DNA of 64,000 nt, taken from positions 83,410 through 147,409 of the forward strand of contig JBEKYM010000007.1 in the NCBI GenBank assembly GCA_049510975.1, in the 5' to 3' direction. Positions within the stretch are counted from its first letter, which is position 1. Each line of letters begins with the position of its first letter. Origin of the DNA: Acidimicrobiales bacterium (GTDB taxonomy: Bacteria; Actinomycetota; Acidimicrobiia; Acidimicrobiales; Bog-793). Below are positions 1 to 64,000 of the stretch, piece by piece. The notes below the pieces were generated by a model, which saw nothing but the letters and a program-made list of their open reading frames with translations, was not told where the DNA came from and searched no databases. Made by a program: the position numbers and the translations under genes.

Positions 1-98
1 GCGGCGATCGACCGCACCCGCTCGATGACGCGGCGGTGCCCGATGTGCACCCCGTCGTAGGCGCCAATCGTCACCACGCTGCGGCCGCCGTTGTGCAC
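1..98 (-). CDS. ribF: Riboflavin kinase/FMN adenylyltransferase RibF, N-terminal fragment (gene runs off window start)
   Basis: My own translation of minus strand 98->1 gives VHNGGRSVVTIGAYDGVHIGHRRVIERVRSIA, which is the RibF N-terminal GxxDGxHxGH motif. It sits directly downstream of truB (stop TAG 111..109). The GTG 98 start is tentative. The gene is absent from the ORF track because it is truncated. Confidence 0.7.
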   Translation of the reverse strand, partial: MHNGGRSVVTIGAYDGVHIGHRRVIERVRSIA

Positions 99-108
99 CG
101 CTGCGAGG

Positions 109-990
109 CTACCCTGCGGGCGCCAGCACGACGGCCGGACGCACCTTGTCGGTCCCACGAGGCTCCCCCACGGCCACGAGCTCGTGGTCCGGGCCGACCA
201 GCGCCCAGGGACCATCGCCGGCGACGCCGAGCACGGACCGCTCGACGGAGCGACCGTGACGGATGTCCTCGAGCTCGGCCCCGGCGATCTCGGCAGCGCT
301 CATGTCACGAACGAGCTGCAGGCACGGGAGGAGGCTCGACACCGAGACGTCGTCGAGGGCGATCGCATCGACGTCGCGGAACGAGCCGACCGCCACGCGT
401 CGCAACGTGCGCAGGTGAGCGACCCCACCGAGGCGCTCCCCGAGATCGGCCGCCAGCACACGCACGTAGGTCCCCGACGAGCACTCGACGAGCACCTGGT
501 AGACGGACTCCACACCGGTGTCGAAGACGTCGAAACGGAACACTTCGACCGGCCTCGGCGGGCGCTCCACCTCGACGCCCTCGCGTGCGAGCTCGTGCAG
601 ACGCCTGCCGCCGATCTTGACGGCCGAGACCATGGGAGGCACCTGCTCGAGCCGGCCCGTGAGCGAGAGCGCCGCCATGCGAACCTCGTCTGCGGTCACG
701 TGACTCATGTCGGCGCGCGCCGTCACCTCTCCGGAGGCATCCAGGGTGCTCGTGGCAACGCCGAGAACAACCTCGCCCACGTAGGTCTTGCGGAGCATGG
801 TGGCAAAACGCAACAGGCGGGTGGCGCGCCCGACGCCGATGACGAGGACGCCGGTGGCGTCCGGGTCGAGGGTGCCGGCGTGGCCGACGCGCTTGGTGCC
901 GAGGAGCCGGCGGATGCGGGCGACGACGTCGTGGGAGGTCCAACCGGCCGGTTTGTCGACGACGAGGCAGCCGTCGAGGGCGCCGTCCAT
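109..990 (-). CDS. truB: tRNA pseudouridine(55) synthase TruB
   Basis: Lies in ORF 109..1086. Motifs: LVVDKPAGWTSHDVV, GHAGTLDPDATGVLVIGVG (catalytic Asp) and SGTYVRVLAADLG. I placed the start at ATG 990 (MDGALDG...) because the 32 upstream codons are not TruB-like and run towards rbfA. Confidence 0.9.
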   Translation of the reverse strand: MDGALDGCLVVDKPAGWTSHDVVARIRRLLGTKRVGHAGTLDPDATGVLVIGVGRATRLLRFATMLRKTYVGEVVLGVATSTLDASGEVTARADMSHVTADEVRMAALSLTGRLEQVPPMVSAVKIGGRRLHELAREGVEVERPPRPVEVFRFDVFDTGVESVYQVLVECSSGTYVRVLAADLGERLGGVAHLRTLRRVAVGSFRDVDAIALDDVSVSSLLPCLQLVRDMSAAEIAGAELEDIRHGRSVERSVLGVAGDGPWALVGPDHELVAVGEPRGTDKVRPAVVLAPAG

Positions 991-1027
991 CACAGTCCGG
1001 TCAGTGCTGCCGTCGAGCGACGTCAAC

Positions 1028-1425
1028 TCAGCTCTCGCCACGCTCGATGCGCCGCAGCACGTCCTCCACGCGGGCGCCGGCGGCAACGCCGGGGTCGGGC
1101 AGGAATTGCAGGATCGGCGTGCGCTTCATGCGCACGGAGCGGCCGATCTCGCGTTGCAGGACGTGCCGGTGCTCTGCGAGCGCCTCGGCAGCTTCGGGGG
1201 TGAGCGAGGAGAAAAAGACGGTCGAGTGCTGGAGGTCCGTATCGGTTCGCACGCCGGTCACCGTGAGCAGCCCAAGGCGCTCGTCCTCGTCGATGAGGCG
1301 CTCGAGGGCTTCCGCGATGACCTCGACGAGCAAGGCGTTCACTCGTGCGATCCTCGGGTAGGGCGCTTGGCGGCGACCGTCGCCGGCTCCGCCGCGACCG
1401 CGCCGCCGATCCGTCGAACCGGCCA

Positions 1426-1426
<1 letters not shown>
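1028..1426 (-). CDS. rbfA: Ribosome-binding factor A
   Basis: Lies in ORF 1028..1513. The segment RIARVNALLVEVIAEALERLIDEDERLGLLTVTGVRTDTDLQHSTVFF is RbfA-like. The ATG at 1426 overlaps the infB TGA (1428..1426) by 1 nt. Confidence 0.85.
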
Positions 1427-4596
<3,170 letters not shown>

Positions 4597-4784
4597 CTGG
4601 CCCTTCGGTCCTCTCTACAGGGACGCGCGCGGCGATGTCACTGGCCACCGGCGCGGTTTCCTATCCTCGCACACCGGCGTAGGTGCCGTGAACCGGGACG
4701 CGAGATGTACTCAGGTTGTACCGGATCTGACGCCCTCGCCGGGTCGGCAAGGCTGGTGACCGGCACCTTTGCGAGGCGTCGGTC

Positions 4785-5036
4785 TCAGCCCTTGCTCCCG
4801 CCGGCGGACAGCTGCACAGCCAGCTGATCGACGAGGCTGGCGTCGATCGGCGTCCGCAGCGCTCGGGAAAAGGCCCGCGTGCGCCCCGCCTCGGCGAGGC
4901 AGGGGGCCCAAGCCCGGTGCAGCCAGGCTCCCCGACCCGGCGCCGTGCGGCTCACGACCAGGGCGCCCTCGAGGAGGACGACCCGGTAGAGCTCGTCTTG
5001 GGCTGCCTGCCGGCGGCAGCCGACGCACGTGCGCAC
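4785..5036 (-). CDS. YlxR/DUF448-family protein (RNA-binding, nusA-infB operon)
   Basis: The 3' part of ORF 4785..6242 reads VRTCVGCRRQAAQDELYRVVL...GRGAWLH, the RxCxxCR and GRGAY signature of DUF448. It sits between nusA and infB. The start is uncertain: GTG 5036 is the only canonical start codon nearby. Confidence 0.6.
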   Translation of the reverse strand: MRTCVGCRRQAAQDELYRVVLLEGALVVSRTAPGRGAWLHRAWAPCLAEAGRTRAFSRALRTPIDASLVDQLAVQLSAGGSKG

Positions 5037-5125
5037 CGGCCCGAGGCCCGTGCGCTCCGCGTTGCGGCTCGCCGGGACCAGTCGGGCGTGGTTGGGGGCT
5101 GTCCTGGCGCTCGTGCGGGCCGTGC

Positions 5126-6466
5126 TCAGGCCTCGGTCGTGGGGTCGTCCTCGCCGAGGGGGTAGTCCGTCTCGTCGCCGGCGGACTTCGCCAGCTCGCC
5201 GCCGACTTTCTCGAGCTCCTGGTCCTCCTCGGCCATCTCGACGATGGCTTCGGCCTCGGCGACCGCGGCCGGCTCGCCGTCGCCGGCGGGGTCGGCGTCC
5301 GCACCCGGCTCGGCTTCGGCCAGCTCGGCCTTGGCCTCGGCGGCGGCCTCGGTCTCGGGCTCCCCGGCCGCCCACTGCTCGGCGGAGACGGACTCGCCGC
5401 CTTCGGCCGGACGCCAGACCATCTCGCCCGACTCGTCCTCGACCCACTCGCCCTCGGCCCAGTCCGCCTGTTCGTAGGCGGCCTGCTCGGCGGCCAGCTC
5501 GGACTCGCTGCGGATGTCGATGTGCCAGCCCGTCAGGCGGGCGGCGAGGCGGGCGTTCTGGCCCTCCTTGCCGATGGCGAGCGACAGCTGGTAGTCGTGC
5601 ACGATCACGGTGGCCCGGCCGCGCTCCTCGTCGAGGAGGACCTCTTTCACCTTGGCGGGCTGCAGGGCGCGGGCGACGAATTCGGCCGGGTCGTCGGAGA
5701 ACGGCACGATGTCGACCTTCTCGCCTCGCAGCTCGGTCGTGACCATGCGGACGCGCGCTCCGCGGGCGCCCACGCAGGCGCCGACGGGGTCGACGTTGGC
5801 GTCGTTCGACCAGACGGCGATCTTCGTGCGGTGCCCGGGTTCGCGGGCACACGCCTTGATCTCGACGATGCCGTTGGAGATCTCGGGCACCTCGAGCTCG
5901 AAGAGGCGCTTGATGAGGCCGGGGTGGCTGCGGGAGACGACGATCTGCGGGCCTTTGGTCGTCTTGCGCACCTCGACGATGTAGGCCTTCAAGCGGGCGC
6001 CGTGGTCGTAGCGCTCGTAGGGAACCTGCTCGGCCTGCGGCAGCAGCGCCTCCACTTTGCCGAGATCGAGGAGCGTGAAACGGCTGTCGGTCTGCTGGAT
6101 GATCCCGGTGACGATGTCGCCCTCGCGGCCGGCGTACTCCTCGTACTTCTTGTCCCGCTCGGCCTCTCGCACGCGCTGCATGAGCACCTGCTTGGCGGCT
6201 TGAGCGGCAATGCGGCCGAAGTCGGCCGGGGTGTCGTCCCATTCGCGGATGACGTTGCCGTCGTCGTCGAGCTCCTGGCCATAGACGCGGATCTCACCGA
6301 CGTCCGGGTCGATCGTGACGACCGCCTCCTCGGCAGCGCTCGGCAGCCGCTTGTACGCCGCCACCAGGGCATTCGCGAGGGCGTCGAACAGCGTCTCGAC
6401 CGTGATGCCCTTGTCCCTCGCCATCTGCTGCAGGGCCTCGAGAAGGTCGAAATTCGTCGCACTCAT
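5126..6466 (-). CDS. nusA: Transcription termination/antitermination factor NusA
   Basis: 446 aa. It has the N-terminal domain (FDLLEALQQMARDKGI), an S1 region (GDIVTGIIQ), KH regions (DPVGACVGARGARV, LAIGKEGQNARLAARLTGW) and an acidic C-terminal tail. Confidence 0.95.
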   Translation of the reverse strand: MSATNFDLLEALQQMARDKGITVETLFDALANALVAAYKRLPSAAEEAVVTIDPDVGEIRVYGQELDDDGNVIREWDDTPADFGRIAAQAAKQVLMQRVREAERDKKYEEYAGREGDIVTGIIQQTDSRFTLLDLGKVEALLPQAEQVPYERYDHGARLKAYIVEVRKTTKGPQIVVSRSHPGLIKRLFELEVPEISNGIVEIKACAREPGHRTKIAVWSNDANVDPVGACVGARGARVRMVTTELRGEKVDIVPFSDDPAEFVARALQPAKVKEVLLDEERGRATVIVHDYQLSLAIGKEGQNARLAARLTGWHIDIRSESELAAEQAAYEQADWAEGEWVEDESGEMVWRPAEGGESVSAEQWAAGEPETEAAAEAKAELAEAEPGADADPAGDGEPAAVAEAEAIVEMAEEDQELEKVGGELAKSAGDETDYPLGEDDPTTEA

Positions 6467-7158
6467 GGGGTCTCCGTCACGTGTCGGTCGGCGTCGGTCT
6501 TCGTTTGCTTGCGGTGGGCTTGCCCGCTCGTGGCGCCGCTCGAGGGCGGCGGCGAGCTCGCCGGTGGGAAAGAAGAGGTAGGGACGGTGGCGAGCGCCGC
6601 TGTCTTGCGCGCCTCAGCTGCCGCCCGGCTGCGGTCGGCGGCCGACGGCTTCGAGTCGCGACGCTTCGGGCGCTCCGGCGACGGGGCGCTCGCCAGCGCT
6701 GCCCGCCAGTCGAACACGGTGTGGGCGCGCTCGACGTCGACGTAGGGCAGGCGCCGCTCACCGCCGCTACCAGGCAGTTCGAGGACGATGCCGGAGTCGT
6801 CGGCACCCGCCAGACGGCCTTCCACCCGCCGCTCGCCGTCGGTGGCGACGCCAGCACGCAGGCGTACCGCGATCTCGGTGCCGACAAAACGGGTGAAGTG
6901 CTCCGGCTTGCGAAGCCGCCGCTCCACTCCGGGGCTCGTGACTTCGAGCTCGTAGCGCCCGCCAGGGACGGGATCGGCCTCGTCGAGGGCGTGCGACACC
7001 GCCGCCGTCGCTTCGGTGAGCGCCCCGAGGTCGAGGCCGGAGCTGCGGTCGATGGTGACCTTGACGTGCCCAGGGTGCGACTCCACGTCGACGAGCTCGA
7101 TCCCGAGGTCACTGAGCACGGGCGCGACAACAGCTTCGACTGCGTCTGCTGTATTCAT
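6463..7158 (-). CDS. rimP: Ribosome maturation factor RimP
   Basis: Lies in ORF 6463..7251. The start is ATG 7158, preceded by AAAGGAG. The protein reads VEAVVAPVLSDLGIELVDVE...RYELEVTSPGVERRLRKPEHF. An ATGA overlap joins it to the nusA start. It carries a basic/Ser-rich C-terminal tail. Confidence 0.85.
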   Translation of the reverse strand: MNTADAVEAVVAPVLSDLGIELVDVESHPGHVKVTIDRSSGLDLGALTEATAAVSHALDEADPVPGGRYELEVTSPGVERRLRKPEHFTRFVGTEIAVRLRAGVATDGERRVEGRLAGADDSGIVLELPGSGGERRLPYVDVERAHTVFDWRAALASAPSPERPKRRDSKPSAADRSRAAAEARKTAALATVPTSSFPPASSPPPSSGATSGQAHRKQTKTDADRHVTETP

Positions 7159-7200
7159 CTGCCCTGCTCCTTTCTTCTGCCCTCGACCGAAGTGAACCCT

Positions 7201-7231
7201 GACAAAACAAAAACGTGGGCAACCGCCCACG
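7201..7231 (-). terminator. Intrinsic terminator-like hairpin plus T-tract, 43 nt upstream of rimP
   Basis: The minus strand reads CGTGGGC-GGTT-GCCCACG followed by TTTTTGTTTTGTC: a 7-bp GC stem, a 4-nt loop and a U-tract. Confidence 0.65.
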
Positions 7232-7284
7232 TCCCACAACTGCAATCCCACCAGAACGGCTCGGGATATGTTAGTGCTGCAAGC

Positions 7285-7323
7285 GCCTTCCCGTTACCTC
7301 GGATTTGCCTTCCCGTTACCTCG
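7285..7323. repeat. Perfect 17-bp direct repeat x2 (GCCTTCCCGTTACCTCG, period 22 bp)
   Basis: The copies lie at 7285-7301 and 7307-7323, between the sigma-factor stop (7351) and the terminator hairpin. Confidence 0.9.
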
Positions 7324-7350
7324 CAGGGCGGCAAAGGCCCAGGCCGGGCC

Positions 7351-7770
7351 TCAGAGCTGGGAGTCGCCGAGCTGGGCCCGGAGTGACGAACGGGCAAGCT
7401 CGAGCTGCTTTCGGACCGTTCCCTCGGCGATGCCGAGCGCCCGGGCGGCCTCTTTGGTCGTCAGACCCGACATCAGGCACAGGACGGCGCAGCTGCGCCG
7501 GCGCGGCGGCATCGAGGCGAGCACTGACTCGACGGCCGACCTGGTCACGACCTGTCCAGCCAGGTCCTCGGCGCTCGCGGGCTCGTTGTCGAGCGGGTCC
7601 TCCCGCCGCAGCGTCTTCCTCGCGAGGCGAAACCCGACCCGATAGGCGTATCCCGGCGGGTTCGTCCCCAACCGGACCCGCCGCCAGTGCCCGAGCGTGC
7701 GGGCGAAGGCCTCCTGGGCAGCGTCTTCGGCCGAGGCCCGGTCGAGGCCCCCGATCTCGAGGGCGCGCAC
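7351..7770 (-). CDS. ECF-type RNA polymerase sigma-70 family factor (minimal ORF; the true start is probably upstream, up to 7911)
   Basis: Region 2 reads RASAEDAAQEAFARTLGHWRRV. Region 4 HTH reads RRRSCAVLCLMSGLTTKEAARALGIAEGTVRKQLELAR. The in-frame upstream sequence DFIEVYEAHYGRLV looks like region 2.1 but precedes the first ATG/GTG/TTG. Confidence 0.8.
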   Translation of the reverse strand: MRALEIGGLDRASAEDAAQEAFARTLGHWRRVRLGTNPPGYAYRVGFRLARKTLRREDPLDNEPASAEDLAGQVVTRSAVESVLASMPPRRRSCAVLCLMSGLTTKEAARALGIAEGTVRKQLELARSSLRAQLGDSQL

Positions 7771-7907
7771 GAGCCTGCCGTAGTGGGCCTCGTAGACCTC
7801 GATGAAGTCGCTTGCCGCGCCGGCGGCGGGGTCGGCTGGTATCGCGACAGTCTGGCTCAGGGCGGGTCCGATCTCCGGCTCGGCGAGCTGCAGGGGAATC
7901 GGGGCTC

Positions 7908-9365
7908 TCAGGACGTGGAGCGAGCAGGTGTCGGCGGCAGGATCACTCGGTCGGAGGCGTTCGTGCCGACCGTCGTCGCCGACCCGCCCGTGCTGCGGTT
8001 TGGCGCCCCAGAGGAGACCGAGCTGGCACCGCTCGAACCCGCGGAGCCGTTCGAGGCGCCGGAGCCGGTAGAGCCCACAGGCCCGGTCAGGGGCGGGGAG
8101 CCACCCGTCGTGCCCGTAGAGGATGTGCCGGTGGCCGTGACCGGCTCCACGAGGTAGCGGCAGGTCGCAACGGGGGCGGTGGCGAGCGAGCCGGCAGACG
8201 GGAGGGCCGCTCGCTGCAAGGTGGCACCTGAGGCGGACTTGGCCACGAGGGTGACCGCCCCCGCCTTGGCGAGGTCGACCGGCTTGGCGACCACGTCGGC
8301 CAGCACCGACCAGCCGAGCTTCGGCGCCATCGTCTCGGCTCCGCCGGTGGGGAACGTCGCCGAGACCGATGACACCGCTGAGCTCGTCCGGGAGATGGCG
8401 AGGATGATGGAGCGTCCCCCGCTCAAGGTCGTCGCCGCCGAGGCCACGACCGAGAAGGGCCGGCTGCCGGGACCGCCGGCGGGGACGAACAGCGTCTCGA
8501 GCGTCGATCCCTGCGAGATCGTCACCTCGAGCTCGGCCTCAGCAGGGCATGCTGCCAGGACGGGGATGGGTTTCACGCTCACGAACGGCGGCGAGGTCGC
8601 CGTCCCCGGCCGGGTCGAGCCGGTGGAGCTGCCAGAGCCGGTCGAACCTGGGGAACTACCGGAGCCGGAGCCGGCCGAACTTCGCGTGCCCGTGGTCGGG
8701 TAGGTGGTGCTCGGAGCCGGCGCCGGCGTCGGTGTGGCCACCGGGTAGGGCGAGGTCGTCGGGGGCGGAGCAACACGGGTCGTGAGGGGGAAGGCGAACG
8801 AGATGAGCGACGCCCGCAGCGTGATGCCGTCAAGGTGACTCGTGAACAGGAGCTTGGCGGTGTTCGGAAGGTAGACGGCGTCACATCCCGTCTTGCAGCC
8901 GTTCGGCGATTCCACGCCGACGCCGCCGCCGGTATCGGTGCTGGCGGCAGCGGGGATGGCGGCGGTGACCGAGTCGGCGGCGCCGGCGCCGGAGGGCGGG
9001 AGCGGGTTGTCCGACGACACAAAGCCGAATTCACCGGGCTCCGGGCCCCCGCTCGACGCCGTGGCCGGCTCGGCACCGGAGGCGGTGGGGGCTTCGGCGG
9101 CGCTGCCGGTGGCGACGCGGCCGAGGCTCGTGTCCCACTTCAGGCCGGCGGGCGCGGCCGCCGCCGTCGTGGTCGTGGCCTGGTTGAGGCCGACGCCGAT
9201 GCCGGCGCCGGCGAGGGCGACGACGATGGCGGAAGTGGCCACGACCCGGTAGCGGCGCATCTGCTGGCGCCGGCGCCGGACCAGGACCTGGCGGAGTACG
9301 TCTGGGGTGGCGGCTGGGGCGTCGCCGCCGTCGAGCACGTGGGAAAAGTCAAAGTCATCCATCAC
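7908..9365 (-). CDS. Single-pass membrane protein with Ser/Thr/Pro/Gly-rich ectodomain; possible anti-sigma factor
   Basis: 485 aa. A short N-terminal cytoplasmic segment ends in RRRRQQMRRYR, followed by a TM helix (VVATSAIVVALAGAGIGVGL) and a long low-complexity extracytoplasmic region. The gene is adjacent to the ECF sigma. I recognised no catalytic motif. Confidence 0.5.
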   Translation of the reverse strand: MMDDFDFSHVLDGGDAPAATPDVLRQVLVRRRRQQMRRYRVVATSAIVVALAGAGIGVGLNQATTTTAAAAPAGLKWDTSLGRVATGSAAEAPTASGAEPATASSGGPEPGEFGFVSSDNPLPPSGAGAADSVTAAIPAAASTDTGGGVGVESPNGCKTGCDAVYLPNTAKLLFTSHLDGITLRASLISFAFPLTTRVAPPPTTSPYPVATPTPAPAPSTTYPTTGTRSSAGSGSGSSPGSTGSGSSTGSTRPGTATSPPFVSVKPIPVLAACPAEAELEVTISQGSTLETLFVPAGGPGSRPFSVVASAATTLSGGRSIILAISRTSSAVSSVSATFPTGGAETMAPKLGWSVLADVVAKPVDLAKAGAVTLVAKSASGATLQRAALPSAGSLATAPVATCRYLVEPVTATGTSSTGTTGGSPPLTGPVGSTGSGASNGSAGSSGASSVSSGAPNRSTGGSATTVGTNASDRVILPPTPARSTS

Positions 9366-9576
9366 CTCCTACAAAGCCGCCGCCGGCACGGTTCGCGTAC
9401 GCCGTTCTCATGACTGAGGGACTTTCCTGCTGCTCGCCGGTGCCGAGTGCTGCCTTGCCGACCATGAACCGGTCGCTGACGCCTCAGCCTCGTGCGCCGG
9501 GTTGTGAATTCGGCGGTGGATAACTCCATGTGAGAGCGGTAGGTACATCGGTAAGTGCGAGATCGAGGCTGCCCTC

Positions 9577-10365
9577 ATGCCCCTCGCACCCCTGCGCAGT
9601 CGGCCGGACGAGCACACCGAGCCCGGATTCGACCTCGGGCCGGTGCGCCGTGGCCGATCTCGCCGGCCGCGCCGGACCTCGAACCCGGAAAGCCGGCGTC
9701 CCCTCATGAGCGCGCTGGGTGTTCTCGTGGTTCTCGTTTGCGCCCTGCTCGGTGCTGAGGTCGCGGCCCACGCCAACCATCGATCGCGCGATCTCGCCGT
9801 CGCGACCTACGTGCCGCAGGGCGCTGCCATCACTGCCGCTGATCTCACGATCGTCAGCCTGACGGCAGGAAGCGGTGTCTCGGCAGTTCCCTCCAGCGAG
9901 AGCGAGTCCGTGCTCGGGCGCCGCGCCTCGGAACCGCTCGAGCCGGGCAGTCTCCTCGTTCCGGACGACTTGACGGCGGCCGCACCACTGCCCGCCGGCG
10001 ACGCCCTCGTCGGCACGAGCCTGGCGAACGACCAGGCGCCGGCGGGGTTGACACCCGGGGACTCCGTGCTCATCGTGCTGGGCGGGCAGGGCGCCGGCCT
10101 TCCCGGCTCGGCGAGCGGCGACGGTGAAGTCGCCTCGACACCGAGCTCGTCGACCACCGGTACCACGCCCGCGGCGGTATCGGGAACCCTTGCCGTCGGC
10201 ACCGTCTATGCGATCTCGCTGCCGACCTCTGGAAGTGCGGCAAGCTCGTCCGACAGCGAGATCGTGACGCTGGAGGTGCCGAGATCGGCAGCGGCGCTCG
10301 TCACCGCCGCCAGCGCAGTGAGCGACATCAGCCTGGCGCAGATCTCCGAAGGGCCCTCGTCGTGA
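9577..10365 (+). CDS. CpaB/RcpC-like Flp pilus assembly protein (SAF-domain type)
   Basis: It has a basic N-terminus, a TM helix (ALGVLVVLVCALLGAEV), then a YVPQGAAITAADLTIVSL... SAF-like segment and a Ser/Thr-rich linker. It is the first gene of the tad cluster and joins the next gene by a GTGA overlap. The start is uncertain. Confidence 0.65.
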   Translation: MPLAPLRSRPDEHTEPGFDLGPVRRGRSRRPRRTSNPESRRPLMSALGVLVVLVCALLGAEVAAHANHRSRDLAVATYVPQGAAITAADLTIVSLTAGSGVSAVPSSESESVLGRRASEPLEPGSLLVPDDLTAAAPLPAGDALVGTSLANDQAPAGLTPGDSVLIVLGGQGAGLPGSASGDGEVASTPSSSTTGTTPAAVSGTLAVGTVYAISLPTSGSAASSSDSEIVTLEVPRSAAALVTAASAVSDISLAQISEGPSS

Positions 10366-11216
10366 CGTTCGTCACGGTCTCGACGGTGAAGGGCGCTCCG
10401 GGCGCGACGACGGTGGCGCTGTTGCTCGCTCAGCAGTTCGCTGGTCTGCTGCCGAACGCTCGCACGTGCATCCTCGCCGACTGTGACGTCGCCGGCGGAG
10501 ACCTTGGCCCGCTGCTCGGCTTGCCCGGCGTCCCCGGACTGGCCTCGCTCGCCCTCGCCGCTCGGCACGGGTTGACGCTCGAGCTGCTGATCGCCCATAC
10601 GCAGCCTTCGCCTCACAGCCCGGGACTGCGGGCGCTGCTCGGGGTCGCCGGCCCCGAACAAGGCGGCGCGCTGAACTGGATCTGGAAGCAGTTGGGGGAC
10701 ACGCTTGCCGACCCGGCCGTCCTCGCCGTCGCTGACCTCGGTCGAGTCGGCGCCGACGACCGCCACAGCGAGCTTGGTGGGCGAGCCGTCACCAACCTGC
10801 TCGTCACGTGCGACGGCGTCGCCGCCCTGCTGCACGCGAAGGCGGCATGCGAATCGGCCGAGCGCTCCGGGCGGCCGCTCTCGATCGTGGTCGCCGGGCG
10901 TAGGCGGTGGCCGCTGTCCCATATCGCCGAGGCCACGTCTGCAGAGGTTCTCGGCGCCGTCCGCTTCGACCCCTCGGACCTCTCGTCGGTCCTTTCAACC
11001 GGTCGACGAGGACACCTCCGGATCGGCCGGCGCTCGGACCGTCGCGGGGCACTCCGCTGCGACGTCGAGGCCCTCGCCCGTAAGGTTGCCGATCGCATCG
11101 GCAGCGCCGAGCTGGCGGCGCCCGCAGTGCCAGACCCCTCATCGCTGCAACTCTGGGCCGGCGGCCGAGTGACCGCCAGGCGCATCGGGCGGCGTCAGGC
11201 GGGATCGCTCGCATGA
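10362..11216 (+). CDS. TadZ/CpaE-like ParA/MinD-fold protein with degenerate Walker A
   Basis: FVTVSTVKGAPGATTVALLLA aligns with the deviant Walker A motif KGGxGK[ST]T but lacks the GK lysine. The position between the cpaB-like gene and tadA is typical of tadZ/cpaE. Confidence 0.6.
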   Translation: MTFVTVSTVKGAPGATTVALLLAQQFAGLLPNARTCILADCDVAGGDLGPLLGLPGVPGLASLALAARHGLTLELLIAHTQPSPHSPGLRALLGVAGPEQGGALNWIWKQLGDTLADPAVLAVADLGRVGADDRHSELGGRAVTNLLVTCDGVAALLHAKAACESAERSGRPLSIVVAGRRRWPLSHIAEATSAEVLGAVRFDPSDLSSVLSTGRRGHLRIGRRSDRRGALRCDVEALARKVADRIGSAELAAPAVPDPSSLQLWAGGRVTARRIGRRQAGSLA

Positions 11217-12571
11217 CCATGGCGACGACCGGTGCGAGCGCCCGTTTCGATCTCACGGTGCTGCGGCTCGCCCGTGAGATTCGAGCGGAGGTCGCCGAGG
11301 CCATTGCCGCCCGCCCGGGCGGCGAGACGACGGGCGGTGCCGCCCTCACCGAGACGGCGCGACGCCTCGTCGGGCGCGCCCTCGACGAGCGGGTGGCGGG
11401 AGCACTCGCCGCCGGCGGGAGCATGCCGGCACCCGGGTATGAGCGGGCGGTGAGTGATCTCGCCATCGCGATGCTCTTCGGCCTCGGGGTGCTCCAGCTG
11501 TACGTCGACGACCCGAGCGTGGAGAACATCGACGTCAACGGTGCCGAACGGGCCTACGTGACCTATGCCGACGGGCGAAAAGAGCTCGTCGGCCCGGTGG
11601 CAGAGAGCGACGAGGAGCTGATCGCGACGGTGCGGGCGGCCGGGGCGCGCTTCGGCCTGGCAGAACGGCGGTTCGACAGCGCTCAGCCCGAGCTCGACCT
11701 TCGCCTTCCCGACGGAAGCCGCCTCTCGGCCGTCATGAGCGTGACGGAGCGCCCGGTGATCGACATCCGCCGGCATCGGCTGAACGATCATTGTTTGGCC
11801 GATCTCGTCGATCTCGGCATGCTCGACGACGAGCTCGCCACGTTCTTGGCCGCCGCAGTGCGAGCCAAGCGCAACTTGCTGGTCTCCGGCGCAATGAATG
11901 CTGGAAAGACAACGCTGCTACGCGCACTGGCGGCGGAGATCCCGAGCCACGAACGGATCGTCACGATCGAACAGGCGCTCGAGCTGGCGCTCGATCGGCA
12001 GGTCGAGCGCCACCCTGACTGTGTCGCCATGGAGGCAAGGCTCCCGAACATCGAAGGCGTCGGCTCCATCTCGATGGCTCAGCTCGTCCGCCGGTCGTTG
12101 CGAATGAACGCTTCGAGGGTGATCGTCGGCGAAGTCCTCGGCGACGAAGTGATCCCGATGCTGAACGCCATGAGCCAGGGGCGCTCCGGTTCGATGGCGA
12201 CCATCCATGCCGACTCGTCGGTCGGTGTGTTCCGCCGAATCGCTGCCTATGCCGTGCAGGCGCCCGAGCGTTTGCCGCTCGAGGCGACGAATTTGCTCAT
12301 CGCCGGATCGATCCACTTCGTCGTCCACGTCGACATCGCCGAGAGGCCGGGCGCCTCCACGGACGGCGCCGCCGGAACGAGACTCCGCCAGGTGGCCTCG
12401 GTCCGCGAGGTTGTCGATTCCGAAGGACCGATGATCGTGTCCAACGAGATCTGGAAGCCGGATCTCGATGGTCGTGCGCGTCCGGCTGCCCCCCTTCGCG
12501 ACGCCACGGCCGTAGCCCTCGCTGCCCATGGCTACGACGGCCGGCACTTCGGGGCGAGGAGGTCCTGGTGA
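11213..12571 (+). CDS. tadA: Tad/Flp pilus secretion ATPase TadA/CpaF (VirB11/GspE family)
   Basis: 452 aa. Walker A is LVSGAMNAGKTTLLRAL, the Asp box/Walker B is RVIVGEVLGDE, and the His box is GSMATIHADS. An ATGA overlap joins it to the upstream gene. Confidence 0.9.
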   Translation: MTMATTGASARFDLTVLRLAREIRAEVAEAIAARPGGETTGGAALTETARRLVGRALDERVAGALAAGGSMPAPGYERAVSDLAIAMLFGLGVLQLYVDDPSVENIDVNGAERAYVTYADGRKELVGPVAESDEELIATVRAAGARFGLAERRFDSAQPELDLRLPDGSRLSAVMSVTERPVIDIRRHRLNDHCLADLVDLGMLDDELATFLAAAVRAKRNLLVSGAMNAGKTTLLRALAAEIPSHERIVTIEQALELALDRQVERHPDCVAMEARLPNIEGVGSISMAQLVRRSLRMNASRVIVGEVLGDEVIPMLNAMSQGRSGSMATIHADSSVGVFRRIAAYAVQAPERLPLEATNLLIAGSIHFVVHVDIAERPGASTDGAAGTRLRQVASVREVVDSEGPMIVSNEIWKPDLDGRARPAAPLRDATAVALAAHGYDGRHFGARRSW

Positions 12572-13440
12572 CCGAGCCCCTCCTGGCGGCGCTCGGAACC
12601 TTTGCGGGCGCCGGGCTGCTTCTCGTCGCCGCCGGGCTCGGGCTCCTTCGCCTCTCGAGAACGACTCGCCCACCCGACGACTCCGAGGATCCCTTGACGA
12701 GGGTGACCTCGCGAACGCGCCAGCAGCACCGTCGCGGTCACGTGGCACTCGCGGCCCTCTGCGGCTTCGTGGCACTCGCCATCACTCGCTGGCCGATGGC
12801 GCTACCGCTCGGTGTGCTCGCCGTTCTCGGCAGCCGCGGCGTCGCCGGAGGTGCCACCAAGACGACGATCGAGCGCCTCGAAGCCATTGCCGCGTGGACG
12901 GAGATGCTGCGGGACACCTTGTCGGGTGCGGCCGGCTTGACCCAGGCATTGACCGCCACGGCACCGATCGCGCCTCGCCCAGTGCGGCCGCAGATGGCCG
13001 CCCTCGTCGCTCGTCTCCACGCCGGCGTCCCGGTCGTCCCGGCCCTCGTGCAGCTCGCCGAGGACCTCGACGATCCGGCCGCCGACATCGTCGTGGCATG
13101 CCTCGTGATGGCGGCTTCCGAGCGCGCACAGCGGCTCTCAGAGCTGCTCGGAGCGCTGGCGAGCACGACCCGGGAGGAAGTGTCGATGCGGCTCGGCGTG
13201 GAGGCGGCCCGCGCCTCGGCGCGCACCTCCGTGCGCATGATCACCGGCTTCTCGTTCGGTCTGCTCGGTCTGATGGCCCTCCTTGCCCACTCGTATCTGA
13301 GCCCGTATGCAACCGCAGAAGGCCAGCTCGTGCTTGGCGTGGTTGGCTGCATCTACGGCCTTGGACTCTGGCTGATGGCCCTCATGGTGCGACCGAAGCC
13401 GTTTTCGCGTCTCCGTGTCAACGCCGCCCGGGTGCCATGA
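12568..13440 (+). CDS. tadB: Type II secretion system F-family membrane protein TadB
   Basis: 290 aa, with an N-terminal TM segment, a cytoplasmic T2SSF-like domain and C-terminal TM segments. A GTGA overlap joins it to tadA, and GAGGAGG lies upstream. Confidence 0.75.
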   Translation: MTEPLLAALGTFAGAGLLLVAAGLGLLRLSRTTRPPDDSEDPLTRVTSRTRQQHRRGHVALAALCGFVALAITRWPMALPLGVLAVLGSRGVAGGATKTTIERLEAIAAWTEMLRDTLSGAAGLTQALTATAPIAPRPVRPQMAALVARLHAGVPVVPALVQLAEDLDDPAADIVVACLVMAASERAQRLSELLGALASTTREEVSMRLGVEAARASARTSVRMITGFSFGLLGLMALLAHSYLSPYATAEGQLVLGVVGCIYGLGLWLMALMVRPKPFSRLRVNAARVP

Positions 13441-14339
13441 CGACCGATCTCGTTCTCCTCGGACTGTGTGCCGGGTTCGGCCTCGTCCTTGTCGCCACCG
13501 GGCTGACGCGCCGATCCAGCCTCGTCGAGGAGATGCAGAGGTACGGGCCTGAGGCGGTGCTCGTCGCGCGGCCCAGCGAAGTCGCCAGCAGGCGCACCAC
13601 GGCGCTGCTCGCCGCGGTCGGAGTGTCCCTTGGACGGATCGCCACGTCCGATGAGGGACTCTCGCGTCAGCAGAGCGACCTCGCCATTACGGATCGCACA
13701 CCCGAACGCCAATCCATCGTCGTGGCGGTCACCGCGCTCCTTGGCGCGCTCACGCCCTTCCTCGTCGCCGGACTGGCGAGCTGGATCGGCTTGCAGGTGC
13801 CCGCCGGCGAGTTGCTCGCCGTGGCCGTGATCGGCGGGATCGGCGGGGTTCTCTCGTCGCGGGCCGAGCTGCACCGAGCGGCCGGCCGAGCCCGTGAGCA
13901 GTTTCTCCGCGGGCTCAGCTGCTGGCTCGAGCTCGTCGCCCTCGCTCAGGCAGGTGGCATGGGAGTCGAGAGCGCCCTCGTGGCCGCGGGACGCATCTCG
14001 CCCGACCGCACGTTCGTCCGCATCCGTCGGGCACTGGATCGCTCCCGCCACTCGGGGGTCAGTCCCTGGGACGAGCTGGCACGCCTCGGTGCCGAGATCG
14101 GCGTCGGCGAGCTCGACGAGCTGGCGGCCAGCCTGGCGCTCGCCGGCACCGAGGGTGCACGAATCCGTTCGAGTCTCACGGCCAAGTCCCAGTCGTTGCG
14201 GCGACGGCAGATGTCGGCGGCAGCCGCGCGAGCCAACGCGACGACCGAGCGGCTTTTCTTGCCGTCGATCGTGCTCATGGTCGGGTTCCTCATCTTCATC
14301 ATGTTCCCGGCCGGGGTCAGCCTGGCCCACGTGCTGTGA
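13437..14339 (+). CDS. tadC: Type II secretion system F-family membrane protein TadC
   Basis: This is the 3' part of ORF 12528..14339. ATG 13437 forms an ATGA overlap with the tadB stop. The protein starts MTTDLVLLGLCAGFGLVLV and has a T2SSF-like domain with C-terminal TM segments (LFLPSIVLMVGFLIFIMFPAG). Confidence 0.75.
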   Translation: MTTDLVLLGLCAGFGLVLVATGLTRRSSLVEEMQRYGPEAVLVARPSEVASRRTTALLAAVGVSLGRIATSDEGLSRQQSDLAITDRTPERQSIVVAVTALLGALTPFLVAGLASWIGLQVPAGELLAVAVIGGIGGVLSSRAELHRAAGRAREQFLRGLSCWLELVALAQAGGMGVESALVAAGRISPDRTFVRIRRALDRSRHSGVSPWDELARLGAEIGVGELDELAASLALAGTEGARIRSSLTAKSQSLRRRQMSAAAARANATTERLFLPSIVLMVGFLIFIMFPAGVSLAHVL

Positions 14340-14414
14340 ACCTCTCGCGCGCCTCCGGGAGATCGCGCCGTCCCGACCGGCCCGCCACGGGCGAACACTT
14401 CACGAAGGACACCG

Positions 14415-14627
14415 ATGCTCGAGACCCCAGCGATCCTCTACCTGTTCGAACTCCTCACCTCGCGCCTGGCGACTGTTCGTTCTGCGCCGGATCGGGGCGA
14501 CGTCGCCGAAAAGATCGTGATCGTCGGCGTGTTCGTCGCCCTGGCGATCCTCGTCGGGGCCATCATCACCCACGCCGTCCACACCGACGCCACGAACATC
14601 GCCAAACAGATCAGCGGAGCACCATGA
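14415..14627 (+). CDS. flp: Flp/Fap-type prepilin candidate
   Basis: 70 aa, with GAAGGA 6 nt upstream of the ATG. The leader ends ...APDRGDVAEK and is followed by the hydrophobic stretch IVIVGVFVALAILVGAII, resembling the Flp G/xxxxE[YF] motif plus hydrophobic core. It is positioned after tadC. Confidence 0.55.
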   Translation: MLETPAILYLFELLTSRLATVRSAPDRGDVAEKIVIVGVFVALAILVGAIITHAVHTDATNIAKQISGAP

Positions 14628-15070
14628 GCCTCGGCTCCGGGTCGCGTCCGGCGTGCGCCCATGACCGCCGGGCCCCCCCGCCACAACGCCGGCATCGTGA
14701 CGACACGGGCTCCGAGGTGGTCGAGATCGTGCTCGTGCTTCCCGCCGTCATGGCCCTCGTCACCCTGGGGTTGCAACTGGCGATGTGGGGCCTGGCAGCG
14801 CATGCCCTCAGCCTCGGGGTGGCGGAGGGAGGTGCAACGGCGCGCGCACGAACCGGTGACCCGCAGGCGGCAGCTGCCACCGTCCGCAACGACGTGCACG
14901 ACATCGCCGGATCGCTCGTCGGCTCTCTCAAGATCGAGGTCCGGACGCTGCCGAACGACTTCGTCGCCGTCTCGGCAACGGGAGTCGTACCGACGGTCTT
15001 TCCGGGCCTCGACCTTCATGTGTCCGCCGACAGCACGGGACCGGTGCAGGGGTTTCGGGCATCTGGATGA
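14624..15070 (+). CDS. TadE-like pseudopilin/pilus assembly protein
   Basis: ATG 14624 forms an ATGA overlap with the flp stop. GSEVVEIVLVLPAVMALVTLGLQLAMW is the TadE N-terminal motif. Confidence 0.7.
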   Translation: MSLGSGSRPACAHDRRAPPPQRRHRDDTGSEVVEIVLVLPAVMALVTLGLQLAMWGLAAHALSLGVAEGGATARARTGDPQAAAATVRNDVHDIAGSLVGSLKIEVRTLPNDFVAVSATGVVPTVFPGLDLHVSADSTGPVQGFRASG

Positions 15071-15098
15071 CGCGAAGCAGGAAGGAGACGGGTGGACG

Positions 15099-15557
15099 AT
15101 GGCAGTAGAACGACGAGCGGTCCAGCCGGCCGGGCGTGCAGCAAGACGGGACCTCCAAGGTGGGTCAGCGAGCGCGGAGCTCGTCATGCTGACCCCGCTG
15201 CTCGTGGCCGTCCTCGGCTGTGCCTTCTTCGCAGGACGCCTGGTGCTGGCTCGACAGGCGGTCGACGATGCCGCCCGAACAGCCCTGCAATCGGCCGTGA
15301 TCGCCTCCACCGCTGGCAATGCTCAGGAGATGGCGGCCGACACCGTGCGCGCCGTGCTCGAACCGGACGCAGGGTTGTGTGCGAGCATCACCACGGCGAC
15401 GGACACCTCGAACTTCGTGCCCGGTGGGACCGTGACCGTGACCGTGACGTGCCGCGTGCCGTTTGCTCGCCTCGCCTTTGCGGGCGTGCCCGGCTCCGTC
15501 ACGTTGCAGGCGACTCGTGGGGGCAGCGTCGAGCCCTACCGGGAGCTCGGGCCATGA
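15099..15557 (+). CDS. TadE-like pseudopilin/pilus assembly protein (second copy)
   Basis: GGAGA lies upstream of ATG 15099. GGSASAELVMLTPLLVAVLGCAFFAGRL is a TadE-like N-terminus. Confidence 0.65.
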   Translation: MAVERRAVQPAGRAARRDLQGGSASAELVMLTPLLVAVLGCAFFAGRLVLARQAVDDAARTALQSAVIASTAGNAQEMAADTVRAVLEPDAGLCASITTATDTSNFVPGGTVTVTVTCRVPFARLAFAGVPGSVTLQATRGGSVEPYRELGP

Positions 15558-15973
15558 CCTCGCCCCCAACACACGCGCACTCGGGCGGCGACGAGGGCTC
15601 GCTGACACCGTTCGTACTCCTGCTGTGTGTCGCCCTCGCCGCCCTGCTGGGCCTCGTGGCCGAAGGGGGTCTCGTCTTGAGCGCCCGGGAGTCCGCCATG
15701 AGCGAAGTCGAGCAGGCAGCACGGGCGGGAGCGGCCGTGCTGACACCGGCCACCGTTCGCTCAGGCGGGATCTCGACCGGCGGCGCCCGGGCCGTTGCCG
15801 TCGCCGAGTTCTTGATGGCCCTCGACGGCCATCCAGGCACCGCCACCGACATCGACGGCGTCCTCACTGCCACGATCACCCCATTTCGGATCCGCACGCC
15901 ACTGCTGGCACTGGCCGGCGAAGGGTCCATCTCGGTGACGGCGACAGCAAGTGCTCGAGCCGCGGCGGGCTGA
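15554..15973 (+). CDS. TadG-like (Flp pilus-assembly TadE/G-like) protein
   Basis: An ATGA overlap joins it to the upstream gene. The protein reads GGDEGSLTPFVLLLCVALAALLGLVAEGG...EQAARAGAAVL, the pattern of actinobacterial TadG-related proteins. Confidence 0.6.
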   Translation: MTSPPTHAHSGGDEGSLTPFVLLLCVALAALLGLVAEGGLVLSARESAMSEVEQAARAGAAVLTPATVRSGGISTGGARAVAVAEFLMALDGHPGTATDIDGVLTATITPFRIRTPLLALAGEGSISVTATASARAAAG

Positions 15974-18311
15974 TGTGGGCTCGGGGGCCCGCCGGCGGGA
16001 GGCGGCCGGTTTGCGGCCGGCGGGGCCAGGTGCCCTCGCCTGCGCCGCGATCGCGCTCGTTTCGCTGGGCGTGATGGCTGCCGTCGGACTCCCCGTGTCC
16101 GCGCTGCACGCCCTGCTCGCGCTCGTCACCCATCCGTCGCACCGAGTCGGGGACGCAGGCCTGGTCGCCCTGCTGTCCGGCTCGTGCTGGTTGGCAGGGC
16201 TCGCTGTCGCCGCCCGGTCGGCCGCCGCGACGACGCCCTCGCCCAGCGGACGGCATGGACTTGTGCCGTCAGGGTGGGCCTCTGTCACAATGACGGCCAC
16301 GCCAGCGACCGTGTCGGGCGACTCAGAACCTCGAGGCCGGCGGCGACGCCGGGAGGATCGCTTCGACGCACCCCACCCTCGACCGAGAGCCGAAATGCCC
16401 GTACACAGACCCGGAGCGAACGGCGAAGCAGAGCCGCCACGGCGGGCCGGACTGGACCGGGGGCCGGCGGCAGAATCGGCGGCGGCGGATTTGGTGGCGG
16501 CGTCGGAATCGGCGTCCGGGGTCCGAGCGCCCTCGACTTCCACGATCGCCCGAGCAGGCGTGGCCGACGCCTCACCGCGCCCGCGGGCAAGCTCGCCCGC
16601 ATTGCCGCCACTCCCTGCGATCCCTCCAATGGCCGCCTTGCTCGCCTCGAGCCGCGACGAGGGCGAGATCGTATCGGCCGGACATCTCGAGGACCCGGAG
16701 TGGACGCGTGCGTTGCTGGGCCTCTCGGACGCCGTGGCGCCCAATGCCGAACGCCCGCTCGCCTGGACGCTCGAAGCTGCCGGGTTCGGGGCGTTCCTGG
16801 AGGCAGCCAACGAGCCGGCGCCGCCGTTTCGGGAGGATGCTGCGGGAGTTGGTTGGTTCCTCCCTCGGGACCCCCGCCTCGTCGAGCCCGTCTCGCCCGG
16901 AGCGGTGGTCTGGGCGAGCAGGCGAACCGGGCTGATCACGTTGTGGCAGGACGAGCGCCGGCGAGCTCTCCTCGATACCGTCGCTGCCGGCACCGTCGCC
17001 CTCGACGGCCCGCCCGTCGCAGTCGGCTACACGCTGTCGGACATCGTCGTCGAGTTGGCCTCCCGGCGATGGTCGGACCTCGACGACGTGATGCTCGTCG
17101 GGTTCGGGCGCGAGATGCACGGCCTCGAGAACGTTCGCTACGTCCCGACCATCGAGGATGCCGTCGCCCGACTCACGGACTCAGACCGATCGGACGCCCA
17201 AGGCGCTCGTTGCTTCATCATCGCCCCGATGCCTGTCGACGAGGCTCGGCGAGCGGCGCTCGGTCGCTTTCTCCGGCTCGTCGAGCAGACGCCGCTCTCG
17301 GGCGCCATCTGCTGCGACACCGCGGTCCGACCGCGCTGCACGTGGCATCTGTCGTCGCATGGTCAGACGCTCCGCTTCGAAGTGAGCGGTCGGGCCGGTC
17401 CCTCCGCCGTGCTGTCGCCGGAACGCTGGGCGGAGCGCACCGGGACTTCACTGCGAGTCGCTCGAGGCCCCGCCAACATGGCGGCGGTCCCGGCTCGACA
17501 CGACCTCCGACGAGCCGCACCGGTCGCCGTCATGAGCGAGGACCGTGAAGCCTCCGCCGGCGTCGAGGTCCGAGTCCTCGGACCCGTCCAAGTCCTCGGG
17601 ACTTCCGAAAGCCTGGAAGGCCGGCCGGTATTGAAGGAGCTGGTCGTCTACCTGGCTTTTCACGCTCGGGGCGTCACGGGTGAGACGTGCGCCGCAGCCT
17701 TATGGCCCGACCGGCGAGTGCCCGTCCAGTCCTTGGCCAACCGCCTGCACGAGGCTCGTCGAGCGCTCGGGTCCACGCCGGACGGCCGACCGAGGTTGAT
17801 GCGTACCGACGGGCGCCACCTGCTCGCCTCGGACGTGCGAACGGACTGGGACCGCTTCGTCGGCCTGACCTCGGCCGGCTCTGGGCCGGCGAGCTGGCGT
17901 CAAGCGCTCATGCTCGTCCGCGGGCGGCCGTTCACCGGACTCGGCAAGGGCGACTGGACGGTCTTCGAAGGCCTCCAAGCGGCCGTCGAGACCGCGCTCT
18001 TGACGGTCTCGACGCGCTTGGCAGAGCACTCGCTCGATGTCGGCGACCCACTCGGGGCCGAGTGGGCGATCCGACGCGGGCTGGCGGCGACACCCTGGGA
18101 CGAGGGGCTCTACCGCCTGCTCATGACTGCCGCCGATGCCGCCGGCAACCGGGGTGGCGTGGAGTCGGCACTCCGGTCGCTGGCCCAGGTGCTCGACTGG
18201 TCCGGTGATCCGATCGACGTCGTTCACCCCGAGACGGCGGCGCTCTACCGGCAGCTGACGGGCAAGTCGGGCCAAAACGAAAGCACGAAGCACCCGGCCG
18301 CCCCGCATTAG
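15951..18311 (+). CDS. Membrane-anchored SARP (OmpR-type winged helix + BTAD) regulator with unassigned central domain
   Basis: 786 aa. The N-terminal ~100 aa are hydrophobic (ALACAAIALVSLGVMAAVGL, LVALLSGSCWLAGLAVAA), followed by a disordered Arg/Pro region and about 250 aa that I could not assign. The C-terminus reads VEVRVLGPVQVLG...LKELVVYLAFH...LANRLHEARRALG (winged helix) and then a BTAD-like TPR region (VRGRPFTG...DEGLYRLLMTAADAAGNRGGVESALRSL). The start is GTG 15951 or GTG 15975. Confidence 0.75.
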   Translation: MLEPRRADVGSGARRREAAGLRPAGPGALACAAIALVSLGVMAAVGLPVSALHALLALVTHPSHRVGDAGLVALLSGSCWLAGLAVAARSAAATTPSPSGRHGLVPSGWASVTMTATPATVSGDSEPRGRRRRREDRFDAPHPRPRAEMPVHRPGANGEAEPPRRAGLDRGPAAESAAADLVAASESASGVRAPSTSTIARAGVADASPRPRASSPALPPLPAIPPMAALLASSRDEGEIVSAGHLEDPEWTRALLGLSDAVAPNAERPLAWTLEAAGFGAFLEAANEPAPPFREDAAGVGWFLPRDPRLVEPVSPGAVVWASRRTGLITLWQDERRRALLDTVAAGTVALDGPPVAVGYTLSDIVVELASRRWSDLDDVMLVGFGREMHGLENVRYVPTIEDAVARLTDSDRSDAQGARCFIIAPMPVDEARRAALGRFLRLVEQTPLSGAICCDTAVRPRCTWHLSSHGQTLRFEVSGRAGPSAVLSPERWAERTGTSLRVARGPANMAAVPARHDLRRAAPVAVMSEDREASAGVEVRVLGPVQVLGTSESLEGRPVLKELVVYLAFHARGVTGETCAAALWPDRRVPVQSLANRLHEARRALGSTPDGRPRLMRTDGRHLLASDVRTDWDRFVGLTSAGSGPASWRQALMLVRGRPFTGLGKGDWTVFEGLQAAVETALLTVSTRLAEHSLDVGDPLGAEWAIRRGLAATPWDEGLYRLLMTAADAAGNRGGVESALRSLAQVLDWSGDPIDVVHPETAALYRQLTGKSGQNESTKHPAAPH

Positions 18312-18353
18312 CCTCGCAGGGCATCGGCTCCCGACCGGAGCCCGGGAGGCATC

Positions 18354-19130
18354 GTGGGGATACTCGAGAACAAGCGCATCGTCGTCACGGGCGTGCTCAC
18401 CGACGCCTCGCTCGCCTTTCCCGTCGCCCGCCTGGCGATCGAGGAGGGCGCCGAGATCGTCCTCACGGGCGCCGGGCGTGGCCTCTCGCTCACCAAGCGC
18501 ACGGCACGGCGCCTCCCCGTCACCCCGGACGTCTTCGAGCTCGACGTGACCCAGCCCGAGCACGCCGAGGCGCTCGCCAGTGAACTGGCGCAGCGCTGGG
18601 GCTCGCTCGACGGCGTCGTGCACGCCATCGGCAACGCCCCGGAGGCCTGCCTCGGCGGGGACATCCTCCGGGCCGACTGGCCCGACGTCGCCTTGGCGCT
18701 GCAGATCTCGACGTTCTCGCTGAAGCTGCTGGCGGCCGCCTTTGCGCCCCTCCTCGAGAAAGCGGCCGACGGAGGCTCCATCGTCGGGCTCGACTTCGAC
18801 GGCACCGTCGCCTGGCCGGCCTACGACTGGATGGGCGTGGCCAAGGCAGGGTTGGAGTCGCTCACCCGCTACCTCGCCCGTGACCTCGGCCCGAGAAACA
18901 TCCGCGTCAACCTCATCGCCGCCGGCCCCGTCCGGACGATGGCGGCGAAGTCGATCCCGGGCTTTGCGAAATTCGAGGAGGTCTGGGACGGGCGGGCACC
19001 GCTCGGCTGGGACGTGCACGACGCCGAGCCCGTCGCCAAGGCGACCGTGGCACTGTTGTCCGGCTACTTCCCGAAGACCACAGGCGAGATGATCCACGTC
19101 GACGGCGGCTTCCATGCCACCGGAGCTTGA
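18354..19130 (+). CDS. fabI: Enoyl-[acyl-carrier-protein] reductase (NADH), FabI/InhA type
   Basis: 258 aa, colinear with InhA: KRIVVTGVLTDASLAF, GVVHAIG, YDWMGVAKAGLESLTRYLARDLG (catalytic Tyr/Lys), IAAGPVRT. Confidence 0.9.
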   Translation: MGILENKRIVVTGVLTDASLAFPVARLAIEEGAEIVLTGAGRGLSLTKRTARRLPVTPDVFELDVTQPEHAEALASELAQRWGSLDGVVHAIGNAPEACLGGDILRADWPDVALALQISTFSLKLLAAAFAPLLEKAADGGSIVGLDFDGTVAWPAYDWMGVAKAGLESLTRYLARDLGPRNIRVNLIAAGPVRTMAAKSIPGFAKFEEVWDGRAPLGWDVHDAEPVAKATVALLSGYFPKTTGEMIHVDGGFHATGA

Positions 19131-19141
19131 GAGGAGACCGG

Positions 19142-19537
19142 GTGCCCACACCTTCGCAAGTCACCGATGCCGTAGCCGCCTACGCGGCGGCCGTCTCGTC
19201 GGCTGACAAGGACGCCATCATGGCGTGCTACGGCCCAGAGCCCACGGTCACCGACCCCTACCCGGGACCGACGCATGAGGGCCGCGACGGCGTGTCGGGC
19301 TTCTGGGATGGAGTCCTCGGACTCGGGACGCCCGTCTCCTTCGTGCCCGAGCGCGTCGTGGTGGCCGGTGAGCGGGGCGTGTTCTTCTTCACGATCCAGC
19401 TCGACATCGGCGAAGGCGAAGGCAAGGCCAGGGTGCAGGTGGAGGGCTACGACATCCTCTCGATCGGCGACGACGGCCTCATCGCCGACCAGCTGGCCTA
19501 CTGGGACCCGGCTTCGATGCACCCGGTCGCCAGCTGA
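19142..19537 (+). CDS. NTF2/SnoaL-like (ketosteroid-isomerase-fold) protein
   Basis: Lies in ORF 19127..19537. I chose GTG 19142 because GAGGAG sits 5 nt upstream. A protein of about 130 aa with AYAAAVSSADKDAIMACY...FWDG...Y is typical of the SnoaL-like fold. Confidence 0.55.
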   Translation: MPTPSQVTDAVAAYAAAVSSADKDAIMACYGPEPTVTDPYPGPTHEGRDGVSGFWDGVLGLGTPVSFVPERVVVAGERGVFFFTIQLDIGEGEGKARVQVEGYDILSIGDDGLIADQLAYWDPASMHPVAS

Positions 19538-19640
19538 CACGGATCGGATCCCGGCGCTGACACCGGGCCGGCGCAAACCACGGGCTCGGCCCGCGCGGCC
19601 AGCACGAACCTCGAGCGCAGGGCGACGCCACAGCTCACCG

Positions 19641-20417
19641 GTGTCGTGGCTCGTCGTGCCCGCCGTGGCCGTGCTCTGCTGGATCCTCTGGCCGGCGGCG
19701 GCCGCCCCCGGGGCGCTCCGGACCGGGGCCGGCCAGTACTGGGGCGTGGACTCTGTCGCCAGCGTCGGTTCCCGCATCTCGTCGGTCCAGCAGGCCTATG
19801 ACGCCACGCCGTCGTTCTGGGGGCGCTACCTGAGCGACTGCACCGGAGCCTGCGGGAGCAACCTCACCCTGCCCGAGGCGCGCCGGGATCTCAACGATCA
19901 CCTGGCGCTCCTGCTCGTGGTCGCCGACGCCGGCGGGCGCCACGATCGAGGGGGCGCCAACGGCCGCGCTGACGGGCGGCGCGCCGTGGCTGCGGCCCGC
20001 GCCCTCGGAGTGCCCGCCGGCGTCGCCATCTTCAAGGACTTCGAGAACGACAGCCCCGAGAACCCCGCCTTCGTCATCGCCTGGTTCGGCGCCGTCGCCG
20101 CCGGCGGGTACGCCCCCGGCTACTACCTGAACGCCGAGGCGGGCGAGGACGGCGTCTCCGCCTACTGCCGGGCGGTCGCTCTCGATCCCGCCGTGGGGTC
20201 GTCCTACCTGTGGGCGAGCGAGAGCGAGCCGGACGCCTCCGCCTCGACTGCACCAGGGCAGGCGCCGGCGTACTTCGGTGGTGGCGGGGCGGCGGTGTTT
20301 CCATCGTGCGCCGGCCGCAAGATCGTCTGGCAGTACAGCGAGGCGGATCGTGCCGGCGTGGACGAGGACGAGGCGCTCACCCTCGGGCCGTTCTGGCGCT
20401 CGGCGGGAGCTTCCTGA
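19641..20417 (+). CDS. Secreted DUF1906/glycoside-hydrolase-like (Rv2525c-type) protein
   Basis: This is the 3' part of ORF 19275..20417. GTG 19641 gives a signal-like N-terminus (VSWLVVPAVAVLCWILWPAAAAPG). Further segments are FWGRYLS, LTLPEARRDL, ARALGVPAGVAIFKDFE, GYAPGYYLN and IVWQYSE. Confidence 0.55.
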   Translation: MSWLVVPAVAVLCWILWPAAAAPGALRTGAGQYWGVDSVASVGSRISSVQQAYDATPSFWGRYLSDCTGACGSNLTLPEARRDLNDHLALLLVVADAGGRHDRGGANGRADGRRAVAAARALGVPAGVAIFKDFENDSPENPAFVIAWFGAVAAGGYAPGYYLNAEAGEDGVSAYCRAVALDPAVGSSYLWASESEPDASASTAPGQAPAYFGGGGAAVFPSCAGRKIVWQYSEADRAGVDEDEALTLGPFWRSAGAS

Positions 20418-20510
20418 CCCGCGGTAAAGGAGGCGGGAAGGGCTTGCTACCCTTGCGGCGTGAGCGCGGCGCCCGAGGGTCGCCCGGTTGCCAGTAACAC
20501 CGGCCGCTGG

Positions 20511-20726
20511 ATGACGTCAGTCCGATTCCTCCTCGGCCTCGGGTCGCTGCTGCTCCTCACGACGATCGCCTTCGTGCACGACGGCTCGCGGCGCCGGCGT
20601 CCGGATGGCGATCCGAGCGCGTGGAAGCTCGTCGTGTGGCTCGTGCTCGCGCTCGGCACCTTCGCCGGCCTGAGCGCCGTTGCCGGCTCGCACCCGCAAC
20701 CGGCACCGCGGCTGCTGATGCATTGA
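20511..20726 (+). CDS. Small two-TM membrane protein (hypothetical)
   Basis: Lies in ORF 20460..20726. From ATG 20511 the product is MTSVRFLLGLGSLLLLTTIAF...KLVVWLVLALGTFAGLSAVAG. The only support is the hydrophobic pattern and its location in an otherwise empty gap. Confidence 0.3.
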   Translation: MTSVRFLLGLGSLLLLTTIAFVHDGSRRRRPDGDPSAWKLVVWLVLALGTFAGLSAVAGSHPQPAPRLLMH

Positions 20727-20745
20727 GGGCCGCCTGGGCTGCCGG

Positions 20746-22809
20746 CTATGGATGCGTCTCGAGGTCGACGAGGACGGAACGGACGGCCTGGTCGATGCCC
20801 TCGCCCGTGACGGTGGCGAGTCGGAGGTAGCGGGCGCCCATCGTTTCGGCGAGCGCTTCGCCCAGCCGGAGCGGCGTCGCCCCAGACTCGACGTCGACGA
20901 CGAGCGCAGGCACTCGAGCCTTCGCCACCCGACCGGCCGCCGAGAGCGCCGCCGCCACCGGATCGAGCCCGTCGGGTGCCGCCGTCGCCCGGCCGTCGGA
21001 GACAACCACGAGGACGGGCGCGTAGCCCCGTGTGCTCGGCCCGAGACAGACCTCGAGCGAGCAGAGGATCGCCTCGGCAAGCGGCGTGCGCCCGCCGGTT
21101 GGGACGGCGGCCAGGCGGCTGCGGGCGACTTCGATGCTGGCCGTGGGCCGCAGGATGAGCTGGGCGCCGCTGCCGCTGAAGCTGACGACGGCGACGCGAT
21201 CGCGACGCTGATAGGCATCGGTGAGCAGCCGCAGCACGGCGCCCCGGGCCGCAACGGCTCGCTGCTCTGCTCCCATCGAGCCGGAGGCGTCCACACACAG
21301 CACGATGAGGTGCGAGAGCCGCCGCTCGGCCACGACCTCCTGGAGGTCGGAGACGTCCACGAGCGGGCCCGCGAGACCCTCGTCCTGCGGCGAGCCGGCT
21401 GGGTGCGACTGTCGGCGAGCAGCCGACTCGAGCGCCGTCGGGACGAGGGCCACCCGCCGGGCGCCGGCACCGGCGGGTCTCGACGACACCGGCCGGCCGG
21501 TACCGCTCGGCTGGCGGTCGGCCGTCGGGTGGCGCCCCCGCTGCGTACCGAGATCGGTGTAGGCCGTCGTGGAGGAATGCAGCCTGCCAACCCGTGCCGG
21601 CAGGCCGATGGCATGCACCTCGGCCACCTGCCCGTCGAGGGGCTGCCGCTCCGGCGGCGGGGTCGCGGGCTCGCCGGGCCGGGCGGCGTCGGGGAGCGTG
21701 GAGGTGTGCCCGCCCCGACTGCCGCCGGCGCCACTGCCGCTAGCTGCTGGCGCATCCGGCTCGCCCGCCGTGCCGGTGCCGGACATCTCGCTCCCGCCCG
21801 CCGCCGGGTCGCCACCGGCGTTGGCCGGCGATCCGGCGCCACCGGCCTGGCCCAACGCCTCCGCCAGAGCGGCGTCCAGCTCGTCCGGTGCAACGCCCGG
21901 CGAGTCGAAAGGCCCACGCCGGCGGCGGTGGCCGAGTGCGAGGGCGGCAACCGTGCGGATGTCGTCGACCGACGTCTCGGACCTCCCCTCCAGCCCTGCC
22001 ACGGCGGCGGCGGCCCGGCAGAGGGACAGGTCGGCCCGGAGCCCGTCGGCACCGAGCGACACGGCCATGCGAGCGGCCACCTCGATAATGGGATCGGGCA
22101 CCGTCGCCGGCACGCACGACGCCAGCCGGGCGGCGAGCTCGGCCGTCGCACCCGACCACGACTCGACGAAGCCGGCCGGATCGGCGTCGAAGGCGAGCCG
22201 GCGGCGAACCGCCTCGGCCCGCTCGTCGGGGTCGGTCGACGACGCCACATCGACCGCCAGTCCGAAACGGTCCAACAGCTGCGGCCTCAACTCCCCCTCC
22301 TCCGGGTTCATCGAGCCCACGAGGAAGAAACGCGCCCCATGCTGCACGCTCACCCCGTCGCGCTCCACCCGGTTGACGCCCGAGACGGCGACGTCGAGGA
22401 GCACGTCCACGAGGTGGTCGGGCAGGAGGTTGACCTCGTCGACGTACAGCAGCCCTCCGTCGGCGGCCGCCAGCAGTCCCGGGGCAAAGTGGCGCTCCCC
22501 GCCCCGGAGGACGGCGCCGAGGTCGAGCGTCCCCACGAGCCGGTCCTCCGTCGCCCCGATCGGCAGGTCCACGAACGGGGGCGCCGGCTCGCCGGGCATG
22601 AGGGCCGCCAACCCGCGGGCGAGCGTCGTCTTGGCGGAGCCCTTCTCGCCTCGCAGCAGCACGCCGCCGAGCCGGGGCTCGACGGCGCCGATGAGGAGGG
22701 CGAGCTTGACCTCGTCCATCCCGACGACGGCGACGAAGGGAAAGCCGACCGGTCGGCCCACGAGCTCGACCGCCCTGGCCGGTGCGGCCGGCCTCACGTT
22801 GTCGCTCAT
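20746..22809 (-). CDS. ChlI/ChlD-type chelatase subunit (AAA+ domain fused to vWA domain); partner of CobN
   Basis: Lies in ORF 20746..22824. ATG 22809 forms an ATGA overlap with the cobN stop and has GGAGGAGGA upstream. Walker A is LRGEKGSAKTTLARGL and Walker B is LLYVDEVNLL. A Pro/Gly-rich linker precedes the C-terminal vWA domain with MIDAS motif VLCVDASGSMG. Confidence 0.85.
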   Translation of the reverse strand: MSDNVRPAAPARAVELVGRPVGFPFVAVVGMDEVKLALLIGAVEPRLGGVLLRGEKGSAKTTLARGLAALMPGEPAPPFVDLPIGATEDRLVGTLDLGAVLRGGERHFAPGLLAAADGGLLYVDEVNLLPDHLVDVLLDVAVSGVNRVERDGVSVQHGARFFLVGSMNPEEGELRPQLLDRFGLAVDVASSTDPDERAEAVRRRLAFDADPAGFVESWSGATAELAARLASCVPATVPDPIIEVAARMAVSLGADGLRADLSLCRAAAAVAGLEGRSETSVDDIRTVAALALGHRRRRGPFDSPGVAPDELDAALAEALGQAGGAGSPANAGGDPAAGGSEMSGTGTAGEPDAPAASGSGAGGSRGGHTSTLPDAARPGEPATPPPERQPLDGQVAEVHAIGLPARVGRLHSSTTAYTDLGTQRGRHPTADRQPSGTGRPVSSRPAGAGARRVALVPTALESAARRQSHPAGSPQDEGLAGPLVDVSDLQEVVAERRLSHLIVLCVDASGSMGAEQRAVAARGAVLRLLTDAYQRRDRVAVVSFSGSGAQLILRPTASIEVARSRLAAVPTGGRTPLAEAILCSLEVCLGPSTRGYAPVLVVVSDGRATAAPDGLDPVAAALSAAGRVAKARVPALVVDVESGATPLRLGEALAETMGARYLRLATVTGEGIDQAVRSVLVDLETHP

Positions 22810-25800
22810 CGATCCTCCTCCCATCCCTCACCCTCGAGCACCGCCTGGCGCAGCGTTTCGAGAGCCAGCTCCGAAGCGTCCCACATCCCCCGCTCGACAG
22901 CCTCGAGCAGCCGCTCGGCGATCGCCCGCAACGCCCAGGGGTTCGACTGCTCGAAGAATTTACGTACGGCCGCGTCACCCACGTAGGCCGCCGTCACCCG
23001 CTCGTACATCCAATCCTCGACGACGTGCGCGGTGGCGTCGTAGCCGAACAGGTAGTCGACGGTGGCCGCCATCTCGAAGGCACCCTTGTACCCGTGTCGC
23101 TGCATCGCCCCGATCCACTTGGGGTTGAGCACGCGGCTGCGTACCACGCGGGCCGCCTCCTCGGCGAGCGAGCGGACACGGGGGCGGGCGGGGTCGGACG
23201 AGTCGCCGAACACCGCCGAGGGAGCGACGCCGCCACGCAGCGAACGGATGGCCGCCACCATGCCGCCATGGTCCTGCAGGTAGTCGTCGGAGTCGAAGAT
23301 GTCGTGCTCCCGGTTGTCCTGGTTCTTCACGGCGACCTCGGTGCCGGCCAGGCGCCGGGCGAGGGCCTCCCCCGCCGGCGCACCCATGGCGCCACGGCCG
23401 TACGACCAACCCGACCAGGCGAGGTAGACGGCGGCGAGGTCGTCGTCGTTCTGCCAGTTTCGGCTCTCGATGACCGGGAGGATGCCGGAGCCGTAGGCCC
23501 CGGGTGCCGGCCCGAAGATGCGCGGGTCGGCGGTGCCGGCAGCCTTGACGTAGTTCAGCTCGGGCGGCTCATCGAGACCGGCGACGAGCTCGATGGCTTC
23601 GTCGACGAGGGCGATCACGTGCGGGAAGGCATCCCGGAAGAAACCCGACACCCTGAGCGTCACATCCACCCTCGCCCGCCCGAGCTCCCCGAGGGGAACG
23701 ACTTCGATGCCTTCGACACGGCCGGACTCGGGCGACCAGACCGGGCGCACGCCGAGCAGTGCGAGCGCCTCGGCGATGTCGTCCCCGCCGGTGCGCATGA
23801 CGGCAGTACCCCACACGACGATCGCCACCGAGCGCGGGAGCTCGCCTTCCTCAGAGAGGTGGCGCTCGCACAGGCGAGCTGCCAGCGCCTCGCCCACCTC
23901 CATCGAGATGTGGGAGGGGACGGCCTTGGGGTCGAGCGAGTAGAAGTTGCGGCCCGTCGGGAGCACGTGCGCCATGCCCCGGCTGGGCGCCCCGGACGGT
24001 CCCGGCGGCACGAGGGCGCCGTCGAGGGCGCCGAGCACCGAGCCGATCTCACGAGTCGAGGCGCCGAGCGCCGGCACGAGCCACTCGCAGACCCATGCCA
24101 GCGTCGTGCACACCGCCTGGCGGTCCGCCTTGGCGGGATCGGGGGGGAACGGAGTTGGCGGTTTCTTGGCGTTGGGGCCGACAACCGCCGAAGGTGCGTG
24201 AGGTTTCGTGGCTATATGCCACACAACCTCACGCACCTCGGCCTCGCTCAGGCCGCCCGCCGGCCACTCGGCCGACGCCAAGGTTTCCACGAGCGCCCGG
24301 CACGTCGCCTCGACACGGTCGATCTCCGCCCGACCGGCGGACTCGAGCGAGATGCCGAGCAGCCCAGCCACGCCGGCCCGAAGCGAAGGCACCGAGCCCT
24401 GCCGCAAGCGAGTGAGCGCCAGCAGGAGATCGACGAGGGCCTCGCCGGCCGGCGGGCGCCCGAGGACGTGCAGGCCTCCCCGGATCTGGGCGTCCTTCAG
24501 CTCGCAGAGGTAGCCGTCGACCTCGAGGACGAGCTCGTCGAACTCCTCGCCATCCCACCGGGGCCCCTCGCCCCCGAAACGCCCGTCCAGCCCGAGATCA
24601 CGATGGATCTCGGCGGCCACGAGCAGCTCCCAGACTTGGCGGCGGACGGCCGGGAGCTTTGACGGGTCGAGCGAGGCCACTTGGGCGTGCTGGTCGAGCA
24701 GTTGCTCGAGGCGGGCGATGTCGTCGTAGGCGTCGGCTCGGGTGAGCGGGGGGACGAGATGGTCGACGACGACGGCGTGCGAACGCCGCTTCGCCTGGGC
24801 ACCCTCGCCGGGGTCGTTCACGACGAACGGGTAGATGAAGGGCAGGTCGCCGAGGGCGATGTCGGGGTAGCAGGCCGACGAGAGGCCGACGCTCTTGCCC
24901 GGCAGCCACTCGAGCGTGCCGTGCTTGCCGAGATGGATGACGGCGTGCGCGGCGAGGGTCTGGTCGATCCACCGGTAGAAGCCGAGGTAGTGGTGCGTCG
25001 GCGCCAGCACGGGTGAGTGGTAGATGGCGATGGGCGCCTCACCGAAACCCCGTGGCGGTTGGATGGCCACGACCACCCCACCGAGGTCGATCCCGGAGAA
25101 GGCGAGCGAGCCGTCGGCCGTGAGGTGCACCGTTCCGGGCGCCTGCCCCCACGCTGCCTCCAGATCGGCCCGCACGCTCGCCGGCAATGTGGCGAACCAC
25201 CGCCGATACTCCGCCGCCCCCATCGTGCCGAGGGCGCGCTCGGCGGCCGCCGCCGGCAGCACTTCGGAGTCGTAGGCGAGGCCGTCGGCGAGCTCGGCCA
25301 TGAGGGCATCGCCGTCGACTGGGATGCGGTCGACGCGGTAGCCGGCGGCGCGCAGCTCGCCGAGCAGGTCGATGAGCGAGGCGGGCGTGTCGAGCCCGAC
25401 GGCGTTGCCGAGCCGGCTCCGCGAAGTCGGGTAGGCGGAGAGGACGACGACGAGCTTGCGATCGGCCGGAGCGACGAGATGGAGGGACGCCAGCCGGCAG
25501 GCGAGGCCGGCGATGCGCTGCAGCCGATCGGGCAGGCAGCGGTAGGCCACGACGGCGGCGCCGAGGTCGTCGCCGTCGTCGACGGTTTCTTTGAAGGAGA
25601 AGGGCACGCCGATGATGCGGCCGTCGAGCTCGGGGAGGGCCACCTGCCAGGCGACGTCGAGCGGCGCCAGCCCGGCTGATGACTCCGACCAGTCCTGCGA
25701 CGAGCTCGAGGAGGCGATCGCCTGCAGCACGGGCACACCGAGGCGCGCCAGCGCCTGTTCCTCCCATCCTTCTGCCACCGCTCCACCGGGGGCGAAGGTG

Positions 25801-26494
25801 CCGGCGGCGAGCACCGTCGTGATGACGACGTCGACGGCGAAGGAAGCCAGCAGCTCGGCGACGGCCGAGCCGGTGGCGCCGGCCGACCCGGCGCCCGTGC
25901 CCTCGCGCAGCGAGTAGCAGTAGACGGGCACGGCGTTGCACCCGGCCGCCTCGACGGCCGCGCACAGGTCCGAGACGAAGGTCGTGTTGCCGGTGAGCAC
26001 GTGCGCCCGGTAGAAGACGATGCCGACGGTCGGCCGGCCGGCGTCGACGCGAGGGTCGCCGAAGACCCCCACGACGGGTACGGCCGCGGGCGGATCAAAG
26101 CCGAACCCGTGCCGCAGCACCGTGTCCGCCACGAAGCGGATCATCTGCTCGAGGTTCTCGGTCCCGCCTTGCACGAGGTACTCGAAGGCCTGGGTGACGA
26201 TGCCGCCCGGCACCGTCGATGCCGACATCATGTCGGCGTCCGGGACGGCTTCGCCCCCGAAGCACAGGAGGGGGACCTCCCGGCGGCGGCACTCGGCAGC
26301 AAGGGAGTCGAACGGCTCCCACGACCGCCGGCCGCCGAGCAGACGCACGATCACCGCCTCGATGCCCTCGAGCGAGGGAACCCCCCGCAGGAGCGCCGGG
26401 TTCGCCGCCCGCACGCCCGGGAAGCCTTCCGGCAGCCCCTCCGAGACGACTCGCAGGCCGAGGATCTCGGTGTCGGCGTGCGTGAGGAACAAGA

Positions 26495-26498
<4 letters not shown>
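22806..26498 (-). CDS. cobN: Cobaltochelatase large subunit CobN
   Basis: Lies in ORF 22806..27071. GTG 26498 forms a GTGA overlap with the cobQ stop and gives VILFLTHADTEILGL..., a CobN N-terminus. The product is about 1230 aa and CobN/Mg-chelatase-H-like throughout (GKHGTLEWLPGK, HLVPPLTRA). Confidence 0.9.
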
Positions 26499-29019
<2,521 letters not shown>

Positions 29020-29023
<4 letters not shown>

Positions 29024-29967
29024 GGCAACGCCTGGCGGCGTCTTCGGCCCACGGTGACGAGCGCCAGGAGACCAGCCAGCAGCGCCGTGACGTGCTGGGA
29101 GCACTGGACAGCGGCGGCGATGTCTCCCGCCTCGGGCCGGCGCCCGTCGGCCGGCCCGAGCAGCGGCCGCTCCTCGACTTGTCCCCGGTACGAGCTCGTC
29201 CCACCGAGGCGGACGCCGAGCGCGGCCGCGAACGCCGCCTCGGCGACTCCGGCGTTCGGTGAGGGGTGGGCGGGCGCATCCCGCAGCACCGCCTGCCAGA
29301 TCGCTCCGGCGGACTTCGGGCGCACGCATGCCACGAGCAGTGCTGTCAGCCGCGATGGCACGAGATTGGCGACGTCGTCGGCGCGTGCGCTCGCCCAACC
29401 AAAACGCCCATAGCGCCCGTCCCGGTACCCCACCATCGAGTCGAGGGTGTTGACTCCGCGGTACGCGAGAGCTCCCGGTGCCCCGAAGACGGCGCCGAAC
29501 AGGGCCGGTGCCACGATGCCGTCCACCGTGTTCTCCGCCACGGACTCGACGGCGGCGCGGGCGATCTCGCTCGGCGAGAGGCCGGCGGGATCGCGGCCGA
29601 CGAGAGCCGGGAGCAGCCGCCGAGCGCGGCTGACCTCCCCGCTGTCGAGTGCTGTCCCGACGTCGCCGGCGGCCGCCCACAGCCCCCGGCCGGCGATGCT
29701 CGTGTAGGCAGCCGCCGCCGTGCCACCCGGCAGCCGCTCGAGCGCCCGGCCGGCCGCCATCGCCGCCCCGATCCCGCTGGCGGCATAGGCGAGCCCGGGG
29801 GCGCGACGATCGTCCCACAGGCGCCGCTCGAGCAGGGTCATGGCGTTGCCGAAGACGGCCACCGGGTGCGGTCGCAGTGGTTCGTCGCCGACGATGGCGT
29901 CGAGGGCGAGGGCGAACGCCGAGCTGGCCGGCCTGAAGGAGCGGCGCGGCGCGAGGAGCCTCACCAT
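29020..29967 (-). CDS. cbiB: Adenosylcobinamide-phosphate synthase CbiB/CobD
   Basis: This is the 3' part of ORF 29020..30606. ATG 29967 overlaps the end of cobS. It is a multi-TM protein with DSMVGY, PNAGVAEAAFAAALGVRLGG and RLTALL segments. Confidence 0.85.
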
Positions 29968-30698
29968 TTGGCGGAGGCGAGAACGAGGGCGAGGGTTTCG
30001 CCGAGAATGCCGGCGGCGCCGAGCACGTCGCCGGTGTAGCCGCCCAGGCGCCGGCGGGCGAGGAGCAAGACGGCACCGGCGCCGACGAGCTCCGCCACCA
30101 GCACCGCCGGAGCGGCGGCTGCGTGCCAGTAGACGAGCACCCCGGCTGAAGCGACCAGTCCGAGGGCGGGCGCGAGCGACCGGCCTCCGGCGAGGGCGGT
30201 CGCTGCGCCCGTGACCCGGGCGTAGCGAAGCCGCGCCATGGCGAGCGCCATCATGCTGCGGCTCGCCATCCAGATGGCCCCGAGGAGGGCGGCGCCCTTC
30301 CAGACCGAGGCCGGGCTGATCGAGCCGAGCGCCACGAGGCGCAGGCCGAGCACGCCGACGGCCGCTGCCACCCCGAACGCACCCACCTGGGGGTCGGCCA
30401 TGACCTCTAGGCGGCGGGCCTGCTCGAGGTGAGGCAGGAGGCCGTCGGCACTGTCGATGAGACCGTCGACGTGGAGCATCCCGGTGAGGGCGAGATCGGC
30501 GACGAGCACGACGGCGCCGGCGACAAAGGGCGGAAACGCCCGCCCGAGCCCCCACCACGCCGCCCCGAGGGCCGCTCCGAGCGATGCTCCCACGACAGGA
30601 AACCACCCCACAGCCTCCACCCGCAGCTCGCGACCCCCTCCCACGACGGTGAGGAGCCCGAGGGCGCTGCCGAGTCCGCCGGAGCCACGCTCGGCCAT
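29961..30698 (-). CDS. cobS: Adenosylcobinamide-GDP ribazoletransferase (cobalamin synthase) CobS
   Basis: 245 aa and polytopic. It contains HVDGLIDSADGL and GGYTGDVLGA, which are CobS signatures. Confidence 0.85.
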   Translation of the reverse strand: MAERGSGGLGSALGLLTVVGGGRELRVEAVGWFPVVGASLGAALGAAWWGLGRAFPPFVAGAVVLVADLALTGMLHVDGLIDSADGLLPHLEQARRLEVMADPQVGAFGVAAAVGVLGLRLVALGSISPASVWKGAALLGAIWMASRSMMALAMARLRYARVTGAATALAGGRSLAPALGLVASAGVLVYWHAAAAPAVLVAELVGAGAVLLLARRRLGGYTGDVLGAAGILGETLALVLASAKW

Positions 30699-30699
30699 C

Positions 30700-31242
30700 T
30701 CAGGCGTCCTCGCGAGGCAGGAGGAGCACGCGGCCGGCCGCGACGAACCGGACGTTGTCGGAGAGCTCGGCGACGCTGCGGTTGAGGTCGCCGAGGGCGT
30801 CCCGGAATTGGAGGCCGAGTGGCGTAGCGGGATGCACGCCGAGCCCGACCTCGTCGCTCACGATCACGGTTGCCTCGCCCCGGAGCCGGCGCCCCTCGAG
30901 TGATGCCAGCAGGCCGTCCAGGTCGACGGCGAACTCCTCATGGCCGGCGAGCCAGGTGCCAAGTGAGTCCACGAGGACCACGCCGGCGGTCGACAGGGCC
31001 GTCGTGAGGCTGTCGCCGGGGGTGACCTCGATCGTCGACCACTGCGCCGGCCGACGCCGGCGATGACGGGCGATCCGCTGGTCCAGGTCGTCGTCGCCGG
31101 CTCCGGACAGGGCCGTGGCGACGTAGGTGACCGGCGCGCCGCCCGCTTCCCGGCTGCCTGCCTCGTCGGCTCGGCGCTGGGCCAACCGCTCCGCCACCTC
31201 GGATTTGCCCGAGCGCGCTCCACCGAGCACCAGCGAGATCAC
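30700..31242 (-). CDS. cobU: Adenosylcobinamide kinase/adenosylcobinamide-phosphate guanylyltransferase CobU/CobP
   Basis: 180 aa. It has the P-loop LVLGGARSGKSEVAE, plus VLVDSLGTWL and VSDEVGLGVHP. Confidence 0.85.
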   Translation of the reverse strand: MISLVLGGARSGKSEVAERLAQRRADEAGSREAGGAPVTYVATALSGAGDDDLDQRIARHRRRRPAQWSTIEVTPGDSLTTALSTAGVVLVDSLGTWLAGHEEFAVDLDGLLASLEGRRLRGEATVIVSDEVGLGVHPATPLGLQFRDALGDLNRSVAELSDNVRFVAAGRVLLLPREDA

Positions 31243-31261
31243 CGTGATCTACTTCTCCCGT

Positions 31262-31447
31262 CCACGCGAGCCTCCTCCGCCTTCCGGCGGTCAGACGGGT
31301 AGGTCTCCTGGCTCTCGGATCGCTGCTCGCTCCCGCCTTCCCGCCCGGATGGGCCGTGGCTTGTTCGGAGTTCGCTCCCCGGTCACAGTTGCGGGACAGC
31401 CCCGGATTCTCACCGGGTTCCCTACGCCGCGAGGTCGAGGTTACCTG
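31262..31447 (-). promoter_or_regulatory. Cobalamin (B12) riboswitch in the cobU operon leader
   Basis: The minus strand reads ...GTAGGGAACCCGGTGAGAATCCGGGGCTGTCCCGCAACTGTGACC... (31424-31381). The B12-box-like GAGAGCCAGGAGACCTACC lies at about 31316-31298, followed by the hairpin CCGCC-GGAA-GGCGG and AGGAGG. The element ends about 20 nt before the cobU GTG. Confidence 0.85.
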
Positions 31448-31626
31448 TTGCCGCCGGTCGACCGGGAGGAGAGCTTCGGATCGATGCCGTGGCGGACCGA
31501 TGCGGGCCGGTTGAGCGGGCCGGCGGCGGCGTGGACCGCCGCTTGCGGGCCTGGGCGCGGGGGGACCGATCTTCCGACCGTCTACGATGCTGCCGTCCCG
31601 ACCGAGAGCGACCAGAAAGAGACATC

Positions 31627-32433
31627 GTGGGCCCTCGGCCTTCATCACTTGGTACCTGGGGGCGGAGCGCGGCCGTCGGTCTCTCTGTCCTGGCCGTCGG
31701 CATGCTGGCGGCGGGCTGCGGCAGCAGTAGCCCGCCCACCGGGCGGGCGGGCGCCGCCGCCGCCCCACTCCTGCAGGACTCAGCGGCGGCGTTCTCGAAG
31801 GTTCCGGCCGTGCACATCCAAGGGACCATCACGGAGAAATCCGGCTCTGCCACGGTCTCCATCGGCGTCGATGCCACGTCGTCAGGGGCAACGGGAACGG
31901 CCGCCGGGACGCTCGACCTGGCAGGACCAGGGCTTGGTTTCACCGGGTCGACCCACTACGTCGTGATCGGCGGCACGACGTATGTGAACGCCGGGACGGC
32001 GTTTTGGAAGTCGCTCTTCGGCACCCAGACGCCGTCGGTTGTCCACCTCGAGGGCGAGATTCTCCCCGAGGTGCTCGACAAATGGGTCCAGCTCCCCTCC
32101 GCCAGCACCGACGTCGTCTACAAGGACACCTTCGGGCTGTCGGAGCCGAAAGTCTTCGTAGAGGGGACCCTCGAAGGCGCCAAGGGCACACTCACCAACG
32201 CCGGGAATCAGAAGATCGGCGGTGTGAGCGGTGTGGAGATCGACTCCAGCAAAGGCGCCAAGATCCTCGTGGCGGCAACGGGCTCGCCGCTCCCCCTCGC
32301 TTTTGCGAACAGCCAGTCCGGGTCGTCCGACTTCGCCCTCGACCTCGCCATCACCTACCCGGCGTCGTCCAAGATCACGGCCCCGCCACATCCCATCTCG
32401 CTCGCCGGCATCGAGGCCGCCCTGTCGAAGTAG
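31627..32433 (+). CDS. Secreted lipoprotein, function unknown
   Basis: Lies in ORF 31489..32433. GTG 31627 gives a signal peptide with lipobox (AAVGLSVLAVGMLAAGCGSS). The longer ORF start would overlap the riboswitch region. The mature part is Gly/Thr/Ser-rich and looks beta-rich. Confidence 0.6.
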   Translation: MGPRPSSLGTWGRSAAVGLSVLAVGMLAAGCGSSSPPTGRAGAAAAPLLQDSAAAFSKVPAVHIQGTITEKSGSATVSIGVDATSSGATGTAAGTLDLAGPGLGFTGSTHYVVIGGTTYVNAGTAFWKSLFGTQTPSVVHLEGEILPEVLDKWVQLPSASTDVVYKDTFGLSEPKVFVEGTLEGAKGTLTNAGNQKIGGVSGVEIDSSKGAKILVAATGSPLPLAFANSQSGSSDFALDLAITYPASSKITAPPHPISLAGIEAALSK

Positions 32434-32507
32434 CTTCGGCGATCGACGCAGCAACGGGCGGTCGGGAGCGGCTTGCTCCAGCCGCCCATGGACGTCGCCC
32501 TGACCGT

Positions 32508-32855
32508 TCAGCGACTCGCCCAGAACTCCGCCGCCAGCCGCTTCGGGGCTTTTCGCAGCCACGCCTCGGTCAGCAGCTCCTCCACCCGCGCCGGGTCGGC
32601 GGCGGCGAGGTTCACCCGCAAGCCCGAGAGTCGCTTGCCCCACCAGAGCTCTTCGAAGGCAGCCGGGTCCTCGGCCACCGAGGCGCGCACCTCGTCTTCG
32701 TCGACGAACACGTGCAGGCGGTCGCCGTCCGGCGGCGCCGTCGCGAACAGACGCTTGTGCACCCGCCACGACGTCATCTCGAAGTGAGGCTCCTCGGTCA
32801 CTTGGGGGAGGGCGAGTGCCAGCTGCCGCACGGCCGTCAAGTCCACACCGGGCAT
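32508..32855 (-). CDS. MmcQ/YjbR-family protein
   Basis: 115 aa. The protein reads LALALPQVTEEPHFEMTSWRVHKRLFA...LHVFVDEDE...WWGKRLSGLRVNL, matching the YjbR/MmcQ pattern. Confidence 0.7.
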   Translation of the reverse strand: MPGVDLTAVRQLALALPQVTEEPHFEMTSWRVHKRLFATAPPDGDRLHVFVDEDEVRASVAEDPAAFEELWWGKRLSGLRVNLAAADPARVEELLTEAWLRKAPKRLAAEFWASR

Positions 32856-32940
32856 GCTAGAAGCGCCGACATCAGCATCGCCGGCTCGCCCATGGGCCGC
32901 CGAGGGCCTTCCGAGGGCGCACTAGGGTGTCGAGACGCCT

Positions 32941-33012
32941 GGCGGCGTGGCCGAGTGGTTTAGGCAAGGGCCTGCAAAGCCCTCTACCCCAGTTCGATTC
33001 TGGGCGCCGCCT
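32941..33012 (+). tRNA. tRNA-Cys (anticodon GCA)
   Basis: I folded the cloverleaf by hand. Acceptor stem GGCGGCG/CGCCGCC; anticodon stem AGGGC/GCCCT with loop CTGCAAA; T-arm CCCAG-TTCGATT-CTGGG; discriminator T (U73, the Cys identity element). No CCA is encoded. Confidence 0.95.
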
Positions 33013-33204
33013 CCCCAGTGGCACCTCCGGCCACCACGCCCGGAACAGGGTCGCACCTCCGCCAGTTCGCGCAAGAAACCGCTCCGGGTGGTTCCGCGAC
33101 GCCCTGCCTCGACATCGACGGCCCGCAGAATATCCGGTGGTGCCATCTGCGCCCAGACGGCGCTGACCTCTACGTTGCCGGCAACTGCTCCCGCCGCGGC
33201 GGAC

Positions 33205-33816
33205 CTACTGCCGTGTGTGGAGTCCGTCGAGGATCATGGCCAGCAACCGCTTGCTCTGGTCCTCGGACAGCGTCGCGTTGGTGCACATCGGGCCGAGCAG
33301 TTGCATCAGGTCCGGCCCGTTCACGTCGTCACGGACGACTCCGGCGCGCTGGGCTCGCCCGAGGACGAGCTCCATGGCCTGCTGAACCCGCTCCACCATG
33401 TCGGGCCGCAGATCGGGGTTCTTGTCGAAGGCCTCCCGGAGCTCGTTGAGAAACGTCCGCTTCCCCTGGGCGTAGCGGACGAAGGCTTCCAGGAAAGCCA
33501 CGACGGCCGGCCACGGTTCCAGATCAGCCGCTGCCTGTTCCGCCGTCTGGACCAACGTGTCGACGTCGGTGCGGTAGACGGCCTCGACGATGTCGATGCG
33601 CTTGGGGAAGTGACGGTAGAGCGTTCCCACACCGACCCCGGCGAGGCGAGCGATGGCCTCCATGGAAGCACCGCCACCCTCGCGAGCGAAGACTTCTCGG
33701 GCAGACGCCACCAGGAGGTCGTAGTTGCGTCGGGCGTCGGCCCGCATGTGACGAGCACCGTCCTCCGTCTCGGAGCGACCGCCGGCCGGCGCCTCCACGA
33801 TCTGCTGCCTAGTCAC
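33205..33816 (-). CDS. TetR/AcrR-family transcriptional regulator
   Basis: 203 aa. The N-terminal HTH reads RRNYDLLVASAREVFAREGGGASMEAIARLAGVGVGTLYRHFPKR. Confidence 0.9.
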   Translation of the reverse strand: MTRQQIVEAPAGGRSETEDGARHMRADARRNYDLLVASAREVFAREGGGASMEAIARLAGVGVGTLYRHFPKRIDIVEAVYRTDVDTLVQTAEQAAADLEPWPAVVAFLEAFVRYAQGKRTFLNELREAFDKNPDLRPDMVERVQQAMELVLGRAQRAGVVRDDVNGPDLMQLLGPMCTNATLSEDQSKRLLAMILDGLHTRQ

Positions 33817-33861
33817 GTCTCACACGCCTCTGAATGAGAAAAGTAGAAATGGGGTTGCTAA

Positions 33862-33904
33862 ACGGAGGGACCCTCCGTATACTAACCGGAGGAACCTTCC
33901 GGTT
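33862..33904. promoter_or_regulatory. Two adjacent palindromic operator candidates in the TetR/MFS divergent intergenic region
   Basis: ACGGAGGG-A-CCCTCCGT (33862-33878) is perfect with 8-bp arms. AACCGGAGGAACCTTCCGGTT (33884-33904) is imperfect. Both share the core CGGAGGnACCyTCCG. Confidence 0.55.
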
Positions 33905-33935
33905 TCTCAGCATACCAGCGGAAAGGCCCAAGTCA

Positions 33936-35498
33936 ATGCCCTCCAACCACCTTGACGCGGCGCGCCCTCGCGCAGCCGCCGCTTCCTCCGAGGAAGCTCC
34001 CGGGACACTCCGGCGACGTCTTCAACACCCATCGACGCTCCTGTTCGTCATCCTCACCGCCCAGCTCATGGTCGTGCTCGACACCACGATCGTGAATGTC
34101 GCCCTCCCGCACATCCAACAGGGGCTCGGCTTCTCCGCCAGCGGGCTGTCCTGGGTGCTCAACGCCTACATCCTGACCTTCGGCGGGCTGCTGCTCCTTG
34201 GCGCTCGTGCCGGCGACCTGCTGGGTAGGCGCCGCGTCTTTCTCACGGGCATCGCCCTGTTCACCCTGAGCTCGTTCGTCGGAGGCCTCGCAGCCACCGG
34301 CTGGATGCTGCTTGCATCGCGAGCGGTGCAAGGCATCGGCGCGGCCCTGGCGGCACCATCTGCTCTCTCGCTGCTCACGACTGCCTTTGCGGAGGGATCG
34401 GCGAGGGTGCGTGCCATCGGCCTCTACACCACGGTGTCGGCGGCCGGCGGGGCGACTGGGCTTGTGGCCGGGGGCCTCCTCACCGAGCTCCTCTCGTGGC
34501 GTTGGGTCATGTTCGTCAACGTCCCGATCGGGCTCATCGTCCTCGTCGTCGGGCGGACCGTCATTGTGGAGACCGAACCGCGTCACGGCCGGTTCGACTT
34601 CATCGGTGCCGTCACTTCGACGCTCGGCATGGTCGGAATCGTCCTCGGCCTCGTGGAAGCCGGGAGCGACGGCTGGAGCAGTCCGCTCGCCGTGGCGCCG
34701 CTCCTCCTCGGCGTTGGGTTGCTAGGTCTCTTCGTGCACCACGAGAGCCGCGCCGAAGAGCCGATCCTCCCGTTGCGGCTGTTCGCCAATGCCACCCGAT
34801 CGGCCGCCAACATCGCCCGGGGTCTGCTGTATGCCGGGATGTTCGGCGTGTTCTTCTTCCTCTCACAGTTCTTCCAGGACGTCCAGCGGTTCTCGCCGCT
34901 CGTGGCCGGCGTTGCCTTCCTGCCCATGCCAGCCTCGGTGTTCTTGTCGTCCCAGCTGGCGAGTCGTGTCTTGCTCCGACGTCTCCCGCAACAGCGCGTC
35001 ATGATGATCGGCGCCACCGTCGTCACCTTCGGCCTGCTGCTGGCAACCCGGATCCAACCCTCCACGACGTACCTCCAGATCGTCGTCTCGATGCTCATGA
35101 TCGGGGCGGGCATGGGGATCTCGTTCGTGAGCCTCACTTCGGCATCCCTGGCTGACGTCGCCCCGGAGGACGCCGGGGCAGCTTCCGGGCTCGTCAATGT
35201 CTCCCAGCAGCTCGGCGGTGCCGTCGGTCTCGCCGTACTCGTGACCGCCTTCGACGCATTCACGAGCCATACCCGGCTCGGCATCCGCCACCTCGCCGGT
35301 GCTCAGTCCATCGCTCAGGCGAATGCGACGCTCGCCCACGGCCTCGACGAGGTCTTCGCGTTGGCCGCCCTCCTCAGCCTGGCGGCGTTGGCCATGGTGA
35401 TGTTCGGCGTCCGTCCGGCACGACAGTCCGCAGAAGCGGTCATCGTCGACGTCGAGCTCGAGGACGGCCCGTCTTGGTTCGAGCGAGAGGCGGGCTAG
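33936..35498 (+). CDS. MFS transporter, DHA2/EmrB-QacA (14-TMS) type
   Basis: Lies in ORF 33834..35498, starting at ATG 33936. Segments include LMVVLDTTIVNVALPHIQ and LSWVLNAYILTFGGLLLLGARAGDLLGRRR, with many TM segments over about 520 aa. Confidence 0.9.
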   Translation: MPSNHLDAARPRAAAASSEEAPGTLRRRLQHPSTLLFVILTAQLMVVLDTTIVNVALPHIQQGLGFSASGLSWVLNAYILTFGGLLLLGARAGDLLGRRRVFLTGIALFTLSSFVGGLAATGWMLLASRAVQGIGAALAAPSALSLLTTAFAEGSARVRAIGLYTTVSAAGGATGLVAGGLLTELLSWRWVMFVNVPIGLIVLVVGRTVIVETEPRHGRFDFIGAVTSTLGMVGIVLGLVEAGSDGWSSPLAVAPLLLGVGLLGLFVHHESRAEEPILPLRLFANATRSAANIARGLLYAGMFGVFFFLSQFFQDVQRFSPLVAGVAFLPMPASVFLSSQLASRVLLRRLPQQRVMMIGATVVTFGLLLATRIQPSTTYLQIVVSMLMIGAGMGISFVSLTSASLADVAPEDAGAASGLVNVSQQLGGAVGLAVLVTAFDAFTSHTRLGIRHLAGAQSIAQANATLAHGLDEVFALAALLSLAALAMVMFGVRPARQSAEAVIVDVELEDGPSWFEREAG

Positions 35499-35521
35499 AT
35501 CCGGGTTCGTCAGCCGGGGGT

Positions 35522-36733
35522 TCAGTCCGGCCCGACGCTCGACGCCGAGCCAGGCGAAGGCGCCGGCGAGCTGGCAGCGGCCGGCACGGAGGTGCTCAGC
35601 GCCGGCCCGAGGAGCTCCGCCAGGTTCTCGACATAGAACCTCTGGCGGACGCTCTCGTCGAACCGCTCGAGATGCGTCTCGAAGCGGCCGATCGGGTCGC
35701 GTGTGCCCTCGGGGTGGGGGAAGTCCGTCGAGAACATCAAGAGATCGGGGCCGACGTTGTCGATCACCCAACCGACGTCGTCCTTGGCAAACGGGGCGAA
35801 CTTCACCTGCCGGCGGATGTAGTCACTTGCCTTCAACGGCAGTGCGGCGAGGTCGGGTTCGGTACGGGCGAACTGCATGGCGCCGTCGAGCTTCTTCAAC
35901 ATGCCCGGAACCCACTCGGCCCCTTGCTCGATGGAGGCGCCTCGCAGCCCGGGGAAACGCTCGAAGACCCCGTCGAGAGCCAGGCAGCTGAGAAAGTTCT
36001 CCGGCCAGTAGCCGATGTTGATGAAGTCCTTGGACCGGATGTTCTCGCCGCCGCCGAGGAAATCGGGCGGGAGCGGCCGGCCGTTCTCCCGGTATCCCCG
36101 CGGGACCAGCCTGCCACCGGAGCCCACATGGGTCACGAAGGGCACGCCAGCATCCTGCAACCGAGCCCAGACGGCGTCGAGCGCCGGGTGCCCCGGTCCC
36201 ATCGTCTTCGACGGCGCCGTGCTCGGCAGCAGGATCGCCCCGGGACCGAGCGCGAGGGCGAAGTCCAGCTCCTCGACCGCTCGCTCCACATCGGCCAACG
36301 AGATCAGCGGCACCGCCAGCAACCTCGGGTCGCCGGCGCAGAATTCCGCCAAGGCGCGCGTGTGCGCTCGGATGCCTCCGTACAACAGGTCGAGATCGGG
36401 CGACATGAACTGGTCGGCAGCAAACGTCGAGAAGACGAGTTGGGCATCGATGGCAAAGGTGTCGAGAATGGCCGCCCGCTCGGTGGAATCCCAGGCCCCG
36501 TAAGCGTCGTAGCCTCTGCCCCACAGCTTCCCGCCGGCCACGATGTCAGCGACGGAGCGGTCCGTGCGACGGGCGACGATCTCGGCGGCAGCGGCGTTAT
36601 CGGGAGCAAACGGCAGCGCCAAGGCCTGCAGGCGTCCCCGGACGGCCGGGTCGGCGTAGGGCGCCAGCCAATCTGTCGGCTCGAGCACGTGGCTGTCGGC
36701 GTCGAAAAGGCGACGGCCGGCCGCAGTAGTCAT
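35522..36733 (-). CDS. Amidohydrolase-2 family (metal-dependent hydrolase/decarboxylase fold) protein
   Basis: Lies in ORF 35522..36805. ATG 36733 is preceded by AGGGGGA. The protein has LFDADSHVLEPTDW near the N-terminus and MFSTDFPHPEG near the C-terminus. Confidence 0.75.
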   Translation of the reverse strand: MTTAAGRRLFDADSHVLEPTDWLAPYADPAVRGRLQALALPFAPDNAAAAEIVARRTDRSVADIVAGGKLWGRGYDAYGAWDSTERAAILDTFAIDAQLVFSTFAADQFMSPDLDLLYGGIRAHTRALAEFCAGDPRLLAVPLISLADVERAVEELDFALALGPGAILLPSTAPSKTMGPGHPALDAVWARLQDAGVPFVTHVGSGGRLVPRGYRENGRPLPPDFLGGGENIRSKDFINIGYWPENFLSCLALDGVFERFPGLRGASIEQGAEWVPGMLKKLDGAMQFARTEPDLAALPLKASDYIRRQVKFAPFAKDDVGWVIDNVGPDLLMFSTDFPHPEGTRDPIGRFETHLERFDESVRQRFYVENLAELLGPALSTSVPAAASSPAPSPGSASSVGPD

Positions 36734-36905
36734 CGTTGGTCCCCCTGACTCAGATAGGACTGGGACCGCCGCCGAACCACCACGGCGCCGCTCCACGAGA
36801 TGCACGTCGCTCTCAGGGTAGCTCGGCGCGGCGCCCCTCCGGAGACGGTGCCCGCACCCCTCCGAACCGGCACAGGCGGGAGGCCGGGGCGGTCGAAGCG
36901 TCCAT

Positions 36906-38261
36906 TCAGGCGCGGACCGTGGTGCGCAAGCGACGGAGGAAGTCGTAAGCGATGCTGTCGTGGTGAACGTGGGCCTTCACGGCGTACTTGGCGCGGTCGT
37001 CCAAGCGACCGAACAAGTAAGGCAGAGGAGCTCGACGAAGATATTGCTTCAGATAGGCACGGACTTCGCTGCTGGATTCAGCTAATCCGTTGTCGGCCCA
37101 TTTTCCGAGATATGGGTTGATCGCTGGATAGATTCCCGACGTCTCCGCCTTGCCGTGCAGCGTCATTTTCATGAAGTTGCCGATGAACAGATCATCGAAC
37201 ACGGCGTATTTGACCGCAGAAATCAGCGACCCTCGGGGCACCTCGAAGGTCACGCCGGAGCGGTCGCGAGACGACCAGCGGATGACGTGCTCCTCGCCGC
37301 CGACGACGAGCCGTACGAAATCCAGCCGGTTGCCGATCATGGGGCGGCGCTCGAAATACGAGCGGACCGTGAGGGCGTCGTCGCTCGACAGGGGTTCGCT
37401 CCAGTCGTCGCCGAAGGTCTCGGGACTGAACGTCTCTTCCGGTACGGCGTCGCGAGGAAGCAACGAGTAGTCGTGCCGCATCACGTCATAGGCGACAAAG
37501 GCCGGCAGCAGCTCCCCGACGCGAGGGTCGAAGCCGATGGGATAGTCGTCCAGCTGGGGCAAGAGGTCGTTGGCCCAGACGCTGTCGGCTCGCTGGTAGC
37601 GGTGCAACGAGCTGAAGGGCACGGCGATGTGGGCGCCGTAGTGCTTCATCTGGTTGGCGATGCCCGCCCCGAGCGGGAGCCGCTTGGCCCCGACGGGGGT
37701 GATCTGGCGGCCGGACTCGTCGAAGTAGTTGTTCTCGGCGTCGCCGAACCCGCTCCATCGCAGCAGCACGACGTCGTGATAGTGCTTGGCCATGCGCTTG
37801 ATGTATCCCTGCCAGACCGTCGACGGCGTGTCGTTCATGTCGATGATCAACGTGCCGTCGATGTCGATGAGCAAGATGGAGTCCTGGTTGTAGTGCGCCA
37901 GCGACTGCATGTGGATTCTCGGCGACACTTCCACCCACTGCCGGTCCCGCATGATCGTCGTGCGGAACCCGCATTCGGTCAGGAAGTCGGCGATCCGCCG
38001 GCCGACGTGATCGCTCACGAAGATGTGCTTCCCGCGCAGGCGGAGCAACGAGTCGAAGCTCAGATGATCCGGGTGGCCGTGGGAAAGCCAGACGTTGGAG
38101 CAAGCTTCGATGGCCGACATCTGCTCCTCGGGGATGTGGTGGGACAGCCCCCAACTCCCGAAGTACGCCGGGCCCTCGAGCCACGGATCCGTGACGAGGA
38201 CCGGCCCGCCGTCATGACAGACGACGGTTGCGTTTCCCACTGTTTCGAAGCCCAGTTCCAT
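36906..38261 (-). CDS. MBL-fold metallo-hydrolase with ~250-aa unassigned C-terminal extension
   Basis: 451 aa. The N-terminus is VLVTDPWL...WLSHGHPDHL (HxHxDH) and the remainder is unrecognised. The G+C content is noticeably lower than in the flanks. Confidence 0.7.
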   Translation of the reverse strand: MELGFETVGNATVVCHDGGPVLVTDPWLEGPAYFGSWGLSHHIPEEQMSAIEACSNVWLSHGHPDHLSFDSLLRLRGKHIFVSDHVGRRIADFLTECGFRTTIMRDRQWVEVSPRIHMQSLAHYNQDSILLIDIDGTLIIDMNDTPSTVWQGYIKRMAKHYHDVVLLRWSGFGDAENNYFDESGRQITPVGAKRLPLGAGIANQMKHYGAHIAVPFSSLHRYQRADSVWANDLLPQLDDYPIGFDPRVGELLPAFVAYDVMRHDYSLLPRDAVPEETFSPETFGDDWSEPLSSDDALTVRSYFERRPMIGNRLDFVRLVVGGEEHVIRWSSRDRSGVTFEVPRGSLISAVKYAVFDDLFIGNFMKMTLHGKAETSGIYPAINPYLGKWADNGLAESSSEVRAYLKQYLRRAPLPYLFGRLDDRAKYAVKAHVHHDSIAYDFLRRLRTTVRA

Positions 38262-38365
38262 GCGTTACCACTGTCTTAGATTCCTGTGTGCGTGCCAGGT
38301 CCAAGGACCCAACCCACATCCGCCACGCCCAGTATGACGTATCAGGAGGCCAGTCCGAACGAGAA

Positions 38366-40995
38366 TTACATAAATGCCGGCGCATGTAGTTCGGGCACGT
38401 CGCTCGACAACAGCGCCACGGGGAGCTCCGCGAACAACTCCGAGAGGGCGATCCAGCCCCGATCGACCTCCAGGCGGCGCCCCGTGAGGACGTCGGTGAG
38501 GGGTCCCTCGCCGGCGGGCAGGACGAGGGCGCCGTCGGCGAAGCACGAACCGACGGCGAAGCGCCCGGGACCCGCCAACGTGCGGGTCTTTCGTACTGCC
38601 GCTGCCACGGCGAAGTGATCGACGGCGATACGCGCAAAAGCGATGACGTGCTCGCCGCCCACGCCGGTGGCGGCCAGCGGCAAGTAGGCCCCGTCTTCGA
38701 ACGTGCCGGCGTGCGCACGGCGGAGCCGCAGCGAGCGGGCGAGCACCGCCAGCTTGACCCGTCCGTCCTCCCAGGTCGACAACAGCGACGAGGAGGACAG
38801 GCCCGAGCCGAGGTCGTCGAAGTAGTCGAGGTTGTCGAGCACGGAGGCGGCCTCGGAGAGGTCGACGTACCGCCGGTTGTCGGGATCGACGAGCGCGAGC
38901 GACCACCGTTCGGTTCCCTGGTACGTGTCGGGGACCCCCGGGGCGACCACGCGAAGCAGGCAGAGGCCGAGTGAGTTGGCGGCGCCGGCAGGGCCGATCT
39001 CGTTACTCAGCTGTCCGAGGAGCGACAGGAAGACGCCGTTCGCGGGCGAGAGGACGCTCGAGACGAAGTGGCGGACGAGCGACTCGTAGTGCTCGTTCGG
39101 ATCGGTCCAGCTGCTGTGGCGCTTTGCCTCCCGAACGGCTTTCTCCATGTGCTGTTCGATGCGGGCGACGTACTCGGTGCTCACCTCTCCGGACAGTGGG
39201 AACGAGCCCACAAGCGTCTCGTACAGGTACGTCTCTTCGGCCGCGTCGGGAACGTCCCCGGCGCCGCGCTGGCAGCGATGCGGCGCATTGACGGCGCGGA
39301 ACGTCTCGAGGCTGGCGGACCACCGCGCCGGCATCTCGGACAGCACGGCGAGGCGGCTGCGCAGGTCCTCGCTCCGCTTCGAGTCGTGCGTGGACGTGGC
39401 GCTGAGGGCCATCGGCGTGCGGAGGAGACGGTCGGACATGGCCTCGTGGAAGTCATCGAGCCGGCGAGCTGCGTCGTCGGGATCACTGCCGACCTCGACC
39501 GTGGCGAGCAGCCGTCCGGCGTTGTAGGCCGCCGTGTCCTCACCCCCCTTTGCCATGACAGCTCCCGAGAGCTGCTGCAGGCCGGCGACGGCGGCGGCTG
39601 CACCGTCCCCGTCCTCGCCGGTGCCGGGGCGACCCGAGTTGACGACGAGAGCACTGATCACCCCGAGCGCCCTGCGACCCTCGGCGTCGAGCTGTGACTC
39701 GGCCGCTTGTCCCGCCTCCTTCACGCGCTCGATGCCGGCCGGACTGAGCGGGCGGCCCGGTGCCGCGTAGGTGCGGTAGACGCCGAGGGCGGCGATCAGG
39801 GCCGCCGAGGCCTGGCGGATCGAGCGGAGCGACAGGTCGCCGGCGGCCCGATCGCATGCCGTTGCCGCTGCCAAGGTCCTCGCCACGCGGTCGAGCTGGC
39901 CGGCGAAGAGTTCTTCGAGGACTTGGCGTTTTGCCTCCACGACCCGCTCGGCAAAGCTGCGCTCGTCGCCGGTCAGCCTCGCCATCGACGAGGCGATGGC
40001 ATCGGCCCCTCCGGCATCCACGAACAGGCCGCCGGCGGCGGCGGCGAAGTCGTAGCCCGTCGTGCCGTCTACGTCCCAGTCCGCCTCCAGGGACTCCGAG
40101 CGGGCGAGGATCTTCTCCACGAAGACCAGCGGTGACATTTCGCCGATGTCGTTCAGGTCCCGCCTGAGGCGGGCAAGGTAGCCGGCCGGGTCGGCGAGGC
40201 CGTCGATGTGGTCGACGCGAAAGCCGGCGATCCGTTCGTCGCGGGCGAGCTCGAGGAGGAACCTGTGCGTGGCCGTGTACACACCCTCGTCCTCCAGGCG
40301 CACTGCGACGAGGTCGTTGACGTCGAAGAAACGCCGGTAGTTGACCTCGTCTCGGGCGCTTCGCCAGTACGAGAGCCGGTAGTGCTGCTGCGCAAGGATG
40401 CTCTCGAGGTACCTCGCCGCCACGTCTTCACCGAGCTCCTCGAAGGAGGCCACGAGTGCCGAAGCGTCGCCCTGGACGCTGCCGTCGGCGAGCGGGAAGA
40501 ACCGGTCGCCGGCGGAGAGCACGACCTCGCCGCGGCGGCGTCGGAGTGAGATCTCGCCGTCGGCGAGGACGTCCACGAGCGGCCGCGCCAGTACCGGGAG
40601 CACGACCCGGCCGCCGGCCGAGTCCCAGTCGATGTCGAAGACCCGGCCACCCGGACCCTCCCGTCCGGCTGCGAGCGCCGCCTGCCACGACGGGTTGTCC
40701 TCCGAGGCCGCCTGGTGGTTCGGCACGACGTCGAGGAGCACGTTGAGGCCGGCATCGGCCAGGCTCGAGAGCATTTCCTCGAAGTCCGCCGGCGTCCCGA
40801 GGGCCGGATCGAGCTCGCCGGGATCGACGACGTCGTAGCCGTGAGAACTCCCGGTGCGAGCGTGCAGGATCGGCGAGAGGTACAGCGTCTCGATCCCGAG
40901 CGACGACAGGTAAGGAACCAGTGCAACGATGTCGCGGAAGGATCGACCCGCCAGCTGCAGACGGTAGGTGGCTCCGATCCGACGCCGCCCGGCCC

Positions 40996-40999
<4 letters not shown>
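38366..40999 (-). CDS. treY: Malto-oligosyltrehalose synthase TreY
   Basis: Lies in ORF 38366..41320. GTG 40999 forms a GTGA overlap with the glgX stop. Segments include ATYRLQL, LGIETLYLSPIL...GSSHGYDV, VPNH and GFRVDHIDGLADP. Confidence 0.9.
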
Positions 41000-43091
<2,092 letters not shown>

Positions 43092-43092
<1 letters not shown>

Positions 43093-44984
43093 CAGGCGTC
43101 GTCCTGTTCCGATGAGTGGAAGCTGGCAAAGCCAAAGGCCCGCAGGCGAAGCGATGCGCCGGCGTGGAGCTCGTACCCGGGCGCCGGCGAGGTCCCGCCG
43201 AGCTCGTCGGTGTCGCAGTCGACGATGGTGTGCCAAGTCCCAGCACCTGTGACGGTGCTCGGCGAAGCGGGCGGCAATTGGTACGTCTCCTCCCCATCTC
43301 CGGTGTTGAAGAGCGTGAGGAGCGACTCGCCCGGGCGAGAACGCCGCAGGACGACGAGCGAGCCGGCGGCGTGCGCCTCGGAAGTGGTCACGCAGGCGTC
43401 GCTGAAGAGCGAGAAGTGGTTTCGAATCTCGATCAACCGCCGATAGAGCCCATACAGCTCCGCGTGACCCGGCTCCTTGCGCAGCGCCCGATCGGGACGA
43501 GCGGCCTCGAACGTCTCCTCGGCGGCGGGGTCGAGGAGGTCGCGTCCGGCGGCGAACTCCGCTGCACGTCCGGCGCGCACGGCCTCCAGCAACGTCGGGT
43601 CGGAGTGGTCGACAAAGTACGGGAACGGCGCCGTCTCGCCGTACTCCTCGCCCATGAACAGCAGCGGAATCGACGGCGAGAGCAAGACGAGCGCCGCCGC
43701 CAGAGCGAGGCGGGGAAGGCTCACGAGAGCCGACAGGCGCTCCGCACCACCGCGGTTGCCGATCTGGTCGTGGTTCTGGGTGAAAGCGACAAAGTGGTGT
43801 GGGGCCGGACTGGCTGGCGTCGCCCCGTGCCGCCGTCCCCGAAAGGCGGAGTACTCCCCCTGGAAGGAGAAACCCTCCACCATCGCCCGCGCCAGCTGTT
43901 CCGGGCGGCCATAGTCGGCGTAGTACCCCTCGCGCTCACCGGTGATCAGCACATGCAGGCTGTGATGAAAGTCGTCGCACCATTGGGCATCGAGGCCGTA
44001 GCCGCCCGCAGAGCTGGGTGCCACAACACGGGGATCGTTGTCGGCGCTCTCGGCGATCAGTCGCAGTGGTCGTCCGAGCTCTGCCCCGAGGCGCCGCGTC
44101 GCTTCGGCAAGCTCGGCCAGGAACGGATGGGCCGAGCGGTCGATGATGCCGTGCACCGCATCGAGACGGAGTGCGTCGACGTGGAAGTCGGCGAAGTAGC
44201 CGAGGGCGCTCTCGATGAGGAAGCGGCGCACCTCGTCGGACCCGGCCAGCTCGACGTTCACGGCCGGGCCCCACGGCGTTGCGTAACGATCGGTGACGTA
44301 CGGGCCGAAGTCGTCGAGGACGCAGCCCTCCGGTCCGAAGTGGTTGTGGACGACATCGGCGACGACCGCCAGTCCACGCCGATGGCATCGGTCGACGAAT
44401 CGCTGCAGACCGCGCGGCCCGCCATAGCTGTCCTGCACGGCAAAGAGGAAGACGCCGTCGTAGCCCCAGTTGCGCCGACCGGGAAACTGCGCCACGGGCA
44501 TGATCTCGACGGCATTGACGCCGAGCTCGACGAGATGGTCGAGATGGCCGAGCGCGCCGTCGAACGTGCCCTCCTCCGAGAACGTGCCGACATGCAGCTC
44601 GTAGATCACCATCCTCGGCAGCGCCGCAGGCACGAAGCCGGCGTCGCTCCACTCGAAGTCCGCCAAATCGACGACCTCGGACGGGCCGTGCACTCCCTCG
44701 GGCTGGAAGCGCGAGCACGGATCCGCCAGCTCGCGAATGCCGTCGAGGCGGTAGCGGTAACGGGCACCGGCTCCGAGGCCCGCGACCACGCCCGCGAAGT
44801 ACCCCTTCTCGGTCGGTGCCAGCGGCACGAATCGGTCACCGTCGATCACGTGCAGCTCGAGGCTCGTCGCCTTGGGCGCCCAGACGCGAAAGCTCGCGCC
44901 GCCGTCGACCGGCACGGCGCCGAGAGATCGGCATGGCTCAGCCGGAGACAGCGGCGCCATCGATCGGCAACCGGGCAGCGTCAC
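43092..44984 (-). CDS. treZ: Malto-oligosyltrehalose trehalohydrolase TreZ
   Basis: 630 aa. Segments include FRVWAP, IYELHVGTF, WGYDGV, DVVHNHFG, LRLDAVH, AESADNDP and FTQNHDQIGNR. The start is GTG 44984 or ATG 44960. Confidence 0.9.
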
Positions 44985-45066
44985 CGTTGGTCCCTACCCC
45001 GACCAGCTCGGCGCGAACCGCCGGCCGAGCGCTTAGCTTGAAATCCAGGCGACGAGGGGAACATCC

Positions 45067-45870
45067 ATGGCCAGCCAATCCCAACCGGAGGACGAGCTCG
45101 AGCTCCTGTTCAACCTCCGGATGAAAGCCCACCGCATCGGCGAGCCACCGATGGGGTCATCGACCGAGCTCGCTCAGTGGCTGGCGGAACGGGAGCTCGC
45201 CCGAGTGAGCGGACGCAGCGCCCTGCCGAGTGCTGCCGAAGCGATCGCCGGTCGGACGATCGCCGGCAGTTGGTGGGGAGAGCCGGAGGGCTCGCTCATC
45301 TTCCGGTTGCTGACCGAGCTCGAAGACGCCCCGGGCGCGCCGAGTGACGTGGCCCTCCTCGAGGGGAAGCGGACGCTCGTCTCGCCTCGCTTGGCACCCA
45401 CCGTGCTCGCCGTCACCCGCGACCGCGGGCGCCGGCAACGGGTCATCGCCCAACTGACCGAACCCGCTCGCCGTCTGCTCGAGGTCCTCGCCGCCGGCAA
45501 GGTCGTGCGCTCGGACGAACCCGAGCTCGGCGGCAAGGATCTCCGGGCTGCTCGAGTCGCTCTCGAGGCCGGACTGCTCGCCACCTCGACGTCGGTCCAC
45601 ACGGCGTCGGGTCGTCACGTCTCGCTCATCGAGTACGCAGGCGATGAACCGACGAGTGCGGACTCGGGCGGCCCGGCCGTAGCGGCGGTCCCGCTGGACG
45701 AGCTCTTTCGTGCCGCCTTGAGAGCTGCTGTGGTCGCCGAAGAGCGGGAGGTCGAGCGGTGGTTCCGGTTCGTGGAGCCGGACGAATCCCTGCGGGCGGC
45801 CGCCGTCGCCCGGCTGGAGGCGCGCCGGATCGTGGCGGGCGGGAAGACCTGGCTGAGCCTGCCTCAGTAG
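45067..45870 (+). CDS. Hypothetical protein
   Basis: 267-aa ORF with protein-like, non-low-complexity composition. I recognised no family signature. The start may instead be the internal ATG at MGSSTELAQW. Confidence 0.45.
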   Translation: MASQSQPEDELELLFNLRMKAHRIGEPPMGSSTELAQWLAERELARVSGRSALPSAAEAIAGRTIAGSWWGEPEGSLIFRLLTELEDAPGAPSDVALLEGKRTLVSPRLAPTVLAVTRDRGRRQRVIAQLTEPARRLLEVLAAGKVVRSDEPELGGKDLRAARVALEAGLLATSTSVHTASGRHVSLIEYAGDEPTSADSGGPAVAAVPLDELFRAALRAAVVAEEREVERWFRFVEPDESLRAAAVARLEARRIVAGGKTWLSLPQ

Positions 45871-46076
45871 CGCCGGCGGCCCCCTCGTCGCCGCATCACG
45901 GCGACGATGGCAGCGATCACGGCGATGACGATCACGATCTTGATGATGGCGCCGATGATGCCGGCAATGAAGCCGACGACGATGTAGGCCACGATGGCGA
46001 CCACGACGACCGCACCGACGACCATGGCCCCGCGTGCGAGCCGTAAGCCTCCGGAGCTCTTGCGGGGTTCGAGCAT
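45864..46076 (-). CDS. Small (70 aa) extremely hydrophobic Ile/Val/Ala-rich membrane peptide
   Basis: This is the 3' part of ORF 45864..46268. ATG 46076 is preceded by GAGGAGGA. The product is MLEPRKSSGGLRLARGAMVVGAVVVVAIVAYIVVGFIAGIIGAIIKIVIVIAVIAAIVAVMRRRGGRRRY. Confidence 0.45.
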   Translation of the reverse strand: MLEPRKSSGGLRLARGAMVVGAVVVVAIVAYIVVGFIAGIIGAIIKIVIVIAVIAAIVAVMRRRGGRRRY

Positions 46077-46164
46077 GTCGGTTCCTCCTCGCCAGCACCG
46101 TAGCCGCGTTACCGGCAGCCGATGGGGCGCGGGAGCTCGTCCCGCCGCCTCGTACGCTACGCCG

Positions 46165-48516
46165 ATGGAGCCACCCGACCTCCCGCTCCGCCGCCTGAAG
46201 AACCGCTTTGTGGCGGCGGTCCTCGAAGGCAGTCTCGAGCCTGTCGACCTGCCGGCCGCGTACGCCAACGGCGTGGACGGGTGGCTGGAGGGAGTCTTCG
46301 AGGAAGCCGTCGGCTCACGGGGATCCGGCTACGCACTCGTGGGCGTCGGGGGCTACGGGCGCGGGGAGCTGTGTCCCGGGAGCGATCTCGATCTGACGCT
46401 GCTCCACCAGCGCAAGCGCAACGTCCGGGAAGTCGCCGACCGGATCTGGTACGCCATCTGGGACAGCGGTGTGATGCTCGATCACAGCGTCAGGACGCCG
46501 AAGGAAGCGATGTCGGTCGCCCGCGAGGATCTGCGAGCACTCCTCGGACTGCTCGACGGCCGGCTCATCGCCGGAGATGCCGAGATCGCCTCGGGACTGT
46601 TGGCCGGTGTCGACGAATTCTGGCGGACGCATGCGCGCGACCGTCTCCCGGATCTGGCTGCAGCCGGGCGGGAGCGACGCGAGCGCTTCGGGGAGCTGGC
46701 GTTCCTGCTCGAACCCGACTTGAAGGAGTCAGCCGGCGGCCTGCGGGATCTCGCCGCGCTGTCCCTTGCCGCCCGGGCGGTCCCACCCCTGGCGCGCGTG
46801 CTCGTGCCGGACGTGCTGGCGTCGCACCGCCAGCTCTTGCTCGGCGCCCGGGTGTGCTTGCAGGCCCGCACGGGGTCCTCTGCCGACCGGCTGCTCCTGC
46901 AGGAGCAGGACGAGATCGCTCCCATGCTCGGCTTCGGCGACTCGGATGCCCTCATGGGCGCCATCTCGGCCGCCGGCCGCGAAGTCATGTGGGCCGCCAG
47001 CGACGGGTGGCGCCGGACGGAGTCCTACCTGGCCGGTCCGCTCGGCCGGGCCGGCGGGCGTGATCTCCCCGTCGGCGACGGCGGCGACGGCGTCGTGCTT
47101 CGCGACGGCGAGATCGCCGTCACGCAGGCGTCCGAGACGATCGTCGACGGCTCACTTCCGCTCCGCGTCGCCGGCGCCGCGGCCGAGTACGACCTGCCGA
47201 TCGCCACGTCGACACTCGACAAGCTCGTCGCCTCCCCGGTCGTCACGCCGACGCCGTGGAGTGGCGAGCTCCGCCAGTGGTTCGTCTCCTTGCTGGAGTA
47301 CGGAGCCGCAGCCACCCCGGTGATCGAGGTGCTCGACCAGTACCACCTGCTCGAGCGTTTGCTCCCCGAGTGGCTGGCGGTGCGACATCGGCCGCAGCGC
47401 AACGCCTACCACCGCTTCACCGTGGACCGCCACCTGCTCGAGGCCGTCGCCCAAGCCGCCCCATTGATCCGCTCCGTACGCAGGCCGGACCTGCTGCTCG
47501 TGGGCGCGCTCCTGCACGACATCGGCAAGGGCCGGGGCGGTGACCACAGCCAGATCGGAGAGGAGATCGCCGTCGCCATGGCAGCTCGGATGGGTTTCTC
47601 GGGCGAGGACGTCGAAGTCATCGCCCGTCTCGTTCGTCACCACCTGCTCCTTGCCGACACGGCCACGAGACGCGACCTCGACGACCCGGCAACCATCTCG
47701 GCCGTGGCGGCTGCAGTCGCCGACCGCCAAACGCTCGAGATCCTGGCCGCCCTCACCGAAGCCGACTCGCTCGCCACCGGGACCACCGCCTGGAGCCCGT
47801 GGAAGGCGGGGCTCGTCACTGAGCTCGTCGCCGCCGTGGACGCCAAGTTGGCCGGCGCTGCCCTGCCGGCGCGGGCTCCCGCCAACACTCCGAGCCCCCG
47901 CCAGCTCGAGCTCGCCGCTGCCGGATCCCTGCAACTCGAGCTGCACGGCGACACCCTCACCGTCGTGGCCGCCGACCGCCCAGGTCTGCTCTCGCTCGTC
48001 GCCGGCACGCTGGCGCTCCACCGCCTCGACATTCGCAGCGCCGTCGCCATGGACAACGGTGCCTCCATGGCCATCGAGGTCTTCGAGCTCGCCCAGAGCC
48101 CCGGCCTGGCGGCACTCGACACCGCCCGGCTGCGGGCCGATCTCGGAAAGGCCATCTCCGGCGAGCTGCTGCTCTCGGTCCGGCTGGCCGACCTCGAGCA
48201 GGCCTATGCCCGCGGCCGCCGGCCGGCCGCCGCCCGACCCTCAGAGATCCGCGTGCTCGTCGAGGCCACCTCGTCTGCGGCAACGGTCGTCGAAGTCCGA
48301 GCTCCGGACTCCCGCGGGCTGTTGCACCGGCTCACCAAGGTGCTCGCCGACTGCGGCCTCGACGTCCTGTCCGCTCGCCTGTCGACGATGGGCCACGAGG
48401 TCGTGGACTCCTTCTATGTCCGCGATTCGCGGACCGGCGCGCCTCCGGAGGGCGACCGTCTGCAAGGCGTCCTCGAACGTCTCGCCGCAGAAGTCGCCGG
48501 TGCTGGGCTGAATTGA
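46165..48516 (+). CDS. glnD: [Protein-PII] uridylyltransferase/uridylyl-removing enzyme GlnD
   Basis: Lies in ORF 45994..48516, starting at ATG 46165. It has a nucleotidyltransferase domain (GVGGYGRGELCPGSDLDL), an HD domain (LLHDIGKGRGGDHSQIGE) and two C-terminal ACT-like repeats. Confidence 0.85.
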   Translation: MEPPDLPLRRLKNRFVAAVLEGSLEPVDLPAAYANGVDGWLEGVFEEAVGSRGSGYALVGVGGYGRGELCPGSDLDLTLLHQRKRNVREVADRIWYAIWDSGVMLDHSVRTPKEAMSVAREDLRALLGLLDGRLIAGDAEIASGLLAGVDEFWRTHARDRLPDLAAAGRERRERFGELAFLLEPDLKESAGGLRDLAALSLAARAVPPLARVLVPDVLASHRQLLLGARVCLQARTGSSADRLLLQEQDEIAPMLGFGDSDALMGAISAAGREVMWAASDGWRRTESYLAGPLGRAGGRDLPVGDGGDGVVLRDGEIAVTQASETIVDGSLPLRVAGAAAEYDLPIATSTLDKLVASPVVTPTPWSGELRQWFVSLLEYGAAATPVIEVLDQYHLLERLLPEWLAVRHRPQRNAYHRFTVDRHLLEAVAQAAPLIRSVRRPDLLLVGALLHDIGKGRGGDHSQIGEEIAVAMAARMGFSGEDVEVIARLVRHHLLLADTATRRDLDDPATISAVAAAVADRQTLEILAALTEADSLATGTTAWSPWKAGLVTELVAAVDAKLAGAALPARAPANTPSPRQLELAAAGSLQLELHGDTLTVVAADRPGLLSLVAGTLALHRLDIRSAVAMDNGASMAIEVFELAQSPGLAALDTARLRADLGKAISGELLLSVRLADLEQAYARGRRPAAARPSEIRVLVEATSSAATVVEVRAPDSRGLLHRLTKVLADCGLDVLSARLSTMGHEVVDSFYVRDSRTGAPPEGDRLQGVLERLAAEVAGAGLN

Positions 48517-48607
48517 GGCGGAAAAGGCGGCTGGCGCGCGCCGGCGTCGAGCCGCCGAGCCCCTAAGCTTGCGGCTCACCGGTCCCGTATCTCATGGTGG
48601 AGATCCC

Positions 48608-50050
48608 TTGCTCAGAACTGCGAAAATCCGCCGAGCCTCCCTTCGCTCGGCCGCGGTACCCGTCGCCGCCTCGACGCTCGCTCTGTTGCTGCTGGCCGGA
48701 TGCTCGGCGCTGAGCGGGCAAGGCTCCACGTCCACGACGCGACCCAACGCGAACGTGTCGAGCTCGCATCCGCAACCCACGGGCTCGGTGCGGCCCAACC
48801 GGAACGCCACGGCGCTGGAGATCGTTTCCATCTCGCCGGCTCCGGGCGCCCAGGACGTGGGCTATGCGTCGAGCGTGACGGTGCGCTTCTCCGAGCCGCT
48901 CGCTCGGAACAGCGCCATGCCGGCGATCGCGCCGGCGCCGCCGGGCGCCTGGTCCTTCGACGGCACGAGCGCGCTCGTGTTCCGGCCTCGGGGGAACTAC
49001 GTACCGTTCACCTCGGAGAAGCTGTCGCTCCCCGGGGGGATCCACGGGCTCATCGGCGAGAACGGCGGCATCCTGCGCAAGTCGTTGACGGCGCACTTCA
49101 CGGTGGCGGGCGCCTCTGAGCTGAGGCTGCAACAGCTGCTCGCAGAGCTGGGATACCTGCCGGTCCGCTTCGTGCCGGGCGCCCACCTCACGAGCGACGT
49201 CATCGTGCCGGCGGTCGAGGGCCCGCAGGCGCCGGCGAAGACGACCACTACGACTACGTCGAGCACAACCACCACGACGACGAGCACGACCACCACCACG
49301 ACGACTCAGCCGAAGAAGACGACGACCACCACCACGACTCAGCCCAAGCCGACCACGACGACCACCACGAGTCCGCCGGTCACCACGCAGCCCGCTCCGC
49401 CGTCGACCGTCAACTCGCCGAAGCCCGGCCCGACGAAGGTCGAAGAGCCGAGCGTCGCCAGCGACATCCCCCTGTCGGCCCTGAGCGGAAGCTTCAGCTG
49501 GCGCTTCCCGAACATCCCGCCCTCGTTGGCGGCGCTCTGGGCGGCCGGCAAGTCGAACGTCGTCACGACGGGGGCCGTCATGGAGTTCGAGGCGGCTCAC
49601 GGCCTCGCCACCGACGGTATCGCCGGCCCTGCGGTCTGGCGGGACCTCCTGCAAGCGGTCGCCCATCGCGATCTCAACACCGCCCCCTACACCTATGTGT
49701 ACGTCACGACCTCGCTCCCGGAGACGGTGCACCTCTGGAGCGACGGCAAGGTGATCTTCGAGACGCCCGCCAATACCGGCATCCCGCAGTCGCCGACCCA
49801 GCTCGGCACCTGGCCGGTGTACGCCCGCTACGTCACGACGACGATGAGCGGCACCGAGCCGGGCGGCCAGCACTACAGCGACCCGGGAATCCCATGGGTG
49901 AGCTACTTCCACGGCGGTGACGCCTTGCATGGCTACCTGCGCGCCCAGTACGGGTTCCCGCAGAGCCTCGGTTGCGTCGAGATGCCGTACGCCGCCGCTG
50001 GGACCGTCTACCCCTGGACACCGCTCGGGACGCTCGTCACCGTCGAGTGA
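48608..50050 (+). CDS. L,D-transpeptidase (YkuD) lipoprotein with PG-binding domain and poly-Thr linker
   Basis: Lies in ORF 48569..50050. I prefer TTG 48608 because GGTGGAGA lies upstream. The lipobox is LALLLLAGCS and the PG-binding segment is HGLATDGIAGPAVWRDLL. The YkuD catalytic site reads HGGDALHGY...SLGCVEM. Confidence 0.8.
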   Translation: MLRTAKIRRASLRSAAVPVAASTLALLLLAGCSALSGQGSTSTTRPNANVSSSHPQPTGSVRPNRNATALEIVSISPAPGAQDVGYASSVTVRFSEPLARNSAMPAIAPAPPGAWSFDGTSALVFRPRGNYVPFTSEKLSLPGGIHGLIGENGGILRKSLTAHFTVAGASELRLQQLLAELGYLPVRFVPGAHLTSDVIVPAVEGPQAPAKTTTTTTSSTTTTTTSTTTTTTTQPKKTTTTTTTQPKPTTTTTTSPPVTTQPAPPSTVNSPKPGPTKVEEPSVASDIPLSALSGSFSWRFPNIPPSLAALWAAGKSNVVTTGAVMEFEAAHGLATDGIAGPAVWRDLLQAVAHRDLNTAPYTYVYVTTSLPETVHLWSDGKVIFETPANTGIPQSPTQLGTWPVYARYVTTTMSGTEPGGQHYSDPGIPWVSYFHGGDALHGYLRAQYGFPQSLGCVEMPYAAAGTVYPWTPLGTLVTVE

Positions 50051-50095
50051 CCCGCCGGCGGTCGCCAGCGCCCGCCCGAGCGAGGGTGGGAGCGC

Positions 50096-51058
50096 TCAGT
50101 CGAGCCGGCGAATCCCGAAGCGCCCGGACCACCGCTCGCCAGCCCCGAGCACGGTGACCGACTCGCCGCTCACGAACGCGTTGGGCGGGCACGTCATGGG
50201 CTCGACCGCAACAGCCCGGCGGCGCTCACCGGCGGCAAGGGTGTCGCCCGTGTAGCACATGACGAACGGCCAGGCGTCGTCTGCCCAGAGGGCGGTCCGG
50301 CGGCCGTCGCCTCTCGCCAGGACGGCCTGCCAGGCGGCGCCGGACCCAGGCGCAATCGGCCCGTCCGCAGCCGCCAGATCCGTGAAGCAGTCGTCGAGAC
50401 GAACCCCCGCCAGGTTCCTTCCCGCGGAAAAGTCGTACGTCGTGGCTCCGACCGGCTCCGATCCTCGCGGGAGCCCTCGCCCGTCGAGCAGGAGACGCCG
50501 GCCGGCGTGCAGCGTCAGCTTGCAGGCGTCCGCGCCACCATCGCCGGCATCGAGGTACGGGTGGAAACCCATCCCGAAGGGCGCCGCCGTATCGGAGCGG
50601 TTCTCGGCCGCAGCCGCGACGACAAGGCCTCCGTCGTCGAGCTCGTAGGTCACCTCGAGGCGGAGGCGCCACGGGTAGGCGGGCTGAGGGGCGAGCTCGC
50701 ACGACAAGGCGGCGCGAGCCTCGGTGTGCTCGACGAGGTCCCAGCAGAGCCACCGGACGAGGCCGTGAATGGCGTTGTGCCGGTCGGGCTCGTCGAGCGG
50801 CACGTGCGCCGACACGCCTCTCCACTCGTAGCTGCCGTCCTCGAGGCGGTTCGGCCATGGAGCCAGTACCTGGCCACGGCCGCCGCTCACCATGGCATCG
50901 GCGGAGTAGCCCCAGGCGACGGGCTCGCCGTCGCCGTCAAAGACCCGCAGACCGCCGCCGACCTCGGTGATGACCGCCCGCCAGGCGCCGTTGCTGATCG
51001 GGAACTGCCGGCCCGAGGGCGGCAACGCGCCACTCGAGCCCTCGGGAAGGTCGCCCAT
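50096..51058 (-). CDS. Aldose 1-epimerase (galactose mutarotase-like) family protein
   Basis: 320 aa. Segments include GGRGQVLAPWPNRLEDGSY, HNAIHGLVRW, GFHPYL and AVEPMTCPPNAF. Confidence 0.8.
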   Translation of the reverse strand: MGDLPEGSSGALPPSGRQFPISNGAWRAVITEVGGGLRVFDGDGEPVAWGYSADAMVSGGRGQVLAPWPNRLEDGSYEWRGVSAHVPLDEPDRHNAIHGLVRWLCWDLVEHTEARAALSCELAPQPAYPWRLRLEVTYELDDGGLVVAAAAENRSDTAAPFGMGFHPYLDAGDGGADACKLTLHAGRRLLLDGRGLPRGSEPVGATTYDFSAGRNLAGVRLDDCFTDLAAADGPIAPGSGAAWQAVLARGDGRRTALWADDAWPFVMCYTGDTLAAGERRRAVAVEPMTCPPNAFVSGESVTVLGAGERWSGRFGIRRLD

Positions 51059-51112
51059 GCCTCGTTATCGTAGGAGGACGACCCGTCGAGGCGGGAGAAC
51101 AAGGAGGAATCG

Positions 51113-51973
51113 GTGCGGGTCCTGGTGACCAACGACGACGGTGTCACGGCCCCAGGTCTCGCCCATCTCGCCCGGGCAGTGCGAGACCTCGGCCACGACG
51201 TCGTCGTCGCCGCCCCGATCCGGGAAGCGAGCGGGGCCGGTGCAGGCGTCGGCCCCGTCCACACGATGGGCGAGGGCATCGTCGTCGAGCGCGCCGAGAT
51301 CGAAGGCCTCGAGGACGTCGTCACCTTCGGCGTTGATGCGCTCCCGGCCCTCATCGTCCTCGTATCGTGTCTCGGGGCCTTCGGTCCACCACCGGATCTC
51401 GTCGTCAGCGGGATCAACCCGGGACGCAACGTCGGGCGGGCGGCGCTGCACTCGGGAACGGTCGGGGCCGCCTTGACGTCGGTGCACTTCAACAAGCGCG
51501 CCCTCGCCATGAGCGTCCAATCCGGGCCGTTCTCCGGCTTCGAGTCCGCCGGCGACGGCCGCATCCACTTCGACACTGCCGCCACGATCGCCTCGGTGCT
51601 GCTGGCCGGCCTCGCCGTCGCCCCCTCCCGCACGGTCATCAACTGCAACGTGCCAAACCTGCCCGTCGACGAACTGCGGGGCATCCGGCGCGCCCACTTG
51701 GCCCGGTCCGGGCTCGTCCGCTCTGCGGTCGTGGACGAAGCGACCGGCACGCGGATGCAGCTCGAGCTCGGCTTCGCCAGCCCCCAGCGAGGAGACGACA
51801 GCGACGAAGCGCTCAGCACGCTCGGCTACGTCACCGTCACACCGCTCGCGAGCGTCAGCGAAGACGTCCGGCCCGAGGTTCGCGACGCCGTCGGACAGTC
51901 CATCGCCTCGGCCGGCATCGCCCTCGGGGTCACCGACCAGCCGGCGCCTGGGGAAGCAGGCGGCGCAGCCTGA
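51113..51973 (+). CDS. surE: 5'/3'-nucleotidase SurE
   Basis: 286 aa. It has [31 protein letters not shown]-like HSGTVGAA and NCNVPN. Confidence 0.9.
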   Translation: MRVLVTNDDGVTAPGLAHLARAVRDLGHDVVVAAPIREASGAGAGVGPVHTMGEGIVVERAEIEGLEDVVTFGVDALPALIVLVSCLGAFGPPPDLVVSGINPGRNVGRAALHSGTVGAALTSVHFNKRALAMSVQSGPFSGFESAGDGRIHFDTAATIASVLLAGLAVAPSRTVINCNVPNLPVDELRGIRRAHLARSGLVRSAVVDEATGTRMQLELGFASPQRGDDSDEALSTLGYVTVTPLASVSEDVRPEVRDAVGQSIASAGIALGVTDQPAPGEAGGAA

Positions 51974-52601
51974 CCGGGATCCATCCGTCGCACGGCAACC
52001 GCCCGCCGGCCGAGCCTCGCCTGACTGGGGACAGCTCCACTGCCCGCCGGTGTGAGACAGCTCGATGCTGTGCGGCCTGAGGCTTCTGTGACATTTGAGG
52101 CATAAGTGGCTGATGTGACCAATGTGGACAAGAAAATTCTCAGCGCTCCCTCCCTGGTCACGCAAGCTGTTGTTGACAAAACCGTGACGATTCCTGAAGG
52201 AGAGTTGCCTTTGAGTGACGGCCGTCGCTAGGGTTTGAGTCACACCAACTGTCACAGACGGACGGTGCCAAGCGTCCGGGAGAGGCAACTTCCGGATCAC
52301 GGGCGCGGTATTCGCGACCCTGCACGGCATGTCTTGAGTCCAGGTGCGCGCGCCCCGAGCGTGCCCGCCGGTACCGCCGTCATGATCTCCGGCCCGAACG
52401 AAAAAGGGTCGAGAAGGAGCCGCAGACAGCATTCAACCCAGGGCCGTCCCCGTCTGCACCTCGTATGGAGGCCAAAAGACCCCCCGATCCGCCCGCCCTT
52501 CCGGCGCCGAGTCACGAGTCGCATGCAACGAGACGGGATGCCCGCATCAAAGCACCCACCTGGAGCCCAACGGGTTTCCGATCTCCACAGGAGGAGCACA
52601 G

Positions 52602-53240
52602 ATGCGCAAGCACCCCCTGATCGCGCTGACCGCGTTCACTGCGCTCACCGCGAGCGCCGTTGCCGGTGCAAGTACCGGCAACTTTTCAGCCACTTCCGTA
52701 TTGGCGAGCGCTCGGACCAACCATCTGAGCCGCCCGTCTGCAGTGCACCTGTCAGAGCTTGACGTTTCCCTCAGCGCTGACTCGGCCTCGTCGACTCGCG
52801 GGTTCACTCGCGATCTCGTGGCCAGCCACGACCTCAACCGTCCGGCAGGGCTCCACCTGAGCTCCGTATCGGGCCAACCGGTCGCGACCAAGCCGAAGCC
52901 CAAGCCCAAGCCACACGTCGTCGAGGAAGCTCTGGCACCGGTCGCCCCGGCGCCGGCGCCAGTCGTGACGACCACCACAGCACCGCCGGTTGTCACGGCG
53001 CCTGCCGGTGGGGTCTGGTACGAGCTCCGCATGTGCGAGTCCGGCGGCAACTACGCCGAGAACACGGGCAATGGTTATTACGGCGCCTACCAGTTCGCAT
53101 TGTCGACCTGGTACGGCCTCGGGTTCACCGGCCTCCCAAGCGATGCCTCGCCGGCAACGCAGGACGCCGCCGCCGCCGAGCTGCAAGCAGAGGCAGGATG
53201 GGGACAATGGCCCTCCTGTTCGGCCCAGCTCGGCCTTTGA
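52602..53240 (+). CDS. Resuscitation-promoting factor (Rpf) domain protein
   Basis: 212 aa. It has a signal peptide, a (KP)n/Pro-Thr-rich linker and a C-terminal Rpf lysozyme-like domain (WYELRMCESGGNYAENTGNGYYGAYQFALSTW). GGAGGAG lies upstream of the ATG. Confidence 0.85.
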   Translation: MRKHPLIALTAFTALTASAVAGASTGNFSATSVLASARTNHLSRPSAVHLSELDVSLSADSASSTRGFTRDLVASHDLNRPAGLHLSSVSGQPVATKPKPKPKPHVVEEALAPVAPAPAPVVTTTTAPPVVTAPAGGVWYELRMCESGGNYAENTGNGYYGAYQFALSTWYGLGFTGLPSDASPATQDAAAAELQAEAGWGQWPSCSAQLGL

Positions 53241-53296
53241 CGACGCGGACGGGCCACCGGAACCTTCGGTGATCTGACGTGTCAGAGCAGTGTCAT

Positions 53297-53327
53297 GACA
53301 GCCGGGTGCCAAAGGTACCCGGCTGTC
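53297..53327. terminator. Perfect 11-bp-stem hairpin between convergent genes (no U-tract)
   Basis: GACAGCCGGGT-GCCAAAGGT-ACCCGGCTGTC. It lies 57 nt after the rpf stop and 22 nt after the end of the minus-strand gene at 53349. Confidence 0.45.
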
Positions 53328-53348
53328 ACGCGTCTGCGGGAAGCCCGT

Positions 53349-53714
53349 CTAGCGGCGGCGAGCCACGGGTTGACGATCGCCCGGACGCCAGGCGTTGGCG
53401 AGGTTCACGAGCACGATGCCTCCCCAAGCCACGGCGAGTCCCGGAAGGTGCCCGAAGTTGCCGGCGATGGCGCTGATCGGGATACCGAGGGTCAGCGAGG
53501 AGAGGGCGAGGAAGGTCCCGCCACGGTGACTGCGCGACCGCATGGGCGAACGCGAGCTGACCTGGGCGATGCGCATGTCGACCCGCTCGTCGATCTCGGA
53601 GGTGACTCGCTCGACGACCGACTCGACGAAGGCTTGGTCGTACTCGTCGCCGAGCTCCTTTCGTGCTCCGAGAAGCGCTGACCACTCTTGATGCCGCCCG
53701 TCGCCCGTCGCCAT
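53349..53714 (-). CDS. Hypothetical membrane protein
   Basis: 121 aa with an acidic helical N-terminal half. The C-terminal half has two hydrophobic segments (TFLALSSLTLGIPISAIAG, GLAVAWGGIVLVNLA). Confidence 0.5.
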   Translation of the reverse strand: MATGDGRHQEWSALLGARKELGDEYDQAFVESVVERVTSEIDERVDMRIAQVSSRSPMRSRSHRGGTFLALSSLTLGIPISAIAGNFGHLPGLAVAWGGIVLVNLANAWRPGDRQPVARRR

Positions 53715-53745
53715 CGCGCGAGAGTCGCGCCAAGCGGCGTTGCCG

Positions 53746-54885
53746 TCAAGCCCCAGTCGGCTCGCCGACCGGCGAGCGACCGTGTTCGGGTCGTGGTCGA
53801 CGCATGGAGAAACGCTCCATCGGGATCGCCGGTGTCACACCTTGGGCGAGGTCGGCGAGGATCTCGCCCCAGAGCGGTCCGAATTTGAAACCGTGCCCGG
53901 ACGTGCCGGCTCCGACGACGAGGCGGCCCAGCCGCTCGATGACGAAGTCCTCGTCCGGCGTGTTGTCGTAGAAGCACCGCTCCGTCGCCAGCGGCCGAGG
54001 ATCGAGGGCCGGGATGAGGCGCTCGACCGCCGACACGAGGAGCGCGAGCGCGGCCGCGTCGACGTCCAGATCGACGCTGCCGGGGCGCACGGTGGCCCCC
54101 GGGTCGTGGACTCCCACCTTGTACTGTCCGCTCGCCGGCGTCGGCACGCCGTAGTAGGTGACCGGCCCGCGCTCGACGAACGCCGGCAGGCACGCCAGCC
54201 CGCGCGCCGGCGGCCCGAAGTAGGCGACTTGCTGCAGGCTCGGCCGGAACACCGTCGCCTGAGGCAGGCCTGTCAGGCTTGCAAGCTCTCCGGAGAAGGC
54301 TCCTGCGCAGAGCAGAGCGACCTCGCACTCGAGCACGCTTCCGGCGAGGTCGATCCGCACGCGATCATCGAGCTCCGTCAGCGATTCGGCACGTGTGCGC
54401 TGGCGGATCTCCGCACCGTCGGCGCGAGCCGAGTCGGCGAGAACGGCCAGGATCCTGTCGGCGCGGAGCACGCCGGCGGAAGCCTCGAACACGGCTCGGC
54501 CACCGATGGCGAATTCGGGGAACCGCTCGGCCAGAGCCTCCTCACCGAGGATCTCCGCCCTCGCACCGGCGCCATCCATGGCGGCTGCGAGCTCGTCCAC
54601 GCGCTCGCCGAACGACAGCAGCCCGAACGTCTCGAGGAGGGGCTCAGATGCCTCGTCGCCGAGCGAGTGCCAGCCGGCCAGGCTTCGCATCGCCATCTCC
54701 ACGTAGAGGGGGTCGTCGTAGCCGAAGCGGAAGATGCGCGAGGTCCCCTTCGAGCCCGATCGATCGTGGCCGATCGTCGCCTGCTCGACGCAGACGACAT
54801 CACCACCGCGGCGCGCCAGCTCGCGGGTGGCCGCCAGCCCGACGAGCCCCGCTCCGACGACGACGAACTCGTGCCGATCGGCCAT
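53746..54885 (-). CDS. FAD-dependent amine oxidase (DAO family; sarcosine/N-methyltryptophan-oxidase-like)
   Basis: 379 aa. The dinucleotide-binding N-terminus is FVVVGAGLVGLAATRELARRGGDVVCVEQ. The C-terminal segment is GTSGHGFKFGPLWGE. Confidence 0.8.
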   Translation of the reverse strand: MADRHEFVVVGAGLVGLAATRELARRGGDVVCVEQATIGHDRSGSKGTSRIFRFGYDDPLYVEMAMRSLAGWHSLGDEASEPLLETFGLLSFGERVDELAAAMDGAGARAEILGEEALAERFPEFAIGGRAVFEASAGVLRADRILAVLADSARADGAEIRQRTRAESLTELDDRVRIDLAGSVLECEVALLCAGAFSGELASLTGLPQATVFRPSLQQVAYFGPPARGLACLPAFVERGPVTYYGVPTPASGQYKVGVHDPGATVRPGSVDLDVDAAALALLVSAVERLIPALDPRPLATERCFYDNTPDEDFVIERLGRLVVGAGTSGHGFKFGPLWGEILADLAQGVTPAIPMERFSMRRPRPEHGRSPVGEPTGA

Positions 54886-55154
54886 TGCCGAGACACTAGG
54901 GGGTCGCTTCCTGCCGCGAATGCCCCAGCGCCCGAGCAGGGCTCCACGAGGGTTCCGGCAGCGGCGGCGGGGTGGACCGCCCTCTACACTGGCTTCATGG
55001 TGCGTTGCGTGAGGCGATTTTTCTGCCCCCCGGCCCTATTCGGGCCTGCCGGGGGGCGCACCGCCGACACCATCGGCTGAGCGCGCGGCCTTCTCGGCGG
55101 TCCCGGGGGCTGGGGGGTGCTCCCCCACCCATCCCATCCGAGAAGGAGCCTCAC

Positions 55155-56390
55155 GTGCCACCAACCATCTCCGCGAGCTCGCTCGCTCGCGACCTTGCCC
55201 TCCGAGACCTGACCGATCCCAGCGCCGGCGCTCACGCCATCCAGTTGCTCGTTGCCAACGCAGCCACTGCACTGTGCGCCCGCTGGCGCTGCGAAGCCCG
55301 CTGGAGACGCGGGCGGCGGGTCGTGACGGTGGAGGAGAACTACGACAGGCTGGGTTTCGGCGGTGAGGTCGTCACGCGAGACGCTCGCTACACCCGTTAC
55401 GTGGACGACATCCACATGTTGCGAAGCCACTCGTCGGCCATCGTGCCCGCCGCCCTCGAAGAGCTTGCCTCCGAGGAAGCCAACGGCTTGGCCCCTGACG
55501 ACGTCGTGCTCGTGTGCCCGGGCATCTGCTACCGCCGCGACTCGATCGACTGGCAGCACACCGGCACGCCCCACCAGATGGACCTGTGGAGGGTGTCGCG
55601 GCGGGAATCGCAACAGGCGCTGTGCGACGACGACCTCGACGAGATGATCGACACGCTCTGCCAGGCTCTGGTTCCGGGCCGGCCTTACCGACTCGAGCGC
55701 CGTGAGCACCCCTACACCCTCGCCGGCCGGCAGATCGACGTCGAGTGGGAGGGGACCTGGGTCGAGATCGGTGAGTGCGGCCTGGCCCATCCCGACCTCC
55801 TGCGACGGTGCGGGCTCGGTCGGCAATGGTCCGGCTTGGCGCTCGGCATGGGTCTCGACCGCCTCCTCATGCTCGTGAAGGGGGTCCCCGACATCCGCCT
55901 GCTCCGATCGCTCGACCCGAGAGTGAACGAGCAGATGGCCACCCTCGCCCCCTACCGCCCGACCTCAGGGATGCCGGCGGTTCGCAGGGACCTCTCGATC
56001 GCCGTGGACGCCGGCGAACAGGTGGAGGACCTCGGCGACCGGGTGCGCGAGTCGCTCGGCGAGGACGCCGAGATGGTCGAGGAGGTGCTGATCGTCTCCG
56101 CCACTCCGAGCGAGGAGCTTCCGCAGGCTGCTCGCCGGCGCCTCGGGATCGAAGCCGGCCAGGCCAACCTCCTCGTGCGCGTCACCCTGCGGTCCCTCGA
56201 CCGGACGCTCAGCGACGAGGAGGCGAACGCCTTGCGAGACCGGGTGTACGGCGCGCTGCACCGTGGCCATCGGCACCAATGGGCCAGCCGGGGCGGCTCG
56301 CCGTCATCGGGCGTGGGGCCGCCTGCTGCGGTCAGCCGGGCGCCCGGCAGCCCGCTGGCGCCGCCAGCACTCCGATCCCCGGCCCGGTGA
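55155..56390 (+). CDS. PheS-like class II aminoacyl-tRNA-synthetase-fold protein with C-terminal FDX-ACB domain (stand-alone, no pheT)
   Basis: Lies in ORF 54972..56390. GTG 55155 has GAAGGAG 6 nt upstream. Segments are VVTVEENYDRLGF, HMLRSHSS, the motif 2-like PGICYRRDSIDWQHTGTPHQMDLW and the motif 3-like GLALGMGLDRLLML. The C-terminal RRDLSIAVD...LLVRVTLRSLDRTLSDEEANALRDRV is FDX-ACB-like. Confidence 0.75.
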   Translation: MPPTISASSLARDLALRDLTDPSAGAHAIQLLVANAATALCARWRCEARWRRGRRVVTVEENYDRLGFGGEVVTRDARYTRYVDDIHMLRSHSSAIVPAALEELASEEANGLAPDDVVLVCPGICYRRDSIDWQHTGTPHQMDLWRVSRRESQQALCDDDLDEMIDTLCQALVPGRPYRLERREHPYTLAGRQIDVEWEGTWVEIGECGLAHPDLLRRCGLGRQWSGLALGMGLDRLLMLVKGVPDIRLLRSLDPRVNEQMATLAPYRPTSGMPAVRRDLSIAVDAGEQVEDLGDRVRESLGEDAEMVEEVLIVSATPSEELPQAARRRLGIEAGQANLLVRVTLRSLDRTLSDEEANALRDRVYGALHRGHRHQWASRGGSPSSGVGPPAAVSRAPGSPLAPPALRSPAR

Positions 56391-57567
56391 GCGCGATGTC
56401 GTCGGCTCCGGCCGCGACGACTTCGGTCACCGGGGACTTCGGCGTCGTCGACGCCAGCTCGGCGCCGGTGAGGGGGTCCAGGCAGACGAGCGCCGTCAGC
56501 TCGGACGCCCACACGATGCCGCCCGTGCCGTCAAGGGTGATCGACTCGAGCGTCGCCGCCAGTCCCGTCGGCGTTCCCGGCTCCCCTCCCGCCGGACTGA
56601 GGCCCGGAAGATCGAGGCGCCTCACCTCACTGGAGCCGCCGGTCCCGATTGCGGCAAACAGCCCGTCGGCACCGAAGGCCATCGACTCGACGGCGGCGCC
56701 CGCGTCCAGGTCGTCCACCGCCACAACCGCACCGGAAGCGTCGTCCAGCAGCTCGATCCGTCCTCCCGTGGCGGCTCCCGAGGAGCCTGGATCGAACAGG
56801 CTGACGGCCACATCGGGCGACGAGTCACTGACAGCCATGTGCTGAGCGATCGAGGATCCGAACGAGGCGAGCCGCCGCCACGAGAGCGAGCGGCCTTGCA
56901 CCGCCAACAGCGAGCTTCCCGTCGATGCGAGCACCTCTCCGCCGGTGCCCACGAGGAAGAGTCCGTAGCCTCGGCCGAGCGACCGCGAACCGAGCACGCG
57001 TAGCGTCGACGGATCCAAGCGATACAGGGTCAGCACGTAGGGCCCGGCGTCCGTCGGGCCGGCGAGATCGAGGCGGGCCGTCCCGACGTAGAGTGACCCG
57101 CCGGCGAGCGTCAGGCTGCTCGTGAGCAACGCCGCCCGCGCGAAACCCCCCGACACCGCCTCGACCCTCCCATTGACGGCGAGCTCGAGCACGCGGAGCT
57201 CGGTCTCTTGTGCGCCACACGCCTGCAACGCGTACAGCGACGAGCTCGAGGCCGTCACCGACGCGAATGTGCCCGCCACGAGCAGGTTGTAGGGCCACCC
57301 GCCGACCTGGCTCGAAGCGATGGCCGAAGGCGGCGCGTCAGGGGCCGTGCAGGTGGCGGCCGGGCTGTGAACGGCCGAGTGACGGTCGGAGCGGGCGAGG
57401 ATGGCGCCGATGCCCGTCCATCCCGTGACGACGACGAGCGCCACGACCACCACGAGGGTGACGATGGAACGGTGCCGATCGGCCGAGCGCACCACCGCGC
57501 GGAGCCGTCCTCGATCCCCGCCGCCGAGCGCCCGCGCCGCACGAGCGGCATGTGCCTGCTCGTCCAC
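56332..57567 (-). CDS. Membrane-anchored protein with repetitive beta-rich (propeller-like) ectodomain, function unknown
   Basis: 411 aa. An N-terminal TM helix (IVTLVVVVALVVVTGWTGIGAIL) is followed by repeated Gly/Ser/Leu/Ala-rich strands. I recognised no motif. Confidence 0.5.
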   Translation of the reverse strand: MDEQAHAARAARALGGGDRGRLRAVVRSADRHRSIVTLVVVVALVVVTGWTGIGAILARSDRHSAVHSPAATCTAPDAPPSAIASSQVGGWPYNLLVAGTFASVTASSSSLYALQACGAQETELRVLELAVNGRVEAVSGGFARAALLTSSLTLAGGSLYVGTARLDLAGPTDAGPYVLTLYRLDPSTLRVLGSRSLGRGYGLFLVGTGGEVLASTGSSLLAVQGRSLSWRRLASFGSSIAQHMAVSDSSPDVAVSLFDPGSSGAATGGRIELLDDASGAVVAVDDLDAGAAVESMAFGADGLFAAIGTGGSSEVRRLDLPGLSPAGGEPGTPTGLAATLESITLDGTGGIVWASELTALVCLDPLTGAELASTTPKSPVTEVVAAGADDIALTGPGIGVLAAPAGCRAPG

Positions 57568-57671
57568 CGCCCTTGCCCCTTTCGAACAACGTTTCGACTG
57601 TCAGTGTAGGGACGCCGCCCGGCGCCACTTTCTTGCAGGACTCCGAGCGGGACCGCTCGCCTTCCCGTTGT

Positions 57672-58532
57672 TCAGGGACGTCGGGGAGGGCCTGCCGCCA
57701 TCCGGTCGAAGACCGCCGACACCGACTCGTCGGCGCGCACCGTCTCGAGCCACCAGGTGGCGCCGGCGTTCTCGAGCTGATGGAGGCGCTCGAGGTCCGC
57801 CTCGGCCCACCTCGGACCGAGGGAGCCCCGCAGCACGAGGTCGTGCTCAGGCGCAGCGCCGAGACGTCGGAGCTCGTCTTTGATGTCGCGCACGTCGGCC
57901 GTGCTCGGCAAGGCGTCCGAACCGCGTTGATCGGCGAAGACGGGCAGGATGCCGTCCAGGTGGGCCGCTCGGCGTAGCGGTGTCCGCCGCGGCCACTCGG
58001 CGCTCACCCAGACCGGAACCCGGGGCGTTTGCAACGGTGTCGGCAGGAACGGTGCCGAGTCGACCTGCATCCACTTGCCTTCATGACGAACGGGACGACC
58101 GGACCAGCACTGCAGGAGCACGGCCAGCGACTCGTCGAACAGCGAGGCGCGAGCATCCTCCTCCTCGTCGTGAGCAGCACGCCCGGCTGGCAGGGCGAGG
58201 TTCTCGTGCCAACTCGCGTAACCGAGGCCCGTCGCGAAGATGAGCCGGCCGTGCGTCAGGTGGTCGAGGACGGCCGACTGCCGCGCCAGCACCCATGGAC
58301 GACGTCGGTCGGCCACCGGGGTGACGAGGCCGAGGCGCAGTCGTTTCGTGATGGAGGAGATGGCGGCGAGCGCGATGCAGGCGTCGGCCACCGGCACGGC
58401 GTCGCCGTACTCGGCAAGGTCCGACACGAACAACCCGTCCCAGCCAGCTCGCTCCGCCTCCACGGCAATGTCGACCACCCGCGAAGCATCCGCGAACTCG
58501 CCAAAGAGCGGCAGAAACCCGCCGTACTTCAT
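57672..58532 (-). CDS. LLM-class (luciferase-like) flavin/F420-dependent oxidoreductase
   Basis: 286 aa. The protein reads MKYGGFLPLFGEFA...AERAGWDGLFVSD...RLRLGLVTPVADRRRPWVLARQ...GRLIFATGLGY. Confidence 0.8.
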   Translation of the reverse strand: MKYGGFLPLFGEFADASRVVDIAVEAERAGWDGLFVSDLAEYGDAVPVADACIALAAISSITKRLRLGLVTPVADRRRPWVLARQSAVLDHLTHGRLIFATGLGYASWHENLALPAGRAAHDEEEDARASLFDESLAVLLQCWSGRPVRHEGKWMQVDSAPFLPTPLQTPRVPVWVSAEWPRRTPLRRAAHLDGILPVFADQRGSDALPSTADVRDIKDELRRLGAAPEHDLVLRGSLGPRWAEADLERLHQLENAGATWWLETVRADESVSAVFDRMAAGPPRRP

Positions 58533-58613
58533 AGCTATAACGATAGAGGCCCTGGCAGCCCACTCGGTCGCGGAGCCTCGACGACCCGTGCGACGGGCCC
58601 CACGATCGGGCGC

Positions 58614-59465
58614 TCAGCGAATTGTCGGCGGTCCTGCCACCACTCGGTCGAAGATCGAGGATGGCGCTTCTTCGCGTCCGAAGCTCTCGAGCCACCAGGT
58701 GGCGCCGGCGTTCGAGAACACGCGCAAGCGCTCCAGTGCTTCGTCGGTCCACTTCGGACCGAGGGCGCCACGGAGCACGAGATCGTGCTGCGGCGGCGCC
58801 CCGAGGCGGCGGAGCTCGTCGCGGATCTTGCTCACCTCGGAGGGGTCCGGCGGCACGAGGTAGTCGCGCTCGTCCACGAAGATGGGCAGAACGCCATCGA
58901 CATGGGCGGCGCGGCGCAGCGGGTTCGCCCGCGGCCAGCGGGCGCTGACCCAGACAGGGATTCGCGGCTGCTGCACCGGCGTCGGCAGGAACGGCGCCGA
59001 GTCGACGTGCAACCACGAGCCGTCGTGACGGACCGGCTTGCCCGACCAGAACTGCAACAGGACCGCCATCGACTCGTCGAGGAGCGTCTGGCGTTGCCCC
59101 TCGTCCTGGGCGGCCTCGGAGAACGCCGTCAGCTCGCCGAGCCAGCCCTCGTCGCCGAGCCCGGTACCGAAGATCAGCCGTCCGCCGCTCAGGTGATCGA
59201 CTGAGGTCGTCTGGCGCGCCAGCACCCAAGGCCTGCGGCGCGTGAGGGGCGTGACGAGCGGGCCGAGCCGCAGCTTGGACGTGCTCGCGGCGACCGCAGC
59301 CAGGGCGACGAAGGCGTCGCCCACCGGGACGCCCTCGCCTCCGTAGACGTGGTCCCAGAGGAACAATCCGTCCCAGCCGGCATCTTCGGCCTGCCTGGCC
59401 ACATCGACAACGCGGGCTGGGTCGGCGAATTCACCGAAGAGCGGAAGGAAGAGACCGTGTTTCAT
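58614..59465 (-). CDS. LLM-class oxidoreductase, tandem paralog of 57672..58532
   Basis: 283 aa, colinear with its neighbour (MKHGLFLPLFGEFA...AEDAGWDGLFLWD...). The two genes share identical DNA runs such as CTCGAGCCACCAGGTGGCGCCGGCGTT. Confidence 0.8.
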   Translation of the reverse strand: MKHGLFLPLFGEFADPARVVDVARQAEDAGWDGLFLWDHVYGGEGVPVGDAFVALAAVAASTSKLRLGPLVTPLTRRRPWVLARQTTSVDHLSGGRLIFGTGLGDEGWLGELTAFSEAAQDEGQRQTLLDESMAVLLQFWSGKPVRHDGSWLHVDSAPFLPTPVQQPRIPVWVSARWPRANPLRRAAHVDGVLPIFVDERDYLVPPDPSEVSKIRDELRRLGAPPQHDLVLRGALGPKWTDEALERLRVFSNAGATWWLESFGREEAPSSIFDRVVAGPPTIR

Positions 59466-59535
59466 CCGGGCTGACCATAGGGCGCTATCTCCTCGCCGTC
59501 ACGCGACGCAGTCCGGGGCGCCCTAACGTCGGACG

Positions 59536-62427
59536 GTGCTACGAGCCCGCCTCACCCGAGCCGACCGGTGGGCGCTGCTCGTGCTGGTGGCATTGCCGGT
59601 GCTCGTGAACGTCCCGTTCGCCCTCGCCGGGCATCCGGTGCTCGACGGCGACAACCTCACGCAGAACTACCCGCTTCGAGTGTTGGCCGGCCAGCTCATC
59701 GCCCACGGCCGCTTGCCCTTGTGGGATCCGGGCATCTGGAGCGGCGTGCCACTGCTGGCCGGCTGGAACGCCGGCGCCATGTTCCCCGGCACCTGGCTGT
59801 TTGCCATCCTGCCCGGCGTGGCGGCCTATGAGCTCAACGTCGTGGCCGCCGGCGTGGCCTGCGGCGTCGGCTTTCACCTGTTCCTGCGGCGGTCCGGCTG
59901 CTCACCGCTGGCCTCCTTCCTCGGGGCGCTCACTTGGAGCGAGGCGGGTTTCGTGAGCGGTCAGGTCGTCCACCTCGGTCTCATCGAGGGCACTGCGCTC
60001 GCTCCGTGGATCCTCCTCGGGATCGACGGCCTGTTCCGGTGCGCCCGGGCGAGAACGCCCTCGGGCCACTGGATCTGCCTCCTCGGCGCCGCCGGCGGCC
60101 TCACCGTGCTCGCCGGCGACCCGAGAGCCGTCTCGAGCAATGCCATCATCGCCGTGCTCTATCTGGCCGCCCGCTGCTGGCGGGAGCGCCGTGCCGGTGT
60201 GCGCGTGCTGCGGGGTGTCGCCGTCGGGGCGGCCGTCGCCGTCGCCACGAGCGCCGTGCAGTGGCTCCCAGGCCTTGCCTACTTGCAGACGTCACAGCGG
60301 TCGGCGAGCACGCTGGCGCTGTTCGGCTTCTACTCGCTCGGCTGGAACGACCTTCCCTTGCTGTTCATGCCGTATCTGATCGGCGGCAACGGCAACTTCG
60401 GGATGCCGAGCTACGCCGGGCAGTTGAACCTGCCCGAGGTGACCTACGGCGTCGGCATCCTCCCGCTCATCGCCCTGTTCGCACTGCTGCCGAGGTTGCT
60501 GCGACGGGAGCGCCTCTACCGTTCGAGCAAAGCCGAACTGGCGGCGCCACCACCTGATGCCGCCGGCGACGGGCGCCGGCCGGGACTCGCTCTCTGGTAC
60601 GTCATGTTCGTCGTCGGCCTCGTCCTCGCGACGGGCACGAAGACCCCGCTCGGCCACGTCCTCGTGCACGTACCGCTCTACGGCGGCCAACGGGACCAGA
60701 ACCGCAACGCCGCCATCGCCGACTTCGCCCTTGCAGTCCTGCTCGCGGTGTTCGTCGACGCGCTCGCCGGCCAAGTGAGCCGCCGTCGGGCCGAAGCTCG
60801 CCCGGTTGGCCGCGGTTCGTGGCGCTTGGCCGGCGCCGTTCCCGTCATCGTCGTCGTCGGGCTCGTCGTGGCGATGTTCACCTGGACGGGGCCGATGGAG
60901 CGCTGGCTCGGCGTCGACCCCGTTCAGCCGAACCTGCCGTCCTCCATGGCGGCGTACTACGGCGTCGCCGTCGTGATCGCCATCGCCGGCCTCGTCGTGC
61001 TCCTCCGACGAAACTGGCGATCCGCCGACAGCCACCGCCGTGCCGCCGCCGGGGTCGTCCTCGCCGACGTCGCACTGTTCATCGCCATGGCGTCGTACCA
61101 GCCCGTCGCCCTCTCGGTGCTGGCGCCGTCCAATCCGGCGCTCACGGCCGTTCTCGCCCGCCTACCGGCCGGCAGCCGCATCGCCATCGACGATCCTGAC
61201 CAGCTTGCTCTCAGCTCGCCGTCACAACTGACGGACCGACTCGGCGTCAACGACCTCGTGCTCTTGCACGTGATCGACTCCGTGCAGGGTTACGGCTCCG
61301 CAGTCCCGGCCGCCTACGAGACGGCAACTGGCACTCACGATGTCGAGAACCTGCTCCCTGATGCCTTCCTCGGGTCCACCTACGACGACCTCGACCTCGG
61401 CGTCCTCGTCGTCGTGCCCGAACAGTTCGGCACCGTGCTCGCACCCCACGGCCCGGTCCCGGTCCCCACCGGACCGCCGCTCCCCCTCGGCCAGAGCGCC
61501 GCCGACCGCCAACCCAACGGGGTGGCCCGATTCCCGTACCCACCCGCCGGACCCTGGCGCCTCGGCGCCGGCGGGCTCAGCTGGCAGCTGCCCTCCCCGA
61601 CCGAGCTGCCCTCGCTCACCATTGGCTTCGAGCGGCGCTACGGCCCGCTCCCGACGGGGCAACTCGTCGTGTCGCTGCAGCTCGCCGACGGCCGGCGCCT
61701 CTCCGTACGCGGGTCCTGCGTCGCGGGCGAGCTCACACTCGCGCTCCCGGTGGAAGCCGAGCGTGCCGGCGGCGGCGTGCTCGCCGTCACGGTGAACGCC
61801 GCGGGGGCGGACCTGCGCGCCGGCGAGCCCGTCGTCGGTACCGTCGTGGTCACCGCGGATGTGGCCAGTGCTCCCCTCGCACTTCGACAGCCGTCCGACG
61901 GCACCGTCCGATATGCCCTCAACGGGCTCTTGCAGGGTCTGCTCACACCGCCCCACTGGGTCTATGCCGGCCGGGTCGGGCCCCTCGTTCTCTACCGCGA
62001 CACGCGGGCGCGGGGTCAGGCCTGGCTCGAGGCCTACGGTGCCACCGATCCGTCGGCGCCGAGCGTCGACGGAGCCGTGAGCGTCCCGGTGGTAGCCCGC
62101 TGGCAGGACCCGGTCACGATCGTCGAGGTTCCCGCACCGAGCGAGCTCGTGCGCAGCGAGCAGTACTCCGCCGGGTGGACGGCCACCCTGCAGCCCATCA
62201 CCGCCGCGGGCGCCGACGCCGGGGGCGTCACCCTCACCCGGGATGTTCAGGCAGTGGGCCTCCTCCAGGGCGTGGCGGTCCCGGCCGGCCGCTACCGCGT
62301 CACGTGGCACTATCGCTCGGCGCGAGCAGAGATCGGTCTCGCACTGGCGGCTGCTGGAACGATCGCCTGCGCCTGCCTCGCCGCCGCCGGCCTTGTCTCG
62401 CGACGCCGGCGACTGGCCTCCCGTTAG
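59536..62427 (+). CDS. Large polytopic membrane protein, YfhO-like (putative glycosyltransferase-C fold)
   Basis: 963 aa. The N-terminus reads DGDNLTQNYPLRVLAGQLIAHGRLPLWDPGIWSGVPLLA, followed by more than 10 TM segments and a soluble C-terminal region of about 400 aa ending in a final TM segment. Confidence 0.6.
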   Translation: MLRARLTRADRWALLVLVALPVLVNVPFALAGHPVLDGDNLTQNYPLRVLAGQLIAHGRLPLWDPGIWSGVPLLAGWNAGAMFPGTWLFAILPGVAAYELNVVAAGVACGVGFHLFLRRSGCSPLASFLGALTWSEAGFVSGQVVHLGLIEGTALAPWILLGIDGLFRCARARTPSGHWICLLGAAGGLTVLAGDPRAVSSNAIIAVLYLAARCWRERRAGVRVLRGVAVGAAVAVATSAVQWLPGLAYLQTSQRSASTLALFGFYSLGWNDLPLLFMPYLIGGNGNFGMPSYAGQLNLPEVTYGVGILPLIALFALLPRLLRRERLYRSSKAELAAPPPDAAGDGRRPGLALWYVMFVVGLVLATGTKTPLGHVLVHVPLYGGQRDQNRNAAIADFALAVLLAVFVDALAGQVSRRRAEARPVGRGSWRLAGAVPVIVVVGLVVAMFTWTGPMERWLGVDPVQPNLPSSMAAYYGVAVVIAIAGLVVLLRRNWRSADSHRRAAAGVVLADVALFIAMASYQPVALSVLAPSNPALTAVLARLPAGSRIAIDDPDQLALSSPSQLTDRLGVNDLVLLHVIDSVQGYGSAVPAAYETATGTHDVENLLPDAFLGSTYDDLDLGVLVVVPEQFGTVLAPHGPVPVPTGPPLPLGQSAADRQPNGVARFPYPPAGPWRLGAGGLSWQLPSPTELPSLTIGFERRYGPLPTGQLVVSLQLADGRRLSVRGSCVAGELTLALPVEAERAGGGVLAVTVNAAGADLRAGEPVVGTVVVTADVASAPLALRQPSDGTVRYALNGLLQGLLTPPHWVYAGRVGPLVLYRDTRARGQAWLEAYGATDPSAPSVDGAVSVPVVARWQDPVTIVEVPAPSELVRSEQYSAGWTATLQPITAAGADAGGVTLTRDVQAVGLLQGVAVPAGRYRVTWHYRSARAEIGLALAAAGTIACACLAAAGLVSRRRRLASR

Positions 62428-62438
62428 GCTGGCCCGCC

Positions 62439-63350
62439 GTGCGCTTCGTCATCTGGATCGGTACCGAGCACCCGTGGCCGGAGGTCGCCGAGACGGCGCG
62501 GGCGGCTGATGCCTCCGGATGGGACGGCATCTACCTCGCCGACCATTTCATGCCGAACGAGACACCCACGGGGCTCGGCTCGCGCCTGGAGGCATGGACC
62601 GCCCTCGGGGCGATCGGCGCCATCACCGATCGCGCCCGCCTCGGCGTCCTCGTGACCGGTAACACCTACCGGCACCCGGCGATCCTCGCCAACATGGCGG
62701 CAACGACCGACCGCATCAGCCAAGGACGCACGATCCTTGGCCTCGGCGCCGGCTGGCAGGCCAACGAGCACGAGGCCTACGGCATCGACTTGTACGAGGT
62801 TCCCGAGCGCCTCGCTCGCCTGGACGAAGCTTGTCAGGTCGTCCGCATGCTCCTCACCGAGGAACGGTCGAACTTCGAGGGCCACTACTACCGCCTCGAG
62901 GACGCACCCTGCGAACCGAAACCGATCCAGCCTCGTCTCCCCCTCCTACTCGGGACTTCGGGCGAGCAGGTGGGCATGCGCATCGCCGCCCGTCACGCCG
63001 ATATCTGGAATTGCTGGGGCACTCCCGAGACGATGGGCCACAAGGTCTCGGTCTTCGACGCCCACTGCGAAGCCGTCTCCCGCGACCCGGCTTCGGTCGA
63101 ACGCTCGACCCAGGCGATGGTGTTCTCGAGCGACGACCCGAGTGAGCTGGCGCGGTGGCGGGAACGGGACTTTCCCATGCCGGCGCTCGTCGGCTCACCG
63201 GCGGAGATCACCGAGCGTCTCGGAGCCTACGAGCGCCTCGGGATCGACGAGTTCGTCGTCCTCGACCGCACGCTCGGGAGTGAGCTGAGCGCCCGCCTCG
63301 AGCACATGGAGGCGTTTCTCGAGAATGTGGCGGCACCGCTGAGGCACTGA
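62439..63350 (+). CDS. LLM-class F420-dependent oxidoreductase
   Basis: This is the 3' part of ORF 62175..63350, starting at GTG 62439. Segments include GWDGIYLADHF, LGVLVTGNTYRHPAILANMAATTDRISQGRTILGLGAGW and GSPAEITERLGAYERLGIDEFVV. Confidence 0.8.
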   Translation: MRFVIWIGTEHPWPEVAETARAADASGWDGIYLADHFMPNETPTGLGSRLEAWTALGAIGAITDRARLGVLVTGNTYRHPAILANMAATTDRISQGRTILGLGAGWQANEHEAYGIDLYEVPERLARLDEACQVVRMLLTEERSNFEGHYYRLEDAPCEPKPIQPRLPLLLGTSGEQVGMRIAARHADIWNCWGTPETMGHKVSVFDAHCEAVSRDPASVERSTQAMVFSSDDPSELARWRERDFPMPALVGSPAEITERLGAYERLGIDEFVVLDRTLGSELSARLEHMEAFLENVAAPLRH

Positions 63351-63360
63351 GCTCGGCTGC

Positions 63361-63474
63361 CGGGCCGGGACGCCGGCGTGCCAGCCGGGACGATTGGGCG
63401 TGCCAGCCGGGACGCCGGCGTGCCAGCCGGGACGACTGGCGTGCCAGCCGGGACGACTGGCGTGCCAGACTGGC
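63361..63474. repeat. Tandem repeat, ~21-bp unit GTGCCAGCCGGGACGACTGGC, about 5 copies
   Basis: The units start at 63378, 63400, 63420 and 63441, each 20-22 nt. A degenerate copy precedes them from 63361 and a partial copy follows at 63462-63474. The array ends 2 nt before the ATG at 63477. Confidence 0.9.
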
Positions 63475-63476
63475 GC

Positions 63477-64000
63477 ATGGCGCACCAGTTTTGGCCGCTG
63501 TTCGACCTCGTCGTCCGCACACCTCGCCTGGAGCTGCGAGCGCCCACCGACGACATGTTCGTCGAGCTCGCGAACGCCGCCGGCCCGGAGATGTTCCCGG
63601 ACGGGGAGAACTACTTCATGTTGGACTGGCTCTCGGAGCCGGAGCCGGTTCGCCAGCAGCACTCCATGCAGTGGTGGTGGCGCCAACGGGCCAACTTCTC
63701 ACCCGACGACTGGCATCTCGACCTGGCCGTCATCGTGGAGGGCCGGCCGGTAGGCAGCCAGGGCGTCGGCGCCCGAGCGTTTCCCCGCCGCCGCTCCGTG
63801 TCGACGGGTTCGTGGTTGGCGGCTCCCATGCAAGGCAAGGGTCTCGGCACCGAGATGAGGGCAGCCGTGCTCCATCTCGCCTTCGCCGGTCTCGGGGCCG
63901 AGGAGGCGCTCAGCGAGGCCTTCGAAGGCAACGTGCGCTCGATGGCCGTCTCACGCGCGGTCGGCTACGAGGACAACGGCGAGGAGATCGGCCTGCGCGC
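63477..64000 (+). CDS. GNAT-family N-acetyltransferase, truncated by window end
   Basis: My own translation from ATG 63477 gives MAHQFWPLFDLVVRTPRLELRAPTDDMFVELANA...VGSQGVGARAF...WLAAPMQGKGLGTEMRAAVLHLAF...NVRSMAVSRAVGYEDNGE, a RimJ/L-type GNAT pattern. It is not in the ORF track because there is no stop codon inside the window. Confidence 0.7.
   Translation, partial: MAHQFWPLFDLVVRTPRLELRAPTDDMFVELANAAGPEMFPDGENYFMLDWLSEPEPVRQQHSMQWWWRQRANFSPDDWHLDLAVIVEGRPVGSQGVGARAFPRRRSVSTGSWLAAPMQGKGLGTEMRAAVLHLAFAGLGAEEALSEAFEGNVRSMAVSRAVGYEDNGEEIGLR

Follow-up and report, generated by a model that had tools for sequence, protein, structure and literature searches.

Mitochondrial PheRS (FARS2, or PheRS-M; structures 3CMQ and 3TUP) joins a PheS core to a PheT-B8/FDX-ACB domain in a single chain, and a review of the field describes no other monomeric class II PheRS as known (PMC3275996). 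In the AARS Online catalogue, bacterial PheT and the mitochondrial enzyme are the only entries with a PheT-type anticodon domain (PMC11580382). PylRS and SepRS, class IIc enzymes of changed specificity, set a precedent for PheRS-like cores that are re-specified to other amino acids. In E. coli, pheST is annotated with a leader peptide gene, pheM, an attenuator in which a short upstream ORF (uORF) with cognate codon(s) is followed by competing RNA helices. The trpRS1 gene, which encodes the auxiliary antibiotic-resistant TrpRS1 of S. coelicolor, is also governed by a leader attenuator.

The locus described here, srmL, resembles each of these systems in part. Like mitochondrial PheRS, SrmL is a single chain that fuses the two domains without a coiled coil or an editing module. 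Unlike that enzyme, SrmL is bacterial, plasmid- or phage-borne, nearly Phe-free and encoded under a leader ORF; it scores 118.6 bits against TIGR00469, where the cutoff is 258.35, replaces the FHQxEG and FPFT motifs and has no equivalents of Asp364, Phe366 and Arg414. With bacterial PheS it shares 28.7% identity over the core (E. coli), an E-value of 1e-17 (M. tuberculosis), the motif-2 and motif-3 arginines, the LR(T/S)(Q/H)(T/S)S motif and the equivalents of T251 and A294. However, SrmL reaches 84.2 bits against a TIGR00468 cutoff of 237.45, has no coiled coil, PheT partner or editing site, and is accessory rather than universal. The core also matches the PylS_Cterm and sepS models weakly, although at scores far below their cutoffs, and in contrast to PylRS and SepRS the protein retains an anticodon domain of PheT type and a pocket floor like that of PheRS. 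The srmL leader shares the uORF of pheM-pheST and is predicted to form competing helices after it, but it carries one invariant rare dicodon, CGA-UUU, rather than a run of cognate codons, lies on an apparently leaderless transcript and encodes a conserved RFxxP peptide motif.

Family membership and domain layout of SrmL

Within the window, the 64-kb stretch of DNA that was analysed, srmL occupies positions 55155 to 56390 of the forward strand and encodes 411 residues with a single Phe at residue 68. The GTG start at 55155 agrees with the aligned N-termini of homologues and follows a Shine-Dalgarno sequence, AAGGAG (55143-55148), at a spacing of 6 nt; the stop codon lies at 56388-56390. The protein is a full-length member of NF051887, the ‘PheS-related mystery ligase SrmL’, with 504.1 bits against a cutoff of 300 and a match to profile positions 1-349 of 349. 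The family was named by NCBI and its function is uncharacterised; a literature search for SrmL, a PheS-like paralogue or a bacterial monomeric PheRS returned no paper. More than 120 homologues matched at E <1e-140, and 365 clusters (50% identity) matched at E 1e-30 or better. Longer family members were examined for domain fusions and none was informative.

The initial annotation had proposed that a PheS-type class II core is fused directly to an FDX-ACB domain in the layout of mitochondrial PheRS, and this was borne out by domain models and structure. The catalytic core (55311-55934, forward strand) contains motif 2, YRRD...PHQMDLW, and motif 3, GLALGMGLDR, and matches PF01409 (tRNA-synt_2d) at 6.9e-29 and 101.5 bits, compared with a gathering score of 19.8. 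The FDX-ACB domain of PheT-B8 type (55965-56261, forward strand) matches PF03147 with 35.7 bits against a gathering score of 31.1, at residues 332-430 of the 472-aa ORF, and includes a family-specific insert, T..ELP..A..RLG...Q.N. The AF2 model has pLDDT values above 90 in the core, and the closest PDB structures are those of the full-length human mitochondrial PheRS, 5mgv and 3cmq (E 3e-23, ~400 columns), whereas bacterial PheS structures align to the catalytic core only. The chain begins at the catalytic module, with no N-terminal coiled coil. The predicted lack of a neighbouring pheT also held, as tblastn searches of the 64-kb window with PheS and PheT of E. coli and Tsukamurella returned the srmL ORF as the sole match for pheS/pheT.

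Other parts of the initial annotation required revision. The ORF does have the 411 residues that had been likened to the size of the mitochondrial enzyme, but the conserved family length is only ~350-375 residues, and residues 378-411 (56286-56387, forward strand) form a non-conserved, disordered tail, as judged from the alignment of homologues and from pLDDT values below 50 over residues 371-411. The last 56 nt of this tail (56332-56387) lie in a 59-nt overlap with a convergent ORF, and the srmL stop codon supplies the remaining 3 nt. The N-terminal segment described as organellar is a ‘NYDxL’ version of the generic PheS NFDaL motif. Scored domain by domain, the anticodon-binding domain is nearer to the C-terminus of bacterial PheT than it is to the mitochondrial model, and the core lies equally far from the bacterial and the mitochondrial models, so these scores gave no sign of a special affinity to mitochondrial PheRS and a specific kinship with it is unsupported.

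The anticodon-binding domain departs from both known types. In mitochondrial PheRS, G34 of tRNAPhe is read by Asp364, Phe366 and Arg414 (bacterial equivalents Asp729, Tyr731 and Arg780), and the D364G mutation inactivates the human mitochondrial enzyme (PMC7540514, PMC8136816). When SrmL is aligned with the B8 domains of E. coli and Tsukamurella, nothing in it corresponds to the LFDV(Y/F) motif or to the terminal Arg, and the Ser is replaced by Asn338. The Asp/aromatic/Arg triad is thus absent, and SrmL carries instead its own conserved insert of ~15 residues; the conserved surface of the domain comprises T317, L322, P323, R329, L330, G331 and N338.

Catalytic motifs and phenylalanine content

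The substitutions in catalytic motifs noted in the initial annotation are real and extend across the family. Where PheS has FHQxEG and FPF(T/V), the window protein has PHQMDLW and HPYT. Family-wide, FHQxEG becomes PHQxD(L/I)W, GMGxER becomes GMGLDR, HPAR becomes xxTR, DTFW becomes YTRY and FPFT becomes HPYT. One of the earlier assignments was misplaced, as HPAR aligns with VVTR and not with TRDARY. We mapped the active site from alignments rather than from AF2 coordinates. On this mapping the α-amino ligand Glu is replaced by Asp (E220-to-D) and the adenine-stacking Phe by Pro (F216-to-P) throughout the family. The family-wide changes include E-to-D143, L-to-W145, F-to-H185, G-to-E207 and Y-to-K242, with an extra Arg81 near the active site. 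The motif-2 Arg127 and motif-3 Arg236 are 100% conserved among 196 members, and D143, W145, Y187 and H140 are 92-94% conserved in 76 representatives whose identity to the window protein is 28-52%. The pocket floor residues T188 and A229 align with T251 and A294 of E. coli PheS. Eukaryotic cytosolic PheRS invariably has a Tyr at the Phe260 position (PMC3275996). Judged by these conserved catalytic residues, SrmL is not a decaying protein, and it would use the motif-2 and motif-3 arginines to form an adenylate and aminoacylate.

The composition of SrmL is unusual in one amino acid, and Phe is its sole outlier. Zero Phe residues occur in 120 of 196 relatives. Phe makes up 0.12% of residues in 120 close homologues compared with 5.2% in 122 canonical PheS sequences, and the count is 0 in ~4,700 residues across 13 low-GC members. 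Proteins encoded next to srmL contain 2.8% Phe at high-GC loci and 5.3% at low-GC loci. Each hallmark Phe of PheS is replaced, and seven of the motif substitutions replace Phe residues; this is more in keeping with selection for a protein free of Phe than with loss of function. Approximately half of the divergent representatives, however, have a normal Phe content and retain the D/W/H/Y/E/K signature, so Phe avoidance cannot account for the whole signature. Depletion of the cognate amino acid has a precedent in biosynthetic enzymes (PMC4209129), and the near absence of Phe suggests that SrmL could be translated without it.

The leader ORF and leader RNA

Upstream of srmL, on the same strand, lies a leader ORF of 27 codons plus stop (54997-55080) with the translation MVRCVRRFFCPPALFGPAGGRTADTIG*. 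A -10-like hexamer, TACACT (54985-54990), is located 6 nt upstream of its ATG, and a TANNNT hexamer precedes the uORF start by 6-7 nt in nearly all of 90 leaders. This spacing implies a leaderless transcript, from which the uORF would apparently be translated. Small RFxxP uORFs were found upstream of 114 of 159 srmL genes (72%), compared with 3.4% of 1763 control upstream regions, and the uORF start is in frame with CGATTT in 86/86 leaders despite a spacing that varies from 12 to 30 nt. The candidate control codons in the window are CGA-UUU-UUC (Arg-Phe-Phe; 55015-55023, forward strand), of which CGA-UUU is the invariant rare dicodon of the RFxxP motif. CGA is used in all 86 leaders but for only 4.6% of the Arg codons in srmL coding sequences, TTT is used in 83 of the 86 but for 10% of the Phe codons, and CGATT is invariant in the leader alignment. 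A conserved in-frame uORF with a cognate Phe codon suggests a control region of the leader-peptide type, and the RFxxP motif itself could be an arrest peptide.

The leader RNA is predicted to form two structures that compete. A stable GC-rich hairpin within the uORF, directly after the Phe codons (55025-55057, forward strand), appears in the individual MFE folds of 14/14 leaders and in both the MFE and centroid folds of the window leader, whose MFE is -95.4 kcal/mol (z = -3.55). The C-box, CCCCCGG (55027-55033, forward strand), is the 5' strand of a long-range helix (RNAalifold columns 61-67 with 160-166) whose 3' strand is the G-box, CTGGGGG (55110-55116, forward strand; coordinates taken from the window row of the leader alignment). 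In this helix 96.4% of cells are paired and 6/7 pairs show double-sided changes, a covariation that was reached by 0/500 shuffles; slid controls were far lower. The G-box would compete with the local hairpin for the C-box.

The srmL Shine-Dalgarno region, GAAGGAG (55142-55148, forward strand), is predicted to pair at rest with the 5' part of the uORF; in the window centroid fold GCGUGAGGC of the uORF pairs with GCCUCACGU, which continues into the GUG start codon of srmL. Over 50 leaders the median probability that this region is unpaired is 0.22. Equilibrium folding with a ribosome mask at the RF codons clearly opened it only in some leaders (L005 and L001), and the mean effect was small. An nhmmer search of 2.28 Mb with the leader gave 88 matches, every one of them immediately 5' of an srmL gene and in its orientation. 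Searches of Rfam, including T-box and riboswitch models, gave no match for the window at gathering score and only noise for the leaders at E up to 10. The srmL gene on an Azotobacter plasmid has an RFxxP uORF followed by a canonical terminator, and RFxxP uORFs are also present in phage-like contigs. Most actinobacterial leaders lack a U-tract, and there the control may be translational.

Distribution of srmL and readings of its function

A pattern scan of 185,579 species-representative genomes, a set in which the source genome was not included, confirmed SrmL relatives in 329 stretches. The gene occurs on chromosomes, on AT-rich phage-like contigs and on plasmids, in some cases within resistance islands; plasmids of Azotobacter and Glutamicibacter carry the gene, and one copy is in a huge phage. 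Pattern scans of IMG/VR viral contigs with two queries found no srmL, and PADLOC defence-system models gave no match. In the AT-rich phage-like contigs srmL adjoins genes for AsnRS, SerRS, IleRS and LeuRS and tRNA arrays, with two tRNA-Phe(GAA) genes among them. Near actinobacterial srmL loci, no tRNA gene was consistently present. The neighbours reported in the initial annotation, a divergent oxidase of the DAO family upstream (53746-54885) and a convergent ORF (56332-57567, reverse strand) that has no Pfam match and overlaps srmL by 59 nt, were confirmed in the ORF table and Pfam searches, but both are common only to the two closest MAGs. Clustering of ORFs by blastp across 173 srmL loci (81 at first) found no conserved neighbour family beyond genus-level synteny. 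With no conserved partner the neighbourhood gives no functional clue, as the initial annotation had supposed, and srmL is a mobile, stand-alone gene.

As the best explanation of these features we suggest that srmL and its leader would form a self-contained ‘translation-rescue’ module; in this model the signal that induces it, the way in which the switch turns and the identities of amino acid and tRNA are inferred. The leaderless mRNA would begin at the 27-codon uORF. When Phe-tRNAPhe becomes scarce, through Phe limitation or inhibition of the housekeeping PheST, a ribosome would stall at the slow CGA-UUU dicodon and cover a uORF segment whose pairing partners are otherwise the G-rich segments further downstream or the ribosome-binding region of srmL. 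Refolding of the leader would then lead to expression of srmL, and the protein, being essentially Phe-free, could still be made during the shortage. SrmL would activate Phe, or a very close aromatic analogue, through the conserved motif-2 and motif-3 arginines and transfer the aminoacyl group to a tRNA held by the C-terminal FDX-ACB domain, so that charging is restored. On balance we think it probable, if not by much, that SrmL is such an auxiliary, single-chain, editing-less PheRS, induced by stalling at scarce Phe-tRNAPhe and translatable without Phe. The suggestion in the initial annotation of a second, monomeric PheRS related to stress or antibiotics thereby gains strong though indirect support from the Phe-free composition, the leader Phe codon, the mobility and the synthetase and tRNA islands, while its alternative of a neofunctionalised ligase still stands beside it. 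Against the rescue reading, SrmL scores far under the PheS and mitochondrial PheRS equivalog cutoffs, and by alignment the G34 triad is missing, the adenine-stacking Phe is Pro and the amino ligand Glu is Asp. Under pure Phe starvation, moreover, a second PheRS would be of use only with a higher affinity for Phe.

SrmL could instead be an active class IIc synthetase with another amino acid, tRNA or RNA acceptor, a reading that we consider rather unlikely. One example would be the loading of Tyr or a near-cognate amino acid onto tRNAPhe in Phe famine, with regulation still set by the availability of Phe-tRNAPhe; editing-less mitochondrial PheRS stably makes Tyr-tRNAPhe (PMC3275996), which speaks for it. 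A different, strongly conserved surface occupies the place of the G34 triad, the active-site changes (D143, W145, H185, E207, K242 and Arg81) persist in Phe-containing members, and the curators at NCBI chose the name ‘mystery ligase’. However, the Thr/Ala pocket floor and aromatic Tyr wall are those of genuine PheRSs, the Phe-free composition and Phe control codon point to Phe-tRNAPhe as the deficit that is repaired, the phage-like islands place SrmL in the PheRS slot beside tRNA-Phe genes, and systematic mischarging would be costly. Several synthetase paralogues, HisZ among them, act as regulators, and SrmL might similarly bind Phe, ATP or uncharged tRNA and signal Phe status without charging. 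We judge this improbable: the gene is accessory and regulated and the anticodon surface is unusual, but the motif-2 and motif-3 arginines are 100% conserved here and the ATP site retains its acidic residues and His, all of which pseudo-enzymes normally lose, and srmL has no partner gene and sits among bona fide synthetase genes in phage-like contigs.

Two further readings have very little probability. That SrmL is the housekeeping PheRS of its host would agree with a 64-kb window devoid of pheS and pheT, but the family occurs in just 329 stretches of the scanned genomes, genera such as Nocardia have canonical PheS throughout, copies lie on Azotobacter and Glutamicibacter plasmids and in a huge phage, and the protein has no editing domain and is encoded under a stall-type leader. 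Accessory status beside canonical pheST is rather what the genus-level occurrence of PheS and the plasmid copies support. A decaying or non-functional paralogue, the least probable reading, could account for the substituted motif residues and failed PheS cutoffs. It is effectively refuted by the conservation pattern, as hundreds of lineages share the substitutions without variation, actinobacterial members are 59-85% identical with conserved catalytic arginines, the regulatory leader is conserved and the AF2 core is of high confidence.

The family name was already in place at NCBI; what is added here is the Phe-free composition, the leader ORF with its RFxxP motif and the occurrence in phage and plasmid settings. 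The minimal PheRS architecture of mitochondrial type is widespread among bacteria and is also found on plasmids and in a huge phage. Two independent signatures, Phe avoidance and an invariant rare Phe codon in the leader, turn a ‘mystery ligase’ into a testable hypothesis, that of a rescue synthetase whose induction and synthesis are possible at the very time when Phe-tRNAPhe fails. If this holds, SrmL would be a clean natural case of an enzyme designed free of its cognate amino acid, a compact one-gene PheRS for synthetic biology and a candidate mobile gene for resistance to PheRS inhibitors, compounds that are being developed as antibacterials, and its leader would add a family of cis-regulatory RNA and leader peptide that is absent from Rfam. 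More tentatively, the cassette may be a mobile resistance or anti-defence determinant, with remodelled active and anticodon sites, against natural agents that disable canonical PheRS or Phe-tRNAPhe, such as antibiotics, toxins or phage defence; in a variant of this reading SrmL would deliberately charge tRNAPhe with a near-cognate amino acid when Phe runs short. The distribution of srmL would then mark organisms that are exposed to, or produce, PheRS-targeting agents, and SrmL would be a fourth structural form of PheRS outside organelles. In Kitasatospora, srmL lies ~0.5 Mb from one end of a 9.36-Mb chromosome record.

Fold, family and active site of SrmL

The srmL ORF opens with a GTG at 55155 (+), preceded by AAGGAG at 55143-55148, and its stop ends at 56390. 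This start agrees with the N-termini of the aligned homologues (M..LS..QLARDL.RDLTDP). Pfam places a PheS-type class II core (PF01409, 6.9e-29) ahead of a C-terminal FDX-ACB domain (PF03147, 35.7 bits against a gathering score of 31.1). The closest PDB structures to the AlphaFold2 model (mean pLDDT 79; core >90, tail 371-411 <50) are full-length human mitochondrial PheRS, 5mgv and 3cmq, with ~400 columns aligned at E ~3e-23, while bacterial PheS chains align with the core only. The single-chain fusion of the two domains proposed in the initial annotation is thus borne out, as is the FDX-ACB assignment that it had singled out for checking. The gene is also an orphan as described, since tblastn of the 64-kb window with E. 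coli and Tsukamurella PheS and PheT found no pheS or pheT apart from the srmL ORF itself. Domain-wise model scores give no sign of a special kinship with the mitochondrial enzyme: bacterial and mitochondrial models score the core alike, and the ACB domain scores higher with the bacterial PheT C-terminus model.

The protein belongs to NCBIfam NF051887, 'PheS-related mystery ligase SrmL' (504 bits; cutoff 300), and lies below the NCBIfam equivalog cutoffs for bacterial PheS (84 vs 237 bits) and mitochondrial PheRS (119 vs 258 bits). A literature search found no papers on SrmL; the family is catalogued by NCBI yet unexplained so far. More than 120 homologues match at <1e-140, from Streptomyces, Kitasatospora, Amycolatopsis, Nocardia and Acidimicrobiia MAGs. 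Pattern scanning of 185,579 species genomes gave 329 confirmed stretches that encode a relative; 365 clusters (50% identity) match at E <=1e-30. The best match among species representatives, a set that does not include the organism of the window, is 73% identical and comes from an uncultured Actinomycetota MAG.

In 196 family sequences, 76 of them divergent representatives that share 28-52% identity with the window protein, motif-2 Arg127, motif-3 Arg236 and Lys242 are invariant, and D143, W145, Y187 and H140 are 92-94% conserved. By the residues it keeps, SrmL is a conserved and apparently catalytically intact PheRS homologue. In alignments with PheS from E. coli, Tsukamurella and M. tuberculosis, the substitutions noted earlier in FHQxEG and GxGxER recur among a wider set of changes: NFD becomes NYD, HPAR becomes xxTR, DTFW becomes YTRY, FHQxEG becomes PHQxD(L/I)W, FPFTEPS becomes HPYTxxG, GCG becomes ECG and GFAFGMGxER becomes GLALGMGLDR. 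The pocket floor, T188/A229, is that of E. coli (T251/A294). Because eukaryotic cytosolic PheRS carries an invariant Tyr at the Phe260 position and Asn in place of Phe258 (PMC3275996), the SrmL changes at these two positions are compatible with Phe recognition.

Phenylalanine depletion and the upstream leader

Seven of the substituted positions coincide exactly with hallmark Phe residues of PheS, and the avoidance extends through the whole protein. SrmL lacks Phe altogether in 120 of 196 members (~370 residues each) and has a single Phe in another 25 of 196; the window protein has one, F68, in 411 residues. Phe makes up 0.12% of residues in the 120 close homologues and 0.0% in the 13 low-GC members; 122 canonical PheS sequences have 5.2%, and proteins neighbouring srmL have 2.8% (high-GC loci) or 5.3% (low-GC loci). 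Phe is the sole outlier amino acid, with ratios of 0.09 and 0.00 against 0.4-1.7 for all others, and only 1.6% of 694 background proteins (>=300 aa) have one Phe or none. Phe-free lineages occur at high and low GC alike. About half of the divergent representatives (P0129, P0135, P0148, P0154, P0185 and others) have a normal content of 4-23 Phe and NFD in place of NYD; as they keep D143/W145/H185/Y187/E207/K242, this signature is more than Phe avoidance. Enzymes that are required while a cell starves for their cognate amino acid are known to be depleted in it (PMC4209129).

The ~170 nt upstream of srmL are conserved above protein level between the window and loci L001 and L002. In essentially every actinobacterial locus, and in the Glutamicibacter plasmid, an iterated nhmmer profile of the leader matches directly 5' of srmL and on its strand; all 88 matches in 2.28 Mb (both strands) have this position. 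The leader opens with a TANNNT box 6-7 nt before the GTG/ATG of a uORF of 22-35 codons, whose conserved stop lies 57-157 nt before srmL. When the start was located frame-blind it was in frame with an invariant CGATTT in 86/86 leaders, even though the distance between the two ranges over 12-30 nt (P ~1e-41, ignoring relatedness). The control Arg codon is CGA in all leaders and the control Phe codon TTT in 83/86, codons that make up 4.6% of Arg and 10% of Phe codons in srmL, respectively. The peptides share the motif (R)RF(x)xP, with exactly one Phe in 82 of 90. An RF-type uORF precedes 114/159 srmL genes and a CGA-TT[TC] uORF 103/159; among 1763 upstream regions taken as controls the frequencies are 3.4% and 0.3%.

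In the window, the −10 box is at 54985-54990 and the uORF, encoding MVRCVRRFFCPPALFGPAGGRTADTIG*, at 54997-55080. A very stable hairpin follows the Phe codon immediately in every leader folded, and its C-rich 5' strand (C-box, 55027-55033) can instead pair with a distal G-box (55110-55116). This long-range helix is 96.4% paired, and 6 of its 7 pairs show compensatory changes; 0/500 shuffles equalled it, and slid controls were much weaker. The predicted fold of the window leader (-95.4 kcal/mol, z = -3.55) pairs the srmL SD and start region with the first uORF codons. Predictions for 50 leaders have the resting SD mostly paired, with a median unpaired probability of 0.22. Masking the Arg-Phe codons over the width of a ribosome raised the predicted unpaired probability of the SD from 0.20 to 0.78 in L005 and from 0.01 to 0.55 in L001, but averaged over the 50 leaders it had no strong effect. 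As the SD opens in some leaders and not on average, we claim a candidate ribosome-dependent switch, with the exact wiring and the level of control, transcription or translation, outside the claim. Nothing comparable was found in Rfam, and the −10 box, apparently leaderless uORF, hairpin and helix at 54985-55154 constitute a candidate new cis-regulatory RNA/leader-peptide family. A consensus scan also marked a terminator-like hairpin and T-run at 54992-55025, overlapping the uORF start and Phe codons.

Related uORFs occur outside Actinomycetota. On the Azotobacter chroococcum plasmid NZ_CP066311.1 (L090), an RF-type uORF likewise with CGA-TTT encodes MNNRSHRFSRPW... and is followed by a textbook intrinsic terminator with a U-tract (GCCCCTGG-loop-CCAGGGGC-TTTTCTTTT, ~200 nt upstream of locus position 8944) ahead of srmL. 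The module may act by transcription attenuation in this plasmid copy and by SD sequestration in Actinomycetota. Two phage-like contigs, L081 and L082, encode ...FTRFKPIR, also with CGA-TTT.

Mobile copies and the proposed role of SrmL

Copies of srmL on plasmids and phage are bona fide members (370-524 bits). They include one on a 308-kb A. chroococcum plasmid amid IS elements and toxin-antitoxin genes, and one in the 634-kb 'uncultured phage' LR745206.1. On the Glutamicibacter nicotianae plasmid pGnB68 (L089) srmL is flanked by cmx and tet(33), and a truncated remnant on the C. diphtheriae plasmid FRC0402_p2 (L092) by erm(X) and tet(65); in these multiresistance regions the gene could be a passenger or part of the resistance repertoire. 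In cells srmL is a stand-alone gene: 173 loci yielded no conserved neighbour family past genus-level synteny, and no tRNA gene goes with it consistently in Actinomycetota. AT-rich phage-like contigs (29% GC) place srmL in aaRS/tRNA islands. L081 carries 17 tRNA genes, AsnRS (432 bits vs 414), an ArgRS-like gene and then srmL, and encodes a 1048-aa protein with a tail-fibre-like domain; several calls in its tRNA array (82-4335) are unusually long at 84-88 nt (Asn, Ile, Cys, Val) and may reflect introns or ARAGORN mis-assignment. L095 has three tRNA-Lys, SerRS (440 bits), srmL 4 nt on, and tRNA-Ser and tRNA-Arg, and in L099 LeuRS, IleRS (712 bits), tRNAs including two tRNA-Phe(GAA), and SerRS precede srmL, with tRNA-Ser and tRNA-Arg downstream. 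The L099 srmL (10001-11105) shares 11 nt with the end of serS and is frameshifted near 10287, altering the frame past ~residue 96; misassembly, a pseudogene or programmed frameshifting could account for the shift. The island aaRSs appear to serve amino acids with AT-rich codons, Phe being in the same set.

Two independent signatures, a slow rare Phe codon after a slow CGA in the sensor ORF and a Phe-free enzyme, point to shortage of Phe-tRNAPhe as the relevant condition, and the plasmid and resistance-island copies hint at inhibitors or toxins as a possible trigger. The most economical reading, which we hold to be somewhat better than an even bet, is that SrmL is an auxiliary, editing-less, single-chain rescue PheRS. 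It would restore charging once the housekeeping PheRS or its substrate fails; its own synthesis would need no Phe-tRNAPhe, and the uORF with its sole Phe codon would act as the sensor. To function by itself after moving across phyla and into phages, a gene must rely on universal substrates, which favours ATP, a standard amino acid and a tRNA.

The anticodon domain is the main argument against a plain PheRS. Bacterial and mitochondrial PheRS read G34 with an Asp, a stacking Phe/Tyr and a C-terminal Arg, and D364G in human mtPheRS abolishes activity (PMC7540514; PMC8136816). Unlike these enzymes, SrmL has no aligned counterpart of the LFDV(Y/F) motif and terminal Arg, and carries instead a strongly conserved family-specific insert of ~15 residues, T.(Y)..LP..A..RLG...QKN. 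A Ser of the canonical domain is Asn338. SrmL retains the 'RD' motif Asp, a residue in contact with the riboses of A36 and A37. The missing triad, together with altered amino-group and adenine contacts, speaks for the main rival, a re-specified ligase, which we regard as unlikely overall; a non-charging sensor seems to us improbable. Against both stands the company that srmL keeps in phage-like contigs, namely genuine aaRS genes and tRNA-Phe. We give hardly any credence to SrmL being the housekeeping PheRS and as little to a decaying paralogue, the latter ruled out by the invariant Arg127/Arg236/Lys242 and the conservation of D143, W145, Y187 and H140.

The kinds to which a rescue PheRS of this sort belongs, PheRS and attenuator-controlled auxiliary aaRSs, are already known, so it is not categorically new; the Phe-free composition and the conserved leader with its one-Phe-codon uORF are new findings. 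A review describes mitochondrial PheRS as the sole monomeric class II PheRS (PMC3275996), and in the AARS Online catalogue bacterial PheT and the mitochondrial enzyme are the only proteins with a PheT-type anticodon domain (PMC11580382). Against this background, SrmL's presence in bacteria and phage, its Phe-free design and its leader should surprise specialists.

Surroundings of srmL in the window

The neighbours described initially, a divergent oxidase and a convergent ORF overlapping srmL by 59 nt, were recovered by ORF calling and Pfam as a DAO-family oxidase (53746-54885) and an ORF at 56332-57567 with no Pfam match. The wider context (GlnD-like, L,D-transpeptidase, aldose epimerase, SurE, Rpf-type transglycosylase) looks chromosomal. 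The secreted Rpf-like protein (52602-53240 (+); transglycosylase-like PF06737, 3.5e-19) lies in locally lower GC and was hence overlooked by GC3-based gene calling. The window also holds a 963-aa multi-pass membrane protein at 59536-62427 without a Pfam match, tandem paralogous luciferase-like monooxygenase genes (PF00296) at 57672-58532 (-) and 58614-59465 (-), a cobalamin riboswitch (RF00174, 94 bits) at 31295-31448 (-) and a tRNA-Cys(GCA) at 32941-33014 (+). Several Kitasatospora loci have tRNA-Cys genes 4-8 kb downstream of srmL, a proximity suggestive of genus-level synteny and not of a functional link.
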